Virus record (IMG/VR): IMGVR_UViG_3300038465_000091
Coordinates: 159,507 to 223,506 of that record
Direction: 5' to 3' (one strand)
Length of the DNA: 64,000 nt
This document shows, one piece after another, positions 1 to 64,000 of this stretch. The notes under the pieces are model-generated. The model was not told the DNA's origin and ran no database searches. It was given only the letters and a program-made list of their open reading frames with translations. The position numbers were made by a program, and so were the translations under genes. Numbering within the stretch: position 1 is the first letter of the stretch; the number at the start of each line of letters is the position of its first letter.

Positions 1-1
1 G

Positions 2-1036
2 TTCACAACCGCAAAACAGGCGGCTGATTACGCGATCCATCTTTACACCGATCCAAAGGTTGCTTACGCGAACTATGGTCAGCCGAGCACAGTCAACCGC
101 GTCTCTCTCGCCATCCAGTTGATGGCCGCTAACGGCGTGCAGACCTTCGGCGTCATCCAAGTCCCAGTGGTCCCGGGCACCAATCAGGGAACCTCGCAAG
201 ACTTCATGAACGCAATCCAAACTCTCACCATAGCCCTGCCCGGTTACACTACAAAGGCAAACATCATTTGCCCTCTGAGCACCGATCCTACAGTGCACCA
301 GTTCTTGAGCCGTCAGTTGACGACTCAGGCGAACGTTCGTCAGAAGGGCGAGGCTATCGGCTTCGTCGGCTACGATCAGTTCCAGACACCCGCCACGATG
401 CGTGCAAACGCTCGTGGTTTGGCAAACAAGCGCATGATTGCAATCGGTGCCCCAGTCGCAGGTATCCTCATCACTGACCCGAACACGGGTGTGGCGGTGG
501 AATACGCGGTAAGCGGCGAATTCATGGCAGCCGCCATGATGGGCTTGAACGCAAACCCCTCGAACGACGTGGCTCAGTCTCTCACGTTCCAGAACTTGGT
601 GGGCTTCAGCCGCTTGCTTGTGACCTACGACGACCCGACAATGGACTCGATGGCTGCGGATGGTCTGACCGACCTGTTGAACAACAACGGCGCTCTGCTC
701 ATCCGCCACTACAAGACCACTGACCCATCGAACCCGCTCACCAGCGAGCCGACAGTTACCACGATTACGGATTACGTTTCGCAGATATTCCGTACAGACC
801 TCAACCAATTCATCGGTCGCAAGCTGCTCGACTCGCTTGTTACCGACATTCAGGTGGTCTGCAACGCCCGCCTGTCGTCCTTGGTGAACCAGCAGATCAT
901 CAGCGGTTATCAGAACTTGTCGGTTGTGCAAGACTCGACCGATCCGACACAGGCCGACGTTACCGTCACCTTCAAGCCGATGTTCTGCTTGTTGTATGTA
1001 CAGGTCACATTCATCGTCCAGACGCAATTGAGCTAA
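2..1036 (+). CDS. Contractile tail sheath protein, C-terminal part (5' truncated)
   Basis: Frame is open from the window start. Sheath C-terminal signature: IRHYKTTD...TITDYV...LNQFIGRK...LSSLVNQQIISGY...DPTQADVTVTFKPMF.L.YVQVTF. Tube gene lies 2.2 kb downstream. Confidence 0.85.
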   Translation, partial: FTTAKQAADYAIHLYTDPKVAYANYGQPSTVNRVSLAIQLMAANGVQTFGVIQVPVVPGTNQGTSQDFMNAIQTLTIALPGYTTKANIICPLSTDPTVHQFLSRQLTTQANVRQKGEAIGFVGYDQFQTPATMRANARGLANKRMIAIGAPVAGILITDPNTGVAVEYAVSGEFMAAAMMGLNANPSNDVAQSLTFQNLVGFSRLLVTYDDPTMDSMAADGLTDLLNNNGALLIRHYKTTDPSNPLTSEPTVTTITDYVSQIFRTDLNQFIGRKLLDSLVTDIQVVCNARLSSLVNQQIISGYQNLSVVQDSTDPTQADVTVTFKPMFCLLYVQVTFIVQTQLS

Positions 1037-1052
1037 ACCGAGGGGTTAAGGA

Positions 1053-1487
1053 ATGCTGATAACACCACAGGTAACGCAGGCGAACGGGATCATTAAGTTG
1101 AAGCTTGTTGCCACGTTCGTCGGTGACCTGACTGATGCGAGCGACAAGGCGAATATCGCGGCTTTTGGCGATCCGCAAGTCAACATGGCGGGGTCGTTTC
1201 AAGACCCGCTCAATCCTGCCTTCACGTTTTTGTTTCCCGCCACTGATGTAATAGTGGGAATCACGACGCAGATGAGCACGAAGACGACACGTTTCATGCT
1301 GGCTTTGCCGAATGGACAGAATCCAAACCAGCCCGCCCCGATTCAGGGTGAGTTGGATTGCATCACGACGAACCCGAGTGAGGCGTGCGAGGCGTATTAC
1401 ACGGTCATGTGCCAGCGCATCACACAATCAATGTTGATCCTCCGACAGAAAATGTTGGTGCCACAGCTTCAAAACCAGACGATTTAA
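1053..1487 (+). CDS. Hypothetical virion-module protein (144 aa)
   Basis: ORF with AAGGA RBS directly after the sheath gene; no recognised motif. Confidence 0.7.
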   Translation: MLITPQVTQANGIIKLKLVATFVGDLTDASDKANIAAFGDPQVNMAGSFQDPLNPAFTFLFPATDVIVGITTQMSTKTTRFMLALPNGQNPNQPAPIQGELDCITTNPSEACEAYYTVMCQRITQSMLILRQKMLVPQLQNQTI

Positions 1488-1495
1488 GAGGAACG

Positions 1496-2947
1496 ATGAG
1501 CAAGTTGATGGAGCAACGCAAAGCGGCACGAACAAAGAAGTCAACGGTTCTTTTGTCCATCGATACGGCTAAGGATGCAGTCAATATCGGTAAGTCGCTG
1601 TTGAACGCAACCCAAGCTGAGGGTCAAAATGATCCGCAACTGGAACAAGCTGTAAGGCACTTGGAAGGGCTGTTAGCTAGTCAGCCAGATCAAATGCAGT
1701 CAGAAGGGGCAGTGAACGTCGAAGATTATTTCGACGATACTATTTTGCCTGAAGTAGCACGTCAAGCCAAAAACGAGGTAGATATGATCGCACAAAAACG
1801 CAGGGAAGCACGTCCCGCACAAGGAACTCAGCAACAGCCAGCTTTGGCATCGGATGAGAAATCCGCAGCCACGGGCACCGATGCTTTCGTGACCGACCGC
1901 GACGAATCGGGTAACCCCAAGACCCCCGAAAAGGCCGAAGTTCCCCGTCTCGCAGCCAAGAAGAAAGAAGCACAGCCCGAAGCTGTGCCCCCAGTCCCTC
2001 CCGTCGCAGCCCCAGCCGTTGGTGGGGGTGGTGGTTCGCTCGACGCCCTCTTCGCCAAGCTGCCGTCTGACTTCCTCGCCGATCTGGTGAAGAAGCTGAC
2101 CAGCCTCGAAGGTTTTGAACAGGACAAGGACGTACAGGCAGCCGTTGAGAATTTGGCTGGAAAACTCCAGCAACGTCCTGTTGAAGCGGCTCCCGTTCCC
2201 GGTGCTCCTGCCGCTGCTCCGACCGCCTCCGTAAAGAAGGGCGGCGACTTTGGCGGTAAGCAAGCTCCTCCGTTCGGTAAGAAAGACGATGACAAAAAGG
2301 ACGACAAGAAAGCATCCGTTGCCCGTCTTGGTTTGAATTTTGTCGCAGCCGAAAAGGTTGCCGTAGCCCCTCCGGGTCGCGAAGATCAGGTGAAGGCACT
2401 CAAGAAAGAAGACGTAGATAACCCCTACGCCGTGGCATGGGCCAGCTACAACAAAGGCGACAAGCAGGGCGCTCTTCGGGCCGCTCATGCGGTGATCGCG
2501 AAGTTCGCTGCCGCTGGTTTCTTCACGTGGGATCAGGCAACTGGCGACGTAACTGAGTCTGGCGGACGCACTCCAGAAGTTCAAGAAGCACACAGCAAGA
2601 TTGATGAAGCTCCCGCCCATCTGGAACGTCCTGATACGACGCTCCCGATCAAATTAGCAGGCGAGATGACGGCTCAAAAAGCTGTAAAGGAGGCGGAAAG
2701 GCTAGGCAACGAGCTTAAAAAGACCTACCTTGACGCCAAATCAATCTGTACGGTGAACGATAGCCGTCCAGTACGTGAGTTTGTAGAGAGTATCTTCCGT
2801 GCGGGCGACATGGCTGATGAGGCGGTTAAGACCCTCAACAAGCAAGTCATGCAGGAAGAATCCGAAGAAGCGGCTGCAAAAGTCCGTGAGAAGAGCAATA
2901 AGAAGTCCGCTCTCAACGATTTAACGTTGGCAGCTTCGGCTGAGTAA
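1496..2947 (+). CDS. Putative internal head protein with K-x-A motifs
   Basis: GAGGA RBS then ATG at 1496. Charged/Ala-Pro-rich; contains EKSAA, KKKEAQ, KKAS, EKVAV, DKQG, KKSA and the motifs DAFVTDRDESGNPK and APPGREDQVKALKK..VDNPYAVAW. Confidence 0.65.
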   Translation: MSKLMEQRKAARTKKSTVLLSIDTAKDAVNIGKSLLNATQAEGQNDPQLEQAVRHLEGLLASQPDQMQSEGAVNVEDYFDDTILPEVARQAKNEVDMIAQKRREARPAQGTQQQPALASDEKSAATGTDAFVTDRDESGNPKTPEKAEVPRLAAKKKEAQPEAVPPVPPVAAPAVGGGGGSLDALFAKLPSDFLADLVKKLTSLEGFEQDKDVQAAVENLAGKLQQRPVEAAPVPGAPAAAPTASVKKGGDFGGKQAPPFGKKDDDKKDDKKASVARLGLNFVAAEKVAVAPPGREDQVKALKKEDVDNPYAVAWASYNKGDKQGALRAAHAVIAKFAAAGFFTWDQATGDVTESGGRTPEVQEAHSKIDEAPAHLERPDTTLPIKLAGEMTAQKAVKEAERLGNELKKTYLDAKSICTVNDSRPVREFVESIFRAGDMADEAVKTLNKQVMQEESEEAAAKVREKSNKKSALNDLTLAASAE

Positions 2948-2950
2948 AGA

Positions 2951-3171
2951 TTGCGAGCATCCAGAAATCCCCCAAACCGGGCAACCGCAGAGGGGTCAGT
3001 ACGGGATGAGCGGCAAATTGAATAGCCGCTTGTAAGCACCGAGGTGAATGCTCGGCTCGCAAAGATTCGGGGAACGAAAAACGCCGGGTCATCGTGTGGT
3101 GAATTTCACTGCCTTAGGTCCGTTAAGGTTACGAGCGATGAATTGGAACGAAGGTAGTAACGTTCCCCGAG
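2951..3171 (+). ncRNA. Putative structured ncRNA with two multibranch domains
   Basis: Nested complementary stems: 2951-2958/3055-3062, 2958-2962/3004-3008, CGG-GCAA-CCG (GNRA loop), 3009-3014/3025-3030, 3066-3076/3161-3171, 3089-3094/3136-3141. Confidence 0.55.
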
Positions 3172-3239
3172 TAGTAATTTCAGTTTTCTGGATTTCGCAA
3201 CTGTAGTGTAGAAACCCCTTTTATAGGTGGGAGGCAAAC

Positions 3240-3905
3240 ATGTCCGAAGGTGGATACGTATATCGACAGGGTACATCACCCAACACTGAGACTGTAATCT
3301 CGTCTCGGTTCAAAATCTTTACAGATGCCGTTGATGTCGGCAAGTTCGTAAAGCTGGGCGTAACCTCGTCCTTCACTTACTCAGAATCGAAGACTGTCGA
3401 TGCGGTTCGCGGCCTCGGCTACGGCGATCAGGTTGCGGAACTCGTTCCCGGCGTGACTCAGCCGCTCAGCATTTCGATCACCCGTACTTGTCTGTATCTG
3501 GCGAACCTCATGCAGGTTGTCGGCTACAAGGCAGGCGTGAGCGGTGCAGTCCGCTCTCTCAAGCACCACCGCTGGCCGTTCGACATCAAGCAGGAGATTG
3601 TATTCTCCCAGCTTGCTACCGAAGACCCGAACGTTGGTCAGGCAACTCTGGCTGACATCCCGAATGAAGGTGGTCTGAACAACCTTGGCAACCCCGGGCT
3701 GCTCGCAATCGCGACAGTGTACGAGGGCTGCTGGATGGAGTCTTACAACACGGCGTTCACGGTTGACACCGCCGCCGTCACCGAAGATTGCACCATCACT
3801 GTCACCGACATTTTCGATGTCGCTGGCTCTGTCTACGGCGAGTTCCTTGACGCAGGTCTCAACACTGGGGATGCCACTGGACGTTCACTCCTCTACAGCA
3901 CCTAA
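3240..3905 (+). CDS. Tail tube protein
   Basis: GGGAGG RBS; near the sheath gene; tube-like pattern LGVTSSFTYSESK..AVRGLG..ELVPG..ISITRT.LY..YEGCWMESY. Confidence 0.75.
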   Translation: MSEGGYVYRQGTSPNTETVISSRFKIFTDAVDVGKFVKLGVTSSFTYSESKTVDAVRGLGYGDQVAELVPGVTQPLSISITRTCLYLANLMQVVGYKAGVSGAVRSLKHHRWPFDIKQEIVFSQLATEDPNVGQATLADIPNEGGLNNLGNPGLLAIATVYEGCWMESYNTAFTVDTAAVTEDCTITVTDIFDVAGSVYGEFLDAGLNTGDATGRSLLYST

Positions 3906-3917
3906 CGAAACTAGGCT

Positions 3918-3950
3918 GAGGCGGGTACTGGTTATCCGCCTCTTCCTCTT
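3918..3950 (+). terminator. Probable intrinsic terminator after the tail tube gene
   Basis: GAGGCGGGTA-ctggt-TATCCGCCTC followed by TTCCTCTT. Confidence 0.5.
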
Positions 3951-3961
3951 GAGGACCGTGA

Positions 3962-5653
3962 ATGACGCCTAGAAACCCACTCCTACAAAAAAGAGCACTC
4001 GACGAAACCATGGTCATGTGGAACGACCCTGATTACGCCGAAAATCAACACCACTCCGATCCCAGCTACACCACTCAAAACGGCAAGGATTACGCGGGAC
4101 GCGGCACCACTGAGAATGAAGAGGGTGCGCTTAAAGATGGCATCCCCGCAGGTCTCCTGTCGGTTGAACTCGGCAAAGAAGCCGCAGGCAGTACGGACCC
4201 CGTTGACTTGTTAAGGCGAGCGGCGGATACCCTGCAAGGATATTGCGCCGAGGTCAATGGCGACATGAACGATAGCTTGGCGACGGAGATAGAGGAGTAT
4301 CTCGCCCAACAGTCTCAACCCAAGCAAGCCGATACGGGCAACCCTCACGTCACTACGATGCCAAGTGCGCCAGCCCCAGTCGATCCCGATAACGCAACGT
4401 TCTTTAAGGAAAGTGAACCGAGTTCGCCGTTCACTGACGCTGAAGAAAAAATTAACGCCGCAGCCGCAGGTAGTGGTTTCCACTATGTGGGTCGCGTTAC
4501 AGACGGGACTACACTGTGGTACAGGGGGAAAGACGAACGTTTGTCGTTTGACCCTAAGACTGGAAACGTCACGCACCTGAGGGACGGGAAAGTTGTATCG
4601 GAATGCCCCATTAACCAACTCGGACGTATTAAGTCTGCCGCCGATAGCTTTCATGCGGCCCTGAAGAAGGGACTTAAGCAGGGCGCAATCCGCCCATCTC
4701 CCCACACTGTGTTTGAAAACAAAGTTGACAATGCCACGGGGAAACAGCCCATCGCACCCACGGAACCTTCCGATGATGAGGTGATGAAAGCTCAAAAAAC
4801 CCTCGAAAACGCTGGGGTTGGCGATCAAATTGGTGTCAACGCTTCGAAGACCGTCGAGGTTAAGGAGCTTGGAACCAAGATGAGCGGCTTCACTGGCGGC
4901 GGGCCGTTTAGCTGCATGGATTGCGTGCATCGTACTCCGCACTCTAAGAACGCCAAGGGCGAAGAAGTTGATTCGTGCAAGCATCCCGATGTGATGGCCG
5001 ATCCCGAGCTTGCAGATCGCAAACTCCCTGACGGAACTATCGAAGTTGACGCTGATGATTGCTGCCGTTTTGTAAGGCCGACGAAGAAAGAATCCGAGAA
5101 GGAAGCGGCGGTCACCAAGACCTACGGCACTGGCACACCTCCGGGCGGAACGCCCAATGATCCGAGTATCGACGATGAAGACGCGGACGAAGGGAAGACC
5201 TCTAGCCAAAAGCGAGCGGATGTTGATATTCACGAAACGCCGAAGTTCCTCCCGCCTCGCGATGACATTCGTCGGCACCTCGACAAGGATGTGCAGGATG
5301 AAATCACCGATGAGGTGATGGAAGGCGTGAAAGACGCATCGGAAGAGGGCGAATACTACTTGGATAAAGTTCGTGACATGAAGAACGAGGCCAAGGAAGC
5401 GTTCATGCAGGATGGTTCCATGCAACAAGAGGCTCAGGATGCGGGTATGAGCATGGAAGACCTGTGGAAAGAAATCGGTGGGGAGTTCACCGAGAACTAC
5501 TATATTTCGGCCTACTCCAAGCAGGGGTCGATTGCGGTTGAAGAGGGGTTTAAGTGCCCTAACTGCAAGAGCCTGAAGGGGAAACCAGTCGAAGATGGTT
5601 TGGACGACACGGTAAGCTTGCGAGAGTGTTTAACTTGCGGGAGCTTTTACTAA
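3962..5653 (+). CDS. Mosaic putative internal head protein (K-x-A delimited modules, Zn ribbons)
   Basis: 563 aa with QKRA, GKEAA, PKQAD, FKES, IKSAA, EKEAA, QKRAD, VKDAS, SKQGS separating unrelated segments; CxxC motifs (CMDC; CPNC...CLTC). Confidence 0.6.
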   Translation: MTPRNPLLQKRALDETMVMWNDPDYAENQHHSDPSYTTQNGKDYAGRGTTENEEGALKDGIPAGLLSVELGKEAAGSTDPVDLLRRAADTLQGYCAEVNGDMNDSLATEIEEYLAQQSQPKQADTGNPHVTTMPSAPAPVDPDNATFFKESEPSSPFTDAEEKINAAAAGSGFHYVGRVTDGTTLWYRGKDERLSFDPKTGNVTHLRDGKVVSECPINQLGRIKSAADSFHAALKKGLKQGAIRPSPHTVFENKVDNATGKQPIAPTEPSDDEVMKAQKTLENAGVGDQIGVNASKTVEVKELGTKMSGFTGGGPFSCMDCVHRTPHSKNAKGEEVDSCKHPDVMADPELADRKLPDGTIEVDADDCCRFVRPTKKESEKEAAVTKTYGTGTPPGGTPNDPSIDDEDADEGKTSSQKRADVDIHETPKFLPPRDDIRRHLDKDVQDEITDEVMEGVKDASEEGEYYLDKVRDMKNEAKEAFMQDGSMQQEAQDAGMSMEDLWKEIGGEFTENYYISAYSKQGSIAVEEGFKCPNCKSLKGKPVEDGLDDTVSLRECLTCGSFY

Positions 5654-5681
5654 CTACAGCCCTCTTTAGATAGGGAACCCT

Positions 5682-6584
5682 ATGCCTTTTACGAAGATAG
5701 CTAACGCTGCGTTACAAGAACCAGTCATCGCACCCGAGGACTGGATCAAGCTGCATGGAAAGCACGTGTTCGGGCAGAAGTCCGCCTCGGGCTCCGCAGC
5801 CGCCGCTACCTTCAGGAAGTCCGCTGACACCTCGAAATACCTCTTGTCCCACTGCACCATTATGGCAAGTGTGATGGTCGAGGCCGACCCTTACGATTAC
5901 CTAATCAAGCCAGAATGCAGTCACCTCGTCAACAACAACGATGACGCATGGACGAACGAAGTTCTGAAGCTCAGCCACAGCAGCTTTGTTGGTGCTTTCA
6001 ACTTCGTGGAACATTTCCAGAATTCCAAGTATGCGAAGGGTCACATTCTCGACGCCATTCTTCGCAAGATCAAGTTGAACGGCGATGGCTCTGTGTGGGT
6101 CTATTTCTGCGATATCCTTGTCGCCACGGACCTCGGACACGAGAAGCTGATTGACGACATCCGCAGCGAAAAGGTCAAGTACCTGAGTATGGGCTGCGTG
6201 ACCGACCTCGTAATTTGCAGCTATTGCGGTGCTCGCGTCACCGATCAAAATACCTACTGCAACCATCTGTCGTATCAAAAGGGCATGTTCCTGACCGACG
6301 ACGATGGCATTGCACGTCGTGTCGCCGAGCTTTGTGGGCACAAGACAATGGAAAACGGCGGCGTGAAGTTTGTGGAAGCTTCGTGGGTTGCTACACCAGC
6401 ATTCCCCGGGGCTGCAAAACGTAACACGGTCTCCGAAGAGTGGGAAGGACCCCGCACCAAGTACACCAAATCGTCCACCGCTGGGAAGATGGCAAAAATT
6501 GCCAGTGTGAATGATGAATTCGAAACCCTTAATCTAGGTGATGCGTTAATGAACGCGAATTTGCACGGAAGGTTGACTCGGTAA
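5682..6584 (+). CDS. Prohead (capsid maturation) protease with Zn-binding insert
   Basis: VNNNDDAW...FNFVEH...KGHILDA...YLSMGC...CSYC...CNH...FVEASWVATPAFPGA fits the HK97/herpes-type Ser-His protease pattern; sits directly upstream of scaffold, decoration and capsid genes. Confidence 0.75.
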   Translation: MPFTKIANAALQEPVIAPEDWIKLHGKHVFGQKSASGSAAAATFRKSADTSKYLLSHCTIMASVMVEADPYDYLIKPECSHLVNNNDDAWTNEVLKLSHSSFVGAFNFVEHFQNSKYAKGHILDAILRKIKLNGDGSVWVYFCDILVATDLGHEKLIDDIRSEKVKYLSMGCVTDLVICSYCGARVTDQNTYCNHLSYQKGMFLTDDDGIARRVAELCGHKTMENGGVKFVEASWVATPAFPGAAKRNTVSEEWEGPRTKYTKSSTAGKMAKIASVNDEFETLNLGDALMNANLHGRLTR

Positions 6585-9043
6585 TGGCCGATCAGAAGAC
6601 AACGCACTACAATGGCTACACTCTGAGTTACGCCAGTCAGCATGAGTCAGTGATTATTAAGTTGGACGGCAAGAAAGTTAAAACAGCACCAAACCTAGAA
6701 AAGGCGAAGGCGTGGGTGAATCAAGCGCCGGGAAGCTTTAGTAAGGGCGAGAAAAAGGCTGGTACGCTAATGGCAAAAGAAATAGTTCATTGCACAAAGT
6801 GCGGCAACATGATCGAGTCGCTCAAGCCTGAAAAATGTGAGCATTGTGGTGGCAAAGCAAAAGTTAAGAAGGGCTCTATGAAATCAAAACTAGCAGCAGC
6901 AAAAGCGGCACTTGACCGCAAGCAGGCCGATTTGGACGCTATTGACGACCAGATCATGGGTCTGGACTCTGGTATCCCAATGGATGCCCCATCTACCCCC
7001 GAATTTGACCTCCTCACTGCGAAGCGCGAAGAGCTTGAAGAAGAGATTCGCACGATGCGCGAAGGCGTTCAGTTTATCTCCGAGTGGGAAAAATTGAAGG
7101 GCGGACAGTGGTCGGAAGGTATCAAATCCCAGTTGGACGGCCTCGACTCAGAAATCGCCAATATAGCTGGCAGCGAGGGTGCCGTTGAGTCGGGTATGGA
7201 TATGGGAGCCCCGATGGGCGATCCCCTAGCCGCCCCGCCAGTTCCCGAAGCCCCAGTAGCACCAATGGGAGACGTGGCCCCTGAAGCCGCCCCAGCACCA
7301 GAAGTGGCACCCGATGCCGCCGCACCAGAAACACCCGCACCTGCCTTGGAACCTCCGATGGCGAGCGCAAAATCCGCAGTAAATAAGAAAAATAACTATC
7401 AAACCTCTCAAAAGAGGGGCAATATTGCCTCTCCCCAGATGAAAAAGGAAGGCTCCAACATGGCAAATCCTACAGCTACCAAGCCCTCGAACTTGAAAGA
7501 GAAGCTTGCTGAACTGAAAACGAAGCGCGAGACGATCAAGAGGGAAGCACAGGTTCGCACCGCTGCGGCGTATACAATCGCCAACACGATGCTGCCGGGT
7601 GCCCCCGTCGAAAAGCGTCAGGCATTCGCCTCTTCGCTACTCCAAGGTAACGACACCAAAGCCCTCGTTGCTGCCCTCCGTCAAACCGCGATCAACGCCC
7701 ACTACTCCAAGGTCGCCGAACAATTCAAGGAAGTCCACAAAGTCGAACTCAATGATCTCCTCGAAGACCCGTCCGTTCTGAAGTCCGAGCGTTCGGCTGT
7801 CGAAAAGGAAATCAAGGGTGACGCGAAGTCGGCTACCTCGAAGAAGGCCGATGACCGCAAGGACGCAGGTCCGCAGACCGAGACGTACAACGACGGTCGT
7901 GGTTGCGGCGGCGGGACTCACTCTGAGCCGAAGGAAATGGAAGCCTCGAAAGCTGGCGACCGTCCCGACGCTGGCGAGAAGCCCGGTCAGACCGTGAACC
8001 TCAGCGACGGCAAATCTGCCGCCGCAAAGAAGTCAACATGCAAGGACGGCGAGAAATGCGCGGGTTGCGAGAACTGCAAGTCCGCCGCCAAGAAAGCCGC
8101 CGAGAAGAAATGCGACAAGTGCAAGGGTGAATGTAAGTGCGCTTCCAAGGTCGTTGCCAAGGCAAAGAAGGCCGACGAGCCGCCGATGGACGCCCCCGCA
8201 CCAGATGCAGGCGCACCGCCGATGGAAGACGAAATGGGCGATGCAGGTGCTCCGTTGGATGAAGTTCCTCCGATGGACGGTATGGAAGGTGAAGCTCCAG
8301 TCGATGACGCTGGCGCGATCCTTACCGACGAGAAGAAGATGGTCGTTCAGGAGGAAATCGACACCGTTAAGGATGCCGTTCAAGCTCTTGAGCAGGAACT
8401 TCTTGAAGAGAACGAAGAAGAGATTCCGCTTGCTCTTGAAGAAGGCGAACCCTCCGAAGAAGAGCTTGACCTTTCGTCCGTGTTCGATCAGGGCGAGATG
8501 GAAGACAAAGCCGCTTCGCTTGCCAACGAAGGTGAAGATCACACCGCTGGCGACGACGGCGATGGTAACTTCTTCGCCCCAACATCTGCCGCAGGCATGG
8601 AATCAGTGCTTGACGACAGCGGTATGCAGGTAGCCAGTATCGAGAGCTATTTCGATATGCAGGGCTCCGATGCCGACCCACTGTACAGCTTGATCGCATC
8701 TGAAACCAAGGAAGCAGCATCCGTCGCTGGTTTTGACGTGCTTGAGTCCTTCACTGGTGAAGTGGCGAACAAGATGAAGCAGGACACCACTGGCGAAGCC
8801 CGCGACAACGAAGGCGACCACGACGAAGACCTCTTCGTCGAAGCAATGAAGGACATCAAGCCTGAGGAACAGGGTGCAAAGCGTACCCCGCAGGATGCAC
8901 GTCCCGAGTTGCAGGCTCCGAAGTCCGCAGCCGCAAAGACCGCAGCCAAGGCTCCCACAGGCAGCATCAAGCGTGTCCGCCCTGTCGTAGCCTCACCGAA
9001 AGCCGTTGACATCGCTACCGCGTTGTTCGGCTCCGAAGAGTAA
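6584..9043 (+). CDS. Capsid scaffolding / prohead core protein
   Basis: Coupled to the protease gene (TAATG); very acidic, coiled-coil and low complexity; canonical position between protease and capsid. Confidence 0.65.
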   Translation: MADQKTTHYNGYTLSYASQHESVIIKLDGKKVKTAPNLEKAKAWVNQAPGSFSKGEKKAGTLMAKEIVHCTKCGNMIESLKPEKCEHCGGKAKVKKGSMKSKLAAAKAALDRKQADLDAIDDQIMGLDSGIPMDAPSTPEFDLLTAKREELEEEIRTMREGVQFISEWEKLKGGQWSEGIKSQLDGLDSEIANIAGSEGAVESGMDMGAPMGDPLAAPPVPEAPVAPMGDVAPEAAPAPEVAPDAAAPETPAPALEPPMASAKSAVNKKNNYQTSQKRGNIASPQMKKEGSNMANPTATKPSNLKEKLAELKTKRETIKREAQVRTAAAYTIANTMLPGAPVEKRQAFASSLLQGNDTKALVAALRQTAINAHYSKVAEQFKEVHKVELNDLLEDPSVLKSERSAVEKEIKGDAKSATSKKADDRKDAGPQTETYNDGRGCGGGTHSEPKEMEASKAGDRPDAGEKPGQTVNLSDGKSAAAKKSTCKDGEKCAGCENCKSAAKKAAEKKCDKCKGECKCASKVVAKAKKADEPPMDAPAPDAGAPPMEDEMGDAGAPLDEVPPMDGMEGEAPVDDAGAILTDEKKMVVQEEIDTVKDAVQALEQELLEENEEEIPLALEEGEPSEEELDLSSVFDQGEMEDKAASLANEGEDHTAGDDGDGNFFAPTSAAGMESVLDDSGMQVASIESYFDMQGSDADPLYSLIASETKEAASVAGFDVLESFTGEVANKMKQDTTGEARDNEGDHDEDLFVEAMKDIKPEEQGAKRTPQDARPELQAPKSAAAKTAAKAPTGSIKRVRPVVASPKAVDIATALFGSEE

Positions 9044-9069
9044 TCACGAGCTAAACCGTAACACCCAAC

Positions 9070-9101
9070 AGGGGTCGCCAAAAGCGGCCCCTTCATTTTT
9101 T
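9070..9101 (+). terminator. Intrinsic terminator after the scaffold gene
   Basis: AGGGGTCGC-caaaa-GCGGCCCCT followed by TCATTTTTT. Confidence 0.6.
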
Positions 9102-9254
9102 GGGGGCGTAGATGGTACCCAGATAGCCGAGCAAAACCCATTTCATTTTCTTCTCGTCGTATTCGTCGGATCGGAGTTCCATCTTCGGACAAATCAAACC
9201 TATCGTGTGTGCAACCTTCATCTGCCCGCAATTGGCGCACCGTGGTTCAGTCAT
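9093..9254 (-). CDS. Small Cys/His protein (53 aa), leaderless, absent from the ORF track
   Basis: MTEPRCANCGQMKVAHTIGLICPKMELRSDEYDEKKMKWVLLGYLGTIYAPKK*. ATG lies exactly 6 nt after TATAAT (9266-9261), as at other promoters here. Confidence 0.6.
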   Translation of the reverse strand: MTEPRCANCGQMKVAHTIGLICPKMELRSDEYDEKKMKWVLLGYLGTIYAPKK

Positions 9255-9289
9255 CTTCCCATTATATCACTACTACCCGAATCTTTTAT

Positions 9290-9814
9290 ATGACGCCTCC
9301 AGCCAAAATTCTAGCAGTGCAACTCTCTACTCCTGAGCTTAACGTACAGCCTACGGGCGGGGTGGAGCAAATTGGATACAGATGCATTTTGGCCGTTGGT
9401 TCCATTTTAGCTAAGGTCCAAACCACGGTCCTGTTTGGCAGTGATCTGTTTGGCATCGGACGGATGAGCAATTTCTCTGAGGAAACCATATTCCCACGTT
9501 TTGTGAATTCATTCAAGGACAAACCTTGGAAATGGGCGCAGTTGAATGCGATTCCCAACCCCCCTATTCCGTATCCCCAATATCTAGCCGCCCCGCAGCC
9601 TCCAGTAGCGACTGGAATCTGCACGGTGCTGAACGCGGGTTGGGATGCCATGTACGGATACTGGGTTGAATTCAAGGGGAATTACTTCCTGCATTTCCCG
9701 CTGTTCAAGGACTGGGCGAACATCGTCATTCGCGACGGCCCAGACTATAAGGGGTTCCAACGCTCTGCGTATTCGGGCTCGGGGTCGGGTTCATCAGGCA
9801 ATCGCAATTGCTAA
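9290..9814 (+). CDS. Hypothetical protein
   Basis: ORF starting MTPPAKILAVQ; fills the gap; no recognised motif. Confidence 0.6.
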   Translation: MTPPAKILAVQLSTPELNVQPTGGVEQIGYRCILAVGSILAKVQTTVLFGSDLFGIGRMSNFSEETIFPRFVNSFKDKPWKWAQLNAIPNPPIPYPQYLAAPQPPVATGICTVLNAGWDAMYGYWVEFKGNYFLHFPLFKDWANIVIRDGPDYKGFQRSAYSGSGSGSSGNRNC

Positions 9815-10242
9815 ATCGGCGGTTCCATGTTGACCACTGCGTTGAGTAGGTCCTGAGATATTACGGTGTCTTTCTTTCGTTTCTTTTTAGGTACGAATGG
9901 CGTGTAGGGGACCCACAGACTACCAATTTTGACCTGCCATTGCCCATCCACTTGACGACGCTCTTGTCGAGGTTCCGCCCATTTTCGCTTGATCCAATTG
10001 CAGTTGGCGCACAGAAGTTGGTACTTTTTTGTAAACTCGGGGTCTGAAAGCATTTTGTGGTATTTCCATCCCCCCATCCTTCGGGGCAGCGGGTCACCAT
10101 CGCTTTGAATTATCTGTAGACAACGAATATCGGTACAACCCCGGCTTTTGTTCTCATTGATCCATTGACAATCGGGGGACTGACACTGCCCGCCTAAGCG
10201 TCGTATCGCCTCTTCTCTATTCCCCGCACAACGGTATTCCAT
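9811..10242 (-). CDS. HNH-type endonuclease, possibly degenerate
   Basis: LGGQCQSPDC...DIRCLQI...YQLLCANCNWIK. The usual 'IDH' His appears replaced (LQIIQ). Start at 10242, 6 nt after TATCAT. Confidence 0.65.
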   Translation of the reverse strand: MEYRCAGNREEAIRRLGGQCQSPDCQWINENKSRGCTDIRCLQIIQSDGDPLPRRMGGWKYHKMLSDPEFTKKYQLLCANCNWIKRKWAEPRQERRQVDGQWQVKIGSLWVPYTPFVPKKKRKKDTVISQDLLNAVVNMEPPI

Positions 10243-10396
10243 AAAGCCATGATACCACAAAAATCGCTAATGAACGAGTTTTCTTGATACCAAACCCTTA
10301 TTACGAACGCACTTTTCTATAGTCCTTCGCCCCCAAAAGGCCGGATTGGAATTGGGCAATCTGTTTCAAATTTGCTTCACAATTCTGGAGAACTAA

Positions 10397-10966
10397 ATGA
10401 GCGTAAAGCTTCATTATCTGGGTCAGAACGATTCCGTTAACTGCACCCCAGCTTTGTTCCTCACTGGCGATCCGGGAACTGACCAACAGACGTTAGCTGC
10501 TGGCGGGTATGTGGGCGGTGTGATTGTTGCCATCACTGGCGCGAGCACAAACGCAGCGTATCCAGTCCAGTCGGCGAACCAACCTGCTTTCGGCCTCATC
10601 GGTAATATCGTTCCGTGCGACACGGACGCTACGACCTATGGCTCGACGAATGGCGGCGTTCCCTTCGCGACACTACTCAATAACGGCGGCGAATTCGCTG
10701 GCGCTATTGGTCCTTCCGGTTCCAAGAAAGCCCCCGTTGTCCGTGCCATGTGGCAGGGAATGGTGGGTAACTCGGACGGGAAGTGCTACGACACGGCGGC
10801 AACATTCGTCCTCGGTGCATACCTGTACTGCGGCGGCTCAGCCCACACGAACGTCGGACAGTACACCGATGCGGCACACAGCAATGCGTCCGCGATCAAA
10901 GTCGGCATCTGCACCCACGTTCCCACCACGACCGAAGCTTGGCTCGGCGTAGCGTCGTTACTGTAA
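10397..10966 (+). CDS. Head decoration / capsid cement protein
   Basis: GGAG RBS; 189-aa Gly/Ala-rich beta protein immediately upstream of the major capsid gene; GSKKAPV...Y..GAYLY...VGIC..P pattern. Confidence 0.65.
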   Translation: MSVKLHYLGQNDSVNCTPALFLTGDPGTDQQTLAAGGYVGGVIVAITGASTNAAYPVQSANQPAFGLIGNIVPCDTDATTYGSTNGGVPFATLLNNGGEFAGAIGPSGSKKAPVVRAMWQGMVGNSDGKCYDTAATFVLGAYLYCGGSAHTNVGQYTDAAHSNASAIKVGICTHVPTTTEAWLGVASLL

Positions 10967-10982
10967 AGGAGAATGAACTAAC

Positions 10983-11942
10983 ATGGCAAATCTTTCTCGT
11001 ACACAACAGCAGACGGCTATGCTTGGACAGTTGCTCAAGACCGCAGGTGGTCGTCAAAAATTAGCGGCGTCGTTGGGACCGTCCCTCCGTCGTCGTCGTG
11101 ACTATATGAGCATTGCTCGTAAGGCTCTTATGGTCGAAACTCTTCCCGATGGCGCACTCCCCATCTACGACAAGGAATTCGATGTTAGCGCGATGACTGT
11201 GGGCTCGACCCCCGGCTCGTCTTTCGTTGAAGCCTTTGTGGTCGGTGAAGAAGGCGGCGACATTGTGCGTGTGACCAAGCCAAAGCGTGTCACGGTTCCG
11301 ACGTTTGAAATCGTGTCCAACCCCATGATCCCGATCACCCAGATCAAGGAACGTCGTTTCGATCTCGTTGCTCGCTCACTCAACCTCGCAAAGGCTGAAG
11401 TAGGCGCGGCAGAAGATGGTTACGTGTTCAATCTGTTTGACGGTGTTGCGGCGGGCGCAGTCGGCCATGCACCAAACGATCCGGTTTACAACCCCGACAT
11501 TCCAATCAACGCCCCCATCGACATCAACTCGCTGGCGGATGGATTTGGTCAGGTTGCACGCCACGATCTGTCGGTTGCTTTCATCTTCTTCAATCCTCGC
11601 GATTACACGGATTTGTTGAAGTGGACGCAGCAAAACATCGACCGTGAAACACAGCGCAAGCTGTTGAAGACGGGCGTCATGGGCTATCTCTGGGGCGCAA
11701 CGCTCCTCCAGTCTCGTAAGGTCGGCTACGGCTGCATCTATATTCTGGCGGACGCTGAGTTCCTCGGCGTAATCCCAGAACGTATTCCGTTGACCGTGAT
11801 GAGTGCCGACCGTCCTGATTTGAGGCAAATCGGATTCTCGATATTTGAGAATTTGGGCTTCCTCGTCTTCAATCCTTCAGGCGTTCAGCGGTTGACCGTT
11901 AACGGTCGCTTCAACGCGGCTGCCAACTTCGGCGAGAACTAA
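10983..11942 (+). CDS. Major capsid protein (HK97 fold)
   Basis: AAGGAG RBS; RRDYMSIARKALMVETLPDGALPIYDKE...RVTVPTFEIVSNP.I...KERRFD...AAEDG...GYLWGA...GFSIFENLG; followed by a strong terminator. Confidence 0.88.
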   Translation: MANLSRTQQQTAMLGQLLKTAGGRQKLAASLGPSLRRRRDYMSIARKALMVETLPDGALPIYDKEFDVSAMTVGSTPGSSFVEAFVVGEEGGDIVRVTKPKRVTVPTFEIVSNPMIPITQIKERRFDLVARSLNLAKAEVGAAEDGYVFNLFDGVAAGAVGHAPNDPVYNPDIPINAPIDINSLADGFGQVARHDLSVAFIFFNPRDYTDLLKWTQQNIDRETQRKLLKTGVMGYLWGATLLQSRKVGYGCIYILADAEFLGVIPERIPLTVMSADRPDLRQIGFSIFENLGFLVFNPSGVQRLTVNGRFNAAANFGEN

Positions 11943-11967
11943 CCTTCTCGTTGTTTTGGTACAACTT

Positions 11968-12001
11968 AGGGGCACGGGAAACCGTGCCCCTTTTTCTTTT
12001 T
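11968..12001 (+). terminator. Intrinsic terminator after the capsid gene
   Basis: AGGGGCACGG-GAAA-CCGTGCCCCT plus T-tract. Confidence 0.9.
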
Positions 12002-12049
12002 CCCCAATATCCTTCTCTCTTTTGGGTATTAAACAGCTAGGGGTAAAGA

Positions 12050-12520
12050 ATGCAAAAAATTTATGTAGCCAAGTCCCCGATCAATTTTGTTCAATTTAGC
12101 TTCCGAGTTAACGCGGGGGATATTCTCGTTCACGATACCGTCAATCAAAAGCTGACCGTGTTTCGCAATGGACAGATCGTCAAGACCCTGAAGCAATCTT
12201 CGCTAGGCATGAGTGCTCTCCTCAAGGACCATGCCGAGGAGGTGGTCACTAAGCCGACGCCCCAACCGATTGATCCCGCAGAGTGCCAGCGAATGCTGAA
12301 GCTCTCGTTGCCAAAACTCAAGCCTGACCTACCAAAAACTCCATCAACACCGCAAAAACCGACACAGGAAGAGATTAAACAGAAGCGGAAGAAAGCCCAA
12401 CCGACTGAAGTCTCTACCGATGACCCCGTGTTCCGCGAGCGGATGGGTCTCAAAGACGGTGAGGACCTCGAAGACCCGAAGGTGCGTAAGCGTCTCGGCC
12501 TCAAAGATAAGACGTTCTAA
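12050..12520 (+). CDS. Hypothetical protein
   Basis: 156-aa ORF with a C-terminal tandem motif DPVFRERMGLKD / DPKVRKRLGLKD. Confidence 0.7.
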   Translation: MQKIYVAKSPINFVQFSFRVNAGDILVHDTVNQKLTVFRNGQIVKTLKQSSLGMSALLKDHAEEVVTKPTPQPIDPAECQRMLKLSLPKLKPDLPKTPSTPQKPTQEEIKQKRKKAQPTEVSTDDPVFRERMGLKDGEDLEDPKVRKRLGLKDKTF

Positions 12521-12694
12521 ATGCCAAACCGTAATAAGCCTACCAGCCTACAGACTGAGCCCGCATACCCAGACCATGAAACAGTGTGCTTCTGTATGGG
12601 TGCCCCCGATTTAACCTGTCATTCCGCATCAAGTCGTTGCCTCATTGAGGAGCCGCACCTGATCGTGGGATGTGGAGAATTTGACCATGAATGA
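12521..12694 (+). CDS. Small Cys/His-rich hypothetical protein (57 aa)
   Basis: ATG directly after the previous stop; MPNRNKPT...CFC...CH...C...H...CGEFDHE*. Confidence 0.35.
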   Translation: MPNRNKPTSLQTEPAYPDHETVCFCMGAPDLTCHSASSRCLIEEPHLIVGCGEFDHE

Positions 12695-12732
12695 AGTTAT
12701 TCATCTACCTAACCATTAGGTGGGGGCGTCTT

Positions 12733-13629
12733 GTGATTGTCTACCGCATAACCAACAAAATAAACGGCAAGGTTTATATCGGCAAGACCGTTAAGCCGCT
12801 TACCAGACGTTGGCAACACCACAAAAGAGATGCTCGTGGTGAGAGTCAAGTGTACTTTCATCGCGCTATCCGCAAACACGGTCCGGAATCTTTTATAGTT
12901 GAGCCTGTCTATGTAGCCAAAACTGAGAAAGAGTTGGCTGCGATGGAGACGTTCTTCATTGTCCTGCATCAGTCTTACAAACCAGAAAATGGCTACAACG
13001 GAACTCTTGGTGGGGATGGTATCGGACTTCTCACGGACGAAACCCGTCAACGGATGCGTGATGCTAAAACTCCAGAAATTAGGCGTCGTATGAGTGAGCG
13101 GATGATGGGTGTTCCTCTCTCCATAGAGCATTGTAGGCGCATCGGGGATTCGAAACGTGGTGAAAAAAACCCGCATTGGGGCAAACCACGTAGTGAAGAA
13201 ACCCGTCGCAGGATTGGGAAGGCTCAATTAGGAAAGAAACTATCCCCCGAGCACCGCGAAAAAATAGGTAAAGCGCACCAAGGAAAGGCACTGTCAGAAG
13301 AACATCGTCTTGCCTTGAGTGAGGCCCATAAAGGGTTGGTGTTCTCCGATGAACACCGCAAAAATCTTAGTCAAGCTCTCTCGGGGGAGCGAAACGTTGG
13401 GTACGGCACGAAGTGGGTATCCAAAGATTCCGAAACAATCAGGATTCCTTCCCATCTTCTCGATTCTTATGTAGAACAGGGCTGGACGGCGGGAAGGGCG
13501 TCTTTGTTGGGCAAGAAACCACCTAAAGAACGGATTGAGAAGGTGTTGGCGTACTGGACTCCCGAACGTCGAGCACAGCGGTCGGAGGACTATACTATGC
13601 GACGGGAGAATCAAACACAATGTTCGTAA
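12733..13629 (+). CDS. GIY-YIG homing endonuclease with NUMOD3 repeats
   Basis: IVYRITNKINGKVYIGKT...GYNGTLGG plus repeated S.EHR.KI/LS.A.KG units. Confidence 0.9.
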   Translation: MIVYRITNKINGKVYIGKTVKPLTRRWQHHKRDARGESQVYFHRAIRKHGPESFIVEPVYVAKTEKELAAMETFFIVLHQSYKPENGYNGTLGGDGIGLLTDETRQRMRDAKTPEIRRRMSERMMGVPLSIEHCRRIGDSKRGEKNPHWGKPRSEETRRRIGKAQLGKKLSPEHREKIGKAHQGKALSEEHRLALSEAHKGLVFSDEHRKNLSQALSGERNVGYGTKWVSKDSETIRIPSHLLDSYVEQGWTAGRASLLGKKPPKERIEKVLAYWTPERRAQRSEDYTMRRENQTQCS

Positions 13630-14639
13630 CGATTCCCCTGTCAAAACTGCAACAAAAGTTCGGGGTAAAAACAGCCATCAGTCTTCCCGACTTGGTGCGT
13701 CAAACCAACAGTTTTTCTAAACGCTATAGGCCCGGGTGTACCCCGACTCTCCTTGATTCAAACCCCAAAGCCTTGTTTCTTCACTACAACGTGAAGTGCA
13801 ACAAAGAAGATTCCGACCCGGCGGGACACGATGTGCGTGTTCAATTTGACACGACAAAGGTGCAGGAATCTAGCCAAGCGAAAGACCTCGACGTGCAAAT
13901 TAGCTGCTCCTGCCCTGCGTTTTTGTATTGGGGTGCCCAGTGGAACCTCCACCAGCGAGATGGGCTGCTAGGGACGCCCAGACCGCAGCTACAGGCACCT
14001 ACAGAGCGGCTTGACCTGCGGGGCAACTTCGTTATCTGCAAACACGTCCATTCGGTGTTCGAGCGCATCCTGCCGAGCGTGCAGCACAACATCGTGAAGA
14101 TATTGCGTGAGCGGACGATGCAAGAGAAGAAGGACGAACTGGACAAGACGCCCGAGCGCCTCCAAGAGAAACAGGAGGAGATGAAGAAAAAGAAGGAACT
14201 GGAGAAGATCAGGAAGGTTAAGGACAAGGAGGTTCAGGACAAGCTGTACGAAGCCCTCCGCGAGCAAGAGGAAGCCCGCCTGATGCATGAAGAGGACTTG
14301 GAGGATCAGGTAGAGCCCGTGGTCGAGCGCGACAAGCCAGCGACCGCGCCTGCCGAGGAAAAGCCGAAGCCTGCTCCAGTGCCCGCACCAGCACCAAAGC
14401 CTGCCCCGAATGGAGAAGAAGAGGCGATTCAGAACCTTTATCAGAACGAGCAGGAGAGTATTGAAGAGAAGCACCGTAAGGGCGAGCCTCATTTGCATCA
14501 AGGGCTGCCATACGAAGAAACAGAGGCAAAACCCGTGAAGGAAAAGAAGTCACCTGAGTACATGGAAAAACTTCGAAAGGTCTGGAAGTACGTTAAGGAC
14601 CGCGCAAAAGAACTGGCTCTAAGCGAAGAGGGAAAGTAA
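13620..14639 (+). CDS. SWIM-type Zn-finger protein
   Basis: VQISCSCPAFLYWG...ICKHV (CxC...CxH) followed by a charged coiled-coil tail. Confidence 0.7.
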   Translation: MFVTIPLSKLQQKFGVKTAISLPDLVRQTNSFSKRYRPGCTPTLLDSNPKALFLHYNVKCNKEDSDPAGHDVRVQFDTTKVQESSQAKDLDVQISCSCPAFLYWGAQWNLHQRDGLLGTPRPQLQAPTERLDLRGNFVICKHVHSVFERILPSVQHNIVKILRERTMQEKKDELDKTPERLQEKQEEMKKKKELEKIRKVKDKEVQDKLYEALREQEEARLMHEEDLEDQVEPVVERDKPATAPAEEKPKPAPVPAPAPKPAPNGEEEAIQNLYQNEQESIEEKHRKGEPHLHQGLPYEETEAKPVKEKKSPEYMEKLRKVWKYVKDRAKELALSEEGK

Positions 14640-14779
14640 TGTCTACGCCTTGGACTCGCGGCGATGTGCTCGATCTGCACATCTTCATCCTGCTGTTGAT
14701 CTGGTTCACACTGGACCGAAGCAACATCTATTTCACAGATGTGATCGCATTTGCAAAGAGGCTGTTCAAGAGGAAGTAA
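14639..14779 (+). CDS. Small membrane protein (46 aa)
   Basis: TAATG-coupled on both sides; MSTPWTRGDVLDLHIFILLLIWFTLDRSNIYFTDVIAFAKRLFKRK. Confidence 0.55.
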   Translation: MSTPWTRGDVLDLHIFILLLIWFTLDRSNIYFTDVIAFAKRLFKRK

Positions 14780-15579
14780 TGCAAATCGTAACGGCATTCA
14801 CGAATGGGGCGTACCCGAACAGAGTTCAGCTTGTGGTATCGCCGCCGTTTGTCGGCCCGTTTACACAGCCCGGACCTCTTGGTGCGTTCAACCCCGTTCG
14901 TGATCTGAGCATTTACGCGGATGGGGCGCTTCAGACCATCTCATCCTTCAGTTTCGATACGAATAACAGTCGGTACCTGATCTACTTGATTCAAGCTATC
15001 GATCCTCAGAGTTTTGTTCAGGTCGTCCACCACGTGCCTAATCCCCCCTTCATGGACTTGGTAGCTGGCAGTATCCCCGACTCCTTTGTGCTACTAGAAG
15101 ACGGCTCCATACTTCTTCTTGAGGATGGCGGGGTGGTTGAACTGGAATCGTCGGTCAGCGAATTGCCCAACGTGCCCGGATTTGCGCTGGTTGCTACCTT
15201 CATTCCAGCGGGAGACATCGTATCACCTGAAATGGCATTGACCCCCGTCCCGTCAACTGCCATCTTCGCTGGCGGTACAATAACGCCAAACGTCATTGAC
15301 CTGTTGTGGCTGACGGCGGGTGTGGCACAAGTCATTATAACGGGCACTAATGGGCTCGATACGGGGTTCTTGGGACCTTCGGGCGTCTATTTTTTAGACC
15401 TCACGGGCTCTGGCTCTGGGTGGGGTGTAAGTTGGGGGAATTTTTGGGGAGGGGGAACGCAAGGACCGGGTACCATCATTCTGACGATGACGGGGTACGA
15501 TGCCGTGGGAAACCCGATTTTGGTGGGCTCGCCGCCAATCCTTTTGACGGTTACCGCAACTATAACCATAACCACGTAG
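14779..15579 (+). CDS. Putative virion structural protein
   Basis: Beta-rich; LLEDGSILLLEDG and WGVSWGNFWG motifs. Confidence 0.55.
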   Translation: MQIVTAFTNGAYPNRVQLVVSPPFVGPFTQPGPLGAFNPVRDLSIYADGALQTISSFSFDTNNSRYLIYLIQAIDPQSFVQVVHHVPNPPFMDLVAGSIPDSFVLLEDGSILLLEDGGVVELESSVSELPNVPGFALVATFIPAGDIVSPEMALTPVPSTAIFAGGTITPNVIDLLWLTAGVAQVIITGTNGLDTGFLGPSGVYFLDLTGSGSGWGVSWGNFWGGGTQGPGTIILTMTGYDAVGNPILVGSPPILLTVTATITITT

Positions 15580-15673
15580 AGGGACTACAAATCCGTTATA
15601 TAGGTGCCGATTAGAGCGGTTGGGAGAAAACAGATGGCTAACGAATTTTACACCTACCTGTGGGAGCATCATA

Positions 15674-18600
15674 ATGCCTAATGGAAAAATCAGTCAGCTT
15701 GCCTCAGGCATCCCCGCCCAAGGTGGAGACCTGCTCCTCATAACACGCATTGGCTCGCCCAATCAAAGCCTTTCCGTGTCGGCGGCGAGTGTCGCGGCTC
15801 TGGGCGGTGGATCGTTCACCAATCTTGCGACTGGCACCAACACCGCAGCCACATTTACGATAGGCAACGGAGCATCACTCACGTTTTCGGGTATCACATC
15901 CCCAGTCATTACGCAATTAGCTACGGCGTCAGCTTACGCCATCCTCGGTGCATCAGCAGTCACGAACTCGGACGGTGCAAGCACCATAATCAGCGGCGGG
16001 AACATCGGCTCCTTCCCGACCAACACAATCACGCCGGGAAGCCCGCCATGGACTCTTTCGGGTGCAGCAGTGATTACGGCAGTTGCTCAAAACCAGACAG
16101 ACTTGGCTACAGCAATCGCAACTTACCAAGCGATGGGGCCGGGAACCGCCCTTGGTGTGGCTCTCGACGGCCTAACCCTCACCCCCGGCGTTTACAGCGG
16201 CGGCACTTTCACCATCAGCGGCGGAACACTAACTCTCAACGGCGCGGGCGTTTACGTTTTCCTCGCCTCAACTACGATTGGCTTGACGAGTGCTTCAACA
16301 ATCATTCTGGCAGGTGGTGCAACAGCCGCGAACGTTGTTTTCGTTTGTGGCAGTTCATTCACCGCAGCCGCCAACGCTGGCACCGTGTTCAACGGCAACA
16401 TTCTCGCACATACCTCCATTACAGTTGATGGCGGTATTTACAACGGTCGGTTACTTGCCAATATCGGAGCAGTCACCATTTCTACCGCTACCACCATCGC
16501 TACACCAGTGGGCTCTTCTCTTGGCATAATCAATGCGAATGAAATTTTCGGCGTGGTTGTTAGCGGGATAGCCCCAACCGCAGGACAAGTTCTCACAGCA
16601 ACAAGTGCCACAACAGCGAATTGGCAAACTCCCAGCGGGGGCGGCGGTTCGGGAACAGTGACCTCAGGCACCGTGGGACAAATCGCTATTTATGCAGCCA
16701 GCGGCACTACGGTTAGCGGCTTTTCCAATGGCGTGTTTTACCCCGAGACGTATGGCGCGGTTGGCAACGGTATCCACGATGACACTACAGCCATCCAAGC
16801 AGCAATCACAGCCGCTTCAGCGAGCGGTGGAACAGTTCAGTTTGGTGTCAAGACCTACCTTATCACTGCTACGCTTGTAATCACCTCCTCTAATGTCGGC
16901 ATGGCGGGATTGACCGCAGGTACTCCCGTTGGGGGAGGCGCTAGTGGAACCATAATCACTTGCAACAGCGCAACTGTCGATATGGTAAATGTCGGCAACG
17001 GCGGCACACAGGTTCACAGCAATCTTCTAAAAGACTTCTGCCTTGCACGATCCGTCACTCCCACCACTGGAAACGGACTCATACTGAACAGCGTGATCGA
17101 TGCCAAGCTGGAAAACCTCTGGGTCTTCGACAGCATCTTCTGCTTCTATCACCAGAATGCCCAGCTTTGCACGTACACTAATTGCTTAGCTGAATGGACG
17201 GCCCTCAGCAACGGCATCACGGGATACGGCTTTAAGATGGTGGGAACAAACACTACGGGGTTCTTCTCTACGCGAATGACGGACTGTATTGCCATCAACA
17301 AAGCGTCCTCAGGAACTTTCCATGGAATGCACGTAAGCACTTCGGGGGCTGGAGTATCCGATCTTTTCACCGAGGGTTTCGAGACGGCCTCATGCACGTA
17401 TGGAGTGTACATCGACGGAGCTTCATCTAACTTCAACGAAGATATTCATTTCTTAAGAACCATCCACGACGCTTCAACTGTGAGTGCTTTTTATATCACA
17501 GGTTTGAACGGGCACGACGCTTACGTAGAAATAAACGGCGGGTACACAGCTAATCTTGGGTCGGCACCCGCTATCGACATCGAGAACAGTTCTGGAGTTG
17601 TAGTTAACAATGTCAATTTCATCGGGCTCAACGCCGGTACTGGTCCGTGCGTCCTAATAAATGGTTCTAGCTCAAAAGGTAATATCGTTCAGTCGAACGT
17701 GATGTACTGTAGCTCTACGTCGCAGACCGTGATTAGCCTTACGGGGAGTGCCGCGAATAACAACGTCAGCAGCAACATCATAGTTGGAGCCGTGCACAGC
17801 TTCGCCGTTGGTATCGGTCTGGCTTCGTCGTCATACAACACGGTTGACGGAAACACGTTGTCAGGTACGGGCACAGTAGGAATTTCATTGGACACTGGCA
17901 GTGGGCACAACGGTGGAGTCAACGTAGTCGATCCCACATCTATCACAACCCCTCTATTGGATCATGGCACGGGGAATTTCGTTACGATCACTGGAGGCGG
18001 CGGTTCGGGAACGGTCACTCACACGGGTTCGTTGACTTCAAATGCCATCATTCTTGGCAATGGCTCTGCGGATATTAAACCGGGGGTAGTTCTTCCCGGC
18101 AGCGTGACGGTCTATTATGACGGTACGGGAAATTTCAGCGTGCCGGGAGGTGGAGGGGGAAGTCCGGGCTCCCTATTTGCTAAAACGTGGTTTACAACGG
18201 GGCTGGCGGGGCAGAGAGCAATAAATACTGTCTATCAGAACACCACGGGGCAACCCATCATAGTGTTTGGGTGGATGGTGGGAAATAACAACGATCTTCA
18301 AGCCGTGACCGATGCATCTCCCACCCCGTCTACAGTAGTGTTAGACCAGTATGCCCAGTCGGGATTTGGCACCAATTTCTTTTTCATGGTGTCTAACAAC
18401 GATTACTACGAACTCATCTGCGTTGGTGGTACTTCTGTAGCTTGGGTAGAGTTGGAGATTATCACAGGGAGCGTTACATTTTCAGGAGAATTGTCGGGCA
18501 GTCGTTCGCTAAGTACGGTTTACCAAAACACCAGCGGCGGAGCAATGCTGGTGCTGGTCGATCTTTCAAGCGTCGGTGGTGGTACAACCATCCAAGGTAT

Positions 18601-19102
18601 AAGTGACGCTGGCGCTTCCCCCACAAACGTTGTTTGGCAGTCCGATGGGGTCTCCACGGGAAGCCAGACGATCTGGATGATGATTCCGAACAATCATTAC
18701 TACGAAGTGACTTGCTCGGGGGCGTCTGTTGGACATTGGAATGAGTATTCTCTGCCATTCAATGCTTCCAAGTCCATTGATTATTCGATTGCTCCAGTGC
18801 TGAGAAGTCTTCAAGCCATCGCGGGTTCCGCCCCATCAACCACAGGCGTTCAGATAGCGAGTGTGGGCAAAGATATGTTTGTATCGGTGTCATCCCTGCC
18901 TTCAACGACGGGAAATTTGATTATAAACTCCAGTTATTGTTCCCCTCCGGGAACTACTCCGTATGATACCACCACTATGTCGAACACCAATTCGCAACGT
19001 AGTGCGGGGGCACTGTTTGTATCACTTGGGGAATTCTATACCGCTCGACAAAACAGTGGTTCGCCCACGTTGGCTCACTGGTGGGAATATACACTCGGGT
19101 AA
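15674..19102 (+). CDS. Fibre/spike protein: DUF3494 ice-binding-like domain, pectate-lyase-like beta-helix and C-terminal NTVYQNT repeats
   Basis: YAILGASAVTN...LTPGVY...GGATAANVVFVCGSS...GNILAHTSIT...GRLLA (about 15914-16508); YGAVGNGIHDDTTAIQAAI beta-helix start; three C-terminal repeats. Confidence 0.8.
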   Translation: MPNGKISQLASGIPAQGGDLLLITRIGSPNQSLSVSAASVAALGGGSFTNLATGTNTAATFTIGNGASLTFSGITSPVITQLATASAYAILGASAVTNSDGASTIISGGNIGSFPTNTITPGSPPWTLSGAAVITAVAQNQTDLATAIATYQAMGPGTALGVALDGLTLTPGVYSGGTFTISGGTLTLNGAGVYVFLASTTIGLTSASTIILAGGATAANVVFVCGSSFTAAANAGTVFNGNILAHTSITVDGGIYNGRLLANIGAVTISTATTIATPVGSSLGIINANEIFGVVVSGIAPTAGQVLTATSATTANWQTPSGGGGSGTVTSGTVGQIAIYAASGTTVSGFSNGVFYPETYGAVGNGIHDDTTAIQAAITAASASGGTVQFGVKTYLITATLVITSSNVGMAGLTAGTPVGGGASGTIITCNSATVDMVNVGNGGTQVHSNLLKDFCLARSVTPTTGNGLILNSVIDAKLENLWVFDSIFCFYHQNAQLCTYTNCLAEWTALSNGITGYGFKMVGTNTTGFFSTRMTDCIAINKASSGTFHGMHVSTSGAGVSDLFTEGFETASCTYGVYIDGASSNFNEDIHFLRTIHDASTVSAFYITGLNGHDAYVEINGGYTANLGSAPAIDIENSSGVVVNNVNFIGLNAGTGPCVLINGSSSKGNIVQSNVMYCSSTSQTVISLTGSAANNNVSSNIIVGAVHSFAVGIGLASSSYNTVDGNTLSGTGTVGISLDTGSGHNGGVNVVDPTSITTPLLDHGTGNFVTITGGGGSGTVTHTGSLTSNAIILGNGSADIKPGVVLPGSVTVYYDGTGNFSVPGGGGGSPGSLFAKTWFTTGLAGQRAINTVYQNTTGQPIIVFGWMVGNNNDLQAVTDASPTPSTVVLDQYAQSGFGTNFFFMVSNNDYYELICVGGTSVAWVELEIITGSVTFSGELSGSRSLSTVYQNTSGGAMLVLVDLSSVGGGTTIQGISDAGASPTNVVWQSDGVSTGSQTIWMMIPNNHYYEVTCSGASVGHWNEYSLPFNASKSIDYSIAPVLRSLQAIAGSAPSTTGVQIASVGKDMFVSVSSLPSTTGNLIINSSYCSPPGTTPYDTTTMSNTNSQRSAGALFVSLGEFYTARQNSGSPTLAHWWEYTLG

Positions 19103-19126
19103 GACCGTTAAGTAGGAGAAAAACAA

Positions 19127-19789
19127 ATGTCCGTTTCGTTTGGTCCTAAAATCCCGCAACTTTTCGTCAGCGCAGCCCTCGGTGATAACTACTACACTGC
19201 GGGTGAGGCAATGCTTCGTAGTTTTCAAGCATTGATTCAGCCGAATGTCATCGGCGTCGGGCTGAACACACCGCCCGGCTCACCTGCCAACGGGGACTCC
19301 TACGTTGTTGGGACTGCTCCCACGGGTTTGTGGACAGGCCAAGCCAACAGTATCGCCTATTGGACTACGGATGATCCCACCAACATACCGGGCTACTGGA
19401 TGTTCTTTGTCCCTAAATCGGGATGGATTGTAGGGAGCGCAGGTCAAATCTATATCTTTGGCACATCGTGGGGGCTCATCTCCTCAGGAGTAGCGATCAA
19501 TAATCAGACAGTCAACTACGTCGCCGCCTTGTCCGACAACAACAACATGACGGACATGAACATGGCTACACCCGGCACGTTCACGGTTCCACCGAACTCC
19601 AGCGTGGCTTTTCCGATTGGCGCGGTTCTGACCGTGGTTCAAGCGGGGATAGGTCAAATCACGTTTGTACAGGGCGCTGGTGTGACCATTAACACCCCCG
19701 CATCGCTGGCAACCCGTACTCAGTTTTCAACAATTGCTGTGACTCAAACCGCCGCAAATGTTTGGCTGGCTAGTGGAGACCTCGCCTAA
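19127..19789 (+). CDS. DUF2793-like tail-associated protein
   Basis: NTPPGSPANGDSYVVGTAPTGLWTGQANSIAYW...W.F..PKSGW; C-terminal VPPNSSVAFPIG...W...GDLA fibre domain. Confidence 0.75.
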   Translation: MSVSFGPKIPQLFVSAALGDNYYTAGEAMLRSFQALIQPNVIGVGLNTPPGSPANGDSYVVGTAPTGLWTGQANSIAYWTTDDPTNIPGYWMFFVPKSGWIVGSAGQIYIFGTSWGLISSGVAINNQTVNYVAALSDNNNMTDMNMATPGTFTVPPNSSVAFPIGAVLTVVQAGIGQITFVQGAGVTINTPASLATRTQFSTIAVTQTAANVWLASGDLA

Positions 19790-20713
19790 ATGAATACGAC
19801 GTTCAAACTATTTCCACACCGCCACAAATGGTTCTCCAAGTATAATTACATTCCGAGTCCGGGAGGTCGTGTTCTTAACACGGTTTATCAGAACACAAAT
19901 GTGAAATCCCTCATCGTTATAGGAGCCGTTAGCGGAATCATGACTATCTTAAGTGATAGCTCTCCGACTCCAACCACTACAATTCTTCAAGGACATGGGT
20001 TTCTGAATCAATGGTTTCCCTTCACTGTCATCGTTCCTCCGGGTGACTACTATGAGATCGTGGGAACGCCTCCTAATTTGCAACTAGAAGCCGAGCTAAC
20101 GGTCAACGGCAGCCCTGTCGTGTTTTCAGGTGATCTCGGTCCAGCAGGCGCAAACACTCGCGCAATGAACACCGTTTATCAAAACACGGCAAGCAAGGCA
20201 AAACTGATCGTGGCGAACATCGGCTCTTCCACTAGCGGTACCATTGGCTTGATCTGTGACGCTTCACCGACTCCAACGACAATAATCGGCGATTCCGTCA
20301 TGTCCAACGGCAGCACATATCAGTTTCCGATGGTCATGATGGTGCCTCAAGGATACTATTACCAAGTAACGGGGTCAGCGACAGTTTCGAACTGGAATGA
20401 GTATACGCTTCCTTTTGGAGCAACGCAGTCGATTGATCTTGTCGGGAGCCGATCCTACGACACGCCCTACTCCGCAGGCGTGAAGGATATGTGGATCACC
20501 GCTTCAGGTAATGTGACGGGTGCGGGTCAAGTCTCTTCTTCTGGCGCTGGTCAACCGGATCCAGTCGGGCAAACCGCATGGTCAACTTGGCTGGGACTGG
20601 ATGCCATGTCTTGGGCACTCGTCCAGCCAAATGACGTGTATGTTCAGACAGCAGTTCAGACAGCAGGAGTGGACGGGACGTTAACACACTGGTTCGAGTA
20701 CGTTTTGGGTTAA
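19790..20713 (+). CDS. Fibre-tip-like protein, paralog of the C-terminus of 15674..19102
   Basis: R..NTVYQNT repeats, WNEYTLPF, and C-terminal TLTHWFEYVLG versus TLAHWWEYTLG. Confidence 0.7.
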   Translation: MNTTFKLFPHRHKWFSKYNYIPSPGGRVLNTVYQNTNVKSLIVIGAVSGIMTILSDSSPTPTTTILQGHGFLNQWFPFTVIVPPGDYYEIVGTPPNLQLEAELTVNGSPVVFSGDLGPAGANTRAMNTVYQNTASKAKLIVANIGSSTSGTIGLICDASPTPTTIIGDSVMSNGSTYQFPMVMMVPQGYYYQVTGSATVSNWNEYTLPFGATQSIDLVGSRSYDTPYSAGVKDMWITASGNVTGAGQVSSSGAGQPDPVGQTAWSTWLGLDAMSWALVQPNDVYVQTAVQTAGVDGTLTHWFEYVLG

Positions 20714-20800
20714 GAGAGCTTTATTTATCAGTAGTTTACTGGATTATTTGACTTTAGTATTCAAAGATAGGGGACGATTTCCCTCCATGGAGAATCAAAA

Positions 20801-21037
20801 ATGTCGAAAAAGATAGCAGCACAAGATGCCACAGCAATGAACAGCCTGTATGCTGGCGAACTCGGTCGCCTCGGCCTCAAGGTCGCACAGAAGGACGCAA
20901 AGGACTCAGCCGCAGGGCAGTCTCACGACCCTCAGGCTTTCGCCGACCACCAAAATTATATGGATATCCTCGAATCGGTTCTGAAGGAAGACGAAAAGAC
21001 GGACGGCGAAGCCGCTAACGACCCGATCACCGACTAA
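20801..21037 (+). CDS. Small putative head protein (78 aa)
   Basis: GGAG RBS, upstream late-type motif, SKKIAA and LKVAQ sites. Confidence 0.65.
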   Translation: MSKKIAAQDATAMNSLYAGELGRLGLKVAQKDAKDSAAGQSHDPQAFADHQNYMDILESVLKEDEKTDGEAANDPITD

Positions 21038-21046
21038 GGAGGAAAG

Positions 21047-24000
21047 ATGAAGCTGGACGCCACACAAGCGGCGGCTGCCAAGCTTTCCCACCTAATCGAG
21101 CCCGGGCGAACCGTCTATTCCACAGACGGCCACGCCTATAGGGTCTTGTCAAAGATCGCCGCTGGCGGCTCCTTGAGCTTCCGACTTGCGAACCTTCAGG
21201 GACAGCCGGTTCCAATCCCCGCAGACTTCTCCCCGATTGACGGGGCTCGGATGCGTTTCGCGTCCTTCCTGAAGTTCGCATTCAACAAAGACCTCACTGC
21301 GATTGTCAACTCACTGATTGAACAGGCGGGGCTCCCCACTGACCCAGCGATGAACTGGGCTGGGTGGTTTCAAAAGGTCTATGGCGAAATCCTAGCATCT
21401 GTTACCCCCAACTTTGATCTCCAAGACGAGATCATGTACAACACCGTCATTAAGCTCCTGATGATGCGTAAGGACAAGGACGGAAAAACACTTCTGGAAA
21501 ACGCTGCCGACAAAATTTCAGGTTTGTCCAGCGGCATTAACAAGATAAAGCGTCAACTTCGTGATCCGAACTTGACTCCAGACGAAAAGAAGACGCTAGA
21601 GAATCGACTCCACTGGCAGGAAAAAGTTAAGGCTGATCCTGTGGAGAAACAAGTCAGCAGCCTCCTGAAGAAAACTTTCGAGTATTACGCACGACATCAT
21701 GCTCGTGTGGATGCGAAAAATTACGCCTATTCGGTGCATACCCCCAGCCATCGCCTCGAAACGGAAAATATCGAAGACGTTGCTATCGAACAACCCACAC
21801 CATCTGGAGAGGGAACGTATAATATCCTTGATACCGAGGAACACGGCGTGGCTCCGGGCGTCGGACTGGGCGAGTCCGAACGCGACATCATGCAGTTCAT
21901 CGATCAATTCCAAGAGTGGGTGAGGGGCAAGGAGACCCCGAAATCCGCTCCTAACTATGCCGAATTGCTCAGGATTTACTGGGATCAGGCACAGCGAATT
22001 GACGATGTTAAGATCAGCGATCTGACTCAAGAGTGGATTCGCCGCACAGGTTTGAGCTTTGACTCCCTGAAGCAGTATCGGGATAAGCTCGGCATCCTGA
22101 TTCGAGATTTCGTCTACGAGAACAAAGTCCAACTGGGCAACTCCTACAAGTTCGTGGACTTGCTAAAGCACATGTTCCCGCCGCCAAAGCAAAAAGCACG
22201 TCCCGCCAAGGCTTCGTCCGACCACCATCACGACCGAACCGAATGCAGAAAGTGCGGCAATGTCCAGACTTGCCGTTGCCCTGCGACCAAGGTCACGTCC
22301 TATGTGGCTTCCTGCGACAACTGCAAGACGGCGGATGGTTTGGAAGCACGAGTGCTTGATCCGAACTGTCCTGAATACAAAAAATACGCCGATGATTTGA
22401 TCCGTCGCTTCGGTCAGACATCGCAGGTCTCCGAGATGCTGGGACAATTCGAAGATGAGCATTTCCCCACTTGTGTACACTGCCAGCAATACAATCAGGA
22501 TTGGCGGGCAGGTAAGGTATCAGCGGCAAAACCCAAGTGCCCCCATTGTGGCTCTGACGATTACGGCTTGATGCCCACGGACTTCGAGACCGCCAAGTGC
22601 AATGGTTGCGGCAAGAACTGGAATCATGGCATCGTCAAGGGTATCAATGATCCGAAGGAAGCTGCTCGCACGGCGGATGATGAAGGAGGGGGTAAAACGT
22701 GCGAAAATTGTGGGAGTTATTACGGTGGGTATACATGTCTTAATTGTGGGCGAAAAAAGAAGCTGGAAGAAGAGGTAGATCGTACCAGCAAGGAACTCAA
22801 GAAGTTCCCCAAGGGACCAACAGGCATGACGCCCGACGATGTGAAGGCTACTCCCGAATGGCAGGCGGCTAAACGTAATTACGGTCAAGCCTTCGCCAAG
22901 CTGCGAGAGTTCAATTCCAAAAAGTGTGCTGCCGATGATCCGACTCGTGACACCCTTGACGAGACGCTGAAGTATGACAACCCAGACAAGGACACCAAGG
23001 GGTTCCACGACCCCGCCGACCTCGGTCAATGCGCCTGTGAGTGGGATGAATGTCCGCTGGGTCACCAAGCGGGTGGGTGCCAGAATCCCGCAGCCCACAT
23101 GCTTGAAATCTATGGATACAAAACCCGCTACTGCCAGCCATGCACCGACGCAACTATCGAGTACATCCGATTGGAACAAGGCACTGGCGATCCCGATGAC
23201 ACGGTTAAGATTCTGTCCTCCGCACATACTGCTGGTGCCCCGTACTGCGACGGTTGTGATCGTCTGAAGGCAAACTGCATCTGCGAAGGCTGCGAGTGCC
23301 CAGAAAATAAAAACGCAGGCAAGTGGGGCGATAAAATCAAGAAGATGGAAGCTCGACGTGGCGAGTTCATCGAGAAAACTCTTAAGAATGCCGTAGGGCC
23401 AACGGAAGAGGATGATCTTGAGATGGCTAGGCGTGGTCCGATTCAATACGAGGAACTACCCGAAATGGAAACCCGAATTCGCCCACGAGAAGAACAGTCG
23501 AAATTTCCGACTCCTCGACCTACTACACGGCGTAAGGAGGGGATGCTCGGTCATGATTTTGTGGATGCCGATCAGCAAGCGATTCGCCCCGACATTACGC
23601 CGGGTGACACTGGGCGCTTACCTCATGGACGCACGCAGGGATCAGTTAAAGAATCTGCGGAACTTGCTGGTCGCGGCGGGGATAAAGATGACGTGCGCGG
23701 TGCGGGCGATCTGTGGCGTGAAGAGTTTTACCAAAGCGGCAATGCGCCCCCAAAGATTGCGACATCAGGTAAATGGAAAGTTCTTCTGCGGGATTCCAAG
23801 GGGAATCAGCGTGAGCAGGAGGTTTCAGGCGTAAATTACGGCTCTGCCGAACGTGCTGTGAGAAAATATATGAAGAATGGTGAAAGGGTTGTGTCGATGA
23901 CTATCGCAAGCAAGACGGCTGCCCCCGCTCCTGCGGCACCCGCACAGGCACAAGCACCAGCGCCCGCCCCAGCACCAGCAGCCACTCCCGCCCCTCCAGC

Positions 24001-26950
24001 GCAAGCGCCAAGCGCGAACACGGTAGTTGCCCCACCGCCCGGAACGCCGATTGCTCTTCCCTCGGGACAAGGAGAAGATACACCGGAAAAAAGAACAGTT
24101 CCGCCAGAAATCCCGAACAGGAAGTACCACATGACAAGTAAAAATTCCGCACTTAAAACCGAACAGAATACGCCAGAGATGGAAGCTCAGGTAGCTCAAC
24201 TGGCACAAACGAACCCGCTCACGGAGATTCACGAGAACTGCAACCCGTACTTCGAGCACGGGCAATGGTGGGTTGTCTGCGGGCCGTGCGGAGCCACTTG
24301 GTCGGTCGTTGATGTGGGTCAGTTCATCGGAGATGAGGGCGACATCGACCTTGAAGAGATTGATAACGGTGACGGTTCTTGTGCGGAGAATTTCCACGAG
24401 TCTGCCGATCACAGCAGCCCACGTCAGGGCTTCATCTATCAGGCGGAAATGTGGTGCCCGACTTGTGCGAAGGAGATCGCCGCCGACATTCAGAAGAACT
24501 ACCCTAAGCAGGTCCCCGCCGATCCAACGGATGAGTATTCTTATGATTCCGACAGCTACCCGAAGGGACCGTTCTTCGAGGAAGAATCAGACGCTCCTGA
24601 GCACTGCGCGGGCTGCCACATTTTCCTTGAGAACCCTCTGACCACGCATGGTCAGGAGTACATGCAGTCGATGGTTGACGAAGCTCTGGCGAAGGGACGC
24701 GGCGAAGAGCCGCACATCAAGGAATGGATGGACTTTTACGGCTATCATCCTGACACTGAGGGAGCCGAAGACGAACATGAGGCGTCCGCCGCTTCCGACA
24801 GAATCAATGCGATGCCGCAGCGTGGCAAGCCAAAGACTCCCGAAGAGTTGGGGCTGGTTGAGAAATCCGATACGGAACTCCGTCTTGAGGGGATTCCTCC
24901 GCGTCCTAAGAAAACCGCCGATGGCGCTTCGTTGCTTGAACCAGAAGTTAGCTTCGAAGATAAACCAGACCCCTTGCTCGACAACAGTAATAATTTGCAA
25001 AACTACAGCTATGCACCGCAGAAAGACACAACAGATAGTAGGGACACGGCCACGCTGGACGACAACATCGAAATTTTGAAACGTTACGGCTATGCCCTTT
25101 TCAGTGGTGGAAAATCGGGTGGGAAACAATTCTGGAAAAGTCCCATTGGAACTGTAGTTATCATGTCCACCAGCGGTGAGTGGATGTTTGGTGCGGACGG
25201 TACCAGAGGAACGACCAGCACGGATTTAGACAGTAAGCTTTTGAAATACCACCACAAAATGGTCCCAAAAGCGGGGGCGTCCAAAACCGCCGAAATTGAT
25301 ATGGGTCAGCTTGAGAGCGTGCAGGATCGAAAAGATCGCCTGAGCAAGCCCGACAAGAGTCCGATGTACGGCGTGACACTTCTTCGCGAACTTTCAGCCC
25401 CCGGCATTCCAAAGGGTGAAGTGATCGTGTTCGGTTATTACTACCCAGATGGGCAATGGGGCAAGCAGCAGCTTCAATGGTGGACAACGATGGCGAAGAC
25501 CGAGTATGATAGCACCGTCACTCAGGTCAAACGTCGCAGTCGCGGTACGAATCAGGAAAAGTCAACGGCCCTGTACGAGTCGTTGAAAGGACGTGGTACG
25601 GCGGTTGAGCCGGGTACGTCGTCTGACGCTATCATCGAGCAATTCAAGACGCAGAAGGAATCATCCATGGAAAACAAACAGGCTGCAATCGCACAACCCA
25701 CGTCTGGCGAGGACGAAGGCTATTACGTCAAGGTCACCTACACTAAGGGCGGTATTGATCTGAGCCCGACTGAGAATCTTCTAAGGGAAGTCGCCGAGGA
25801 GCAAATGCAGGATGAAAGCGGCAACTCGACTTATGAGTTCGCCCACAACATTGAGCTTGACGACATCTGGGAAATGATGGAGGATTTCTTCACCAATGGC
25901 TGGGAGAAAGTAAATCCCGAGGATATTGGTGCGCTAACTGACGGAGAAATCTTCTCCGATCCCAACGGCAACGTCTACTGGCATGAGCGGTATCAGATCG
26001 AAAGCATGACCGATGAACTGAAGGCAGGCAACACGGTGTTCATGCAGTACGGCGGCAATCTGTTCGATGAGGAAGATGAAGAAACGCCTGCTCCCGATCC
26101 GAACCAGATGAACCTCCCACTCCAGTCTTCCAAGAAGGAAGCCACGGGCGAGATGAGTCAGTCCGAGGCTGATGACCGTGAGGCATGGCCGATGCACCAC
26201 GCTATCGCTGACGCTCTGGGCGGCACGGTCAAGGCTTTTGACCAGTATCAAGGTCCGTACGTTCTTGTGGGCTCTGAGGCTCGCGGACAGGGCACCTATG
26301 CTCCCGCAATCCCGATGAAGGGTACCGTGCGCCTCTGGGTACAGGCGGACGAGGGTAGTGACGGGGCATTCCTGACCGTCTACAACGAAGACAACGATAA
26401 AGTTAGCGAGCCGTTCCATTGGGAAGACATGGAAGGCGCGGTCAATGCCGCCATGAGCGTAATGGGCGATGAGCCCGAGACAATCGAAGCCTCCACCAAG
26501 CAGGCGGAACTTGACATCCCCAAACCGGACAGTTGGGGGTGTACTTGTTCAGATAAAGGAGCACGCGGACAACACAAGTCCAATTGTCCTAAGGCTCCGA
26601 AGCAACGTGGCGAGTACCACGGCGCGAGTAAGCAAGCAGCGCCCGGCGACGGTGGACTACAACGCGACGTGCAGAACCAGTACGAGAACCACCCCCTGAT
26701 CGAAATGCTGTGGGGTTCCCTGAAACGTGACCCAGCGAACAAAGATCGCGTCCAGACGGCATGGGGCACCAAGACGAAGCAGGGTTTGGTGCTCAGTGTA
26801 GCTCGCGCCATGAAGGAAAGCCCCGTCTCGGGTAAAGAAAGCAGTCAGAAATGCAAATGCGGCAAACCGACAGCTAAAGGCGATCACCGCTGCGAGGACT
26901 GCCGCTCAAAACAGCATTCCGAGGCAGAAAAAGCGACTGGCGTAGAATAA
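21047..26950 (+). CDS. Giant mosaic polyprotein 1 (1967 aa), putative virion cargo
   Basis: AAGGAGG RBS; about 390-aa helical N-terminal domain followed by more than 20 short unrelated modules (many CxxC) separated by KTA/KEA/KQA/KES/HES/HEA. Confidence 0.75.
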   Translation: MKLDATQAAAAKLSHLIEPGRTVYSTDGHAYRVLSKIAAGGSLSFRLANLQGQPVPIPADFSPIDGARMRFASFLKFAFNKDLTAIVNSLIEQAGLPTDPAMNWAGWFQKVYGEILASVTPNFDLQDEIMYNTVIKLLMMRKDKDGKTLLENAADKISGLSSGINKIKRQLRDPNLTPDEKKTLENRLHWQEKVKADPVEKQVSSLLKKTFEYYARHHARVDAKNYAYSVHTPSHRLETENIEDVAIEQPTPSGEGTYNILDTEEHGVAPGVGLGESERDIMQFIDQFQEWVRGKETPKSAPNYAELLRIYWDQAQRIDDVKISDLTQEWIRRTGLSFDSLKQYRDKLGILIRDFVYENKVQLGNSYKFVDLLKHMFPPPKQKARPAKASSDHHHDRTECRKCGNVQTCRCPATKVTSYVASCDNCKTADGLEARVLDPNCPEYKKYADDLIRRFGQTSQVSEMLGQFEDEHFPTCVHCQQYNQDWRAGKVSAAKPKCPHCGSDDYGLMPTDFETAKCNGCGKNWNHGIVKGINDPKEAARTADDEGGGKTCENCGSYYGGYTCLNCGRKKKLEEEVDRTSKELKKFPKGPTGMTPDDVKATPEWQAAKRNYGQAFAKLREFNSKKCAADDPTRDTLDETLKYDNPDKDTKGFHDPADLGQCACEWDECPLGHQAGGCQNPAAHMLEIYGYKTRYCQPCTDATIEYIRLEQGTGDPDDTVKILSSAHTAGAPYCDGCDRLKANCICEGCECPENKNAGKWGDKIKKMEARRGEFIEKTLKNAVGPTEEDDLEMARRGPIQYEELPEMETRIRPREEQSKFPTPRPTTRRKEGMLGHDFVDADQQAIRPDITPGDTGRLPHGRTQGSVKESAELAGRGGDKDDVRGAGDLWREEFYQSGNAPPKIATSGKWKVLLRDSKGNQREQEVSGVNYGSAERAVRKYMKNGERVVSMTIASKTAAPAPAAPAQAQAPAPAPAPAATPAPPAQAPSANTVVAPPPGTPIALPSGQGEDTPEKRTVPPEIPNRKYHMTSKNSALKTEQNTPEMEAQVAQLAQTNPLTEIHENCNPYFEHGQWWVVCGPCGATWSVVDVGQFIGDEGDIDLEEIDNGDGSCAENFHESADHSSPRQGFIYQAEMWCPTCAKEIAADIQKNYPKQVPADPTDEYSYDSDSYPKGPFFEEESDAPEHCAGCHIFLENPLTTHGQEYMQSMVDEALAKGRGEEPHIKEWMDFYGYHPDTEGAEDEHEASAASDRINAMPQRGKPKTPEELGLVEKSDTELRLEGIPPRPKKTADGASLLEPEVSFEDKPDPLLDNSNNLQNYSYAPQKDTTDSRDTATLDDNIEILKRYGYALFSGGKSGGKQFWKSPIGTVVIMSTSGEWMFGADGTRGTTSTDLDSKLLKYHHKMVPKAGASKTAEIDMGQLESVQDRKDRLSKPDKSPMYGVTLLRELSAPGIPKGEVIVFGYYYPDGQWGKQQLQWWTTMAKTEYDSTVTQVKRRSRGTNQEKSTALYESLKGRGTAVEPGTSSDAIIEQFKTQKESSMENKQAAIAQPTSGEDEGYYVKVTYTKGGIDLSPTENLLREVAEEQMQDESGNSTYEFAHNIELDDIWEMMEDFFTNGWEKVNPEDIGALTDGEIFSDPNGNVYWHERYQIESMTDELKAGNTVFMQYGGNLFDEEDEETPAPDPNQMNLPLQSSKKEATGEMSQSEADDREAWPMHHAIADALGGTVKAFDQYQGPYVLVGSEARGQGTYAPAIPMKGTVRLWVQADEGSDGAFLTVYNEDNDKVSEPFHWEDMEGAVNAAMSVMGDEPETIEASTKQAELDIPKPDSWGCTCSDKGARGQHKSNCPKAPKQRGEYHGASKQAAPGDGGLQRDVQNQYENHPLIEMLWGSLKRDPANKDRVQTAWGTKTKQGLVLSVARAMKESPVSGKESSQKCKCGKPTAKGDHRCEDCRSKQHSEAEKATGVE

Positions 26951-26992
26951 CCAGTAAAATCCAACTTTTTGACTCATTAACAGGAGTACACC

Positions 26993-28147
26993 ATGGCAAA
27001 CAAAGTGAAGAAGGCAAATCGTGAGACCGTCCGTAAGGCTATCGTAGCCCGTCGCGAAGCTCGCAAGCAGGAAAAAGCCGCGAATTATGCAAAAATGCGC
27101 GAATGCGCGAAGTCTCCAGCGAAGTTCGCCAAGGCCCTTGACGAGCTTGTAGCGAAGACCGCACGTCAAGCCTACAGCATGGACGCCCTCCGCGAAAATC
27201 TCGGATTGGTGAAATTTGCCAAGGAAGTTCCCGCCAAGGTCCGCATCGCCGCCGCTAAGAATTACGGCAAGAAGTTTGTCCGTATCGCCGAAGAGCAGCC
27301 AGACATTCTGGCTGACGCCCTCCAGCAAGCCTACAAGGGCTTGGATGAGCAGGCAGCGGCCATGGAAATCGCCGCCGAAGCTCTGGGTATCGATCTGGGT
27401 GCCTCGCCTGCTGAGAAGGCATTCACCGACGAAGGCAAGCACGAACTTGAGCTTGGCGAAGACAAGGGCGAAGAGAAAGCGACAGAAGAAGGTCCTGATT
27501 TCGGAGCCGAAGAAGAGACCGAAGCGGAAGAAGGGGCCGATAAATTTGTATCGGATTCTGAAGCGGAGGCCGAACCTTTGCCCGAGGAAGATAAAGAAGC
27601 CAGTGGTTCCGACGCTTTTAGCACCGACCGCGACGAAGGTGGGTCGCCGAAAGCACCACAAAAGACTCAGAGCCCACAGGCTCAGGGCGAAGCGGCAAAG
27701 CAGTCGGCAGCGCAAGGCGCTGGCAAATTCGTAAAGGAAATCCCGCAGGCTCAGGGAAAGACAGCGGTCACCGAAGCAAAGCATTGTCCCGAGTGTAAAT
27801 ACCCGGGGAGAACGGTTGAACCTGAGACTGGCAAATGCCGTCATTGCAAAAAGAAAGTGATGGAGCCGTTCGACAAGAAGGCCGCAATGGGCAAGAAAGA
27901 TTTCATCGCCTTGGCGGATGCAATCAAGAACATGAGCGTTGGACCTGATGAGAAGCGAAATATCGCTGAAGGTCTGTGCGAGACGTTTCGCGCATCCAAC
28001 CCACGTTTCATGAAAGATCGTTTCATGGACTACGTTATGGGCCTCGGCGGTTCGAGTGGCGGTAAGGTGAAGCCGCAAGGAACGCCACGCCCGCGCAAGG
28101 GCGTCATTGATCCGTATGCTAGTGCTGGTGGGCATCCTTTGGAGTAA
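26993..28147 (+). CDS. Putative internal head protein
   Basis: AGGAG RBS; shares DAFSTDRDEGGSPK with ORF 1496; after KKAA carries the module MGKKDFIALADAIK...NPRFMKDRF. Confidence 0.65.
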   Translation: MANKVKKANRETVRKAIVARREARKQEKAANYAKMRECAKSPAKFAKALDELVAKTARQAYSMDALRENLGLVKFAKEVPAKVRIAAAKNYGKKFVRIAEEQPDILADALQQAYKGLDEQAAAMEIAAEALGIDLGASPAEKAFTDEGKHELELGEDKGEEKATEEGPDFGAEEETEAEEGADKFVSDSEAEAEPLPEEDKEASGSDAFSTDRDEGGSPKAPQKTQSPQAQGEAAKQSAAQGAGKFVKEIPQAQGKTAVTEAKHCPECKYPGRTVEPETGKCRHCKKKVMEPFDKKAAMGKKDFIALADAIKNMSVGPDEKRNIAEGLCETFRASNPRFMKDRFMDYVMGLGGSSGGKVKPQGTPRPRKGVIDPYASAGGHPLE

Positions 28148-28156
28148 TCATGTTTT

Positions 28157-28549
28157 ATGACCTCCAAGAAAAACGCTAAGTCGTCTCCCGCGCCATCTGA
28201 ACCGCTTCCCACCCCGACTAGTCCCGCACCTGTGGCGGTCGAAGAAAAGCTCGGGCTTCCGCACAGAATCATCAAGTTCATTGCCGCCGCATTCTCCGAA
28301 AAGGGGGAGCCTAGCAGCGCCCGCATTCTTAGTGGTTGGTTGAGTGTGTCCAGTATGGCGTTGATTTGGTTTATGGTGCGGCACATTTTCTACACCGATA
28401 ACCCAGAAAAGCTCATAACGTGGGTTGGCGGGATGCCAGCGATTATCTATGCTCTGGCGGCGTTTGCCATTAGCCCGTTTGGTCTGGCGAAGATCAGCAG
28501 TATTTGGAACAAAGATAAAGATAGGGACAAAGACGAGAGCAAAGGATGA
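28157..28549 (+). CDS. Two-TM membrane protein, holin candidate
   Basis: SSAR followed by two hydrophobic helices and a highly charged C-terminus (KDKDRDKDESKG). Confidence 0.5.
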   Translation: MTSKKNAKSSPAPSEPLPTPTSPAPVAVEEKLGLPHRIIKFIAAAFSEKGEPSSARILSGWLSVSSMALIWFMVRHIFYTDNPEKLITWVGGMPAIIYALAAFAISPFGLAKISSIWNKDKDRDKDESKG

Positions 28550-28642
28550 AGAAGTATTTCAAAAGCGTGATCGTCTGGTGCTGGGCGTGGTAGTAGTGGA
28601 CAGCAACCTGTTCGTCATCATGCGTTGGGTTAACCCGTAGTC

Positions 28643-29299
28643 TTAACGGCTTACCCACACCACTTCGGTATTGGTTTGAACCATTCCCTTATGCGTCACC
28701 AGCAGGCGGAAGGGTAACCACCTTGCTCCTCTGTTCTCGCACACAATTGCCTGTCCCTGACGCTCGCGGCACCAGCCGCCCAGATGTCTAAAATCCATGT
28801 GCTGGAATCCGTTGTACCACTTTCCAACCTTTTGATACGGAGGATCGACAAACCAAGTCGCTTTGCGGTTGGGAATGTCCGCATAGCTTTGCTGAAACAC
28901 CTGCCAGTGTCGCACCTTGTAGAGATTAGCGGCGATCCAAAGCTTCTGTTGATTCCAGCACACACGCTGGGTTGCTGTAAGCTTGGGTCGGGTTGAGGCT
29001 GGGTTGAGATGGTAGCCGATAAGGTATCGTTCCTCAGTCGATAAAGACTTGAACTCGGTGAGGGTCTGTTTGGGTTGAATGTCCGGAAGGCTGAGGATGT
29101 CCTTCTTCGACGCAGAGATCAAGTATTTCCATGTCGCTACGATCTTGGGATTGCAGTCGAAGAGCATCACGTTGCGTTCCCAATGATCGCCGTGTAAAGA
29201 GTAGCCCGCCGCCCCCGCAAATGGCTCGATGAGGGTGTCGAATTCTGGCGGTGCGTACAGTGGAGCCAACCTCTTTTTACTCCCGTAGTAAGAGAACAT
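28643..29299 (-). CDS. DNA adenine methyltransferase (Dam/D12-like)
   Basis: FSYYGSKKRLA, IEPFAGAAG (motif I) and FVDPPY (motif IV). Confidence 0.88.
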   Translation of the reverse strand: MFSYYGSKKRLAPLYAPPEFDTLIEPFAGAAGYSLHGDHWERNVMLFDCNPKIVATWKYLISASKKDILSLPDIQPKQTLTEFKSLSTEERYLIGYHLNPASTRPKLTATQRVCWNQQKLWIAANLYKVRHWQVFQQSYADIPNRKATWFVDPPYQKVGKWYNGFQHMDFRHLGGWCRERQGQAIVCENRGARWLPFRLLVTHKGMVQTNTEVVWVSR

Positions 29300-29303
29300 A
29301 GGA

Positions 29304-29861
29304 CTAATCGGGCTGTACTAGCCGCATCCCTTCTTCAACCATGTACCAGAACAACAGCTTGGAGTTGATGGTAAGGCGTCCCGCACCGCCAGCGCCGTAG
29401 CTTTGATAGCTGGTGCAAATCTCGGGAAGTTGGAACGGTGGGACGGGGAATGTCACACGGTATTCGTGTCCCCAGCGGTCCTCCCAGCAGCGAACGGAGG
29501 CGCTGTTTACGGGAGGTACGGGTAAGCCTGTCTTGTCAAAATATTCAGCGGCGAAATTGACTCCCGCTTTGTCGCCTAATTCAATAATCAGCGAGCCTTC
29601 CGCCAAGATGAAATCCAAAAACTCTTTGTTTGCGCCCTTCTTAAACAGGGCGACAAGTTTTTTGCCGACTACCGCACTGGTGACTTTAGGTGGTGGGGTG
29701 TATGTTGCGGCTTGTTCAGGTGTGGCGACAGACAAGAAGTTGCCCCGTATGGCTTTCTTGCCAATCTCGAACTCCACTACAACGTTGCCGTCCCGAAGCT
29801 TTTTAACAGGTCCCACTCCAAAGGCGGGGCTGTAGACCAAGGTATCGACCTGAAATGTCAT
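29304..29861 (-). CDS. Hypothetical protein (SH3/Tudor-like N-terminus), paralog of 30880..31584
   Basis: VYSPAFGVGPVKKL..G.VVVEF; RWGHEYRVTF...LFWYMVEEGM; leaderless TATAAT-N6-ATG. Confidence 0.7.
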   Translation of the reverse strand: MTFQVDTLVYSPAFGVGPVKKLRDGNVVVEFEIGKKAIRGNFLSVATPEQAATYTPPPKVTSAVVGKKLVALFKKGANKEFLDFILAEGSLIIELGDKAGVNFAAEYFDKTGLPVPPVNSASVRCWEDRWGHEYRVTFPVPPFQLPEICTSYQSYGAGGAGRLTINSKLLFWYMVEEGMRLVQPD

Positions 29862-29900
29862 ACCCCCATTATACCAGCCCGGGGACCAAAATGGCTAGTT

Positions 29901-30860
29901 TTACAGAAATTTGTTGTATCCACCCGTCAGGGTGTGGTCGCAGCGGTATTTCGCAATGACGTTGTATTCGGGCGTCAATTCGACCCCCAAAACCTCATCC
30001 CACCCCGCCATTAAGCAACCGATTATTTCGGACCCTGAGCCAGAGAAGGGGACGATGATCCTGCGGGTGCCCACGGACGCAGGCGGCAGTAGCAGCTTGG
30101 CGATGTAGGTGGTGAGTGAGACGGGCTTGAGCGTGGGGTGGTCATTGCGTGTGCCCTCGGGCATTCCCGCGTTACGCTCTGCGGGGTTGCTCTTGGCCGC
30201 ATAGAAGAATCTCGCTTGATCCCCGACCATGACCGCCGCCTCTTCATCCAGCAGCACATTTGTTGGGTAGCGGCCCGTGCGGGCGGGTGTCACCATATCG
30301 TTACGGATGAAGGTGCCGAGGCGAGATTGCCCCGCTTTCGTTTCGGGTAGCTCTTCGTCGCCGACCCGCGAGCCCTCAATGTTCAGTGCCCCCGAGCCGT
30401 GTTCGAGGATAGTGTCTACGTACTTTCCCTCGAAGGATTTCTTGAAGCAGACGATGGGTTCCCAGCCGGGTTTGAGCATACTCGGCCTGTAGCCTGTCCA
30501 CGTGGCGGCATTGGCCGCGTCCCCCCTCTTGCCGATCATCTTCCCGAGATCAGGGGCCTTGGGGAACCCTGTGCCGTACAGCCATGTCATCGTGTCCCAG
30601 ACCTCGAAGCCAGCGTCTTCCATGCCGACTGCCAGCCTGTGCCATGTGCGCGTGCCGCCGAATACCAAGGCGAGTGCTCCGGGCTTGAGGACGGGCAACA
30701 GAGACGCCCCCCATGCCTCGAATTGAGCATTGGTGTCCCATTTCTTGCCCATAAAGCCTAGATCGTAGGGGAAGTCGGAAAAGAGAGCGTGGAACTGAGG
30801 TCCCGAGTAGGACTTAGCCCACTCGACCACATCAGAAGTTACGAGTTTGTAGGTTGCCAT
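29901..30860 (-). CDS. DNA N4-C/N6-A methyltransferase (beta class)
   Basis: SDFPY.LGFMGKKWD (motif IV variant), WLYGTGFPK, HPTLKP, VPFSGSGSE (motif I). Confidence 0.88.
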   Translation of the reverse strand: MATYKLVTSDVVEWAKSYSGPQFHALFSDFPYDLGFMGKKWDTNAQFEAWGASLLPVLKPGALALVFGGTRTWHRLAVGMEDAGFEVWDTMTWLYGTGFPKAPDLGKMIGKRGDAANAATWTGYRPSMLKPGWEPIVCFKKSFEGKYVDTILEHGSGALNIEGSRVGDEELPETKAGQSRLGTFIRNDMVTPARTGRYPTNVLLDEEAAVMVGDQARFFYAAKSNPAERNAGMPEGTRNDHPTLKPVSLTTYIAKLLLPPASVGTRRIIVPFSGSGSEIIGCLMAGWDEVLGVELTPEYNVIAKYRCDHTLTGGYNKFL

Positions 30861-30879
30861 CCCTACTTAATACGGCATT

Positions 30880-31584
30880 TCAGGCGTTTTCGACGGGGAT
30901 ATCGGCGAGAGGAATGCCAGCGGCTCCCGTGTCGAAGAACTTCTTCTGGGCGTCGTCGGGCATGAATTCGCGGATGCGAGTAGCGTCCTGCTTGCCATTA
31001 AACGAGAATCCGTGCTCCATGAGATACCAGAACAATCCCCCTGTCCCGCCTTCGCCCGCTCCACCACGAATAAATCCGGGTTTGTTTTCTTTCCCCTTGA
31101 GAGTAGAGGGTATCGTATCCGTGGGCTCAAACTTGATCTCAGCCTGTAACCCCCACTTGCCCATAGCGGGCACTAAGTGGATGTGCGGATCGCCCGTGTA
31201 GTTGACGCCTGTCAGACTGTGCAGGTCGTTAACGACGTTGTTTTCTATCCGTTCGGGCATTTGAAGATTAAAGGTTACCCCTCGGGTTAAGTGTCCGAGA
31301 AACCATGCCGTGACGCCAGCGGCGTCGTAGGTAACATTGCTTCGCTCAAGATATGATGGGATGGATGGGGCTCTGGGGGCGGGGATGGGTCTGAGATCAG
31401 TGGTTTTAACAGAGAAGGAATCCCACTCGGGATCAGCGCCTTCTCGAAGAACCTGTGAGAGGCTTCCAGTCTGGCCGACGATGGTCACGACGCTCCCTTT
31501 GTAGATTGCTTTTTCGGGATCAGCTACAGTTTCGGCAACTTTGAGTAGATCGCCATAAACATCGCCCGTACCGCTTATACTCAT
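30880..31584 (-). CDS. Hypothetical protein, paralog of 29304..29861
   Basis: KWGLQAEIKF...LFWYLMEHGFSF; GAGGTG RBS and TATAAT at 31606-31601. Confidence 0.7.
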   Translation of the reverse strand: MSISGTGDVYGDLLKVAETVADPEKAIYKGSVVTIVGQTGSLSQVLREGADPEWDSFSVKTTDLRPIPAPRAPSIPSYLERSNVTYDAAGVTAWFLGHLTRGVTFNLQMPERIENNVVNDLHSLTGVNYTGDPHIHLVPAMGKWGLQAEIKFEPTDTIPSTLKGKENKPGFIRGGAGEGGTGGLFWYLMEHGFSFNGKQDATRIREFMPDDAQKKFFDTGAAGIPLADIPVENA

Positions 31585-31647
31585 TTCTCACCTCATCCCT
31601 ATTATACCAATTCAAAAGTTCTTTTGGGTAGGAACTCGCAAATATTT

Positions 31648-31696
31648 ATAAACCATTGAAAACAAACGAAATAAACCATTGAAAACAAACGAAATA
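31648..31696 (+). repeat. 23-bp tandem duplication ATAAACCATTGAAAACAAACGAA
   Basis: Exact copies at 31648-31670 and 31671-31693. Confidence 0.95.
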
Positions 31697-31746
31697 TAGT
31701 CAAAAATTCCTATCGATTCTGACCCATTTTTGGGTATAATAGACCC
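31678..31746 (+). promoter_or_regulatory. Early promoter cassette, copy 1 (leaderless)
   Basis: ATTGAAAACAAA.AAATATAGT...ATTCCTATCG...TTTTGGG-TATAAT-N6-ATG. Confidence 0.8.
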
Positions 31747-32412
31747 ATGAGCAAGCATGGTTGGGAACGTGGGGAGATTAAGCTGCCGAGCACGGAAGCC
31801 GTTGCCTTTCGTCACGATCTGGTCAACACCCACAATCAGATTCAAGCCCGCCTGTTCGAACGCGCCCAAATCATCTACACCCAACTCAAAGCCGCTGGTA
31901 AGGGCAAGCGGAACTTCGATTTCTACGAGGAATTCACTAAGATCATGCAGGGCGGCGTTTGGCACATCAGCGCCATCGACACGGACGGTTACGACGAACT
32001 GAGCAGCGCCCTGTTCCCCTACGACGCGAAGATCGGTCGCGAACAGCGCAAGCCAAGCGTCCCGAAGAAGAAAGATTTCAAGCAGGCGAAGCTGAGCGCG
32101 AAAGGTCTGCCTGTCGGCGGCGAAGCTGGAATTGAATTCAAGGGCAGTACCGTCCTCTGGGTGGTAGCCGAGAATAACCACAGCGTTGAACGCGCACATG
32201 ACCATGCGATGGGTAAGGCGTTTTTCCGTCGTTTGGCACAGGTAAAGTGGACGAACCGTAGCGGCGGCGAGATTGTCGGCAACGACGAATACAACCGCGA
32301 CAACGAGTCGTCGGGCAGCGGCGGAAACTACGTGACCATGCGGTTCGGTGCGGCTGAGACACAATTCAAAAAATCGTTTGGGCGTAAATTTTGGTCGGAG
32401 CGAATAAACTAA
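31747..32412 (+). CDS. Hypothetical early protein
   Basis: 221-aa ORF; W.V.ENNHSVE.AH...W...SGG...GNDEYN motif. Confidence 0.8.
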   Translation: MSKHGWERGEIKLPSTEAVAFRHDLVNTHNQIQARLFERAQIIYTQLKAAGKGKRNFDFYEEFTKIMQGGVWHISAIDTDGYDELSSALFPYDAKIGREQRKPSVPKKKDFKQAKLSAKGLPVGGEAGIEFKGSTVLWVVAENNHSVERAHDHAMGKAFFRRLAQVKWTNRSGGEIVGNDEYNRDNESSGSGGNYVTMRFGAAETQFKKSFGRKFWSERIN

Positions 32413-32579
32413 TGAGATATCAAGTGCATGTCGTGTACCCTGATCGTACCATGGTGCTGCCGCAAGAATTTGTCAGCTTTGCTGCCGCCGCAACCTCCGC
32501 AGGTCCATTGGCGAAGAACCTACAGGGCAAGGCCGCGATCCGAATCGAGCCGATGCTTGACGCCAAGGCGGGACGCTAA
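32412..32579 (+). CDS. Small hypothetical protein
   Basis: TAATG-coupled; starts MRYQVHVVYPD. Confidence 0.6.
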   Translation: MRYQVHVVYPDRTMVLPQEFVSFAAAATSAGPLAKNLQGKAAIRIEPMLDAKAGR

Positions 32580-32836
32580 TGGAACAAGTCATCATCGAAC
32601 ATCGGTTAGGCAAGTGGACCATAACGGTGCACGAAAGCTACAACTCCGTGCCTGCGAAGACGATCACGTTCGCCAACTCCGACCGTGGCTTCCCGAGCAA
32701 GGGGCACGCCATCGGTTACATCAAACGTGTCGCCAACCACACGCCTGACCGCTCCAGCGAGTTCCATATCTACCCCTACACCAACCACGAGAACAAGATT
32801 CGTTGGGACGTGATGATCTGCGACTCTGGCAACTAA
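32579..32836 (+). CDS. Hypothetical protein (85 aa)
   Basis: TAATG-coupled ORF. Confidence 0.7.
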   Translation: MEQVIIEHRLGKWTITVHESYNSVPAKTITFANSDRGFPSKGHAIGYIKRVANHTPDRSSEFHIYPYTNHENKIRWDVMICDSGN

Positions 32837-32914
32837 TTGAAAACAAACCAAATATAGTCCAAAATATTTCAAAATTCCTATCGGTTCCCGTCCAGTTTTG
32901 GGTATAATAGGGAC
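32836..32914 (+). promoter_or_regulatory. Early promoter cassette, copy 2 (leaderless)
   Basis: ATTGAAAACAAACCAAATATAGT...ATTCCTATCG...TTTTGGG-TATAAT(32903-32908)-AGGGAC-ATG. Confidence 0.8.
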
Positions 32915-33172
32915 ATGAACGCTTACAAAACAACGTCCTTACGCGGAGCATCGAGCGTCTCGCAAGACGGTGCTGGTAAACGTCTCACTTCTCAGGATGG
33001 CACCCGTTGGGCGATCAGCCGCAACCAAAAACGTGCCCTTGCCAACCACAAATTCGACGTTGTTGAATGCTGGACATTGAAACAGCGCGTAAATGGCAAG
33101 GTCGAAACTGTCGCTATTCAGCGATGCGAATCGGATGCCCGAGTTTTCTGCGGGTTGTCGGAAGGCAAATAA
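32915..33172 (+). CDS. Hypothetical early protein
   Basis: ATG 6 nt after TATAAT. Confidence 0.7.
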   Translation: MNAYKTTSLRGASSVSQDGAGKRLTSQDGTRWAISRNQKRALANHKFDVVECWTLKQRVNGKVETVAIQRCESDARVFCGLSEGK

Positions 33173-33282
33173 TGGTGCAATGTCCAAGTTGCGGAGCGTG
33201 GGCTGGTCGTTACGAAGGCTTCGCGATTCTCCGTAGATGGTTCAAATGTTTATCCTGTTTCAATATTTGGAGCGTGGGATAA
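33172..33282 (+). CDS. Tiny Zn-ribbon protein (36 aa)
   Basis: MVQCPSCG...FKCLSCFNIW; TAATG-coupled on both sides. Confidence 0.6.
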   Translation: MVQCPSCGAWAGRYEGFAILRRWFKCLSCFNIWSVG

Positions 33283-33839
33283 TGGAAAAGCTTCGGACGG
33301 TCAAAAACGATGTTACGACCACGCTGTGGTGCGGCCCAGCCGCGATCAGCGCCGTGACGGGGGAGTCCGTCAGTAAGATCATGAATATCATGCGGCAGCT
33401 ATCGGGTCGCCAGACCATCAAGAGCGTACCTTACTGGCTCCTACAGCGCACTCTGGCAACTCTGGGGTGGGAAGCTGTCACCCTCCACAAATTCGACCGC
33501 AGGAAGGTCGAGCCGAAGGTTGAACGGCTCAGCGCCAGCATCACAGTCACGTCAGGGATCGGTTCGGAGTGGGTTGAGGCGAAGCAGCGCCCCACGCTGG
33601 CACGCTACTGCCGCGAGCATCGTCAGGACTTCCAAGAGCACGCTTGCATCGTTGGCATTACGGGGCACTACGTCGCCGTCTACGGGCGGCGGTTCTGCGA
33701 CAGCCACACCAGCGAGCCCGTGTTCCTCCGCAAGTCTCCGCACCGCCGCACGCGGGTGGAGCAGGTGTTTCAAATCCGAAAGATCGGCGGGCCGAATTGG
33801 GTACCATGGAGCGGGTTGGTACCGAAGAGGAGTTTATGA
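33282..33839 (+). CDS. Papain/C39-like cysteine-peptidase-fold protein
   Basis: WCGPAAISAVTG...ITGHYVAV...FCD (Cys-His-Asp). Confidence 0.55.
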   Translation: MEKLRTVKNDVTTTLWCGPAAISAVTGESVSKIMNIMRQLSGRQTIKSVPYWLLQRTLATLGWEAVTLHKFDRRKVEPKVERLSASITVTSGIGSEWVEAKQRPTLARYCREHRQDFQEHACIVGITGHYVAVYGRRFCDSHTSEPVFLRKSPHRRTRVEQVFQIRKIGGPNWVPWSGLVPKRSL

Positions 33840-34057
33840 CAACATTCGACATCATTTGGGCACCGGAGGGGCGCTGCATCGCTACCGTTCAAGCCAACAC
33901 CATCGCCCGAGCGAAGCGCATGGCTCCGAAACCATATCGCCAGTATCTCGGCGAGCTTTACGTGCTCGAAGTTCAGTACACGCATTGCAACGGGAAAGAA
34001 ACGAAGTGCTCAGTCTTGCCGGATTGTATTCGGCACGACGGTGGATGCACTAAGTAA
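33836..34057 (+). CDS. Hypothetical protein
   Basis: GAGGAG RBS; starts MTTFDIIWAPEG. Confidence 0.65.
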   Translation: MTTFDIIWAPEGRCIATVQANTIARAKRMAPKPYRQYLGELYVLEVQYTHCNGKETKCSVLPDCIRHDGGCTK

Positions 34058-34077
34058 CTTAAAACGGGGTGTGCAAC

Positions 34078-34233
34078 ATGATGACCATCGCAGAGAAGAT
34101 TCTACTGGCGGCCAAAATCGCCGAAGCCGTCCAGAGCAAGTACAGCCTCACCACGGGGTCGCAGTTCACCGAGGAGAGCGTTGACACCATGGAACTCACC
34201 TTGACCATCGTTCAAGCGATGGACGGCATCTAA
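34078..34233 (+). CDS. Small hypothetical protein (51 aa)
   Basis: MMTIAEKILLAAKIAEAVQSKY...; not in the ORF track. Confidence 0.55.
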   Translation: MMTIAEKILLAAKIAEAVQSKYSLTTGSQFTEESVDTMELTLTIVQAMDGI

Positions 34234-34238
34234 CGCCC

Positions 34239-34321
34239 GCGAGGAGGACTCGCACCAACGGGACGCGGTAAGCCGTCCTTCCACCCGTAGCGGGGGAGCG
34301 AAAGCTGAGAACCCGCTACGG
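34239..34321 (+). ncRNA. Structured RNA element with a kink-turn
   Basis: Three hairpins. The last has a 10-bp stem (34285-34294/34312-34321), three G-A pairs, a UGA bulge and a GC/GC stem capped by GAAA. Confidence 0.55.
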
Positions 34322-34327
34322 TATATT

Positions 34328-34396
34328 ATTGAAAACAAAGCAAATATAGTGCCCAAATCCTAGCGATTTGAACATCTTTTGGGGTATAATAGGGAC
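34328..34396 (+). promoter_or_regulatory. Early promoter cassette, copy 3 (leaderless)
   Basis: ATTGAAAACAAAGCAAATATAGT...ATCCTAGCG...TTTTGGGG-TATAAT(34385-34390)-AGGGAC-ATG. Confidence 0.8.
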
Positions 34397-34975
34397 ATGA
34401 GCGAACGAGAGTACATAAAGTACCCAAACGAAGTCGTGATGGACACCCCTATTGGTCAAGCGAAGCTGGCGATCACCGACGCCAACCACATCCACATTTC
34501 AGCCGACATTGTGACGATCAGGGGCAAGGAAGTTCGCTGCTCCCTGCATGTCAACGACTATGGGTGCGGCGTCGGATTCGAACCGAGCCGTGAACAGTCC
34601 TGCCCTTCGTCCTCCTACAATTCTCTGTACGCGACCAAGGTGGGTTCGATGGGCAATTCCGCGACCTCCGCGCAGCGTGCGGCGATCATCACCGCGTGGG
34701 TGCCCGCCGTCAATGCTTTCATGGCCGCTCACCCCGAACTTCGCACCGATGCCTCGGAAGCCGACAAAAATAACTCCGCGTTGTGCATCGAGCACGATAT
34801 TGAGAAGCTCGAAAAGCAGATCGCCGAGAAGCGCGAGGAACTCCGCAAAGTGCATATCTCTGGGCGGCAGGCGAGCGGGGTCGTACAGTTTCCGTGCTGC
34901 AAGGCTTACGGTGTGGTCAACAAGAATCACGTCTGCCCCGAGCGGATGACCTTCGACAACGAGGTCATCAGCTAA
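34397..34975 (+). CDS. Hypothetical early protein
   Basis: Starts MSEREYIKY; C-terminal coiled coil and Cys cluster. Confidence 0.7.
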   Translation: MSEREYIKYPNEVVMDTPIGQAKLAITDANHIHISADIVTIRGKEVRCSLHVNDYGCGVGFEPSREQSCPSSSYNSLYATKVGSMGNSATSAQRAAIITAWVPAVNAFMAAHPELRTDASEADKNNSALCIEHDIEKLEKQIAEKREELRKVHISGRQASGVVQFPCCKAYGVVNKNHVCPERMTFDNEVIS

Positions 34976-35069
34976 TGAGCCGACGCACAGACAGAATGTG
35001 GAAAGCCGCCGCCCGCGTGACGGCGCTCCCGATCAAAGAGGAGCCCAAGATGGCAAAGGAGGCAACAAA

Positions 35070-35771
35070 ATGAAGAGAGTTCTAATCGTACTTCTGATGG
35101 GTCTGGTGCTGGTAGCGGTAGCGATGGCTGCCCAGACTCCAACTGTCGAAATCACCAAGCATGACATCAAAACAGCAAAGCCGATGTCCGAGTACATGCA
35201 GCAGGTTGGATTGCTGTATCTTGAGACGGCGGAAAATCTGGAAAAACTTGACGAGTCTGGGCAACCGCCCGACTACTGGCGTAAGGAAATGGATGGTTTA
35301 GAGAATCGCATTCAGATAACTCTGAACAAACCGCCTCGTCCCGCTGGTGACGCTCTATACTATGAGTTGCTTCGTTCGGCACGTTATGCTCGTGAGGCGT
35401 TGATTCAGGCAGACAAAAGTCAAAGCAAACTCTGGGTTCAGGCTTGGGCTGCGTGCGATGCATATGGTACGACTTCTGCCACAGAAGGTACTTTTATTAA
35501 AGCACAAGCTGACGATTGTGACGCGAAAATTAAGGCAGCGACGGCTCAAAATGAAGTCACAGCCGAGACACAGCAACAACCAGCCGCTGACCCGGCCAAG
35601 ATGCAAGCCCTCGCCGACAAGTTCAACGCCAAGGTCAAGAACACTTGGCTTATGGTCAGTGACGGCACAAACATTGGTGGCTCTAAAGACGCTTTACGGC
35701 AAGCAGGATTCACTGCCGTCGTCTTTAGCGGCGGCAAAATTGTAGATTTGGTTACGGGCACCGAAAACTAA
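35070..35771 (+). CDS. Secreted/periplasmic protein
   Basis: AAGGAGG RBS; Sec signal MKRVLIVLLMGLVLVAVAMA|AQ. Confidence 0.75.
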   Translation: MKRVLIVLLMGLVLVAVAMAAQTPTVEITKHDIKTAKPMSEYMQQVGLLYLETAENLEKLDESGQPPDYWRKEMDGLENRIQITLNKPPRPAGDALYYELLRSARYAREALIQADKSQSKLWVQAWAACDAYGTTSATEGTFIKAQADDCDAKIKAATAQNEVTAETQQQPAADPAKMQALADKFNAKVKNTWLMVSDGTNIGGSKDALRQAGFTAVVFSGGKIVDLVTGTEN

Positions 35772-35935
35772 TGAACCGCGAGAACCAGTCCGACGACATC
35801 CTGTTCGACCTGAAATTAAAGGGCGTGGTTGTCGATCCTCCGTTCCTCGGGGTAGACGTGGGATTCACTGAACTGGTGGAATTCGAGGACGGGGAAACCC
35901 GCGAAGTCAGCGTTCATCTTTTGGAGGCCCTGTAA
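35771..35935 (+). CDS. Small hypothetical protein (54 aa)
   Basis: MNRENQSDDILFDLKLKGVVVD...; overlaps the previous stop. Confidence 0.5.
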   Translation: MNRENQSDDILFDLKLKGVVVDPPFLGVDVGFTELVEFEDGETREVSVHLLEAL

Positions 35936-36601
35936 ATGCCTCTCACCACCTACTCCTGCTCGAAGTGCATGACTCCGTTCAAAGAGAATCCCGAGGTCGT
36001 CATGGATGGCGGCAACGGTCTGTGGTGCCCTCGCTGCTCGTACCAAGCCTCGGTTCGCAGCCTCAGGAACGAACTGCCGAAGGAATTCTTCATTGAGCAC
36101 ATGGCGGTGAACCCGCCGCGATGGGCTAGTGTCGGTAAGGAAAAGCCGTCTCCCGCCGCCGTCCTACTGGACGTGTGGGTGGTTCGCAAGCACAGCCGCA
36201 TCACCGATGATGTGGGCTACAGACAGTGGCCCGGACCCCAGAAGGATGTTCACTGCTGGTGGGAGTTGGAGAATGGCAAAGCTGTGGGCTGGAACGAATC
36301 ACCCTCGAAGGGCTGGAGCTTCCCCGTCATCACCCTGCACAATCTCAAGATTTGGAACATCCGTGGCGACTGCTCGGATTTCGACGGTCGGTTCTACGTG
36401 TGTGCGGAGACCAAGAAGCGGGCGGTCGAGTTGCTGGCGCAAGCAGGTCGCCGCTTCACCAGCCTGAATGAGTTCACGAAGTACGCCTCGCCCGCTTGGG
36501 GCATTGCGATGCGGAACCAGAAGCGCGAAGAGGGCGTATGGTTCACGCCTGAGGGTCAGGACGACGTGATGGGCGGCTACCGCCCAAAGAGGTTGATTTA
36601 A
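35936..36601 (+). CDS. Mosaic hypothetical protein with an N-terminal Zn ribbon
   Basis: GGAGG RBS; CSKC...CPRC; WWELENGKAVGWNESP module. Confidence 0.7.
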   Translation: MPLTTYSCSKCMTPFKENPEVVMDGGNGLWCPRCSYQASVRSLRNELPKEFFIEHMAVNPPRWASVGKEKPSPAAVLLDVWVVRKHSRITDDVGYRQWPGPQKDVHCWWELENGKAVGWNESPSKGWSFPVITLHNLKIWNIRGDCSDFDGRFYVCAETKKRAVELLAQAGRRFTSLNEFTKYASPAWGIAMRNQKREEGVWFTPEGQDDVMGGYRPKRLI

Positions 36602-36810
36602 TGGCGGGCAACTCAGGCAAGATGACGAACGAGGCTCTCGCCGCACGCGGCCCACGCATGGTGCTGGCACGGGTAGGCGCGAACGGTCAAGCCTATCGCG
36701 GCTTGGTGATCTACCGCGAAGGGCAGTGCCCGATCAGGGTGCCTTACTCGATACTTGCAAAGTCGTACTCGCTGAGCTATCTTAAGAGAGTAGGAAAGGG
36801 AAATTTATGA
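36601..36810 (+). CDS. Hypothetical protein
   Basis: Coupled ORF. Confidence 0.55.
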   Translation: MAGNSGKMTNEALAARGPRMVLARVGANGQAYRGLVIYREGQCPIRVPYSILAKSYSLSYLKRVGKGNL

Positions 36811-37088
36811 TTAGTATGAAGCGACTGAACCTCAGAGATCGAGAGTGCCCGAAGTGCGGCGGCAAGATCGGCATGATCCGCCGTGGGGGTATGCCAAAAG
36901 ACGTTCTCTGTGAACTACCACTGTACGGCTGCGTGGGCAACACGCACGTGCAGGTGAGTGGCACCTACGGCTACAGCCCCAACGATTTTCCAAAGAAGGT
37001 GAAGCCGCCTACCGCCAAGGAAATCAACAAGTTCATCGGTAGCATTCGCCGCGAAGAAGTGGCCGAAGCCGAAGAAAAGAAAATTTAG
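36807..37088 (+). CDS. Hypothetical protein with CPKC motif
   Basis: ATGA-coupled ORF. Confidence 0.6.
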   Translation: MISMKRLNLRDRECPKCGGKIGMIRRGGMPKDVLCELPLYGCVGNTHVQVSGTYGYSPNDFPKKVKPPTAKEINKFIGSIRREEVAEAEEKKI

Positions 37089-37092
37089 TCCA

Positions 37093-37213
37093 TTCCTATC
37101 CTTTTCGGCTCCGAATCGGGTATAATGGGGTGTGACATCGTTTGCTGGTAGCGAGGAATAACCAGCACCGGGGCGGACGGTGTTCCAAGCCCGTCCGCCC
37201 TACTTCCTTCTTT
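37093..37213 (+). promoter_or_regulatory. Promoter plus structured leader with a terminator-like hairpin
   Basis: TTCCTATC...GGG-TATAAT(37121-37126); hairpins 37143-37149/37161-37167 and 37171-37180/37191-37200, then a pyrimidine tract. Confidence 0.6.
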
Positions 37214-37225
37214 CAGGAGCCCATC

Positions 37226-37378
37226 ATGTGCTATATCGGTGAGCACGTCCGTACCGTCGTAGTTGACCCTCTTCAAGCCCCCGCCCCACTTCCCGGCCAA
37301 GAGCCCGAGATCGAGCCGTCATACGAGCCCGTGTTTGACGACCAGCCTGTGCTGGTGCCTGTTTACGTTAAACGGTAA
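37226..37378 (+). CDS. Small Pro/Glu-rich peptide (50 aa)
   Basis: AGGAG RBS; MCYIGEHVRTVVVDPLQAPAPLPGQEPEIEP... Confidence 0.65.
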   Translation: MCYIGEHVRTVVVDPLQAPAPLPGQEPEIEPSYEPVFDDQPVLVPVYVKR

Positions 37379-38139
37379 TGTTAGCCCCCGACTACATCTC
37401 GCCGTTCACGGCTTACCGCACGTGGCATTGGGAAATCCCAACAGGCATAACATCGCTGAATAGTGTCTCGTGGACACCACGGGAAGCTCACGTCGCCGTG
37501 TGCAGAAACAACAGACCGCATATCGCCCCTGACCTCGGTTGCACGTGCGGCATCTATGCGGCGAAGCACTGGAAACACCTGATTGACATTGGCTACGGCG
37601 GCTACGGCATTCACGGGGAAGTCGCCCTGTGGGGGATAATTGAAGAGTGCCGTCTGGGATACCGTGCTCAGTACGCCTACCCAAAATTCTTCTGCGTCCC
37701 GCCAATGATGCTCACCATGGACATGAAGATTGCTGAAGCAGGTATGGAAGCTCTCATTGCCTATAACGTCGATATCTTCGTGCTGGCAAGCAGCAAGCCC
37801 CAGCCAAATGTTGAAAAAGTTCCGCTGTGGGTGAAAGATTTCGGCTACTCCGCTCAGGGGATTGACTTCGTTGGAAAATACATTCAGCGGCTTTACTTAT
37901 TCAAAGGTGACCGTGCGGACGAAAACCCAGAAGTTGGCGACCGCCTGTGCATCAAGGGCGTGGGCATCGCCGTCGTCAAATCAGTCGCCCAGAATGAAGT
38001 CACCATCACGCTGTTCAACCAGACAATCCACCGTATCCCACGTGAGAGAATCACTTGGAATTTCCAGAATAACCGTTGGGAGTCGGACACCACAGGATCG
38101 AGCGTGGCGCTCTCCCGTGCGGCTGCTCGCGGGTTCTAA
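37378..38139 (+). CDS. Conserved-looking hypothetical protein with CTCGIYA motif
   Basis: PDYISP..AYRTW...C...H.AP...CTCGIYA...GEVALWG...GYRAQYAYP. Confidence 0.75.
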   Translation: MLAPDYISPFTAYRTWHWEIPTGITSLNSVSWTPREAHVAVCRNNRPHIAPDLGCTCGIYAAKHWKHLIDIGYGGYGIHGEVALWGIIEECRLGYRAQYAYPKFFCVPPMMLTMDMKIAEAGMEALIAYNVDIFVLASSKPQPNVEKVPLWVKDFGYSAQGIDFVGKYIQRLYLFKGDRADENPEVGDRLCIKGVGIAVVKSVAQNEVTITLFNQTIHRIPRERITWNFQNNRWESDTTGSSVALSRAAARGF

Positions 38140-38145
38140 GCCCCT

Positions 38146-38886
38146 TTATCTGTTAGCGCGAGAAACGAAATATTGATCGAAATCGGGATGATCGATACGA
38201 ATTCTAAACTCACCTAGTATAGGAGAGTCGCAACGATATATGTTCCCGAGCTTCTGAACCTTCCGCTTTGAAAATCCCGTCCCGCTCGGGTTGGCCTTGT
38301 CAATCAGACTGTGGATGAACGCACCCAACGCCTTCTCCTCAGGGTCCTTGGATTCCAGCAGTTGCTTACTTGACCTACTCATTGCACGGCGGATGTCGGG
38401 GCGGTGGAGTTTGTGAATCTCGGCTACCCGCTGGAATGAACGAGTCTTGATGTACAGGTCGATGATCGTGCTCAGGGGCACGCTCTTGATACTGTGCTCA
38501 AGCTTTGCCTGCACTAACACATCCTTCATCTTCCCCTCGGTAAACTCCTCCCCATACAGGATGAACGCACACAGCACCTTGACCGCCATGCGGATACGGA
38601 ACGAGCACACCGTCTGCGTACTGCGGTGGATGATCGCCAGTGTGTTCTGGGTCTTGCTCAACAGGTAGTAGCTCAGCAGGAGTTCCTGATCCTCTTTCTT
38701 CAAGAGGCGCAAAATCTTCAAGAACATTGGGAAATTCTCCTGAATGTAGGTGAGGATTTTTTGGTCTTCTTTTTTCTTGGGATCGGACTCTGCACTGAGA
38801 AGGGTCTGCCCTTCGAGGGCTTCTTCATCGGTTAGGAGCATTGCTCGCGAGGCGCAAATCGAATCCATATAAGGAGTATTTTCCAT
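38146..38886 (-). CDS. Sigma-70 region-4-like double-HTH protein (putative transcription factor)
   Basis: LRLLKKEDQELLLSYY...KTQNTLA..H..TQTVCSFRI..AVKVL and IIDLY..TRSFQRVAE.....RPDIRRAM. Confidence 0.55.
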   Translation of the reverse strand: MENTPYMDSICASRAMLLTDEEALEGQTLLSAESDPKKKEDQKILTYIQENFPMFLKILRLLKKEDQELLLSYYLLSKTQNTLAIIHRSTQTVCSFRIRMAVKVLCAFILYGEEFTEGKMKDVLVQAKLEHSIKSVPLSTIIDLYIKTRSFQRVAEIHKLHRPDIRRAMSRSSKQLLESKDPEEKALGAFIHSLIDKANPSGTGFSKRKVQKLGNIYRCDSPILGEFRIRIDHPDFDQYFVSRANR

Positions 38887-38929
38887 GTGTTATAATACTA
38901 AACCCCGTGACATTTTTAGGGATTTTTCC

Positions 38930-38959
38930 AAAATAAAAACGGGCTCCGAAGAGCCCGTT
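38930..38959 (-). terminator. Intrinsic terminator of the minus-strand fibre operon
   Basis: Minus strand AACGGGCTC-TTCG-GAGCCCGTT-TTTATTTT. Confidence 0.85.
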
Positions 38960-39008
38960 ATGCCTGCGGTCGGACCAAAGAAGGAGCCGATTCCGTTACC
39001 GCGCAGGG

Positions 39009-40409
39009 TTAATCATGCCAAGCGGCGACGTGAACGTGACCTGTGTGAGGAATGGAATCATTGTTTGAAACCCAAACGTTCAAGCCTACGCCAGCAATCG
39101 TCTGAAAAGCGACGTAACTGACCCCGACGCTCGGGAACTGCGTGACGGTGGGTGTGCCGGGTGCCACTTCATCTCCAAGTACGGTGACTTGTACCGTGTA
39201 GTTGTTGTCCGCGAATGCCGAGGAAAACGTCATTGCGATGGGGCCTGTGACCCCACCCTGAGTAAAAGATGTGGCGGTGGAACGTACAGTCTTAAATTTA
39301 CTGCCGCCCGTCGCGGCGTCCACGTAGGCTGTAGTTGCGATCTGGGTGTTATTCGTGAGCGGGGCCGCCGTGGGAGCAGTCGGAGTACCACTGAGTGCGG
39401 GAGACGACAACAGAGCGTAACCCGACAAGGCTGCGACAGTGATGAAGCCCTGTGAAGTAGCAAATGTCTCCGCGTTAGATTGAGCCGTAGCCGCTGCGCC
39501 AAATGCGTCGTAGAACGCCGAGTAATCCCCCGTCAGAGGTATTACCGCCCCCACACGACCGTTGAAGGAGCTTACACCCCCGCCCCCGCCTGCGGGAGTC
39601 AACCAGCTTGCTTTTAGTGGCACGATGATGGTTGTTGCAGCCGTAATGGTTACCGCACCAGTCAAAGCGATGGCCTGACCATTCAAGGTGCCCCCGCCTA
39701 ACGTGACACTTGTGTGGGCTAGAATCGTGCCGACCATGTTGCTAGTTGCAACTGATGTGAAAGAGCTACCGACTAGCCAGATGACAGTCGTGTTAGAGGA
39801 TGTTGCGAAACCTGAGAAACTTACGGATTGACCAGAAGCCAAATTTACCGTGCTTACGGCTTTGAAGATGTATGTGCCGGGGGCTGTGAGTACGATACCC
39901 GTTGGCATCGTCATCGAGCTTGTGGATGAGTAATTACCGGGAGCATACGTATTGCCGCCGCCGATACCACCTATGCTCAGATTGGTGCCGAGCGGTGTGA
40001 AAGTAAGCCCGCTGTAGTACGTGTATGCTGCCTGAGCCGCCGTTTGAGCCGCCGATGCATCGGCGCTGTCCACTATTGCTGGGGGTGGATTGAAGCCCGT
40101 GATTGTGGCGGTGGGAAAGGAGCCGATGGTTCCGCTAGTGACGACGGACGATGACCCTGTGTTCGTGATTCCGCTACCGGCGAGGATGGCGTAATTTGCC
40201 GCCGACCCTAACTGGGAATTTGCGATTATCGTCGTGAGGACCTGTCCGGGAATGGGGGCAACACCATCGAATGCCACGCCGCCGTTTATCACGGCGTCAA
40301 GTGCTCCCCAGTTGAAGTTATACTCGCGGTGTTCCTGATCGTCGTACCGCGATAAGATCAAGCCGAGGACTGGCGTGATTGTGTTGCCAAGTTGGGAATT
40401 ATAGCTCAT
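39009..40409 (-). CDS. Fibre protein with a DUF3494 ice-binding-like domain
   Basis: LGSAANYAILAGSGITNTG...VIWLVGSS...GTILAHTSVT...LNGQAIA; VSSFNGRVGAV and SPALSGTPTAPTA...TQIATTAYV fibre motifs; ATGA overlap with the upstream gene. Confidence 0.8.
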   Translation of the reverse strand: MSYNSQLGNTITPVLGLILSRYDDQEHREYNFNWGALDAVINGGVAFDGVAPIPGQVLTTIIANSQLGSAANYAILAGSGITNTGSSSVVTSGTIGSFPTATITGFNPPPAIVDSADASAAQTAAQAAYTYYSGLTFTPLGTNLSIGGIGGGNTYAPGNYSSTSSMTMPTGIVLTAPGTYIFKAVSTVNLASGQSVSFSGFATSSNTTVIWLVGSSFTSVATSNMVGTILAHTSVTLGGGTLNGQAIALTGAVTITAATTIIVPLKASWLTPAGGGGGVSSFNGRVGAVIPLTGDYSAFYDAFGAAATAQSNAETFATSQGFITVAALSGYALLSSPALSGTPTAPTAAPLTNNTQIATTAYVDAATGGSKFKTVRSTATSFTQGGVTGPIAMTFSSAFADNNYTVQVTVLGDEVAPGTPTVTQFPSVGVSYVAFQTIAGVGLNVWVSNNDSIPHTGHVHVAAWHD

Positions 40410-41131
40410 AGATGCGTTTCCGTGTGCTTCCCTCTCGTGCAGCCACAACCTTTTGTGTGCCCGTTTCGCAGACTTGTACCTTCAGCGTTGAAGGTATTAC
40501 CACATCGACAACGACAGTGCCATGCCGCCTTTCCAGATTTTGTGTTGCTAACCCTGTCCATTACTGCGACACCGTTGATAATTACACCGAACATGTCTTT
40601 AGCGGGCTTAGGTTTAAGTTCTGGATGACTTCTAGATTGCTGGGCGATACACATATTGGCGATTGCTTCTGGGCCACGTTTGCGTCCAAGCCTAGCGTCT
40701 CTCAATTTTTTCCTACATTCTTCAGTATTAAGCGCAAATTTAATCTTAATAATGGTTTCAGGTGATACTTTACGCCCATGCTGTGCGACACTCATTTTAC
40801 GCCGACTCTCTTCAGTGTGAGGTCCAGTGAAACCTTCCCCACCTCGACAAATGTTGTAACCGTACTCGGGGTCTTGGGATTTGAGGAAGGCGATGAAGTC
40901 TCGTTCGTAAGCGTCAAGTTCTGGACGGGTCTGGATGTCCGACAGAAGAGCGTGGATGGTGAAGGCTTCAATGGGGCACTCTCTTAAAGCCTCGTACAGT
41001 CTAGACCGTTTCGATACTCCCTTTCTGGCGTGTCCAAATTTCTGCTGAAGATATTTCCTCAAGTTGTCACCCTTGTGCTGCCCCACGTAATATTTTCCTG
41101 TAGCATGGTTGACGATAAGGTAGATGTACAT
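40406..41131 (-). CDS. GIY-YIG homing endonuclease
   Basis: MYIYLIVN..TGKYYVGQ...GYNICRGG, NUMOD3 repeat, C-terminal W.CRCRCG...L..G.TKGCGC. Confidence 0.88.
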   Translation of the reverse strand: MYIYLIVNHATGKYYVGQHKGDNLRKYLQQKFGHARKGVSKRSRLYEALRECPIEAFTIHALLSDIQTRPELDAYERDFIAFLKSQDPEYGYNICRGGEGFTGPHTEESRRKMSVAQHGRKVSPETIIKIKFALNTEECRKKLRDARLGRKRGPEAIANMCIAQQSRSHPELKPKPAKDMFGVIINGVAVMDRVSNTKSGKAAWHCRCRCGNTFNAEGTSLRNGHTKGCGCTRGKHTETHL

Positions 41132-41181
41132 GAAACCCCTTAATGAGTTGATGTTCACTAAGGGGTTCAATAGTTGTTTTT

Positions 41182-43695
41182 TTAAGAATGGCTGATCGCT
41201 ACCGCAGCGATGAGGGTCTCATAGCCGAGTGGGTTCGCGAATGATGGTGTCCAAGAGCCGGGTGCTCCCTGAACGCCCCACTCCACAAGGTAGTGAGCTT
41301 CAGAGCCGACCAGCTTACCATTGCTGGCTCTGCTGTAGCCGCCGTTGGTGATGCTGCCGCTTCCGCCGGGAGCCGTGATGACGGTCGTAGCCGTGACGGT
41401 GACCGCTCCGTTACCACCACCCACGGCAAGTGCACGCCCATTGAGGGTGCCGCCGCCGAGAGTGATCGAGGTGTAAGCCAAGATGTCGCCGACCATGTTG
41501 CTGTTGGCAACTGAAGTGAAGGAGCTTCCAACCACCCAGACCACGTTCTGGGCCTGTGCGCCGTTAGCGAGGATGATGGACTGACCGCTCTCAAGCGTTA
41601 CAGTCGATGCCGCGACGAACACAAAGACCGCGTTCGAGTTGCCTTGAGCGTCGAGAGTGATGGAGGTCGGAATGTCCAACGCCCCACCTTTATAGACGCC
41701 AGCGTGGTACACACCTGCCCCACCACCACCGTTGTTGGTGCTGAGGTTGGCAAGACCCGACTGGGTTGCGGTCAGACCGCTGTAGTAGCCAAACGCCGCG
41801 TTACCCGCGAGTCGCGCTGCCGCCGCATCTGCGTTGTCCACGATTGCCGCTGGGGGATTGAAACCAGTGATGGTCATGGTCGGGGCCGAACCGATGTCGC
41901 CGCCCGTTATTGAAGTCGAGGACGAAGCGTTCGTGATCCCGCTGTATGCCAACAGAGCATAGTTAGCAGCCGAACCCAATTCAGCGTTGACAGAGGAACT
42001 GTAGGCTATCAGCGTAGAGTCCGTGCCGAGGCCGAGACCGTTGGCGTTCTTCTGGAGACCTACTACGATGACAAGATCGCCAGTTGGCGGCGAGCCGCTG
42101 CCGGACGTGACTATCGCGGCGGTAACAGCGGGATTAGCCGCCGTGATTGCCGTCTGCGAGAAACTGGCTGGAGAACCACCATCTTCGATTGCCACGCCCG
42201 TCATGCCCGTCCAATCAATCACTTGGAAGTTGATGCCGCCGTCGAATACTGGCTTGCCAGCCGCGAGGTCGAGCGGAGCCGTAATACCGTTCTGATATAC
42301 GGAGTTGAGGTTGACTGGGTAAGAGCCGCCGATTGCCGAGGCGCAGACCCAAACGTAGAGACTTGGGTAATAGCCGTCGATGTTCCAATCCGCTGCTGGC
42401 CATGGGAGGTTAGCAGCGGGAGGAATCGAATACCCGCTGTAGTCCGCGTCCGCGAGGTTGATGCTTGCCACGAGTACCCAGTTGTTTCCTGCGGAAACCG
42501 TTCCCCCACCCGGCGAAGTGACAGCCGTGGCGGTACTGATGCTGATTGCACCAGACGTTACCACGATGCCCGCGAGTGCGCGACCGTTGAGGACGCCGCC
42601 GCCGAGAGTGATGCTGGTGTTGGCGAGAATCGTACCGACCATTGTGCTTGTTGCAACGCTGGTAAAGGAGCTACCGACGATCCAGACTACGTTAGCCGCC
42701 TGCGCCCCGTTGATGAGGGTCACAGCCTGCCCGCTTGCTAGATTTACTGTTGACGCTGATTTGAAGATGAACAGAGCGCCCGAGTTGCCTTGAGCGTCAA
42801 GAACGATGCCCGTGCTCATTGCCATGCTGGAGGTAGCGGAGTAGTTGCCTGCTCGGTAGACGTTACCGCCTGCGATACCCGACGTACTCAGATCGACCAC
42901 GCCGCCGAGTGACGTAAAGGTCAATCCTGAGAAGTAGTTGTACGCCGCGAGAGCGTCAGTTTGAGCCTGCGCTGCGTCTGCGTTGTCAACCACTGCGGGA
43001 GGAACGAGAACCCACGCGCCCGGTGTGATGGTCGTGGTCGGGAATGAGCCGACGTTACCACCCGTGATGACGGACGAGCCCGAGTTCGTGATTCCAGCAG
43101 CCGCCAACAGTACGTAGTTCGCTGCCGACAGTAAGTGCTGGTTGACGACGGGAATCGGGGTGGTGGAGTTGTGGTCCGAGATTGTCGGAGCAGGCGGCAT
43201 GAAGTCGTTCAAGCCCTGAAGGTAACCGAAATTGGGGGACAAGCCGTGAAGCTGATCGAACGGGTCGAGACTCTTGAGGCCGAATGCGATGGCTACAAGT
43301 GTATCGCCAGCCAATGGGCTGACATAGACGTTATCGCCTTGGTCGTTTGCCCACATGTTCGAGACTTTTGAAGCGTACTGCAAAGGTGTGCCCCATCCAA
43401 CAACCAGTTGGACCTGACCAGCGGCAACTACCGCCATGCCATTGCGGTTGTTGAGGACGAGGGTCGTTGCGGAAGATTGGAGGCACAGGAACGTGCCATT
43501 GTTGCTCGCATTGGCGAAACCGCTGACGGTAAAAGCCTGACCTGCGTAGGCTCCGTTCGGCTGTGTTGCCGTGACTGCCCCACCAGTGATGGTTCCAGTG
43601 TAGGTTGTGCTGGCACTTGGCGACCCGGGAAACGGGTAAACTGCATTGCCGACCTGCGTCAATACGAAAACTGGACCGATTGTTGGTACGCCCAT
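41182..43695 (-). CDS. Virion appendage protein with two DUF3494 ice-binding-like domains
   Basis: Two copies of SAANY.LLA..GITN...LDAQGNS.A.F.F...NGAQA.NVVW.VGSS...G.ILA.TSITLGGG.LNGRALA (about 43137-42510 and 41983-41370). Confidence 0.85.
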   Translation of the reverse strand: MGVPTIGPVFVLTQVGNAVYPFPGSPSASTTYTGTITGGAVTATQPNGAYAGQAFTVSGFANASNNGTFLCLQSSATTLVLNNRNGMAVVAAGQVQLVVGWGTPLQYASKVSNMWANDQGDNVYVSPLAGDTLVAIAFGLKSLDPFDQLHGLSPNFGYLQGLNDFMPPAPTISDHNSTTPIPVVNQHLLSAANYVLLAAAGITNSGSSVITGGNVGSFPTTTITPGAWVLVPPAVVDNADAAQAQTDALAAYNYFSGLTFTSLGGVVDLSTSGIAGGNVYRAGNYSATSSMAMSTGIVLDAQGNSGALFIFKSASTVNLASGQAVTLINGAQAANVVWIVGSSFTSVATSTMVGTILANTSITLGGGVLNGRALAGIVVTSGAISISTATAVTSPGGGTVSAGNNWVLVASINLADADYSGYSIPPAANLPWPAADWNIDGYYPSLYVWVCASAIGGSYPVNLNSVYQNGITAPLDLAAGKPVFDGGINFQVIDWTGMTGVAIEDGGSPASFSQTAITAANPAVTAAIVTSGSGSPPTGDLVIVVGLQKNANGLGLGTDSTLIAYSSSVNAELGSAANYALLAYSGITNASSSTSITGGDIGSAPTMTITGFNPPAAIVDNADAAAARLAGNAAFGYYSGLTATQSGLANLSTNNGGGGAGVYHAGVYKGGALDIPTSITLDAQGNSNAVFVFVAASTVTLESGQSIILANGAQAQNVVWVVGSSFTSVANSNMVGDILAYTSITLGGGTLNGRALAVGGGNGAVTVTATTVITAPGGSGSITNGGYSRASNGKLVGSEAHYLVEWGVQGAPGSWTPSFANPLGYETLIAAVAISHS

Positions 43696-43814
43696 GGTAG
43701 TTGTCCTTGGAGGAAATATCCTCTACATAAGATGGATTCCGTAGCGAAAATATTTATTCGCGATTATTCCATCAATCATTTAATGACTTCAACAATCCCT
43801 AGTAGGGGACATCG

Positions 43815-44333
43815 ATGGCGTTGCTGAGGGGCTATTTATACGTGATCGCTGATAAAGGTCGGCAGTTTGCAAAAATAGGCATGTCACGGGATGTAATTTC
43901 CAGATTCAAGGGATTGCAGACCGCCTGTCCGCTTGATTTGGAGGTGGTGAGTGCCCATCCATGTACGTATGTCCGCTTTCGGGAATTCAAGGCTCATGAA
44001 CAGTTAAAGGATTTGCGCCTTAGAAATGAGTGGTTTAGTTGGGATGAGGTTAGGATAAATACGGCCATTGAGAAGGCTTTGGCGATTCCCGATGAGGTCA
44101 TAAAACCCAGTTTAGAAAAATTGTGGATGTCGAAACCAAACCCAGAACCAGAGGTTAAAGTTAGAGTCCATAGCTACCCTGTAAAACGGGTGGACACTGG
44201 GGAAGTATTTCCCACCGCTCAAGCGGCTGCCGAGGCGGTATTAGGTTCTAAGAGGCTCGCCAAGAAAATCAAGCAAGCGATCAGGGATGGGGCGAAATGC
44301 GGACCCACGTTCTGGGCAAGGGGAGATACATGA
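43815..44333 (+). CDS. GIY-YIG family protein (T5orf172/MUG113-like) with NUMOD1-like tail
   Basis: GYLYVI...AKIGMS...RFKGLQTACP..L...H..L..LRLRNEWF; DTGEVFPT...AAE. Confidence 0.8.
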   Translation: MALLRGYLYVIADKGRQFAKIGMSRDVISRFKGLQTACPLDLEVVSAHPCTYVRFREFKAHEQLKDLRLRNEWFSWDEVRINTAIEKALAIPDEVIKPSLEKLWMSKPNPEPEVKVRVHSYPVKRVDTGEVFPTAQAAAEAVLGSKRLAKKIKQAIRDGAKCGPTFWARGDT

Positions 44334-45040
44334 GCGTAGCACTTATCTTCATCTGCACGGGAGCCAACTATCACAAATACATCGAACCCGCAGTTGCCAG
44401 CGCGAAGAAGTATTTCCTGCCGCAGCAAACAGACATCCTGTTGTTTACGGATAGCGAGCGGCAGTACGACGTGGCGAAACAAGTCCAGTCGCCTCATCTC
44501 GGCTGGCCCAATGTCACGTGGCGCAGGTTTCATACGTTCTTGGGCGAGGAAGTTTGGCTGTCCGAGCATGACTTCCTTTGGTACATGGACGTTGACTCGG
44601 AGATCGTGGCCCCTGTGGGGGAGGAAATCTTTTCCGATGGCATCACCGCCACGGTACACACGTCGTTCATCCTGAGTAAAGGGACGTACTGCACTCCCGA
44701 GGAGAATCCGCGATCCGCCGCCTGCTTGAGCAAGAAAGACATCCGCAAGATGTACACGGGAATGTCCTACGGTGGAACATCTAAAGCTTTCCTCGCGTTG
44801 TGCCGCGAGTGCGCTACGATTGTGGACATCGACACCAAGAATAATTTTGTTCCCATTTGGCACGACGAAAGCGTGCTCAATAAATATCTGTACGACCACC
44901 AACCAGCCAAGGAGCTTGGAGAAGATTACAATGCTTGGAACAGGAAACCCAGCACCAAGGTGTTTCGCGTCCCCAAACCCGGTGCTCCGAATCGTCCTGC
45001 CGTCAACGGAGTTCAGCCGTCCGATCCGAGGAATGCATGA
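44330..45040 (+). CDS. GT6 family glycosyltransferase (ABO-like alpha-1,3-Gal/GalNAc transferase)
   Basis: ICTG.Y..Y......AKKYF...FTD...WP..T..RF...YMDVD...YGG...WHDESVLNKY. Confidence 0.85.
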   Translation: MSVALIFICTGANYHKYIEPAVASAKKYFLPQQTDILLFTDSERQYDVAKQVQSPHLGWPNVTWRRFHTFLGEEVWLSEHDFLWYMDVDSEIVAPVGEEIFSDGITATVHTSFILSKGTYCTPEENPRSAACLSKKDIRKMYTGMSYGGTSKAFLALCRECATIVDIDTKNNFVPIWHDESVLNKYLYDHQPAKELGEDYNAWNRKPSTKVFRVPKPGAPNRPAVNGVQPSDPRNA

Positions 45041-45744
45041 GGGTATTAGTAGCTATTCTCGCCTGCCACAGGTACGTCGCAATAAATGGTCGGGGTTGGG
45101 ATTGGACGAATAGGGATAAGCACCGCCTCATTCCCGTAGACGCGCAGATAGCCGCGTGTCGGGAGACTTGGGTCAAAGGTTTGGCGACGTACCCCAATGT
45201 CGATGTTAGATTCTTTTATGGACGCGGGGCGAACCGTCAGCCGCTAGCCGATGAGGTATTTTTGGATGTCGCGGACGATTACAAAAATCTACCATACAAA
45301 ACGAAAGGTATCTGTGGGTGGGCAAACGGGCATTACGATTTCACATTCAAAACGGACGACGACACCTTTGTTTGGACGAACAACCTCATGAATAGTGGGT
45401 TTGAAGGTTGCGATTACGTGGGCTCCGTCAACGACACCAGACCCCAAAGCCTCTATGCAACGGGGCTGGGGTATTGGTTGAGTGCAAGAGCAGTGAGATT
45501 GGTTGCTGGCGCAATCCCTAATACTGATTTAGAAGACCATTGGGTGGGGTCGGTGCTTCGTAAGTCGGGGATTGTTCCAAAACACGATAAGCGATACGTC
45601 AGTATAGGCAGCAAATTTGTGGGGGTAGATGCGATGCCTCGAAATTCCGAATTCATTGCCGTTCATCCGTGTAGTCCAGATATGATTCATACTTATGATT
45701 TCGAGGAATGTCCTCGGGGTCGTCCTTGGAGCCAAAATGATTAA
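45037..45744 (+). CDS. GT31-like galactosyltransferase
   Basis: RETW...LDVADDYKNLPYKT...FKTDDDTFV...DYVG...GLGYWLS...EDHWVG. Confidence 0.85.
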   Translation: MRVLVAILACHRYVAINGRGWDWTNRDKHRLIPVDAQIAACRETWVKGLATYPNVDVRFFYGRGANRQPLADEVFLDVADDYKNLPYKTKGICGWANGHYDFTFKTDDDTFVWTNNLMNSGFEGCDYVGSVNDTRPQSLYATGLGYWLSARAVRLVAGAIPNTDLEDHWVGSVLRKSGIVPKHDKRYVSIGSKFVGVDAMPRNSEFIAVHPCSPDMIHTYDFEECPRGRPWSQND

Positions 45745-46531
45745 CGTCACGCTAGATGGTGGGTTGGGTAATCAGCTTTTTCAATATGCCCTCGGTCGCA
45801 GATTCGCGGCCAATGGGCATGATGTTACGTTTGACAGAACACGTGTGGTCGATTATGATGGTGCCGCCCACCATAAAACTCGCGCTCAGTATGGTCTAGA
45901 CGGGTTTAATACTACAGTAAAGTTCGGTAGCCCCATAGGTCCGATCTTCAGCGACTACAATTTCCCGGGGGCTTTACCATTTCGACCTGAAGTCTTGAAT
46001 TTGCCCGCTCCCCACACCTTGAGGGGGCATTGGCAGAGTGAGCAATATTTTGCGAATGTGGGTGAGCTTCGTAAGGAATTGACACTCAAGGTCCAACCCA
46101 GTAGTGCCGTTCAAAGTGTCGCGGAACGAATTAAAGCTGGTAACAGCGTGTTCCTGCACGTTCGTCATGGTGATTATCTGATAAAGGAAAACGTGACGTA
46201 CCATGGTCTGATGACCCCCGAATACTACACTCGTGCATTGGGGTTCATCTCAGCCCGTGTAACTGATATCAAGCCCTTCATATTCTCGGACGACCCGGAG
46301 TGGTGCCGACAGAATTTGGCAGGGGAAGTTATAGCTGGGAATAATCAGTTTGAAGACCTGTGGTTGATGAGTTTGTGTCAACACGCCGTCATCGCCAACA
46401 GCACATTTAGCTGGTGGGGTGCGTGGCTAGGTGATACACAAGAGCGCATAGTGGTAGGACCCGCCCAATGGTTTTTGACACCCCATTTAGACGCACGTGA
46501 CATCATCCCGACACGTTGGGTAAAACTATGA
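45737..46531 (+). CDS. GT11 alpha-1,2-fucosyltransferase
   Basis: GGLGNQLFQYA, GHWQSEQYF, HVRHGDY, FSDD, DLWLMSLC.H.VIANSTFSWWGAWL. Confidence 0.92.
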   Translation: MINVTLDGGLGNQLFQYALGRRFAANGHDVTFDRTRVVDYDGAAHHKTRAQYGLDGFNTTVKFGSPIGPIFSDYNFPGALPFRPEVLNLPAPHTLRGHWQSEQYFANVGELRKELTLKVQPSSAVQSVAERIKAGNSVFLHVRHGDYLIKENVTYHGLMTPEYYTRALGFISARVTDIKPFIFSDDPEWCRQNLAGEVIAGNNQFEDLWLMSLCQHAVIANSTFSWWGAWLGDTQERIVVGPAQWFLTPHLDARDIIPTRWVKL

Positions 46532-47439
46532 TGACCGATCTTGTTATAGGGATTGCATCCGGCTATACATGGCATGAGCTTTATCCTTTCGTGGTCAGCC
46601 TACGGCGCTGCGGCTATGAAGGTCGTGCGGTACTCATTATTGGCGACGGACCACATGACGCGGGGCATCCCATTATCTATGAACGTGGTGAGGTGAAAGC
46701 CGACTTGTCCTCCAAGCTGGAGGATCACGGAATCGAGACCATCAACCTCGGAAACTTCCCCGAACATCCGATTCTTGCGAGGTTCCCCACGATTGCCGAC
46801 GCAATAGACAAGTCGAGCGGCTTGCGCTATGCGCTAAGTATGGACACGAAGGACATTGTGTTCCAATACGATCCCACGAAATGGTTGGAACGACATCTCG
46901 GCGACAAACAGATCGCGGTGCAGTCCGAGGAGACGACCTATGCTAAGAGTGAGGGAAACAAAAGAAACTGCATCCTCGCCTTCGGCGAGGAGACGTTCGA
47001 ACGAATGCGAGATGAGGATGTGCTGAATGCGGGGGTCATCTGCGGCACGCCGTCGTGGGTAAGCCGCCTGCACCGCGACATCTACAATCTCACGTTGACC
47101 GACATGCGGATGAAACGTGGCGAGAAAATAGGCTACGAACAGATGATCGCCGACCAGACGGCGCTGAACATTCTGCTTCGGCAGCCGCCCTATTCCGATG
47201 TAACCAAGATAGTTCACAACCACGAGGGTTTTGTTTACGAAGGTTGTCTCTACGGCAGTATTGCCCCCCACACATTGATGACCTCCGAACAAGTCGTCGA
47301 GCTTGCCAGTAGGACGAACTTGAGATGGGACGACGACATGACGATGACCACGAACGATGGCAGCCCGTATGCCGTTGTTCACCAGTATTTCGCCGTGTCT
47401 GAATGGATTCACGGCTTGCGGGGCAAGTTCGAGGGGTGA
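46528..47439 (+). CDS. GT-A fold glycosyltransferase-like protein
   Basis: PFVVSLR..GY.G...MDTKDIVFQYDP...LNAGVICG...DQTALN...VVHQY. Confidence 0.7.
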   Translation: MMTDLVIGIASGYTWHELYPFVVSLRRCGYEGRAVLIIGDGPHDAGHPIIYERGEVKADLSSKLEDHGIETINLGNFPEHPILARFPTIADAIDKSSGLRYALSMDTKDIVFQYDPTKWLERHLGDKQIAVQSEETTYAKSEGNKRNCILAFGEETFERMRDEDVLNAGVICGTPSWVSRLHRDIYNLTLTDMRMKRGEKIGYEQMIADQTALNILLRQPPYSDVTKIVHNHEGFVYEGCLYGSIAPHTLMTSEQVVELASRTNLRWDDDMTMTTNDGSPYAVVHQYFAVSEWIHGLRGKFEG

Positions 47440-47477
47440 GCAAACAAAGAACTTAAGGAACGGTACAGGGTAGAATA

Positions 47478-48737
47478 ATGGATTTGAATAACCCAGAAAT
47501 CAAACGCTGGACAGACAGTGGTACTGCATGTTGGGGCGTAACCGACGAATACAAGGGCGAACTGATCCTTGATTATGCGCGGCGTTTCAACCTGATGACT
47601 TTCGTCGAAACTGGAACATGGCACGGCGGCACCGTGGAGTATGTCAAGCAGCATTTCGACCAGATTCACTCCATAGAACTGTCCCCGGAGCTTGTCGAGA
47701 ATTGCAGAAAAAGATTTTCTGGTTCGCCCAACATCCACTTATATCAGGGTGACAGTGGTGAAAAGATCAAGGAGCTTTTTGGTGGTCTGAAAACTCCGAC
47801 GCTATTCTGGTTGGACGCACACCCGTCAGGCGGTGACACTGTTGGAACCTACAGTCCCTTGGAGAAGGAGCTTACGGCTATTTTTGAGAGCGGCGTCAAA
47901 GGCGTTATCCTGATTGACGACCTACAGGATTGCTGGGAACACAATTGGGCAGAAGTGGCGATGCGGACAGTCGCCAAATACAGCGGTTGGCGGCATGAAA
48001 TAACCCACGGCATCATGAGGATCGTATCCGTAGACGCCAGTGTCATCATCCCCCTGTACAACCTGCAAGACTTCGTGGGGCAAACCATCGAGTCCGCGCT
48101 CAATCAGACTCACCGATTTTTTGAAGTTATCGTCGTCAACGATGGGTCCACAGACGGGAGTCTCAATGTAGCGAAACGCTATGGAGATCGTATCATATTG
48201 ATAGATCAGCAGAACGCTGGATTGAATGCATCGCGTAACGCCGGAGCCAGAGTGTCAACGGGGACTTTCCTACTGCCGTTGGACGCCGACGACTGGATCG
48301 AGCCAACGTACCTTGAAAAGACTATCCCTTTAATGACTGAGGGCATTGGTGTAGTGTCTACCGATATGGACATATTTGGCGAGGTCAGTCGGGCGGACAT
48401 ATCTGGCGAGGTCAATCGGTTGCAGCCTATTGGTAGACCTACTCTCGAAATTCAAAAATGGGCGAACACGATGCCGTGCTGCTCCCTAATACGGCGCACA
48501 GCGTTTAACCAAGCTGGCGGCTATAGCGCCCGCCCAGACATTCAGGCTTACGGAGATTGGAATCTTTGGATTGACATTCTCAAACGCGGTTGGAAAGTCG
48601 CCTCACTAGCGGAACCCTTGTTTCACTATCGTGTGCGCCCGATATCAATGAGTTTAGAAGTATCATCAAAGCACGCTGAACTGGCGAAGGCTATTCGCCG
48701 TAATCACCCCGACCTGTTTAGGCTGGAGGAAAGATGA
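47478..48737 (+). CDS. SAM-methyltransferase-like and GT2 glycosyltransferase fusion
   Basis: FVETGTWHG...SIELS...GDS...FWLDAH...ILIDD, then SVIIPLYN...VVNDGSTD...LDADD. Confidence 0.85.
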   Translation: MDLNNPEIKRWTDSGTACWGVTDEYKGELILDYARRFNLMTFVETGTWHGGTVEYVKQHFDQIHSIELSPELVENCRKRFSGSPNIHLYQGDSGEKIKELFGGLKTPTLFWLDAHPSGGDTVGTYSPLEKELTAIFESGVKGVILIDDLQDCWEHNWAEVAMRTVAKYSGWRHEITHGIMRIVSVDASVIIPLYNLQDFVGQTIESALNQTHRFFEVIVVNDGSTDGSLNVAKRYGDRIILIDQQNAGLNASRNAGARVSTGTFLLPLDADDWIEPTYLEKTIPLMTEGIGVVSTDMDIFGEVSRADISGEVNRLQPIGRPTLEIQKWANTMPCCSLIRRTAFNQAGGYSARPDIQAYGDWNLWIDILKRGWKVASLAEPLFHYRVRPISMSLEVSSKHAELAKAIRRNHPDLFRLEER

Positions 48738-49732
48738 CCAAAATTCTCGTTACTGGCGGTGCTGGCTTTATCGCCAGCCATTTTATTGACCATGTTCTAC
48801 GTACCACGGACTGGCACATTACGGTGCTTGACAAGTTCACCTACGCCTCGAATGGTCTGACTCGGCTAAAAGAGATCGGTGCGTATGATAATCCACGGGT
48901 TAAAATCCACGTCCACGATTGTGCACGACCTTTCGGCTCCTGTTTGGAAAACGAGATCGGTCATATCGACTATCTATTGCACATGGCGGCAGGCACCCAC
49001 GTGGACAATTCCATAGCATGTCCGAGAGATTTCGTCGAAGCGAACATTTTCGGCACCTTCGAGATGCTGGAATACGCTCGCCGCATACCGGGGCTCAAGA
49101 AATTCGTCTACTTCTCCTCGGATGAAGTCTACGGCCCGGCAGCCGTTGGTCAGAAGTTTGAAGAGTGGGACAGATACAACTCTTGCAACCCGTATTCCGC
49201 TACCAAGGCTGGCGGCGAGGAGCTTTCTCTCGCATGGGCTAACACTTACGGGGTGCCCGTAGTCATCACCCACACTATGAATGTGATTGGTGAAAGACAG
49301 CACCCCGAAAAATTCGTGCCGAGGGTTGTTCGTAGCGTGCTTGCGGGCACTGAGATTCAGATACACACAGACCCCAAGACAGGTAAGCCCGGGAGCCGCC
49401 ACTACCTGCATTGCCGAGATGTTTCGGACGCCGTGATGTTCCTGTTGCCTCGCGCTGAAATTCGCCAGAAGTACAACATAGCAGGCGAAGTGGAGATTTC
49501 CAATCTTGAAGTCGCACAAGCGGTAGCCGAAGTTTTGGGTAAAGAACTCAAGTTCAAGCAAGTTAACCCAATCGACGTGAGACCGGGGTTTGATGTGCGC
49601 TATGGGCTTAGTGGCAAGAAGATGGCCGAGATGGGTTGGACGCCCGCTCACAGTTTTCGGGAGAACATCAAGTACCTCGTGGAGTGGATGGTCGCTCCCG
49701 AGAATTCTCACTGGCTGAAAGTCGGGGATTAA
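48734..49732 (+). CDS. rfbB: dTDP-glucose 4,6-dehydratase-like SDR enzyme
   Basis: VTGGAGFIASHF, LDKFTYA, HMAAGTHVDNSI, SSDEVYG, PYSATKA, QHPEKFVP. Confidence 0.8.
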   Translation: MTKILVTGGAGFIASHFIDHVLRTTDWHITVLDKFTYASNGLTRLKEIGAYDNPRVKIHVHDCARPFGSCLENEIGHIDYLLHMAAGTHVDNSIACPRDFVEANIFGTFEMLEYARRIPGLKKFVYFSSDEVYGPAAVGQKFEEWDRYNSCNPYSATKAGGEELSLAWANTYGVPVVITHTMNVIGERQHPEKFVPRVVRSVLAGTEIQIHTDPKTGKPGSRHYLHCRDVSDAVMFLLPRAEIRQKYNIAGEVEISNLEVAQAVAEVLGKELKFKQVNPIDVRPGFDVRYGLSGKKMAEMGWTPAHSFRENIKYLVEWMVAPENSHWLKVGD

Positions 49733-49733
49733 C

Positions 49734-50339
49734 ATGAACGAACTCTGCACACTCGGAGCGAAATACAGGACGGATAAACATAACGCCAAAAACTTCCCTG
49801 AAGAAGGCGATCTGACATCCGTCTACCACGGTCTTCTGAAGGACCGTAGGGATGATGTTCGGAAGGTTCTGGAGATCGGGATTGGGCACACCGTGGCGGG
49901 GCGAGAAGGTTGGATGGGAACTATAGACGATTACCACGCCGGGGCTAGCCTGTTCATGTGGGAAGAATATTTCTCCAATGCGGAGATTTTTGCGTTGGAT
50001 ATTGTCACTGAGGCGCTCATCAATCAAGGTCGCATCCGCTCTTTTTGGTGCGACCAGAGCAGTGAAGATTCCCTGCGAAGTATTATGCCCACGCTCGGAA
50101 CTGATTTCGATCTCATTATAGACGACGGTTCTCACCAAGTTGAGCATCAGATTTTGACAGCTAACACCTTCATGCCCCTACTGGGTCCGAGGGGAATCTA
50201 CGTCATCGAAGACATCCACCTGAAAGATAGGGAGATGATAAAGAACGGAATCAAGAATCCGTCCGAGTTTAGGGAAGTTATAGACACGGAAGGTCTCATC
50301 GGCGACCTAATGCTGATCTTTAAGAAGGAGAGTGTATGA
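49734..50339 (+). CDS. Sugar O-methyltransferase-like (class I SAM, MycE/TylE-like)
   Basis: TDK...VLEIGIG...ASL.MWEEYF.NAEIFALDI...CDQS...FDLIIDDGSH...YVIEDI. Confidence 0.8.
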   Translation: MNELCTLGAKYRTDKHNAKNFPEEGDLTSVYHGLLKDRRDDVRKVLEIGIGHTVAGREGWMGTIDDYHAGASLFMWEEYFSNAEIFALDIVTEALINQGRIRSFWCDQSSEDSLRSIMPTLGTDFDLIIDDGSHQVEHQILTANTFMPLLGPRGIYVIEDIHLKDREMIKNGIKNPSEFREVIDTEGLIGDLMLIFKKESV

Positions 50340-51316
50340 GCAACATAATGGTAACAGGCGCAGGCGGTTTCATCGGGCATCATCTGGTCAAGCGGCTGAA
50401 GGCAGAGGGACACTTCGTTCGCGGTATCGACATCAAGTACCCCGAGTTTGAAAAGACGGCGGCGGACGAGTTCTGGCTTAAGGATTTGCGTTGGGACTAT
50501 AACGCCATCCACGCTTTCAACGGTGAGCCATTCTGTGTTCGCGAGTTCGACGAGGTTTATCAGCTTGCGGCTGACATGGGCGGCATCGGGTACATCACGA
50601 AGTATCTCGCCGACATCGCTCGTAACAACATTCTGATTAACGTCAACATGTTGGAGGCGGCTCGGAGATTTGGCGTCAAGCACTACCTCTACACGTCCTC
50701 GGCCTGCGTGTACAATCAAGACAAGCAGCGAGATGCCAACGTAGTGCCCCTGAGGGAAGAGGATGCTTACCCCGCGCTACCCGAACGCGGCTACGGCTGG
50801 GAGAAATTGTTCGCTGAGCAAATGTGCGAATACTACCAGCACGATTACAACCTCGACATTCGCATGGTGAGATTCCATAACGTCTATGGTCCTCTCGGGA
50901 CATACGACGGCGGTAAAGAGAAGTCCCCCGCAGCCATCTGCCGCAAGGTTGCACTGGCACGGGATGGCGGGGAGATCGAAGTTTGGGGCGATGGGTTGGC
51001 GACCCGTAGCTACATGTACATTGATGACTGTGTGGAGGGACTGAGACGCCTTATGAACTCGGGTTATCAGAAGCCATTAAACCTCGGCACTGATGAGCTT
51101 GTCACGGTAGATGGTCTGGTGGACATTATCAGTGGTGTTGCTGGAAAGACCTTGACCAAGCGCCATGACCTCACCAAGCCGCAGGGTGTGCGCGGACGAA
51201 ACAGCGACAATAATCTGCTTCGCCAGATTCTCGGATGGGAACCGAAGACACTCCTCGCGGATGGATTACGGCCAACATACGAATGGATTAAGGATCAAGT
51301 ATGTCCGAAACTCTAA
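50336..51316 (+). CDS. GDP-mannose 3,5-epimerase-like SDR enzyme
   Basis: GAGGFIG, LAADMGGIGYI, SSACVY, YGWEKL, RFHNVYGP.GT..GGKEKSPAA.CRK, PQGVRGRNSDN are hallmark GME motifs. Confidence 0.85.
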   Translation: MSNIMVTGAGGFIGHHLVKRLKAEGHFVRGIDIKYPEFEKTAADEFWLKDLRWDYNAIHAFNGEPFCVREFDEVYQLAADMGGIGYITKYLADIARNNILINVNMLEAARRFGVKHYLYTSSACVYNQDKQRDANVVPLREEDAYPALPERGYGWEKLFAEQMCEYYQHDYNLDIRMVRFHNVYGPLGTYDGGKEKSPAAICRKVALARDGGEIEVWGDGLATRSYMYIDDCVEGLRRLMNSGYQKPLNLGTDELVTVDGLVDIISGVAGKTLTKRHDLTKPQGVRGRNSDNNLLRQILGWEPKTLLADGLRPTYEWIKDQVCPKL

Positions 51317-53028
51317 TAGCGATAATTACTTGCAAGAAGTACGCCTATCGAGTCCAGATGCAGTTGGACACGTGGGTTCCGCAAGCAATTGCCGCAGGAT
51401 TTGACGTTGAGGTTTTTGACGGCGAGAGGCTAGGTGTCCCCGACGACTACTTGTCCCTGCCGCTTAAGACTAAAGCCCTGTGCAAGTGGGCTGCTGACCG
51501 TGGGTACAAGCGTCTACTAAAGCTTGATGACGACGCCTACATTCGAGTTGCAAATTTTCATACTGTTTTTGATGACTATGCGGGAATTTTCATCTTGAAA
51601 AATGACTGTGGGCTGCGGAACAAGGACATTAAAGATTTCCCAAATGGTACGTGTCCCTTCCCATACGCCAGTGGCGGCGGATACTGGTTGTCCGAACGTT
51701 CCATGAAAATTTTGATAGACGCGCCTTTTTATAGTGATTGGGCCGAAGACAGATGGGTGGGTCAGACGTTGGGGCGGGCAGGAATTTTCGTGACCGTACT
51801 TCCAAACTACTACATGTTCATTCCTTGGGCAAACGCGGCTCACCCACTGGATTATAAAAATACGAAGGAATACACTCATATCCCCATACAGCAAGTGATT
51901 GCCTCGGAAGATTTGATTCTACTCACACAAATCACCAAAGCCGAGGAGTTCAAAGCCCTCCATGCGTGGCAACCTAAAGAACAAGTTGCGGCTGGCTCTC
52001 CCCCAACCCTAAATTCTACGGCATTGATCGTCATAGCCACGGGAGTTGTGTATCAGCACTATGCAAAAGAGCTTATCGCTTCAGCGAAACAGTTCTTTGT
52101 TCCCCATGATGTGTTTCTGTTTACGGATAGTCAAGAGCCTTTTGATGGTGTGAGTGTTCAACTTCACCACGCCCATCTCGGTTATCCTGGATCGACCCTG
52201 ATGAGATACCACGCTATCGTATCGCAGCGTGAAGCTCTCTCCAATTACGACTACATATTCTACGTGGACGCTGACATGAAGTTTCTTTCTACGGTCTCGG
52301 CGGGTGAGGTGTTTTCTGCTGGTATCACCGCGACCGAACACCCCGGATTTATCGGTGGTGGGGGATCGCCTGAGACTAGACCAAAATCTGCGGCTTACGT
52401 TCGAGAACTCAAAGTGTATTATTGTGGCGGATTTAACGGCGGTACTGCTAAGGCATTTTTAGCTATGGCTGAGGAGCTAAAGCGGGGAGTGGATACCGAC
52501 AAAGCCAACGGCATAACAGCGGTCTGGCATGACGAATCTCATCTCAATCGTTTTTTGTTTTATAATCCCCCATCGCGGGTTCTCTCCGTGGAATTTTGTT
52601 GGCCCTCTGTGGAATGGCGATTAACTTCGTACCTTAAAGAATGGCGAAAAGTACGAGGTGAAACGTATGGGCAGGAGCTTGTTCCTAAGTTGATGGCTAT
52701 CGACAAATCGTCAAGGACGGAATACTCAAGTATAAGTCCTCAACCCCCACCCCCGACCCCGCCACCTAATGTGATCGCGGCACGGTGTAACCGTCACAAT
52801 GTGTCGGCTTGCAGTGTATGTATAGCGCACGGTTGGCAATTTCGACAGCCTATCACCCCTGCGCCCACACCGATATCGCCACAAGCCACAACCCCGCCCG
52901 CTCCCCCTCCTCAACCGAATCCGCAAGTGCAGGCGGCAGCGGCGAAGGCTCTTACGGCAACTTTGAAACCAAGTCAAGGGGCTTTGTATCGTAACAGGAA
53001 TGCGGACAATCAGAGGAAGTTGAGATAA
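51301..53028 (+). CDS. GT31-like and GT6 bifunctional glycosyltransferase with Pro-rich tail
   Basis: N-terminus DDYLSLPLKT...KLDDD...GGGYWLS...EDRWVG; C-terminus IATG..Y...FTD...YVDAD...YYCGGFNGG...WHDESHLNRF. Confidence 0.85.
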   Translation: MSETLIAIITCKKYAYRVQMQLDTWVPQAIAAGFDVEVFDGERLGVPDDYLSLPLKTKALCKWAADRGYKRLLKLDDDAYIRVANFHTVFDDYAGIFILKNDCGLRNKDIKDFPNGTCPFPYASGGGYWLSERSMKILIDAPFYSDWAEDRWVGQTLGRAGIFVTVLPNYYMFIPWANAAHPLDYKNTKEYTHIPIQQVIASEDLILLTQITKAEEFKALHAWQPKEQVAAGSPPTLNSTALIVIATGVVYQHYAKELIASAKQFFVPHDVFLFTDSQEPFDGVSVQLHHAHLGYPGSTLMRYHAIVSQREALSNYDYIFYVDADMKFLSTVSAGEVFSAGITATEHPGFIGGGGSPETRPKSAAYVRELKVYYCGGFNGGTAKAFLAMAEELKRGVDTDKANGITAVWHDESHLNRFLFYNPPSRVLSVEFCWPSVEWRLTSYLKEWRKVRGETYGQELVPKLMAIDKSSRTEYSSISPQPPPPTPPPNVIAARCNRHNVSACSVCIAHGWQFRQPITPAPTPISPQATTPPAPPPQPNPQVQAAAAKALTATLKPSQGALYRNRNADNQRKLR

Positions 53029-53029
53029 A

Positions 53030-53150
53030 GGGCTGCGACTTAATGCCCGCCAGCCGCAGCCCATGCAAGGTTCCAAAACTGTCATGACAGTTCCAGAGAG
53101 CGGCCATGCCCGCAAACCCAGCAAGAGCCGGGTTATATGGACGGCGGGAA
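53030..53150 (-). ncRNA. Putative structured RNA between convergent genes
   Basis: Minus-strand stems close with G-U pairs (53134-53127/53122-53115; 53062-53052/53040-53030); palindrome at 53077-53092. Confidence 0.4.
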
Positions 53151-53154
53151 TTAC

Positions 53155-53457
53155 TTAAGATTTTGGTAGCTGGGAATTTTCTAGCTTGGCGATGCGATCC
53201 TCAAGCTCGTGGAACTTCATGCGTCCAAGGTTGAGAGACGACGACATGCCCCGTTGTGCGGACAGCAAGTCGGCTATGTGCTCGGTCACTGGACGGGATG
53301 CTACAATCGCTTCCCATGCACGGTCACGGTTAGCCCATGCCGCGTCAATGGAGTCGCCATCGCCGGGGTTCGCGTTGAACAGGACACGCAGGCAGCGTTC
53401 ACCAGCCTCGTCTAACAGCGCCATCGCTTGCTCGTAAGTTAACTTCGCCTCACTCAT
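53155..53457 (-). CDS. Hypothetical protein (100 aa)
   Basis: ORF downstream of and co-oriented with 53493..54398. Confidence 0.6.
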   Translation of the reverse strand: MSEAKLTYEQAMALLDEAGERCLRVLFNANPGDGDSIDAAWANRDRAWEAIVASRPVTEHIADLLSAQRGMSSSLNLGRMKFHELEDRIAKLENSQLPKS

Positions 53458-53492
53458 GGTTCTTTAATTTAATTACAATAAAGTTTCCCGAC

Positions 53493-54398
53493 TCAGCCAT
53501 TTTGACCGAATAAATAAACTTGAAGATTCGTAGTGCCGTCTCCACCTTTGACGCACACACGAACGTAGTTGAAGTATAGGCAGGATGGCGACCACATGAC
53601 CGATGTGGGAGAACCAGTGTACGACGCCCCACCCCCAAACAGTCCCGTGACCGTATCGTATGAAATCGCAGCCTCATTGTCCGTACCAGTCACAGCCGCC
53701 ACATTGAGATTGCCAGTAATGTTTGTCCCCCAACTTGGGGTGCCCGTCGTGTTGGCCGCTGGCGGCACGATCAGGTTGTTCTGCCATGCGTACAGCATGA
53801 ATGCCTGATTGACGCTGATCGGGCCTGTGGCGACGGCAAGGTTGCCGAATGTCTGACCTGAGTTAAATGGAGGATTCTGAAGGACATAGGGTCCGCTGTT
53901 GACGCTGACGTACACATTATAGGCTGTGGCGTATCCACCCGCGTCAGGACCGGGGGCCGCGACCGAAATAGTTTTACCTGCGGCGACAGCAAGCGTTGTC
54001 GCTGCGCTGGCTCCCGTTTCGCCCTGAAGATTGACGTAGGTCAGCTTCACCCCGTAAGTAGCTGCTGGATAGGTGAAAGCCTGATCGCCCCCGCCAGCGT
54101 TGGGAGACTGCCCGTGTCCCGCGCTCGTGGGGGTAAATGCGGTGAGAACTGGGGCCGAAGGAGCGGCAATCTGAGTGGCGGCGGTGAGGTTATCGGTTAA
54201 GACATTGGGGTCGTTTGAAACTTCAATCCAAATAGACGCTCCCGATGGAAGAGTTGCTGGTACGCCAGTCGAAGCGTTGCGAGCGGCAACCTGTATCGAT
54301 GAAGCCACAAAGTTCGAGACGTTCCGCCACGGGCTGTTGATTTGGGTCGTACCCGAGGGACAGATAATATTGAGGAGCGTATTGTTGATAGTCTGCAT
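53493..54398 (-). CDS. Putative virion structural protein with an Ig/FN3-like insert
   Basis: AAGGAG RBS; AAPSAPVL...YGVKLTYVN..GET..S...YNVYV inserted between IEVSND and YVRV. Confidence 0.7.
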   Translation of the reverse strand: MQTINNTLLNIICPSGTTQINSPWRNVSNFVASSIQVAARNASTGVPATLPSGASIWIEVSNDPNVLTDNLTAATQIAAPSAPVLTAFTPTSAGHGQSPNAGGGDQAFTYPAATYGVKLTYVNLQGETGASAATTLAVAAGKTISVAAPGPDAGGYATAYNVYVSVNSGPYVLQNPPFNSGQTFGNLAVATGPISVNQAFMLYAWQNNLIVPPAANTTGTPSWGTNITGNLNVAAVTGTDNEAAISYDTVTGLFGGGASYTGSPTSVMWSPSCLYFNYVRVCVKGGDGTTNLQVYLFGQNG

Positions 54399-54513
54399 GA
54401 GAACTCCTTGCTAATTAAAGCACCCGAAAGTCGATAACTCTGGTTAATACCCATCAGAAAGCCGTTTGTTTCCCGAAAATCAACTATCGGATGCTACTTC
54501 AGAGGGTAACAAC

Positions 54514-54831
54514 ATGGGCAAGCTTCGTGCGGCGACAACTTTCGGATTAGGGGCTCAAAAATCCGCTGATTCCAGCGTTTTCACGGTTAATCACTTCATT
54601 TCCAGCACCCCCGTACCCCCCGCCCTCAAGCAAAAGATCGCCAGCATGGGACTTGAACGGATAGCTGGCAATATATATGAATCACCGAGCACTCGGGATT
54701 TTTGGAAAGTAAAAGGAAACAGTATCATAAAGCTAGTTGGCGATGAGGTAGACAATGGAGAGTCAATCGCCGCCGCCCCTAAAAACGACCCTATGGGTTT
54801 TATGGGTGCTTTTGACGATATCGAGTTCTAA
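54514..54831 (+). CDS. Conserved-looking hypothetical protein
   Basis: QKSAD, QKIAS.GL.RIA.N.Y.SPST.DFWKV; upstream late-type motif. Confidence 0.7.
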   Translation: MGKLRAATTFGLGAQKSADSSVFTVNHFISSTPVPPALKQKIASMGLERIAGNIYESPSTRDFWKVKGNSIIKLVGDEVDNGESIAAAPKNDPMGFMGAFDDIEF

Positions 54832-54832
54832 C

Positions 54833-55453
54833 ATGCTGATTTACAAGCTCACAAATCGAATCAACGGTGGGGTCTACATCGGCAAATATGTCGGAGATGA
54901 GGCAGACGCTCGTTTTCAACAGCACGTTCGCGAAGCGAGACGGGGTGGGGATCGTTACCTATGCCGCACTATTCGCAAGTACGGCTCGGATGCCTTCAAG
55001 GTCGAAGTGATTTATCGTGCCAAGACCGCTGATGAACTCTCCAAGATGGAGACCTTTTTCATCGTTCTCCATCAAAGTCATAAAGTTGAGAACGGCTACA
55101 ACATGACGCTGGGCGGTGAGGGAACTGTGGGCCGGATTATTTCGGAAAGAACAAGACAGCTTTGGAGTGAGCAGCGTAAAGGAAGACCTGTCACAGCGCA
55201 ACAGTTGAAAAACCTAGCTCTTGGGCATCATCGACCGAAAAAAATAGTTGCGGTTAAACCCGCCGAAGAAGTGGAAGCCGCAATGAAAGCAGCGATGCGG
55301 GCTGCATGGACTCCCGAACGTAGGGCAGCACAAGCACAGCGGATAGCAAATCGGAATCGTCTTCGTGTTGGAAAACGTGGAGCATTATCTACGGAATGGA
55401 AGATGGCGATTTCAAATGCAAAGAAGGGGAAAGCAGCTTCGGCTGCGGCATAA
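54833..55453 (+). CDS. GIY-YIG homing endonuclease
   Basis: LIYKLTNRINGGVYIGK...METFFIVLHQS.KVENGYNMTLGG. Confidence 0.88.
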   Translation: MLIYKLTNRINGGVYIGKYVGDEADARFQQHVREARRGGDRYLCRTIRKYGSDAFKVEVIYRAKTADELSKMETFFIVLHQSHKVENGYNMTLGGEGTVGRIISERTRQLWSEQRKGRPVTAQQLKNLALGHHRPKKIVAVKPAEEVEAAMKAAMRAAWTPERRAAQAQRIANRNRLRVGKRGALSTEWKMAISNAKKGKAASAAA

Positions 55454-55457
55454 ACCT

Positions 55458-57545
55458 ATGGCAGACGAGAAGAAACCGTACAGCAGCATCGTTGACGCAT
55501 TCTTGGACGACCGCGAGCCCGAATGGAAGGACCTCGGCTTGAAGGACGCACAGGACTCAGGCGAGGAACAGTTGGATCGCTCTCACCAGTACGTCGATAA
55601 AGAGTTTGTGGACGAGATCGCGGAATCCGCCTCTCACCACACCCCTCTGTGGCCCGCTCGCACGGGCTCTGCCGAGAAGAATGCTCAGCGAGAACGTCTG
55701 GAGCGTGCCCGTGGCACCCACTTGGACCGCATGACAGCCAAGGATCAGCACTTTAGCGGCGTCGGTGGTTCGGATCAGAACTGGCGTGTACAGGCTACTC
55801 AGCACCCCGAAGATTACAGCACGAAGCTGGGCGACGACGATTCGCTGTTCGCGGAAGTTACGGAAACGTTGGAATCAGCAGCCTCATCGGGCAAGGTTGA
55901 GAAGAAGAACGTGTCGGACGCACAGGTTCAGAACTACGTCCACGCCCTGCTCAATCAGGGCATGGCACCTTCGAAGATCGCCGCGAAGCTCAAGAAGCTG
56001 GCTGAGATTGAGTTATTCAATCACCAGATGGCGACTCAGTACCTACAAGAAAATGCGGGACTCGTTGGGATGGCGTTCCTAGAGCCCAATACCTACATGG
56101 ACAAAAACTCCCCGACTTATGAACGAGAGAAGCACGGCAGCGCAGGTGAGAACAAGGAATTTGATACAAGTACAGTCGAAGGTCTCAAGGCAGCGGAGAG
56201 CTATAAGTCGAGGCTAGAAAATAAATACGATAGCGTTATCACTAAGTCTATCGGTCTCGACCGCGTTCGAATTACTGGAGGTCCATCCAAACAAGCAAGT
56301 TCGAGCAACGATTGCGTTCGTCAGCACGAGCAGTGGAAGAATGCGGGCATCACACCACGGGCGGCATCTGTAAAGCAGATCAGCGCGTGTACCGGATGTC
56401 AGTATTTCTCGAAGAACGGTAGCTCCAAGACCTGTGGTCTCTACCACTTACCAGTGGTGGGCAACACGGCTGAGCTTTCACCCATCGTGAACAAGCTGAC
56501 CGCAGGCGTGCCGAACAAGCAGAAGCGGGCGGCTTTGGTCCAGATCGCCAATGGCAATGGCACCAAGGTTGGTTCCATGCCCATCGCTCCGAAGACAAGC
56601 GCATCTGTCTCTCGTCACCCGAGTCTTGGCAGCGTAGAAGCGCAGGCGAAGCGCGTGGGCCGCACAGTAACGGCGGACTTCGATTCTTCGCACGTTGCAG
56701 CGTTGCATGAGAAGGGTCATTCGCTAAAGGCTATCTTCCGTGCGGCTGATAAACAGTTCGGTGCGTTTGCAGCAGGCAAGGCGCTACGTGAGTTCGTTGG
56801 CAGCCTGAGACCAAACGTCAATGGGCAGATCGTTCTCGCGAAAGTTGATGCGGAATTCCTCGCCAAGGCTGGGATGCATAATCAGAATTTTGTGGCGGGT
56901 GCAAAGTGTGCATCCTGTGCGACACATTCGGCGGCGGTGCAGAAGCACAAGTCAGCGGCGAATGTCGATTACATCTCTCGGGTTCCGCACACGGGATTCC
57001 AAGAGAGTAACCCCGATCAGGTACGTCACGCACACCGTGCGAGCAAACCCGAGCTTGATGCCAGCGTCATCGAGCGGTATCATAAGAAGGGGCACCCGCT
57101 GGAAAAGATTTACAAGCAGGCAGCGTCCAAGTTCGGCACCGCCCAAGCAAGCAAAGCCGTGAAGGAATTCATCGCCAGTCTGAAGCGTAAGCCAATCAAG
57201 GTTGCGCTGAGTCAGATCGACTGCTCGTTCCTTAAGAACAAACTGGCCGATCACAATCCGATTATTGGGGCACATAAGTGCGGCTCTTGTACGTATCGCA
57301 AAGGAATGCACTGCGGTCTGACGGGTGGTACGCTCTTGAGCTTCCCCGGTATGGACAAAACGTCGTCCAATCACAAGATTGGGGAAGGTGCGCCAGAGGA
57401 TGGGCGTACCATTCTTGCGGAGTTTGACTTGATGTCGAATTCAGGGCGTCCGGGCGACACGAAGATGGCCGACATCGAAATGAACACGGACAGACCCGAT
57501 GATACTCATCTGGGGAGTCATTTTGAAATGGGAGACATAGAGTAA
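55458..57545 (+). CDS. Putative head protein with a duplicated Zn-binding domain and K-x-A sites
   Basis: Internal repeat HEKGHSLKAIF..A.KQFG...A..EFV.SL...GAKCASC versus HKKGHPLEKIY..A.SKFG...A..EFI.SL...GAHKCGSC. Confidence 0.7.
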   Translation: MADEKKPYSSIVDAFLDDREPEWKDLGLKDAQDSGEEQLDRSHQYVDKEFVDEIAESASHHTPLWPARTGSAEKNAQRERLERARGTHLDRMTAKDQHFSGVGGSDQNWRVQATQHPEDYSTKLGDDDSLFAEVTETLESAASSGKVEKKNVSDAQVQNYVHALLNQGMAPSKIAAKLKKLAEIELFNHQMATQYLQENAGLVGMAFLEPNTYMDKNSPTYEREKHGSAGENKEFDTSTVEGLKAAESYKSRLENKYDSVITKSIGLDRVRITGGPSKQASSSNDCVRQHEQWKNAGITPRAASVKQISACTGCQYFSKNGSSKTCGLYHLPVVGNTAELSPIVNKLTAGVPNKQKRAALVQIANGNGTKVGSMPIAPKTSASVSRHPSLGSVEAQAKRVGRTVTADFDSSHVAALHEKGHSLKAIFRAADKQFGAFAAGKALREFVGSLRPNVNGQIVLAKVDAEFLAKAGMHNQNFVAGAKCASCATHSAAVQKHKSAANVDYISRVPHTGFQESNPDQVRHAHRASKPELDASVIERYHKKGHPLEKIYKQAASKFGTAQASKAVKEFIASLKRKPIKVALSQIDCSFLKNKLADHNPIIGAHKCGSCTYRKGMHCGLTGGTLLSFPGMDKTSSNHKIGEGAPEDGRTILAEFDLMSNSGRPGDTKMADIEMNTDRPDDTHLGSHFEMGDIE

Positions 57546-58070
57546 ATGGCAACTCGATACAATTACGAAGTCGGCACGGACGGCAGTACCAAGGAAGATC
57601 GCATTCCGGGCAAGCGTGAGACTAGCTCCAAACTGAGTGAGATTCGGGCAAAGATCGAAGACCCGAATGTCAGTCAGGCTGAACTCAGCAAGCTCATCGC
57701 TCTTGAAATGGCGGCGATTCTGGATGGCATGAACGAGCATCTGGACAGCCCGAACTCATCTATCAAGGGCATGGAATCTAACTTCGCCATCAAGAGTCTC
57801 AGCGAACAACTGAAGGGTGTTCGCGAACTCGGTCGTCAGATCATTGAGATGGACAACCAAGCGAAGCGCGATTTCATCAACTTCGACGGCGAGAAATTCC
57901 AGTTCGTCGCAGGTCAGTGGATGCAGATGGGCGTTGCAGCCCTCCGTGCTATGGGCTGGGATGAGCACACGGTCACCCAGTACGTTAAGCAGTTCCGTAG
58001 CCAGATCGAATTGAACGAACTCCGCATTCGTCGTGAAGCGGAAAACGTCGGCACAAACAAACAGAAGTAA
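57546..58070 (+). CDS. Helical hypothetical protein
   Basis: 174-aa ORF coupled to the previous gene. Confidence 0.7.
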   Translation: MATRYNYEVGTDGSTKEDRIPGKRETSSKLSEIRAKIEDPNVSQAELSKLIALEMAAILDGMNEHLDSPNSSIKGMESNFAIKSLSEQLKGVRELGRQIIEMDNQAKRDFINFDGEKFQFVAGQWMQMGVAALRAMGWDEHTVTQYVKQFRSQIELNELRIRREAENVGTNKQK

Positions 58071-58085
58071 CGAAGGGGAACGAGC

Positions 58086-61000
58086 ATGGCTAATAGCGTT
58101 AGTGGCAACTCAATTGCAAGCAAGAGCTTTCAGAGTCTAGCTATCTCAGAAGCATTGCTGAGCAAGACTGTCGAAGCGATTAAAGCGGGCGAAAAGGAAG
58201 CGCGGTCCACCGGGGTCCCTCAATCCTTCGAGGCCATGTATCGCGGGTTCAGGCAGAATATTGCCATCGGTAAAATTGTAGTTGTTCCTCCCGCCGTCGC
58301 TGACAAAAAGGGGCAGGATTTCCCCACGGCGCTTCTTTACGGCTGCCTTGTTCGCACTTTCGGTGGAGAAGAGATGGGCGATCTCATTTCTCACAAGATT
58401 GGTGATAGCGAATGGGACGAATATTCACAAGCTTCGTACAGTTCCATTAAAGAAGAACTGTTCGGCACGGAGGATGGTAAGTTTGCTTGCCTTGTGCTAT
58501 TTATTCCCAATTGGGTCAACAAGCGTGAGTACGTCGGCTTCCAGTTTCCGAAAGACGACAACCAGCTTACGAACCTGACACGCCATTTGGTCTTCAGTTC
58601 GTACTTCGACCCCCGCCTGTCTTCGGCATTCGATGCTATGATGACTGACGTGGAGACCTCGAAGTTCGATGTCACAGACATCACGCCGAAGCTGAATTTC
58701 CCAGCCTTGGCTGAGAATCCGCTGAAGGAATACCCGTTGCTCACCAAGGAAGGTTCACAGAAAAAGCCCCGCCTCGGACTGACCATCAAAACCGCCGATG
58801 AAGTCACCAAGGCTGTCTTGGAACCGCAGGAGATGGATGTGTTCGAATCTCTGGACACGGCTCTTCGCAACAGCCTCCTGCCAAGCGATTCCAAGGGCGT
58901 TGAGGATGCTTCCGAGGGTAAGGCTCCGACAAAGGGTGAAATGGTTCCGCGTCTCTCATCTAAAGAGGCCGAGTACCAGCCAAAAACAGGTCAACCCTGC
59001 ACTTGCCGCCCGGGTGTCCAACGTGACAACTGCCCGCAATGTGAAGGCACGGGACAGCGTATTGACTTCGCCGCTATCCGAAAGCAGAATGGTCCCAAGA
59101 GTGGTTCCACCAAGGTTGCTCACGGCTACATCGCTTTCTACGGCAACAAGCGCGTAGAAGTTCAGGCTGACACTCTCTGGGGCGCAAAGCAAAAAGCCAT
59201 CGAGATGTTGAAAGTTCCGAAGTCTAAGCAAGGGTTGCTCGCCATAGAACTTGCCGAAAAAGACGGAGAACAGGTCACCACAACAATCACGTCGTCCGCC
59301 ACTGCGGTATTCGAGACCCCGATTACAAACGTTGGTCCGGGCACCGAAGCTCACGACGAAGCCAACCAACGCACCGAAGGCTACAAGGATGAGAAGGACA
59401 CGCCAAAGGCTGTCATCAATAGCGCACCGATTGGTATCGCTCTCGACGAGACTGGCGTACCACGCCGTGCCGAGGAAGAGCGTAAGGAAAAGTCCGCCGC
59501 TCGGAATTTTTACAAACCGCCTACCGACCCTCAGGCCGAGAACGTCAAGGTTGTGGAGAACCACAAATACACCCAGTTTAACGAAAAACCAGACGGAACC
59601 TCGTACTGGAAGAGCCCCATCGGAACTACCGCTGTCCTGTACCCGAACGGAAGCTGGATGCACACGGGCGGCAAGGGAGATGGACCCAACGCTCTTAGCG
59701 AGCTTCTCATCAGCTATCACCACGAGAGGGTTCCGAAGGTCGGGAAGACTGCCGCTTATGGCGACCGTCGCGACTATCCGAAGATCGACCTATTCGTTAA
59801 CGGTGAGTACGTCGCAAGCACGACATGGGCGAGCAACATCAAGGAAGCGATCCAAAAGTACGAGGAAAAGAACCCCGGCCCGTGGGCTGGTGAAGTCAAG
59901 GCTCAATACGACAAGCGGGCTTCCGATAAGCAGGCGAAGCGCGTCGAGGGTCTCACTTCGACGGGGGATGTCGAACGTCTCGCGGCACAAACTCAGGAAG
60001 ATGATCTGAGCGCATCTGCAAGTGCGGCATGGGATGCAGCCCGCAAGGGCGGTAAAGAGGCTAAAGAGGGTCTCGAAAAACACGCCGACAAGATGAAGGA
60101 GTACGCTTCCAGCTTGAGCCAAGACAATCAGGCTCATCACGCGGTAGCCGATCACAAGAAGGAGATTGCCGCAGGTAAGTACGGGCCGACTCCACTGTCA
60201 ATCTCATCCTCGGAAAAGGATAAGGCGACCGATCCCCAAGCTGTCCGCGACCACATCAAGAAGAACGTCAGTCAGGCTCGTCAGGGTCAGGACGCTTTGA
60301 AGGATCACCATGCGTCCTTCGACGCCGAAAAATGGGGCGGGCTGGGCAAGAAGCAAGCCTCCGCTCTGTGGGTAGGCTCTGCTAAGAAAATCGCCGCTGA
60401 ATTCGACGAATTCACTCATGGCTATATCGAGACCGCTTTGTGGTCTTCGAATGATGAGTCCGATCCTAGCGGCGGACAGCCGTTGGATGCAAACTACGAC
60501 ATTCGCGACCTATCTCCGTCTTGCTTGCAGGCGATGACCGAAGATTGCGCTAAGTTCCAAGCGGAGAACGCCGAGCTTTTGGCTGCGGCATCCGAACAGG
60601 ATGGTCAGGACGGATTCCGTCAGGGTCATGATTTCTGGCTCACCCGCTGCGGTCATGGTGCGGGCTACTGGGATGGTGATTACCCGACAACGGGTGATGG
60701 CTTGACCGAGGCGTCCGAGGCATGGGGCAACGTGGACATCTACGTTGGCGACGACGACATGATCTATCAGTACGGTTCCGAAACAGGCGTAAGTGAGAAG
60801 TTCCCATCACACCAAGGACCCATGGCTAGTTCCAAGAAGGCTTCCAAGAAGACCGCTTCGCAAAACGATGCGTCCTACATTGCCAGCTTGATCGGTGGTG
60901 GATTTGGCGGCGAAGATTACGACGCTCGCTCGCAGCACTCCAAGACGGCTGCACAGAAGCGTGAAGACGAGATGGCTCGCAAGTATTCCTCTCAGCGCAA

Positions 61001-63773
61001 GAAGTTCGCCGACGTTCCTCAAGACATCGACGATATTTGGTCCGAGACGATGGAAGACATGGGGCCAGCCCCCGAGATTAGACTCCCGGGCGAAAGTATG
61101 GACAATGAAAAGTCCACCACGGGGGAACACGAGATCGAAGCTCCTGAGATGAGCGCAGACTCAAGAAGTGACGTTCCCGAGCAGGTCAAGGGCGATCAGG
61201 AAGAGCCGACCGTAAAGGTTGAAGAGGCTCTTGAGAACGATACCACCAAGTCCGAAGAAGACGAGCCGAGCACGGGCGACGATGGGGCATCGGCGGACTC
61301 GAAAGAACCGAAGTCCGAAGGTGGGAAGTCCGAATGGTCGAAGAATCGCAGCAAGGGTAAGTCAGAAAAGAAAGACGAACCAAAGGAAGAGAAAGAGTCC
61401 AAGGAAGCTTCGAAGATGGCAGCCGCCAACTCCAGACCCCGCCAGCGTGTCCATTGCGACCGCTGCGAGATGCTGAGTATTAACGGCACCGCAACCCACG
61501 AAAGGGGTTGCCCCAACCAGAATTCTCGTTGGGATTCCACTCGACAGGACTGGGTAAAGCAACGTAGGTGCGCTGAATGCGGAATGGACGTTGACGCGGA
61601 CGATCCGTGTTGTTCTGCGGAGCCTTCATTCGATGAAGACGAGGGACGTTTCGCTGGACTCGACACCATCCTTGCCGATGGTAACGAGACGGCACTGGAC
61701 CAAATGGAAGAAGCTCAAGCAACGGCACCCGCAGTATTCTACGAGTGCGGTGCCTGTGGCGGCGTTCACCCATCTTTAGAGACTTCTGAGAAGCTCGGAC
61801 TCGGCTGGAATGGCGACTGTCGCGATGAGAATGGTCATTTCGAAGAGAGTGACGTTCCTTTCGGAGACAACACCCAGCTCATCTCTTTGGATGAACAGAT
61901 GGCTCCAGATTTCGACGACACGATTCTGGCGTCGGGAGAATCCAAGACGGCGGACGGTGAACAGTTCTGTACCGAATGTGGACGCCCGATATCCCTCGAT
62001 ATGGACAGTGAGGGTGTCTCGCACCACTTAACCGATCTCGGTGAGATCGATTTCAATGCGGACGCTGACCATGTGGCTTTGGCAGAACAATTTGATGGTG
62101 GGCTTGAACAGTTCATGGAGCCCGGACACGAAGAGTCTGAGAATCCGTTAGCTGAACTTGACCAACTCATGGAGCCCCAGCACAAGCGTCGTCGCTCGTC
62201 TGAGGAAAAGACGGCAGATTATGCCGAAGATGATTTCGCATCTTACTTCGGAGAAGCGGGGAAAATTCAAGCAAATTACGCGGAAGGTGATGAGTTTCGG
62301 CTGTCTGAAGATGCCCTTGAAAATTACGGGGAAGAATATCGAGATGGGGTTTTTACAGTTGATGCAGTGTACGACCATTATGTTCCTTCATCATCGATGG
62401 GAAATGATCGGACAGGATCGCCCGGTTTCGATGAAAGTGCAGGCACCGCTCTTTACGGGTCAGAGTTGAATTTCGACGTGTATGAGTGGGAAATGGAGCC
62501 CGCAAACGCTGGGCACGAAGCATCCATTAAGCAGGCAGATACCGCTGACAATCCAGCAAACGAAGCGGACGGCGAAGGTGCCATCGAGGTCAAGACGGCT
62601 GGTCGCTCCTCTACACCGAAGTACGTGATTCGTATTCCGGGCTCTACCGACGCTGCGTGGAACGTGACTGGTTACGGGCAACAGCGCGGTGCAGGTCAGC
62701 CAAATCAAGCGAACCTCGCACGGTACATGGAAGCTCTTCTGAAGAGCATGGAACCCGGTGGGCATAACGAGCATCTGGTGGGGCATTTCGATCCAACCGA
62801 AGCTGCGATTTACCCCAACAACGGCACCTACAAGGACCCATTGGCTACATGGTCAAAGGAAGATGAGATTTATCCCAGCGATGCCGACAACGACAAAGCT
62901 CTCAAAGAAATTGAGAGTTCTGATGTAAGCGGCGACTTCTCGGAAGCTAATTCTGAGGTTGAAAGCCCAGACACAGTTGACACGGACATCAAGCAGCCGA
63001 CTGAATCGGTAGGCGAAGCTGGTAAGCACGCGGCTGACATCTCGGGGGATATCTCTGAGGCTAAGTCGGAAGTTGATTACAACAAGGCGGACGTTGCGGA
63101 CGAGGCACAGGCGACGGATACAGTTAACCCAGACCATTTCGCCGCTGAGCAAGAGTATTGGGATAAAGAAGCGGCGGATGGGTACGAAGTCCCTTCACAA
63201 TACCGTAAGGATTCCGCTGAGGACGATGCGGAACCCGCTGATGAGGAACCAGACGAGCAGCCCGCTGAGGTTGAGGACTCCGATGAGGGACCTGCCGATG
63301 AGGACAAGCCAGCAGCTAAGCCCGCCGAAACTGAAGACGAGCCTGCTGTGAAGAAGCAGACTGATGAGTCAAAGGGCAAGAACAAGCCCGCCGAGACTCC
63401 GGCTGCGGACGCGAAAGCGCCTGCGGCAGCACCAGCCGCACCCGCAGCGGCTCCAGCAGCACCAGCAGCAGTGGCTCCAGCGGCAGTAGCCGCTCCAGCA
63501 GGTGCGGGTGGAAATGGAACCTCGGAAACTTCGGGCAACGAAACATCGACCGAAACTGGCGGCTCAAGTCCGGGCGGTGCATCAACCGGCGGCGTAGGTA
63601 GCGGCATGGGTGGTGCAGTGGTCGCGGAACTCGGCACCGATGCACTTAACGCACATCAAGCTGATGATAAAACAGCGTGTGCAGGTTACGGCGATGAGGA
63701 AGATGAAGAACGCCGCATCGACTCGGGACTCGGAGACCTTGGCGATTTAGTTGTGGAGAAGGAAATCGACTAA
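58086..63773 (+). CDS. Giant mosaic polyprotein 2 (1895 aa), putative virion cargo
   Basis: About 230-aa globular N-terminal domain followed by many modules split by KTA/KEA/KVA/KSA/KQA/KIA/KFA/KMA/KHA; acidic tail. Confidence 0.75.
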   Translation: MANSVSGNSIASKSFQSLAISEALLSKTVEAIKAGEKEARSTGVPQSFEAMYRGFRQNIAIGKIVVVPPAVADKKGQDFPTALLYGCLVRTFGGEEMGDLISHKIGDSEWDEYSQASYSSIKEELFGTEDGKFACLVLFIPNWVNKREYVGFQFPKDDNQLTNLTRHLVFSSYFDPRLSSAFDAMMTDVETSKFDVTDITPKLNFPALAENPLKEYPLLTKEGSQKKPRLGLTIKTADEVTKAVLEPQEMDVFESLDTALRNSLLPSDSKGVEDASEGKAPTKGEMVPRLSSKEAEYQPKTGQPCTCRPGVQRDNCPQCEGTGQRIDFAAIRKQNGPKSGSTKVAHGYIAFYGNKRVEVQADTLWGAKQKAIEMLKVPKSKQGLLAIELAEKDGEQVTTTITSSATAVFETPITNVGPGTEAHDEANQRTEGYKDEKDTPKAVINSAPIGIALDETGVPRRAEEERKEKSAARNFYKPPTDPQAENVKVVENHKYTQFNEKPDGTSYWKSPIGTTAVLYPNGSWMHTGGKGDGPNALSELLISYHHERVPKVGKTAAYGDRRDYPKIDLFVNGEYVASTTWASNIKEAIQKYEEKNPGPWAGEVKAQYDKRASDKQAKRVEGLTSTGDVERLAAQTQEDDLSASASAAWDAARKGGKEAKEGLEKHADKMKEYASSLSQDNQAHHAVADHKKEIAAGKYGPTPLSISSSEKDKATDPQAVRDHIKKNVSQARQGQDALKDHHASFDAEKWGGLGKKQASALWVGSAKKIAAEFDEFTHGYIETALWSSNDESDPSGGQPLDANYDIRDLSPSCLQAMTEDCAKFQAENAELLAAASEQDGQDGFRQGHDFWLTRCGHGAGYWDGDYPTTGDGLTEASEAWGNVDIYVGDDDMIYQYGSETGVSEKFPSHQGPMASSKKASKKTASQNDASYIASLIGGGFGGEDYDARSQHSKTAAQKREDEMARKYSSQRKKFADVPQDIDDIWSETMEDMGPAPEIRLPGESMDNEKSTTGEHEIEAPEMSADSRSDVPEQVKGDQEEPTVKVEEALENDTTKSEEDEPSTGDDGASADSKEPKSEGGKSEWSKNRSKGKSEKKDEPKEEKESKEASKMAAANSRPRQRVHCDRCEMLSINGTATHERGCPNQNSRWDSTRQDWVKQRRCAECGMDVDADDPCCSAEPSFDEDEGRFAGLDTILADGNETALDQMEEAQATAPAVFYECGACGGVHPSLETSEKLGLGWNGDCRDENGHFEESDVPFGDNTQLISLDEQMAPDFDDTILASGESKTADGEQFCTECGRPISLDMDSEGVSHHLTDLGEIDFNADADHVALAEQFDGGLEQFMEPGHEESENPLAELDQLMEPQHKRRRSSEEKTADYAEDDFASYFGEAGKIQANYAEGDEFRLSEDALENYGEEYRDGVFTVDAVYDHYVPSSSMGNDRTGSPGFDESAGTALYGSELNFDVYEWEMEPANAGHEASIKQADTADNPANEADGEGAIEVKTAGRSSTPKYVIRIPGSTDAAWNVTGYGQQRGAGQPNQANLARYMEALLKSMEPGGHNEHLVGHFDPTEAAIYPNNGTYKDPLATWSKEDEIYPSDADNDKALKEIESSDVSGDFSEANSEVESPDTVDTDIKQPTESVGEAGKHAADISGDISEAKSEVDYNKADVADEAQATDTVNPDHFAAEQEYWDKEAADGYEVPSQYRKDSAEDDAEPADEEPDEQPAEVEDSDEGPADEDKPAAKPAETEDEPAVKKQTDESKGKNKPAETPAADAKAPAAAPAAPAAAPAAPAAVAPAAVAAPAGAGGNGTSETSGNETSTETGGSSPGGASTGGVGSGMGGAVVAELGTDALNAHQADDKTACAGYGDEEDEERRIDSGLGDLGDLVVEKEID

Positions 63774-64000
63774 TGGGCGAGTTTTACACCTATGTATACG
63801 TGCGACAGGATGGAACGCCGTACTATGTTGGTAAGGGCGTTCGTCGTCGAGCATTCATCGGTTATGGTCGGAGAGCACATAGACCTAAAGACGATGCTCG
63901 CATTTTTATGCAGCATTGGCCCGATGAGGCAACCGCTTTCGAGATGGAAAAATACTACATCCGTTTGTTTGGCCGTAAAGACAATGGGACTGGAATTCTC
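63773..64000 (+). CDS. GIY-YIG homing endonuclease (3' truncated)
   Basis: MGEFYTYVYVRQDGTPYYVGKG..RRAF...AFEMEKYYIRLFGRKDNGTGIL. Confidence 0.85.
   Translation, partial: MGEFYTYVYVRQDGTPYYVGKGVRRRAFIGYGRRAHRPKDDARIFMQHWPDEATAFEMEKYYIRLFGRKDNGTGIL

What the first reader, a model, noticed from the sequence alone, without database searches (positions are those of the whole stretch)
1880..1933. Shared short motif DAFxTDRDExGxPKxPxK in two otherwise unrelated head-type proteins
Seen: KSA-ATGT-DAFVTDRDESGNPKTPEK here and KEA-SGS-DAFSTDRDEGGSPKAPQK at 27611-27664, each a few residues after a K-x-A site. Inference: a capsid-targeting or scaffold-docking peptide analogous to the T4 capsid targeting sequence.
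Basis: partly seen in the sequence, partly recalled or inferred. Interest (0 to 1): 0.6.

Follow-up and report, generated by a model that had tools for sequence, protein, structure and literature searches.

The report
Shared docking-type peptide, jumbo phage proteins
Two unrelated virion-module proteins of a 223-kb soil jumbo phage share a roughly 30-residue peptide that is the best-conserved part of both protein families across hundreds of related phages; it is most likely a common docking tag for particle assembly, but its binding partner is still unknown.

Summary
The 18-residue match at 1880-1933 and 27611-27664 is the core of a ~35-residue short linear motif. Its consensus is G-x-D-A-[FWY]-[VST]-T-D-R-[DN]-E-x-G-x-P-K-x-P-x-x-x-[ED]-[VI]-P-[RQ].

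- **Occurrence here:** it appears exactly twice in the 223,506-bp genome.
- **Where it sits:** both copies lie in disordered linkers of proteins with no other detectable homology.
- **Conservation:** it is the most conserved block of both families, present in 84/87 and 47/47 homologues. Half of the second family carry two tandem copies.
- **Level of selection:** third codon positions drift, so selection acts on the protein.
- **Distribution:** a profile search of 1.84 billion proteins found it only in these two families and their fusions.
- **What the carriers are:** P0001 is encoded between the tail tube gene and the prohead protease/capsid block. P0002 is the detached C-terminal module of the upstream 1,967-aa giant protein, and the two are one polypeptide in many relatives.
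- **Loss:** the nearest cultured relative, Tunturi_5, keeps the flanking domains of both proteins but lacks both motifs.

No test identified the function. The fold and family searches found nothing, and the one complex prediction gave no answer. My best reading, at about 0.4, is a shared docking peptide for incorporation into the particle. It works like a capsid-targeting sequence but is not a member of the T4 family.

The parts
1496..2947 (+). P0001 gene (483 aa from the conserved MSKLMEQRK start): family A carrier of the motif. The AlphaFold2 model has a helical N-domain (aa ~20-106), disordered Pro/Ala-rich linkers holding the motif, small helical modules, and a C-terminal helical hairpin that ends in ...LAASAE.
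   Evidence: ORF and translation. 87 homologues found. Family alignment A2. AlphaFold2 model m1c91e0ff3f86: pLDDT above 90 for aa 20-106 and 394-471, below 50 for 111-134 and 144-181. No PHROG or Pfam match. The Tunturi_5 orthologue gp328 is labelled 'DNA ejection protein' and matches only the middle and C-terminal parts.
1865..1969 (+). Motif copy 1, extended form AATGTDAFVTDRDESGNPKTPEKAEVPRLAAKKKE. The family A tail is EVPRLAAKKKE.
   Evidence: This is the highest-information block of family A: 3.2-3.8 bits per column against a mean of 2.63. R136, P145 and R152 are invariant in A2.
21047..26950 (+). Giant 1,967-aa multi-domain protein. It is the upstream partner of P0002, and the two are fused into one polypeptide in many relatives. 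It ends in ...KATGVE.
   Evidence: ORF. Proteins of 1,056-1,936 aa combine its N-terminal ~400 aa with the P0002 N-domain and a C-terminal motif. The order giant then P0002 is kept in G001, G002, G004 and Tunturi_5.
26993..28147 (+). P0002 gene (384 aa): family B carrier of the motif. It has a helical N-domain (aa 10-160), an acidic disordered linker, the motif, a short second motif, a zinc-ribbon insertion and a small helical C-domain. It is a separate gene here, with two in-frame TAA stops and an AGGAG sequence ahead of its ATG.
   Evidence: 47 homologues. Alignment A3. AlphaFold2 model m07cea62915df: pLDDT above 90 for aa 10-130 and 301-350, below 50 for 162-210.
27596..27700 (+). Motif copy 2, extended form EASGSDAFSTDRDEGGSPKAPQKTQSPQAQGEAAK. 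The family B tail is [IS]PQAQG, and the nearly invariant K-E-A lies just upstream.
   Evidence: K201, R213 and P219 are invariant in A3, and E202 and A203 are at least 90% conserved. This is the top conservation block of family B: 3.3 bits against a mean of 2.14.
27728..27757 (+). Second, shorter shared motif FVKEIPQAQG. It reads like the long motif with its central RDExGxPKxPxxxx loop removed.
   Evidence: It occurs only once in the genome. It is present in 27/47 family B and 11/87 family A proteins, in one or two copies by this count (also visible in alignments A2 and A3).
5682..6584 (+). Prohead maturation protease. Included as context and as a candidate partner.
   Evidence: phrog_18299, E=4e-15. 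62% identical to Tunturi_5 gp331, annotated 'head maturation protease'.
10983..11942 (+). Major capsid protein. Included as context and as a candidate partner.
   Evidence: phrog_2522, E=1e-42. 71% identical to the Tunturi_5 major head protein and 35% to phage G gp27. 94-95% identical in the motif-bearing genomes G001, G002 and G004.

Best explanation
The two 18-residue matches are the core of a ~35-residue short linear motif. It lies in intrinsically disordered linkers of two unrelated proteins of the virion module of a soil jumbo myophage.

I propose that it is a shared docking peptide. Both proteins would use it to bind the same site on the assembling particle. That site could be the prohead core, the inner shell surface, the portal, or an adaptor such as the co-occurring 563-aa Cys-rich protein. 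Docking would load both proteins into the virion, and tandem copies would add avidity. The two proteins are P0001 (whose Tunturi_5 orthologue is annotated 'DNA ejection protein') and the giant protein together with P0002.

**Shown:**
- the motif exists;
- it is under strong selection at the protein level in both families;
- it lies in disordered regions;
- its carriers are domain-shuffled;
- it is restricted to these two families.

**Inferred:** that the two proteins are virion-internal, that the motif binds a partner in trans, and what that partner is.
For: - **Conservation.** The motif is kept in 84/87 family A and 47/47 family B proteins, down to ~35% overall identity. It is the most conserved block of each family and is flanked by poorly conserved low-complexity sequence.
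- **Protein-level selection.** Pairwise identity by codon position is 0.76, 0.80 and 0.46 over 30 distinct DNA copies.
- **No other homology.** hhalign probability outside the motif is below 1%.
- **Disorder.** AlphaFold2 places both copies in low-confidence linkers between confident helical domains, with only a local turn at TDRDExG.
- **Restricted distribution.** An exhaustive profile search of 1.84e9 proteins gives 100 hits. Apart from a few short fragments with no detectable flank (56-131 aa) and one repeat-protein false positive, all are homologous outside the motif to P0001 or to the P0002 N-domain.
- **Modularity.**
  - 25/47 family B proteins have two tandem copies.
  - In 1,056-1,936-aa giant fusions the motif lies a median of 33 residues from the C-terminus.
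  - Modules are exchanged among P0001, the giant protein and the DarB-like protein.
- **Joint presence and absence.**
  - G001, G002 and G004 each have one carrier of each family. The partial G003 contig shows only the family B one.
  - Tunturi_5 keeps the C-terminal part of P0001 (gp328), its N-domain on a separate protein (gp348) and the P0002 N-domain (gp345), yet lacks the motif in all of them.
- **Gene context.** The order is sheath, tube, P0001, two ORFs, protease, a scaffold-position 819-aa ORF, then the capsid protein. From my own knowledge, this mirrors T4 genes 18-19-20-67-68-21-22-23.
- **Protease-type C-termini.** P0001, the 819-aa ORF and the giant protein are the only three of 223 ORFs that end in [SAG]-x-E. 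That is the cleavage motif of giant-phage prohead proteases (PMC5694885). It hints that these proteins belong to the protease's world.
- **Precedent.** Conserved targeting peptides on otherwise diverse internal proteins are known in T4 and P1 (PMC3012670, PMC9024508).
Against: - There is no direct evidence of binding. The one complex prediction (capsid protein, protease and motif) scored ipSAE 0.00, which the tool rates as no answer.
- Neither protein is shown to be in the virion. There are no PHROG, Pfam, PDB or fold matches. The Tunturi_5 labels come from the Phold annotation tool the paper names, and the paper reports no mass spectrometry.
- Only two families carry the motif, unlike the broad cargo sets of T4.
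- Tunturi_5 has a 71%-identical capsid protein and a 62%-identical protease and manages without the motif. So the motif is dispensable in that lineage, or its partner is something Tunturi_5 lacks.
- P0001 lies next to tail genes, so a role in the tail or in ejection is not excluded.
Confidence: 0.4

Rival explanations
1. The motif is a recognition element for the prohead protease. It would act as an exosite-binding or processing signal that directs maturation cleavage of both proteins. For example, cleavage could release the N-domains or trim the C-terminal tail of the giant protein, and the motif would not determine incorporation.
For: - A prohead protease is encoded 2.7 kb downstream of P0001.
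- P0001, the 819-aa ORF and the giant protein end in [SAG]-x-E. In family A, 66/80 full-length members end this way and 10 more have it followed by an extension. This matches the A/S/G-x-E specificity of giant-phage proteases (PMC5694885).
- K-E-A just upstream of the motif is nearly invariant in family B.
- In T4, the targeting peptide and the cleavage site are adjacent (PMC5694885).
Against: - No column of the motif holds a conserved [SAG]-x-E or [LIV]-x-E. The best case is A-P-E in 44/119 sequences, with Pro at P2.
- Known cleavage motifs are about 3 residues long, not a 30-residue invariant block.
- Tandem duplication of a cleavage signal has no obvious use.
- The complex prediction that included the protease gave no answer.
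Confidence: 0.17
2. The motif acts after ejection. On this reading both carriers are injected proteins, and the peptide binds a host (probably Acidobacteriota) factor or envelope component. Its loss in Tunturi_5 would then reflect a different host target.
For: - The Tunturi_5 orthologue of P0001 is annotated 'DNA ejection protein'.
- The carriers share modules with a DarB-like protein, whose P1 namesake is packaged and delivered into the host (PMC9024508).
- Short motifs in disordered regions are a common way for viral proteins to bind host proteins (general knowledge).
- The motif is lineage-restricted and was lost from both proteins together.
Against: - The motif is near-invariant across phages whose other proteins are only 35-50% identical. 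These phages probably infect diverse hosts, and host-interaction peptides usually evolve fast.
- No host is known for any motif-bearing phage.
- No similarity to any solved peptide-binding complex was found.
Confidence: 0.15
3. The motifs bind each other, or bind the carriers' own domains. For example, a hairpin could pair by beta-augmentation and tether P0001 to the giant protein/P0002 as one complex, with no third partner.
For: - Both copies are present together or absent together in a genome.
- Many family B proteins carry an A-type copy (ending VPRVAA) followed by a B-type copy (ending IPQAQG) in cis.
- AlphaFold2 draws a minimal beta bridge across TDRDExG in both proteins.
Against: - The models have low confidence there (pLDDT 53-65) and show no intramolecular docking.
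- The G003 contig shows only the B-type carrier, but that contig lacks the whole sheath-to-capsid block, so this is uninformative.
- No test of motif-motif pairing was possible.
Confidence: 0.1
4. The match is a chance similarity or a neutral remnant of recombination between low-complexity linkers, with no function.
For: - Both copies lie in low-complexity, recombination-prone linkers.
- A zinc-ribbon module was clearly exchanged between the families: P0141 is 83% identical to P0002 over that stretch.
- The two copies share a 15-nt identical DNA core.
Against: - The motif is the most conserved block in both families across more than 130 homologues, with third-position drift.
- R is invariant, and T, D and two P residues are at least 90% conserved, in 119 segments.
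- BLASTP gives E=5e-8 for the pair.
Confidence: 0.01

Closest known systems
T4 capsid targeting sequence (CTS) of internal proteins IPI-III and Alt (Mullaney & Black 1996, as described in PMC3012670 and PMC5694885)
   Same: A short peptide is conserved while the rest of the carrier proteins diverge freely. The carriers are proposed to be capsid-internal, ejected proteins. A prohead protease of the Glu-specific kind is encoded nearby.
   Different: - The T4 CTS is a 10-20-residue N-terminal propeptide that binds the scaffolding core and is cut off at an L/I-x-E site.
- This motif is ~35 residues, internal or near the C-terminus, often duplicated, and has no conserved Glu-type site.
- Only two families carry it.
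- Targeting has not been demonstrated.
N-terminal packaging signal of phage P1 DarB (PMC9024508)
   Same: It is a signal on a giant antirestriction protein that directs the protein into the capsid. This window also encodes a DarB-like 1,895-aa protein (58086-63773) that shares modules with the motif carriers.
   Different: - The P1 signal lies in the first 30 residues.
- The DarB-like protein here has no copy of the motif.
Long N-terminal propeptides of giant-phage (SPN3US, phiKZ) ejection proteins, with conserved N-termini in paralogues gp53/gp54 (PMC5694885)
   Same: Jumbo-phage internal proteins carry regions of about 100-130 residues ahead of the mature part. Short stretches are conserved between otherwise diverged proteins, and a CTS-like role is proposed for them. 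P0001 has a ~130-residue N-terminal part ahead of the motif.
   Different: - Those signals are shared by paralogues; here the carriers are not homologous.
- Their cleavage at A-x-E was mapped by mass spectrometry. There are no proteomic data here.
Encapsulin cargo-loading peptides and the C-terminal shell-binding tails of the HK97 protease and herpesvirus scaffold (general knowledge, not tested with the tools)
   Same: A short terminal peptide after a disordered linker docks cargo to the inside of an HK97-fold shell. In the giant fusion proteins the motif lies a median of 33 residues from the C-terminus.
   Different: - No sequence resemblance.
- In P0001 the motif is internal.
- Binding to the HK97-type capsid protein got no support (no answer).

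Membership tests
T4-type capsid targeting sequence | N-terminal propeptide of about 10-20 residues | tested here: not met
   The motif starts at residue ~125 of 483 (P0001) and ~202 of 384 (P0002). The median relative position is 0.25 in family A, 0.58 in family B and 0.96 in the giant fusions.
T4-type capsid targeting sequence | Removed by the prohead protease at a Glu-type site (L/I-x-E, or A/S/G-x-E in giant phages) directly after the signal | tested here: not met
   No fixed column with [SAG]-x-E or [LIV]-x-E appears in 119 motif segments. The best is 44/119. Actual cleavage cannot be tested with these tools.
T4-type capsid targeting sequence | Shared by otherwise unrelated or diverse internal head proteins | tested here: inconclusive
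   It is shared by two non-homologous families, but by only two. Head-internal location is inferred from context, not shown.
T4-type capsid targeting sequence | Sufficient to carry a foreign protein into the capsid | not testable with these tools
   This needs GFP-fusion packaging experiments.
Cargo-loading / shell-docking peptide of HK97-fold compartments | Short peptide at a terminus, after a flexible linker | tested here: inconclusive
   This is met in the giant fusion proteins (22-153 residues from the C-terminus, median 33) and in short family B members. It is not met in P0001. The linkers are disordered in the AlphaFold2 models.
Cargo-loading / shell-docking peptide of HK97-fold compartments | Binds the interior of the HK97-fold shell protein | tested here: inconclusive
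   The complex prediction with the capsid protein, protease and the 35-mer scored ipSAE 0.00 against a mark of 0.32. The tool's verdict is no answer.
Prohead-protease cleavage site (A/S/G-x-E, giant phages) | Conserved small residue at P3 and Glu at P1 | tested here: not met
   The conserved acidic column 25 (E or D in 89/119) has K, Q or R at P3.
EF-hand / DxDxDG calcium loop (considered because of D-R-D-E-x-G) | Liganding D/N/S at loop positions 1, 3 and 5, and Glu at position 12 | tested here: not met
   Loop position 5 is K, S, N, D or A, and position 12 is E in only 73/119.

The most novel reading that the evidence does not exclude
The motif is a portable, clade-wide loading tag. On this reading any protein that carries it is recruited to one receptor site inside the prohead of an abundant family of soil jumbo phages (probably infecting Acidobacteriota) and is later injected. 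Copy number would set the dose, and the Tunturi_5 lineage would have switched to another mechanism. The tag would be an internal or C-terminal, duplicable counterpart of the T4 capsid targeting sequence, evolved independently.
Probability: 0.3. Interest if true: 0.7.

Novelty: new variant of a known kind. Interest (0 to 1): 0.5.

Why it matters
How jumbo phages select and load their large sets of internal and ejected proteins is largely unknown outside T4, P1 and the phiKZ/SPN3US group.

This motif offers a precise, 35-residue, sequence-defined handle in a very abundant soil phage clade. The clade's capsid protein family alone has more than 1,400 database members. The motif marks two non-homologous proteins, so it should point to a common receptor.

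That makes one question directly testable by peptide pull-down or fusion packaging: what do these two proteins share? If the motif proves to be a loading tag, it could be used to deliver proteins with these phages. If it proves to be a host-binding or protease signal, it identifies the relevant partner. The text search of the held papers found no mention of the motif.

Tried and rejected
1. **Complex prediction.** The capsid protein (alignment A4), the protease (A5) and the 35-mer (A1) were folded together. The score was ipSAE 0.00, and the verdict was 'no answer'. This is not evidence for or against binding.
2. **Family, structure and sequence searches on both proteins.**
   - PHROG and Pfam found nothing for P0001. 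P0002 gave only one sub-threshold Pfam hit (14.5 bits against a cut-off of 25).
   - Foldseek against the PDB (P0002 model) and against the viral BFVD library (P0001 model) found nothing significant.
   - Profile searches of PDB sequences with A1, A2 and A3 found nothing significant. The only curiosity is an insignificant resemblance of FVTDRD to the NHL-repeat strand-turn of a designed propeller (E=5.6).
   - The ESM Atlas gave TM scores of about 0.2.
3. **An idea I withdrew.** I first thought G003 keeps the motif despite a different head module, which would have ruled out the capsid protein as partner. Whole-contig comparison shows that the G003 contig simply lacks the sheath-to-capsid block. 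It begins at the homologue of window 13620.
4. **Phylogenetic profiling for a partner.** 16 ORFs are present in G001-G003 and absent from Tunturi_5 and LR745208. Most of those annotated are metabolic: endonuclease VII, phosphoesterases, ribonucleotide reductase. The unannotated ones near head genes (563 aa, 201 aa, 262 aa) are only weak leads, because the motif-negative genomes are also the more distant ones.
5. **K-E-A as a general cleavage signal.** KEA is only mildly enriched, at 27 observed against 16 expected genome-wide, so I did not pursue it.
6. **A conserved cleavage site at the giant/P0002 junction of fused homologues.** None was found.
7. **Calcium-loop reading of DRDExG.** Rejected from the column statistics.
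8. **Hidden homology of the two N-domains.** Rejected by hhalign.
9. **A nucleic-acid-level element.** Rejected because third codon positions drift.
Full report
**1. The observation**

- Window 1880-1933 (+) encodes DAFVTDRDESGNPKTPEK inside the ORF 1496-2947 (P0001).
- Window 27611-27664 (+) encodes DAFSTDRDEGGSPKAPQK inside the ORF 26993-28147 (P0002).
- BLASTP of the two proteins finds only this stretch: 21/39 identities, E=5e-8.
- The window is the last 64 kb of a single 223,506-bp contig. A six-frame scan of the whole genome finds the motif at these two places only.

**2. What kind of genome this is**

- PHROG matches identify a tail sheath (2-1036), a prohead protease (5682-6584), a major capsid protein (10983-11942), a GIY-YIG homing endonuclease (12691-13629) and a tail-fibre-like protein (19127-19789).
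- The capsid protein is 71% identical to that of Tunturiibacter phage Tunturi_5, a 309-kb jumbo myophage of Acidobacteriota from tundra soil. It is 49% identical to uncultured phage LR745208 and 35% to Bacillus phage G (PMC11924767).
- The local gene order is sheath, tube-position ORF, P0001, a 221-aa ORF, a 563-aa ORF, protease, an 819-aa acidic coiled-coil-like ORF, a 201-aa ORF, a decoration-position ORF, then the capsid protein.
- Tunturi_5 is colinear here. From my own knowledge, this order parallels T4 genes 18-19-20-67-68-21-22-23.
- The portal gene lies outside the window, at genome 3770-6394.

**3. The motif is a conserved short linear motif in two families**

- Database searches found 87 relatives of P0001 (family A) and 47 of P0002 (family B), down to ~35% identity.
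- The motif is present in 84/87 and 47/47 of them. The three family A exceptions are fragments.
- It is longer than reported, at about 35 residues. The consensus is xxxGxDAFVTDRDExGxPKAPEKxEVPRxAxK. R is invariant, and T, D and two P residues are at least 90% conserved, in 119 segments.
- The two families have different tails. Family A ends EVPR[LV]AAKKKE. Family B ends [IV]PQ[AS]QG and is preceded by a nearly invariant K-E-A.
- In both families the motif is the most conserved block and is flanked by poorly conserved low-complexity sequence.
- Over 30 distinct DNA copies, pairwise identity is 0.76 and 0.80 at codon positions 1 and 2 but 0.46 at position 3. Selection therefore acts on the peptide, not on the DNA or RNA.
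- Outside the motif the families are unrelated at profile level: hhalign probability is below 1%.
- AlphaFold2 models built from the family alignments show confident helical domains joined by long low-confidence linkers. Both motif copies sit in those linkers, with only a local turn at TDRDExG.

**4. Distribution**

- A profile of the 35-residue block was scored against 1.84 billion representative proteins. It gave 100 hits at E<=1e-3, of which 52 were at E<=1e-10.
- I masked the motif and compared the new hits with every ORF of this genome. Every informative hit is homologous to P0001 or to the P0002 N-domain. The exceptions are a few short fragments and one coiled-coil repeat false positive.
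- Eleven hits are giant proteins of 1,056-1,936 aa. Each consists of the N-terminal ~400 residues of the window's 1,967-aa ORF (21047-26950), variable middle parts, the P0002 N-domain, and the motif a median of 33 residues from the C-terminus.
- P0002 is therefore the detached C-terminal module of the giant protein.
  - In this genome they are separate genes, with two in-frame TAA stops and an AGGAG before the ATG.
  - The order giant then P0002 is kept in G001, G002, G004 and Tunturi_5.
- Other hits are mosaics that combine parts of P0001, the giant protein and the DarB-like protein.
- 25/47 family B proteins carry two tandem copies: an A-like copy ending VPRVAA, then a B-like copy ending IPQAQG.
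- A shorter related peptide, FV[KS][DE]IPQ[AS]QG, occurs in 27/47 family B and 11/87 family A proteins.

**5. Presence and absence by genome**

| Genome | Size | Motif carriers |
|---|---|---|
| G000 (this phage) | 223.5 kb | one family A, one family B |
| G001 | 463 kb | one family A, one family B |
| G002 | 456 kb | one family A, one family B |
| G004 | 170-kb fragment | one family A, one family B |
| G003 | 317 kb | family B only |
| Tunturi_5, LR745208, phage G | 309-498 kb | none at E<=1 |

- The table rests.
- The G003 contig lacks the whole sheath-to-capsid block, so the absence of a family A carrier there is uninformative.
- In Tunturi_5 the flanking domains survive without the motif.
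  - gp328 has P0001's middle and C-terminal parts.
  - gp348 has a P0001-like N-domain.
  - gp345 is a compact fusion of the giant N-terminus and the P0002 N-domain that stops just after that domain.
- The two copies are thus kept or lost together.
- LR745208 lacks both families altogether.
- The motif-bearing genomes have capsid proteins 94-95% identical to this one, although P0001 is only 42-51% identical.

**6. Attempts to find the function**

- Neither protein matches any PHROG family, and neither has a Pfam hit above the curated cut-off.
- Foldseek searches of the PDB (P0002 model) and of viral models (P0001 model), profile searches of PDB sequences, and the ESM Atlas all returned nothing significant.
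The tool rates that as no answer, so it is not evidence.
- Phylogenetic profiling found 16 ORFs present in motif-bearing genomes and absent from Tunturi_5 and LR745208. Most of those annotated are metabolic. The 563-aa Cys-rich ORF (3962-5653), the 201-aa ORF (9209-9814) and a 262-aa ORF next to the portal are weak candidate partners.
- The motif has no fixed [SAG]-x-E or [LIV]-x-E column, so it is not itself a Glu-type protease site.
- One side observation bears on location. Only three of 223 ORFs end in [SAG]-x-E: P0001, the 819-aa ORF and the giant protein.
  - 66/80 full-length family A members end that way, and 10 more have it followed by an extension.
  - This matches the cleavage motif of giant-phage prohead proteases (PMC5694885).
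  - It is circumstantial support that these proteins are handled in the prohead.

**7. Interpretation**

The evidence fits a peptide that binds a partner in trans. The pattern is:
- an invariant short peptide in disordered linkers of fast-evolving, domain-shuffled proteins;
- duplicable, and often terminal in fusions;
- confined to two non-homologous proteins of the virion module;
- kept or lost jointly.

I rank the readings as follows:

| Reading | Confidence |
|---|---|
| Shared docking peptide for incorporation into the assembling particle | ~0.40 |
| Protease recognition element | ~0.17 |
| Host-factor-binding peptide acting after ejection | ~0.15 |
| The two motifs (or carriers) binding each other | ~0.10 |
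| Chance or neutral remnant | excluded by the conservation data |

**8. Comparison with known systems**

- Functionally, the closest analogues are:
  - the T4 capsid targeting sequence;
  - the P1 DarB packaging signal;
  - the long propeptides of SPN3US/phiKZ ejection proteins (PMC3012670, PMC9024508, PMC5694885);
  - from general knowledge, encapsulin cargo-loading peptides.
- The motif is not a member of the T4 family. It is not N-terminal, it is not followed by a conserved cleavage site, and it is about three times longer.
- A full-text search of the held literature for the motif string found nothing.
- I therefore rate it a new variant of a known kind. The existence of the motif is certain. 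Its mechanism is unproven.

Noticed in passing
window 21047-26950 and 26993-28147: The 1,967-aa giant ORF and P0002 are in the same frame. They are separated by two TAA stops (26948, 26978) and an AGGAG before the ATG. In at least 11 database relatives the two are a single polypeptide of 1,056-1,936 aa, so this is a gene split here or a fusion elsewhere.
   Followed up: yes
window 2930-2947, 9026-9043, 26933-26950: Only three of 223 ORFs in the genome end in [SAG]-x-E: P0001 (...LAASAE), the 819-aa scaffold-position ORF (...FGSEE) and the giant protein (...ATGVE). 66/80 full-length P0001 relatives end this way, and 10 more have it followed by an extension. It matches the A/S/G-x-E cleavage motif of giant-phage prohead proteases.
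   Followed up: partly
window 27728-27757: A second short shared peptide, FVKEIPQAQG, occurs in 27/47 family B and 11/87 family A proteins, in one or two copies by the count. It reads like the long motif with the central RDExGxPKxPxxxx loop deleted.
   Followed up: partly
window 27782-27880: P0002 residues 264-296 (HCPECK...CRHCKKKVMEPFDKKA) form a zinc-ribbon insertion that no other family B member has. It is 83% identical to a stretch just upstream of the motif in P0141, which has a family A-type motif tail and lies next to a p221 homologue. This points to module exchange between the two families.
   Followed up: partly
window 3962-5653: This 563-aa Cys-rich ORF lies just upstream of the protease. 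Its core (aa ~290-390) is 58-80% identical in G001 and G003. Other parts of the ORF also match in G002 and G004, and it has no match in Tunturi_5 or LR745208. It thus co-occurs with the motif. It also contains KEAAGSTD, which resembles the N-terminal flank of the motif.
   Followed up: partly
window 10983-11942: The capsid protein is exceptionally conserved: 94-96% identity in genomes whose sheath (61-68%), portal (76-85%) and P0001 (42-51%) have diverged much more. More than 1,400 database proteins match at E<=1e-5.
   Followed up: partly
window 12691-13629: A GIY-YIG homing endonuclease gene (phrog_314, E=7e-43) lies between the capsid-protein block and the next structural genes. It has no match at this position in Tunturi_5.
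   Followed up: no
window 58086-63773: This 1,895-aa protein is homologous at its N-terminus to Tunturi_5 gp350, annotated 'DarB-like antirestriction protein'. Short modules of it recur in motif-bearing proteins of other phages (P0179, P0209, P0210, P0219, P0227).
   Followed up: partly
window 28643-29299 (-) and 29901-30860 (-): Two ORFs just downstream of P0002 on the opposite strand carry DPPY-like motifs (FVDPPYQ; SDFPYD) typical of N6-adenine DNA methyltransferases. This is read from the translations only.
   Followed up: no
G003 (IMG/VR contig of 316,945 bp), loci L094-L109: CheckV rates this contig 99% complete, yet it lacks the entire sheath-to-capsid block. It starts exactly at the homologue of window 13620, so it is probably a broken assembly of a larger genome.
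   Followed up: partly
genome 129482-130198 (outside the window): This ORF has weak similarity to part of the major capsid protein: 41% over 61 residues to the Tunturi_5 capsid protein and 33% to phage G gp27. It may be a capsid-protein paralogue or fragment.
   Followed up: no

Follow-up and report, generated by a model that had tools for sequence, protein, structure and literature searches.

Between two tail-region genes of a soil jumbo phage we found two separate, compact RNA modules, one of which belongs to a previously undescribed phage RNA family whose conserved core is the antisense of 23S rRNA nt 1909-1941 (helix 69 and the start of helix 70; 28 of 33 positions identical, E 9.9e-6). 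The same 20-mer recurs on the transcribed strand in unrelated phages, and this suggests that phages may use RNA to bind or disable the large ribosomal subunit, although pairing with rRNA is inferred here from sequence and structure alone. The sequence examined (the window) is a 64-kb stretch forming the end of a 223.5-kb IMG/VR viral contig, which is estimated to be 71% complete and whose nearest cultured relative is Tunturiibacter phage Tunturi_5, a 309-kb jumbo phage of a soil acidobacterium. All long ORFs around the modules are on the + strand: a tail sheath fragment (119-1036, PHROG tail sheath), a 144-aa ORF, a 487-520-aa protein with no family hit, the 292-nt gap of interest (2948-3239), a 221-aa tail-tube-like protein, a 563-aa ORF (3962-5653, no family hit), and then a prohead protease. 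The relevant features are as follows.

1385-2947, + strand: upstream virion-protein gene, homologue of Tunturi_5 gp328 by synteny with PP885688, with its TAA stop at 2945-2947; no Pfam or PHROG hit and no confident match in an Atlas search.
2950-3064, + strand: domain 1, a 115-nt cloverleaf-like RNA module with an 8-bp closing stem and three arms, a clade-specific insertion placed directly after the stop codon.
3067-3175, + strand: domain 2, the "anti-H69" RNA module, with stem P1 at 3067-3076/3161-3170, stem P2 at 3089-3094/3136-3141, a lineage-specific hairpin at 3098-3110, a small hairpin CGU 3121-3123/ACG 3131-3133, and a conserved purine-rich joining segment UUGGAACGAAGG at 3143-3154.
3101-3133, + strand: core of domain 2, complementary to 23S rRNA nt 1909-1941 (E. 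coli numbering).
3176-3239, + strand: ancestral leader of the tail tube gene, with a small hairpin UUCAG-UUUU-CUGGA (3179-3192), TTTCGCAA (3193-3200), a TAGAAAC motif (3209-3215), and a hairpin overlapping the Shine-Dalgarno GGGAGG (3215-3234).
3240-3905, + strand: tail-tube-like protein gene (221 aa, ATG at 3240), whose Atlas neighbours carry the Phi812_tail_tube, Phage_tube_2 and T4 gp19 families; 188 relatives were found in IMG/VR.

A first-pass annotation of the sequence had proposed a candidate novel ncRNA of about 220 nt, lacking any recognizable tRNA, riboswitch, or ribozyme consensus and lying between a head-type gene and the tail tube gene. We began by examining each of the stems it listed, and all are present in the sequence. 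In domain 1 these are TTGCGAGC 2951-2958/GCTCGCAA 3055-3062, CATCC 2958-2962/GGATG 3004-3008, CCCC 2970-2973/GGGG 2992-2995, CGG-GCAA-CCG 2978-2987, and AGCGGC 3009-3014/GCCGCT 3025-3030, together with a fifth hairpin that had not been listed, CCGAG 3040-3044/CTCGG 3051-3055. In domain 2 they are TCGGGGAACG 3067-3076/CGTTCCCCGA 3161-3170, TCATCG 3089-3094/CGATGA 3136-3141, GGTGA 3098-3102/TCACT 3106-3110, and CCTTA 3112-3116/TAAGG 3124-3128. Folding energies beat those of shuffled sequences only moderately, with z-scores of -2.7 for the whole gap (about the same on either strand), -3.3 for domain 1 (MFE -44 kcal/mol), and -2.9 for domain 2, so the real support for these structures is comparative. 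The proposal of a novel structured ncRNA was otherwise supported. None of the 4227 Rfam 15 models matched the window at gathering thresholds or the 2800-3400 interval at E<=10, which includes riboswitch, self-cleaving ribozyme, and group I intron models, and ARAGORN found no tRNA gene in the window, with domain 1 resembling a cloverleaf in outline only. There is likewise no interrupted host gene as expected for an intron, since the upstream ORF ends in a conserved TAA and the downstream gene has its own SD and ATG. No sigma-70-like promoter was found, nor any terminator-like site in 2700-3500. No ORF is conserved either, as the homologues of domain 2 vary in length from 76 to 109 nt through indels that are not multiples of three, a locus (L004) whose tail tube protein is 99% identical has a 1-nt deletion, and ORFs 3044-3157 and 3048-3206 are not kept. 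The earlier proposal does require refinement in three respects: there are two independent modules rather than one 220-nt RNA; the head-type label for the upstream gene is unverified, as this gene has no family hit and is called a DNA ejection protein in Tunturi_5; and the antisense relationship of the domain 2 core to 23S rRNA had been missed.

To determine how the two domains are distributed, we collected 80 loci through the tail tube protein (individual loci, here and below, carry the prefix L) and compared their gaps by blastn. Window 2948-3060, corresponding to domain 1, exists only in the closest relatives, and even loci whose tail tube proteins are 96-99% identical (L004, L005, and L012) lack it, whereas the following ~110 nt, corresponding to domain 2, is found much more widely. 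The gap ranges from 53 to 294 nt among relatives, and ten lineages carry an extra ORF within it. These ORFs are free-standing homing endonucleases of three families (GIY-YIG with NUMOD3, endonuclease VII, and ParB_N-type), making the gap a hotspot for genes that typically target constrained sequence. When such an ORF is present, domain 2 stays attached to the stop codon of the upstream gene. Relatives lacking both domains keep a 53-150 nt gap containing a TAGAAC-like motif, a covarying hairpin, and an SD in front of the tail tube gene, while Tunturi_5 and L082 also have an intrinsic terminator after the upstream gene. Window 3176-3239 corresponds to this ancestral leader, and therefore the two domains sit at the 3' end of the upstream transcription unit. 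We also considered TTTCGCAA as a shared late-promoter word, but it is not enriched in the window, with 50 matches against 67 expected. Domain 2 is absent from a complete 300-kb relative and from Tunturi_5, indicating that it is an accessory element, and neither domain has another copy in the phage's own contig or in the genomes of five relatives.

Next, we built a covariance model of domain 2 from 25 sequences, which recovered 40 matches in viral and metagenomic loci, 30 of them distinct. Overall, 94% of cells are paired, and the outer stem P1 is 98% paired with both-side changes at 6 of 10 pairs. Every measure exceeds 500 of 500 shuffles and all slid controls. P2 covaries as well (UCGUCG/CGAUGA, UCGUCG/CGACGA, GCUAUC/GGUAGC, GCUUC/GGAGC, and GUUUC/GAAAC), and the three-pair CGU/ACG hairpin has one compensatory change. 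In contrast, GGTGA/TCACT is lineage-specific and CCTTA/TAAGG is not conserved as a pair, the latter stretch being part of the conserved rRNA-antisense core. Across all modelled pairs, G-U outnumbers A-C 25 to 6, which fixes the + strand as the RNA. Given its location, we were interested to determine whether the element might instead be a riboswitch-like or translational 5' leader for the next gene downstream, which is the tail tube gene or, in some relatives, an endonuclease gene. In L017-type relatives, the ParB_N ORF appears by eye to start at the AUG inside the conserved joining segment (AUGGAAACGG), with the 3' strand of P1 inside its first codons, and the window clade has a possible 13-bp G-U-rich alternative pairing between 3063-3075 and 3183-3195. 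However, when we tested whether the joining segment (UGGAACG) competes with the 5' strand of P1 for the 3' strand of P1, the alternative hairpin was no better than shuffles (per-sequence p values of about 0.1-0.9), and L180 changes P1 without changing the segment. The element also remains with the upstream stop codon when a gene is inserted downstream, relatives without it keep their own promoter-like motif, hairpin, and SD for the tail tube gene, no riboswitch model matches, and in other phages the motif is followed by a terminator rather than a gene. Thus, a leader function seems improbable.

The conserved block of domain 2, CUUAGGnCCGUUA(n)GUUACG, led us to scan IMG/VR, where one hit was a genuine 23S gene on the opposite strand. 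Against the E. coli rrnH operon, window 3101-3133 aligns by blastn to the minus strand of 23S 1909-1941 as described above, in agreement with an alignment to a metagenomic 23S, while other family members give E 2.6e-5 to 1e-3 at the same site and domain 1 gives no such similarity. The numbering correctly places the known modified bases (pseudouridines 1911, 1915, and 1917; m5U1939). A looser complementarity scan using pairing-matrix local alignment placed the best site at 23S 1880-1965 in 8 of the 9 anti-H69 elements tested, although the background of this method is high and the z-scores were modest, reaching 3.8 at most and being near zero or negative for three of the nine.

Outside this family, the 20-mer occurs in about 25 distinct non-rRNA contexts in IMG/VR, and the loci holding it gave no Rfam match on the motif itself. 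In 18 of 19 intergenic cases, the nearest upstream ORF is co-directional, usually ending 2-25 nt before the motif, and a terminator often follows on the same strand. In two unrelated groups, that ORF is the major head or virion structural protein. Other copies lie in tRNA arrays, such as one locus (L115) in which a stem-closed module carrying the motif abuts tRNA-Ser and another (L097) in which it follows tRNA-Val, two copies lie beside ROOL RNAs, and cultured Vibrio phages (PWH3a-P1, qdvp001, and others) carry it in an unannotated region. In several groups, the motif folds as a two-tier hairpin whose 7-nt loop UAUAGUU is the complement of the helix 69 loop. In three groups (8 of 25 instances), a second segment, UCGCUAC(C), complementary to 23S 1930-1936 (1929-1936 with the trailing C), sits in another hairpin loop 20-50 nt downstream, which is the reverse of the order in rRNA, whereas a reversed control 7-mer occurs 0 times downstream. 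The permuted segment argues against simple inheritance of an rDNA fragment and for selection to match rRNA.

These results also bear upon whether the element acts at the DNA level, either as a homing-endonuclease target or as a relic of endonuclease-driven capture of rDNA with incidental RNA folds. The 20-mer appears to be the reverse complement of most of the I-CeuI-type recognition site in 23S rDNA, metagenomic 23S genes carry insertions right beside it, the gap is an endonuclease hotspot, and the element has a patchy distribution among close relatives. However, a double-stranded DNA site should not care about orientation, yet 18 of 19 intergenic copies are co-directional with the upstream gene, the stems covary with a G-U over A-C asymmetry that only RNA on the + strand explains, the inserted endonucleases are not LAGLIDADG, and several endonuclease-bearing relatives lack the element. 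We consider this explanation unlikely.

To look for evidence of a discrete RNA, we examined assembler contigs from five peat metatranscriptome runs (X1-X5) that contain parts of the region. Runs X1 and X2 have contigs extending from the upstream ORF into domain 1. Run X4 has a 311-nt contig (depth 26, the highest seen) that contains exactly 3067-3175 without a mismatch. Its 3' flank is the first 43 nt of the phage's own tRNA-Met, starting at the ARAGORN-predicted mature 5' end, and its 5' flank is the 3' end of an unannotated structured region between two tRNAs at about 61.5 kb of the contig. No contig from X4 covers the native flanks of domain 2, though contig holes prove nothing. Run X2 has a 171-nt contig reading 2950-3064, then 26 foreign letters, then 2950-2979 again, which is a 141-nt cycle, since 171 = 141 + 30 and Logan uses 31-letter words. 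The junction sequences are absent from IMG/VR, so they are not genomic arrangements represented there. The simplest reading is end-to-end joining of abundant small RNAs, either by template switching or by ligation, which would make 2950/3064 and 3067/3175 true RNA ends lying just outside the closing stems. It should be noted that this rests on one chimeric contig per domain, taken from assembler contigs rather than reads, and that a circular or tandem form of domain 1 is not excluded. Domain 1 itself is known from five variants, in which the closing stem is almost unchanged (one U-A to U-G change), the CAUCC/GGAUG stem has two compensatory changes in one relative (CACTC/GAGTG in L208), the AGCGGC arm is absent in three, and one-sided changes are G-U compatible on the + strand. 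It is a recent insertion between the stop codon and domain 2.

Taken as a whole, we favor a model in which both modules are transcribed at the 3' end of the upstream transcription unit and are probably released as discrete RNAs, with the P1/P2 clamp of domain 2 holding a core that pairs with large-subunit rRNA, either in free 50S subunits or in late assembly intermediates where this region is exposed and helices 69-71 are probably mobile. Such pairing would tether or sequester the large subunit late in infection. We assign this reading a probability of about 0.45. It lacks physical evidence for pairing, and several observations weigh against it. Helix 69 is a folded hairpin in mature ribosomes, and the middle of the anti-H69 loop is variable in this family, so a simple loop-loop kiss is not conserved here. 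The window's own clade has U opposite U1923, and the element is dispensable. Moreover, substitutions in the unbiased, protein-anchored set are not clearly enriched for wobble-compatible changes, with about equal numbers of compatible and disruptive changes, while the larger tally is circular because the search patterns fixed most positions, leaving only the free N position informative (purine in 50 of 56 distinct motif variants).

The principal alternative is that the modules are cis-acting 3'-end punctuation, cut out by tRNA-processing or other RNases, which protects the upstream mRNA from 3' exonucleases and uncouples it from the tail tube mRNA, with the rRNA likeness an accident of origin such as a captured inverted rDNA fragment. 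This is consistent with the transcription-unit boundary in the gap, where relatives have an intrinsic terminator plus a promoter-like motif but the window has no canonical terminator, with RNA ends just outside the closing stems and joined to a mature tRNA 5' end, with similar modules abutting tRNAs in other phages, and with the dispensability of the element. In addition, weaker collinear similarity to antisense 23S extends by eye 5' of the core (UCGUGC, ACGCC) with helix 71 deleted, as expected for descent from rDNA. Nevertheless, the rRNA-like core is the most conserved part of the family while the stems drift and covary, unrelated phages keep the identical 20-mer in quite different scaffolds, the permuted second segment is not readily explained by descent from rDNA, and ordinary terminators already do the protective job in those phages. 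Thus, we regard this alternative as possible but doubtful.

Neither Rfam nor full-text literature searches, including one for the exact 20-mer, yielded a report of a bacterial or phage RNA that targets helix 69 by base pairing; the literature searches returned only rRNA probes and I-CeuI vector sites, and the 2023 catalogue of viral structured RNAs does not mention 23S. The nearest analogies are only partial. The TURBS motif of caliciviruses and influenza B and the BTE-type 3' translation enhancers of plant viruses probably also display a conserved rRNA-complementary stretch near a stop codon or in a 3' UTR to hold a ribosomal subunit, but they pair with small-subunit 18S rRNA in eukaryotes, and TURBS lies upstream of the stop-restart site, whereas the present element is bacterial, lies after the stop codon, and also occurs in tRNA arrays as a free-standing module. 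The Coxiella burnetii 23S group I introns Cbu.L1917 and Cbu.L1951 apparently carry guide sequences complementary to the same 23S region (about 1917-1951) and may affect ribosomes, but they are self-splicing introns of several hundred nucleotides inside the rRNA gene with short guide sequences, while this element is about 105 nt, is not in an rRNA gene, and carries about 33 nt of antisense. The ROOL and GOLLD RNAs (Rfam RF03087 and related; bioRxiv 10.1101/2024.12.08.627333) are likewise phage-borne structured RNAs of unknown function found beside tRNAs, but are 500-800 nt and are not reported to resemble rRNA, and this element matches neither model. Finally, the UAUAGUU loop hairpin in unrelated phages has the geometry of a kissing complex, as is likely for CopA/CopT and RNAI/RNAII, although the proposed target would be rRNA rather than an mRNA or primer.

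Even on the conservative reading, domain 2 represents a new, well-supported RNA family with cultivable carriers. More tentatively, diverse phages, including peat jumbo phages, Vibrio phages, and others, may encode small RNA modules, placed after the most highly expressed late genes or in tRNA arrays, whose displayed loops base-pair with helix 69-70 to capture, tether, or inactivate the large subunit or its late assembly intermediates, which would be an RNA-based way for viruses to manipulate the bacterial ribosome. Helix 69 forms the main bridge between the ribosomal subunits, contacts tRNAs, release factors, and the recycling factor, and is nearly invariant in bacteria. If these modules bind it, they would reveal a new layer of phage control over host translation and give a natural RNA ligand for a known antibiotic-binding region, and they could also account for some of the unannotated structured RNAs found beside phage tRNA clusters and ROOL RNAs.

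Inspection of the gap between the upstream virion gene and the tail tube gene revealed that it is a hotspot for free-standing homing endonuclease genes of at least three families (GIY-YIG/NUMOD3, endonuclease VII, and ParB_N), as found in the related loci L015:3304-3990, L017:3509-3940, L026:3555-3935, L027:3490-3975, L034:3085-3768, L058:3090-3989, L074:3039-3767, and L081:3017-3970. Some of these genes are located directly after domain 2, while others are found in relatives that lack it. In L017 (3444-3560), and also in the relatives L148, L158, and L206, the ParB_N-type ORF, as read by eye, seems to start at the AUG inside the conserved joining segment of the RNA (AUGGAAACGG) and to read through the 3' strand of the outer stem P1 (coding A-V-P-E) into a conserved YTDPF motif, whereas the same place in the window clade gives only a 4-codon frame (UUG GAA CGA AGG UAG).

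The leader of the tail tube gene also contains a hairpin that is located immediately 5' of (or overlapping) its Shine-Dalgarno sequence. This hairpin, found at window positions 3215-3234 and at the same place in the related loci L018, L054, L055, L065, L068, L036, L023, L016, and L080, covaries among relatives (GCCCG/CGGGC, GCCCC/GGGGC, GCCGCC/GGCGGC, and AGCC/GGCU). As it is preceded by a TAGAAC-like motif, it may be a promoter plus a 5' stabilizing stem. In addition, a 13-bp, G-U-rich alternative pairing is possible between window positions 3063-3075 and 3183-3195, i.e. between the 5' strand of P1 (AGAUUCGGGGAAC) and GUUUUCUGGAUUU downstream, although it is kept in the closest relatives only.

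Outside of this family, the motif antisense to helix 69 (anti-H69) was found in other contexts. In two loci, ROOL RNAs (Rfam RF03087, 203-215 bits) are located on the same strand just upstream of an anti-H69 motif (L084:1174-1817, minus strand, and L122:65-1681, plus strand), with tRNAs lying between them in L122. The cultured Vibrio phage PWH3a-P1 and four relatives carry CCUUGGGACCGUUAUAGUUAUGG in an unannotated 475-nt region with promoter-like boxes (locus L234; NC_020863.1 80,653-81,128), and a downstream hairpin loop there holds UCGCUACC. These phages make a practical test system. The metagenome contigs L153, L166, L185, L200, L207, and L212 are genuine 23S rRNA genes in which unrelated sequence abuts the CCTTAGG block, which is consistent with introns or insertions at about position 1931, a known intron hotspot.

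The metatranscriptome contigs further drew attention to sequences joined to the two domains. In run X2, the joint 3064>2950 between two copies of domain 1 consists of the 26 letters GGGCACGGGAAACCGTGCCCCTGCCA, which form an 8-bp hairpin with a GAAA loop and a tail ending in CCA. These letters were not found in the phage contig when allowing up to 3 mismatches, nor in IMG/VR as an exact match. They could be a minihelix-like RNA joined in the library or part of a 141-nt circular or tandem form of domain 1. Two non-coding or unannotated regions of the phage's own contig (G000:C1) were also noted in the vicinity of its tRNA genes:

About 16,850-17,160, minus strand (locus L228:1531-1840): about 300 nt of non-coding sequence with a TTGACA-like box, upstream of the phage tRNA-Met.

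About 61,430-61,670, minus strand (locus L229:1500-1735): an unannotated stretch of about 200 nt between two tRNA-like genes in the phage's tRNA cluster.

A partial tmRNA-like match (E 0.003, cut by the locus end) is also present at L228:2993-3030. As for the stretch within the tRNA cluster, its 3' end (…GGGACACACAUGC) is joined to the 5' end of domain 2 in a metatranscriptome contig, and it may be another stable phage RNA.

What the first reader, a model, noticed from the sequence alone, without database searches (positions are those of the whole stretch)
15674..19102. Ice-binding-like domain fused to a depolymerase-like beta-helix in one virion fibre
Seen: DUF3494 (about 15914-16508), then a pectate-lyase-like beta-helix, then triple tip repeats. 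Established: DUF3494 (IBP-1) domains bind ice and inhibit recrystallisation in cold-adapted microbes, and beta-helix tailspikes bind or degrade polysaccharide. Inference: the virion adheres to ice or is freeze-protected while engaging host EPS.
Basis: partly seen in the sequence, partly recalled or inferred. Interest (0 to 1): 0.7.

Follow-up and report, generated by a model that had tools for sequence, protein, structure and literature searches.

The report
Phage tailspike carrying an ice-binding-like domain
A giant phage from peat and permafrost soils encodes a tail spike that carries a genuine ice-binding-protein-type domain in front of a sugar-degrading-type beta-helix; the same domain sits in four more of its large proteins and in tail sheaths and fibres of other peat phages, but whether it binds ice or host sugars is untested.

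Summary
Window 15674-19102 (+) is one 1142-aa gene. Pfam PF11999 (Ice_binding/DUF3494) matches aa 90-273 (E 5.9e-24, 85 bits against a cut-off of 28.7). An AlphaFold model of that part (pLDDT >90) matches only solved IBP-1 ice-binding proteins. Next comes a right-handed beta-helix (VIA Z 39 to AlgE4, 37.8 to the Sf6 tailspike). At the C-terminus are two clear ~97-aa repeats (hhalign E 1e-21) and a doubtful third.

The record is a 223.5-kb, roughly 71%-complete jumbo phage related to the Arctic Acidobacteriota phage Tunturi_5. Its DNA occurs in about 20 runs labelled peat or permafrost.

New findings:
- The phage has six PF11999 domains in five large proteins.
- The domain is a shuffled module. 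The closest spike homologues lack it, and one has a PA14 sugar-binding domain in the equivalent N-terminal position.
- In other large phage contigs the domain is inserted in tail sheath and tail fibre proteins.
- It was not found in 50,697 GenBank phage genomes or in PHROGs.

Ice binding is plausible (about 0.4) but unproven. The Thr/Ser-rich putative ice face is family-wide, and related domains occur in bacteria with no known link to ice. Glycan adhesion is a near-equal rival.

The parts
15674..19102 (+). Whole gene: a 1142-aa modular tailspike or fibre (P0002)
   Evidence: ORF and start codon. The identical protein is called on 5 independent contigs.
15674..15895 (+). N-terminal region, aa 1-74: presumed virion anchor, not modelled
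   Evidence: pLDDT 42-58. No paralogue in the genome. No Pfam or PHROG match above threshold.
15896..16513 (+). Ice_binding / DUF3494 (IBP-1 fold) module, aa 75-280; Pfam match covers aa 90-273
   Evidence: PF11999 E 5.9e-24. AlphaFold pLDDT >90. The top 31 PDB Foldseek hits are all IBP-1 ice-binding proteins; 7bwx gives TMt 0.83 and rmsd 2.1. A family profile matches 6eio at E 8e-58.
16514..16726 (+). Linker or shaft segment, aa 281-351, with a Gly run at aa 322-325
   Evidence: Low pLDDT. Gly runs located. BLAST against homologues shows the module boundaries.
16727..17992 (+). Right-handed parallel beta-helix, aa 352-773, tailspike/depolymerase-like, with a conserved acidic cluster (D563, E567, E570, D599, D635, E637)
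   Evidence: pLDDT 80-95. VIA Z 39.4 to AlgE4, 37.8 to the Sf6 tailspike, 36.7 to phi29 gp12. PHROG 'tail spike protein' families at E 4e-7 to 9e-4, and PF12708 at 24 bits. Invariant acidic residues.
17993..18178 (+). Gly-flanked connector, aa 774-835 (Gly runs at 774-777 and 825-829)
   Evidence: Low pLDDT.
18179..18469 (+). Tip repeat 1, aa 836-932
   Evidence: hhalign against repeat 2: probability 99.4%, E 1.2e-21. phrog_33574 matches with 2 stretches.
18470..18760 (+). Tip repeat 2, aa 933-1029
18761..19099 (+). Tip unit 3, aa 1030-1142: divergent, homology to units 1 and 2 only tentative
   Evidence: hhalign against repeat 2: E 0.0025, probability 12%, full-length register, shared C-terminal W-x-E-Y.
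19127..19789 (+). Adjacent DUF2793 tail-fibre-like protein (220 aa)
   Evidence: PF10983 E 2.3e-15 and tail-fibre PHROGs.
19790..20713 (+). Free-standing paralogue (307 aa) of the three-unit tip module
   Evidence: 39% identity to aa 845-1142. tblastn E 1e-30. phrog_33574.
39009..40448 (-). Second PF11999 protein (479 aa): DUF3494 at aa 88-272 followed by a tail-fibre-like part
   Evidence: PF11999 E 4e-25. Tail fibre PHROGs E 6e-9.
41182..43695 (-). Third PF11999 protein (837 aa) with two tandem DUF3494 domains
   Evidence: PF11999 E 4e-61 with 2 stretches. Both copies located.
13620..14639 (+). Upstream structural-module gene, homologue of Tunturi_5 gp336 ('tail protein')
   Evidence: 54% identity, E 1e-87. 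Synteny with Tunturi_5, where gp336 is followed by the gp337 tail fibre.
10983..11942 (+). Major head protein, which places the gene in the virion structural module
   Evidence: phrog_2522 E 1.3e-42. 72.9% nucleotide identity to the Tunturi_5 major head protein gene.

Best explanation
The gene encodes a modular receptor-binding tailspike of an uncultivated jumbo phage, probably a myovirus of Acidobacteriota related to Tunturi_5, living in peat and permafrost soil.

Shown:
- Four modules are separated by Gly-rich linkers: a short N-terminal region, a bona fide IBP-1/DUF3494 beta-solenoid, a right-handed parallel beta-helix of the tailspike/polysaccharide-enzyme type, and a repeated C-terminal tip.
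- The DUF3494 unit is an exchangeable cassette. It is present in five proteins of this phage and in sheath and fibre proteins of other peat phages.

Inferred:
- The protein is on the virion (from synteny and fold).
- The beta-helix binds, and probably cleaves, the host's exopolysaccharide. A conserved acidic cluster lies on successive rungs.
- The tip repeats contact the cell surface.
- The DUF3494 module projects sideways near the base of the spike as an accessory adhesion domain.

My committed reading is that its ligand is ice. Its flat, uncharged Thr/Ser B face would bind the ice lattice as in EfcIBP. Dozens to hundreds of copies per particle (spikes, fibres, and in relatives the sheath) would give high avidity. 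The virion would then stick to ice surfaces and locally inhibit recrystallisation during freeze-thaw, staying intact and next to host cells in the unfrozen films. Ice binding itself is not shown.
For: - Family and fold: PF11999 at 85 bits. The model has pLDDT >90, and only IBP-1 ice binders are significant PDB matches. The family profile hits the validated ice binders EfcIBP (6eio) at E 8e-58 and AnpIBP (7bwx) at E 8e-50.
- Putative B face: 13 of 16 outward positions are Thr/Ser, none bulky, one Asp at the edge. This is almost the same pattern as EfcIBP read from the alignment. EfcIBP B-face sites T67 and T223 align to T97 and T250. This face is more conserved (85%) than the rest of the domain (73%) among close phage homologues.
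- Habitat: about 20 runs labelled peat or permafrost hold the gene. A second DUF3494 phage contig is also from peat/permafrost runs.
- Recurrence on virion parts: six domains in five proteins of this phage. Other contigs carry it in tail sheath proteins (phrog_279 E 1e-22 to 1e-29) and tail fibre proteins. A sheath is not a receptor-binding site, which favours a general surface-adhesion role.
- Virion context: major head protein, protease, gp336 homologue and DUF2793 fibre nearby.
- Beta-helix: Z 35-39 to tailspikes and alginate epimerases, with invariant acidic residues.
- Contigs from RNA libraries, 100% identical, lie on the gene.
Against: - No activity data exist.
- PF11999 relatives at 35-44% identity occur in Streptomyces, Bradyrhizobium, Magnetospirillum, a Bifidobacteriaceae MAG, a Syntrophomonas MAG and a Centralia MAG. 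They carry the same Thr/Ser ladder (8-12 of 16), so neither the fold nor the face is diagnostic of ice binding.
- Every solved DUF3494 structure was chosen because the protein binds ice, so the PDB matches are biased.
- Tunturi_5, an Arctic tundra relative, has no PF11999. No GenBank phage has it, including whatever isolates from cold habitats that collection holds (not checked one by one).
- Homologue P0008 has a PA14 (glycan-binding) domain in the equivalent N-terminal position, and P0003/P0004 have nothing recognisable there.
- The other four paralogous proteins of this phage have bulkier or charged residues on the lower rungs of the face.
- Face assignment rests on alignment and strand periodicity, not on coordinates.
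- Virion location is not shown by proteomics.
Confidence: 0.4

Rival explanations
1. The DUF3494 module is an accessory carbohydrate or cell-surface adhesion domain. It binds host exopolysaccharide or the soil organic matrix, as Ig-like, PA14 or CBM decorations do on other phages. It concentrates virions on EPS-rich Acidobacteriota before the beta-helix digests a path. Ice plays no part.
For: A homologous spike (P0008, 55% identity over the helix and tip) carries a PA14/GLEYA lectin-type domain in the equivalent N-terminal position. Related domains occur in autotransporter adhesins and Ig-rich giant proteins. They also occur in bacteria with no known ice association. A published survey describes DUF3494 proteins as 'ice-binding and substrate-binding' and involved in surface adhesion (PMC12337378). 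Flat Thr/Ser-rich solenoid faces can also hydrogen-bond sugars (general knowledge).
Against: To my knowledge no PF11999 domain has a demonstrated non-ice ligand. The module's face is highly conserved between phages whose other fibre parts differ, which is unexpected for host-specific glycan recognition. The two phage lineages whose habitat was checked both come from peat/permafrost runs.
Confidence: 0.35
2. The DUF3494 solenoid is a ligand-free structural element: a rigid spacer, a shield or stabiliser for exposed virion proteins, or a docking platform that lets several fibre types assemble into a branched complex.
For: In four of the five proteins of this phage (five of its six copies) the domain lies within about 400 residues of the N-terminus, after a short leader. 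That is where branched tailspike systems such as CBA120 carry their docking domains (general knowledge). Beta-solenoids are common rigid building blocks. Closest homologues work without it.
Against: Insertion into tail sheath proteins and into the middle of a 2070-aa Ig-rich protein does not fit a fibre-docking role. Conservation is higher on one solvent-facing sheet than elsewhere, which suggests a ligand surface. No partner was tested.
Confidence: 0.15
3. The fusion is an artefact (chimeric assembly or miscalled ORF), or the protein is not part of the virion.
For: The record is a metagenomic assembly estimated at 71% complete. There are no proteomic data.
Against: The identical 1142-aa protein is found on five contigs from different assemblers and samples. 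Contigs of two further runs span the junctions with no differences. The frame is uninterrupted and has a ribosome-binding site. The gene lies in a structural module syntenic with Tunturi_5.
Confidence: 0.03

Closest known systems
EfcIBP (PDB 6EIO), AnpIBP (7BWX) and IBPv (5UYT): characterised DUF3494/IBP-1 ice-binding proteins
   Same: Same Pfam family and fold: profile E 8e-58 to 1e-49, TMt up to 0.83, 28-32% identity. The B face is Thr/Ser-rich as in EfcIBP. Tandem copies, as in IBPv, occur in the 837-aa paralogue.
   Different: Those are small secreted proteins of cold-adapted microbes. Here the domain has no signal peptide and is one module inside a 1142-aa phage spike. Ice activity is untested.
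Multidomain bacterial ice adhesins: SfIBP_1 of Shewanella frigidimarina (6BG8; Ig-like domains plus DUF3494) and MpIBP of Marinomonas primoryensis
   Same: The ice-binding module is displayed at the end of a long surface protein and combined with Ig-like or sugar-binding modules. The 2070-aa paralogue has five He_PIG Ig domains plus DUF3494. A homologous spike has PA14.
   Different: Those are cell-surface adhesins of bacteria; this is a virus particle. MpIBP's ice-binding domain has a different fold from DUF3494.
Beta-helix tailspikes and polysaccharide enzymes: Sf6 tailspike (2VBK), phi29 gp12 (3GQ7), CBA120 TSP3 (5W6F), K5A lyase (2X3H), AlgE4 A-module (2PYG)
   Same: Right-handed parallel beta-helix, Z 33-39, rmsd 1.9-2.9 over 335-385 residues. 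N-cap motif Y-G-A-x-G-(D/N)-G-x-x-D-D as in PF12708 proteins.
   Different: Only 13-20% identity. The catalytic residues of those enzymes were not mapped. An IBP-1 domain precedes the helix, which none of them has.
Tunturiibacter phage Tunturi_5 (PP885688), gp337 tail fibre
   Same: Same position in a syntenic head-tail module. The major head protein gene is 73% identical at the DNA level and the gp336 homologue is 54% identical. It is also a jumbo phage from cold soil.
   Different: No detectable sequence similarity to gp337. No PF11999 anywhere in the Tunturi_5 genome.
Virion decoration domains (Ig-like Hoc of T4; PA14, CBM or BACON modules on phage structural proteins)
   Same: A small, exchangeable, surface-exposed module added to sheath, fibre and spike proteins. 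A PA14 domain occupies the equivalent N-terminal position in a homologue.
   Different: Different fold. The ligand is unknown and may be ice rather than glycans.
DUF3494 proteins of Hyperionvirus (a giant-virus metagenomic bin)
   Same: These are the only viral proteins with this fold in BFVD: 3 hits, E 1e-12 to 8e-7.
   Different: They come from a eukaryotic giant virus and are stand-alone or unknown-context proteins, not tailed-phage virion parts.

Membership tests
PF11999 Ice_binding / DUF3494 (IBP-1 fold) | Sequence match to the Pfam model above the gathering score | tested here: met
   85.3 bits against 28.7, E 5.9e-24, model positions 1-206 of 208. Confirmed on the genome at 88.9 bits.
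PF11999 Ice_binding / DUF3494 (IBP-1 fold) | Discontinuous triangular beta-solenoid braced by one long alpha-helix | tested here: met
   The AlphaFold model of aa 75-280 has pLDDT >90, with a helix at 138-153 and about 20 short strands. All 31 significant PDB matches are IBP-1 structures.
Functional ice-binding protein | Flat, regular, largely uncharged ice-binding face (B face) | tested here: inconclusive
   By alignment to EfcIBP, 13 of 16 outward positions are Thr/Ser and none is bulky. Controls from bacteria with no ice link show 8-12 of 16.
Functional ice-binding protein | Thermal hysteresis, ice shaping or recrystallisation inhibition | not testable with these tools
   Needs recombinant protein.
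Functional ice-binding protein | Source organism lives with ice | tested here: met
   Runs holding the gene are labelled peat or permafrost metagenome. The labels do not give temperature or freezing history.
Phage tailspike / polysaccharide depolymerase | Right-handed parallel beta-helix domain | tested here: met
   Z 39.4 (AlgE4), 37.8 (Sf6 tailspike), 36.7 (phi29 gp12). Tail spike PHROGs at E 4e-7 to 9e-4.
Phage tailspike / polysaccharide depolymerase | Catalytic acidic residues in a groove; enzymatic cleavage | tested here: inconclusive
   D563, E570, D599 and E637 are invariant and E567 nearly so across 13 homologues; D635 is nearly invariant among the 10 closest. They are spaced about one rung apart. 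They were not mapped onto any known active site.
Phage tailspike / polysaccharide depolymerase | Encoded in the virion structural module and present in particles | tested here: inconclusive
   Synteny with the Tunturi_5 head-tail module and neighbouring fibre genes. There are no proteomic data.
Phage tailspike / polysaccharide depolymerase | Homotrimer | not tested
   Only monomer models were made.
PF12708 Pect-lyase_RHGA_epim | Pfam match above the gathering score | tested here: not met
   24.0 bits against a cut-off of 27, N-terminal third only. Homologues P0003, P0007 and P0008 do pass, so P0002 is a divergent relative.

The most novel reading that the evidence does not exclude
Jumbo phages of peat and permafrost soils build multivalent ice-binding virions. 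An exchangeable IBP-1 cassette is displayed on spikes, fibres and, in some lineages, along the whole tail sheath. The cassette lets particles adhere to ice and suppress recrystallisation, so they survive freeze-thaw and stay beside their hosts. These would be the first ice-binding structural proteins of any virus.
Probability: 0.35. Interest if true: 0.85.

Novelty: new variant of a known kind. Interest (0 to 1): 0.62.

Why it matters
How viruses persist and stay infective through freezing in soils, permafrost and ice is poorly understood. Ice-binding proteins have so far been treated as a cellular adaptation.

If the domain binds ice, phage particles would be natural multivalent ice binders. 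That bears on viral survival and host encounter in frozen ground that is now thawing, on horizontal spread of IBP genes, and on phage cryopreservation and ice-active materials.

If it binds glycans instead, PF11999 gains its first non-ice function. That would change how tens of thousands of 'ice-binding-like' annotations in metagenomes should be read.

Either outcome can be tested directly with one recombinant domain.

Tried and rejected
- One alignment of the whole protein with homologue fragments (A1) scattered the DUF3494 fragments across the helix. I dropped it and folded two parts separately.
- The C-terminal tip (aa 782-1142) did not fold (pLDDT 25-40). Pfam gave nothing for it. The ESM Atlas returned only small unnamed phage clusters. 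Its fold stays unknown.
- BLASTP self-comparison missed the repeats. Profile comparison found them.
- tblastn of the protein, its domain and a paralogous domain against 50,697 GenBank phage records gave no match. PHROGs has no family for the domain.
- The search for related loci with the 54-sequence alignment failed because no stretch was conserved enough. I repeated it with the six own-genome domains, which biases the hits towards close relatives, so I drew no habitat statistics from the 57 IMG/VR loci.
- I rejected B-face composition as a discriminator of ice binders after the control.
- There is no similarity to the positional analogue Tunturi_5 gp337.
- Literature searches for phage or viral DUF3494/ice-binding structural proteins found nothing relevant. 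The sample id was not found in papers.
- I rejected the assembly-chimera explanation.
- I did not use complex prediction, because the report claims no specific protein-protein contact.
- From memory, the IMG sample ids look like Stordalen Mire and similar peat projects. I could not verify this and did not use it as evidence.
Full report
**1. What is there**

Window 15674-19102 (+) is a single open frame of 1142 codons. It starts at an ATG preceded by GGGAG.

Pfam finds PF11999 (Ice_binding, DUF3494) at aa 90-273 with E 5.9e-24 and 85.3 bits, against a gathering score of 28.7. The match covers model positions 1-206 of 208. A single-sequence search of the PDB already hits an ice-binding protein (4nuh). 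It also hits the beta-helix adhesin PfbA, over the N-cap motif of PF12708-type helices.

Three glycine runs (aa 322-325, 774-777, 825-829) separate the modules.

An independent check shows the fusion is real. The identical protein is called on five contigs from JGI and Logan assemblies. Contigs of two further runs span the module junctions without a single difference.

**2. The three modules**

*DUF3494 module.* An AlphaFold model of aa 1-345, built on a 54-row alignment, gives pLDDT >90 for aa ~75-280. It has one long helix (138-153) and about twenty short strands. Foldseek against the PDB returns 31 significant matches, and all are IBP-1 ice-binding proteins. Examples are 7bwx (TMt 0.83, rmsd 2.1 Å, 32% identity), 6eio and 6bg8. 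Everything after them has E of 0.3 or more. A profile of the family hits EfcIBP (6eio) at E 8e-58 and AnpIBP (7bwx) at E 8e-50.

*Beta-helix.* A model of aa 297-1142 is confident for aa ~352-774. This part aligns with the AlgE4 and AlgE6 mannuronan epimerase modules (Z 39), the Sf6 tailspike (Z 37.8), phi29 gp12 (Z 36.7), CBA120 TSP3 and K5A lyase. Pfam PF12708 is just below threshold at 24 bits against 27. PHROG 'tail spike protein' families match at E 4e-7 to 9e-4. Among 13 homologues an acidic cluster is conserved: D563, E570, D599 and E637 invariant, E567 nearly so, and D635 nearly invariant among the 10 closest. Its spacing is about one rung. That fits a carbohydrate-active groove, but I did not map it to a known active site.

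*C-terminal tip.* This part did not fold (pLDDT 25-40). Profile comparison shows that aa 836-932 and 933-1029 are a tandem duplication (probability 99.4%, E 1.2e-21). The last 113 residues match only weakly, in the same register. The next-but-one gene (19790-20713) is a free-standing paralogue of this tip.

**3. The genome and its habitat**

The window is the last 64 kb of a 223.5-kb IMG/VR virus record estimated at 71% complete.

The surrounding genes include a head maturation protease, a major head protein, a GIY-YIG homing endonuclease and a DUF2793 tail-fibre protein. The only GenBank phage with DNA similarity is Tunturiibacter phage Tunturi_5. This is a 309-kb jumbo myovirus of Acidobacteriota from Arctic tundra soil (PMC11924767).

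The module is syntenic with Tunturi_5. The gene two places upstream of the spike (13620-14639) is 54% identical to Tunturi_5 gp336, and the spike sits where Tunturi_5 has its gp337 'tail fiber protein'. The two fibres share no sequence similarity.

About 20 public runs hold the gene, and all are labelled peat or permafrost metagenome. They include metatranscriptomic libraries whose 100%-identical short contigs lie on the gene. DNA carry-over in those libraries cannot be excluded.

**4. The domain is not a one-off**

PF11999 occurs six times in five proteins of this phage:
- this spike;
- an 837-aa protein with two copies (window 41182-43695, minus strand);
- a 479-aa protein whose C-terminal part matches tail-fibre PHROGs (window 39009-40448, minus strand);
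- a 1066-aa protein outside the window;
- a 2070-aa protein outside the window with five He_PIG Ig-like domains.

The module is a cassette:
- The closest relatives of the helix-plus-tip (P0003 and P0004, 73% and 68% identity over aa ~297-1142) lack it.
- P0012 and P0056 share only the module (71-74% identity over aa 64-291), inside otherwise unrelated tail-fibre proteins.
- In homologue P0008 the equivalent N-terminal position is occupied by a PA14/GLEYA carbohydrate-binding domain.

In other large phage contigs (100-200 kb) the domain is inserted into tail sheath proteins. P0035, P0039 and P0043 match phrog_279 at E 1e-22 to 1e-29, and P0038 matches more weakly.

A narrow pattern scan of IMG/VR found 57 loci. 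One of these other lineages is again held by peat and permafrost runs.

By contrast, the domain is missing from the reference phage collections:
- No match in 50,697 GenBank phage records.
- No PHROG family.
- No copy in Tunturi_5.
- In BFVD only three proteins of a giant-virus bin (Hyperionvirus) have the fold.
- I found no paper describing it in phages.

**5. Does it bind ice?**

Six EfcIBP residues have been mutated to Tyr in published work: T67, T178 and T223 on the B face, and S188, T209 and T247 on the C face. I recalled these from the literature. All six fall on the right residue type in chain 6eio_A with one fixed offset of 22. Using the alignment they map to T97, G203 and T250, and to A213, N234/A235 and T273 of the spike. 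This fixes which strands form the B face.

The 16 outward positions inferred for that face are 13 Thr/Ser, one Ala, one Gly and one Asp, with nothing bulky. The pattern is nearly the same as in EfcIBP. Among the close phage homologues these positions are 85% identical, against 73% for the rest of the domain (Fisher p 0.017, sequences not independent).

That is compatible with an ice-binding site, but it is not diagnostic. Domains from Streptomyces, Bradyrhizobium, Magnetospirillum, a Bifidobacteriaceae MAG and a Syntrophomonas MAG are relatives at 35-44% identity. They have 8-11 Thr/Ser at the same positions. Domains from Cryobacterium, an Antarctic MAG and a palsa MAG have 11-12.

The family is large: 3705 cluster representatives at E ≤ 1e-3, many in giant multi-copy proteins and autotransporters. 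A recent survey describes it as both ice-binding and substrate-binding (PMC12337378).

**6. Verdict**

The gene is a modular tailspike with a genuine IBP-1 module in an accessory position. The module is one of a family of virion decorations in peat and permafrost phages.

I favour ice as the ligand, at about 0.4. The reasons are as follows:
- Every characterised PF11999 protein binds ice.
- The habitat freezes.
- The conserved face resembles that of EfcIBP.
- Display on a tail sheath argues for a general surface ligand rather than a specific host receptor.

Glycan or EPS adhesion is nearly as likely (about 0.35), mainly because of the PA14 domain in the homologous spike and the family's spread beyond icy habitats. 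A purely structural role (about 0.15) fits the sheath and mid-protein insertions poorly.

I class this as a new variant of known kinds: an IBP-1 domain combined with a beta-helix tailspike. One recombinant domain would settle the question.

Noticed in passing
Loci L022 (P0043, gene at 10001-12751); proteins P0035, P0039, P0038: Tail sheath proteins of other 100-200 kb phage contigs carry a PF11999 ice-binding-like domain inserted N-terminal to the conserved sheath core (phrog_279 E 1e-22 to 1e-29). This would display the domain in many copies (one per sheath subunit) along the tail.
   Followed up: partly
window 41182-43695 (-), 39009-40448 (-); G000:C1:53038-56238 (-); G000:C1:97142-103354 (+): Four further large proteins of the same phage carry PF11999: one with two tandem copies, one followed by a tail-fibre part, and one with five He_PIG Ig-like domains. 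That makes six copies in a record estimated at 71% complete.
   Followed up: partly
window 12691-13629 (+) and 40406-41170 (-): Two GIY-YIG/NUMOD3 homing endonuclease genes sit inside structural gene clusters. One lies between the major head protein gene and the spike region. The other lies between the two DUF3494 genes on the minus strand. They could promote the module shuffling seen here.
   Followed up: no
window 19790-20713 (+): A free-standing 307-aa paralogue of the spike's three-unit tip lies directly after a DUF2793 fibre gene (19127-19789). The two may form a second, two-piece fibre. The fold of the ~100-aa unit is unknown (phrog_33574, unknown function).
   Followed up: partly
window 13620-14639 (+): This protein is 54% identical to Tunturi_5 gp336, which is annotated 'tail protein'. 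It contains a conserved C-x-C ... C-x-H motif resembling a SWIM-type zinc finger and a Lys/Glu-rich, Pro/Ala-rich tail, which is odd for a tail protein.
   Followed up: no
window 21047-26950 (+) and 58086-63773 (+): Two giant ORFs (1967 and 1895 aa). The first has essentially no family match (one weak PHROG of unknown function, no Pfam); the second was not scanned.
   Followed up: no
window 47478-48737 (+), 51301-53028 (+), 29901-30860 (-): Two glycosyltransferase-like genes (GtrB-like; phrog_3317) and a DNA methyltransferase. These suggest the phage modifies host surface glycans or its own DNA.
   Followed up: no
BFVD entries A0A3G5A745, A0A3G5ACG7, A0A3G5AEI1: Three DUF3494 proteins of Hyperionvirus sp. 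(a giant-virus metagenomic bin) are the only viral proteins in BFVD with this fold.
   Followed up: no
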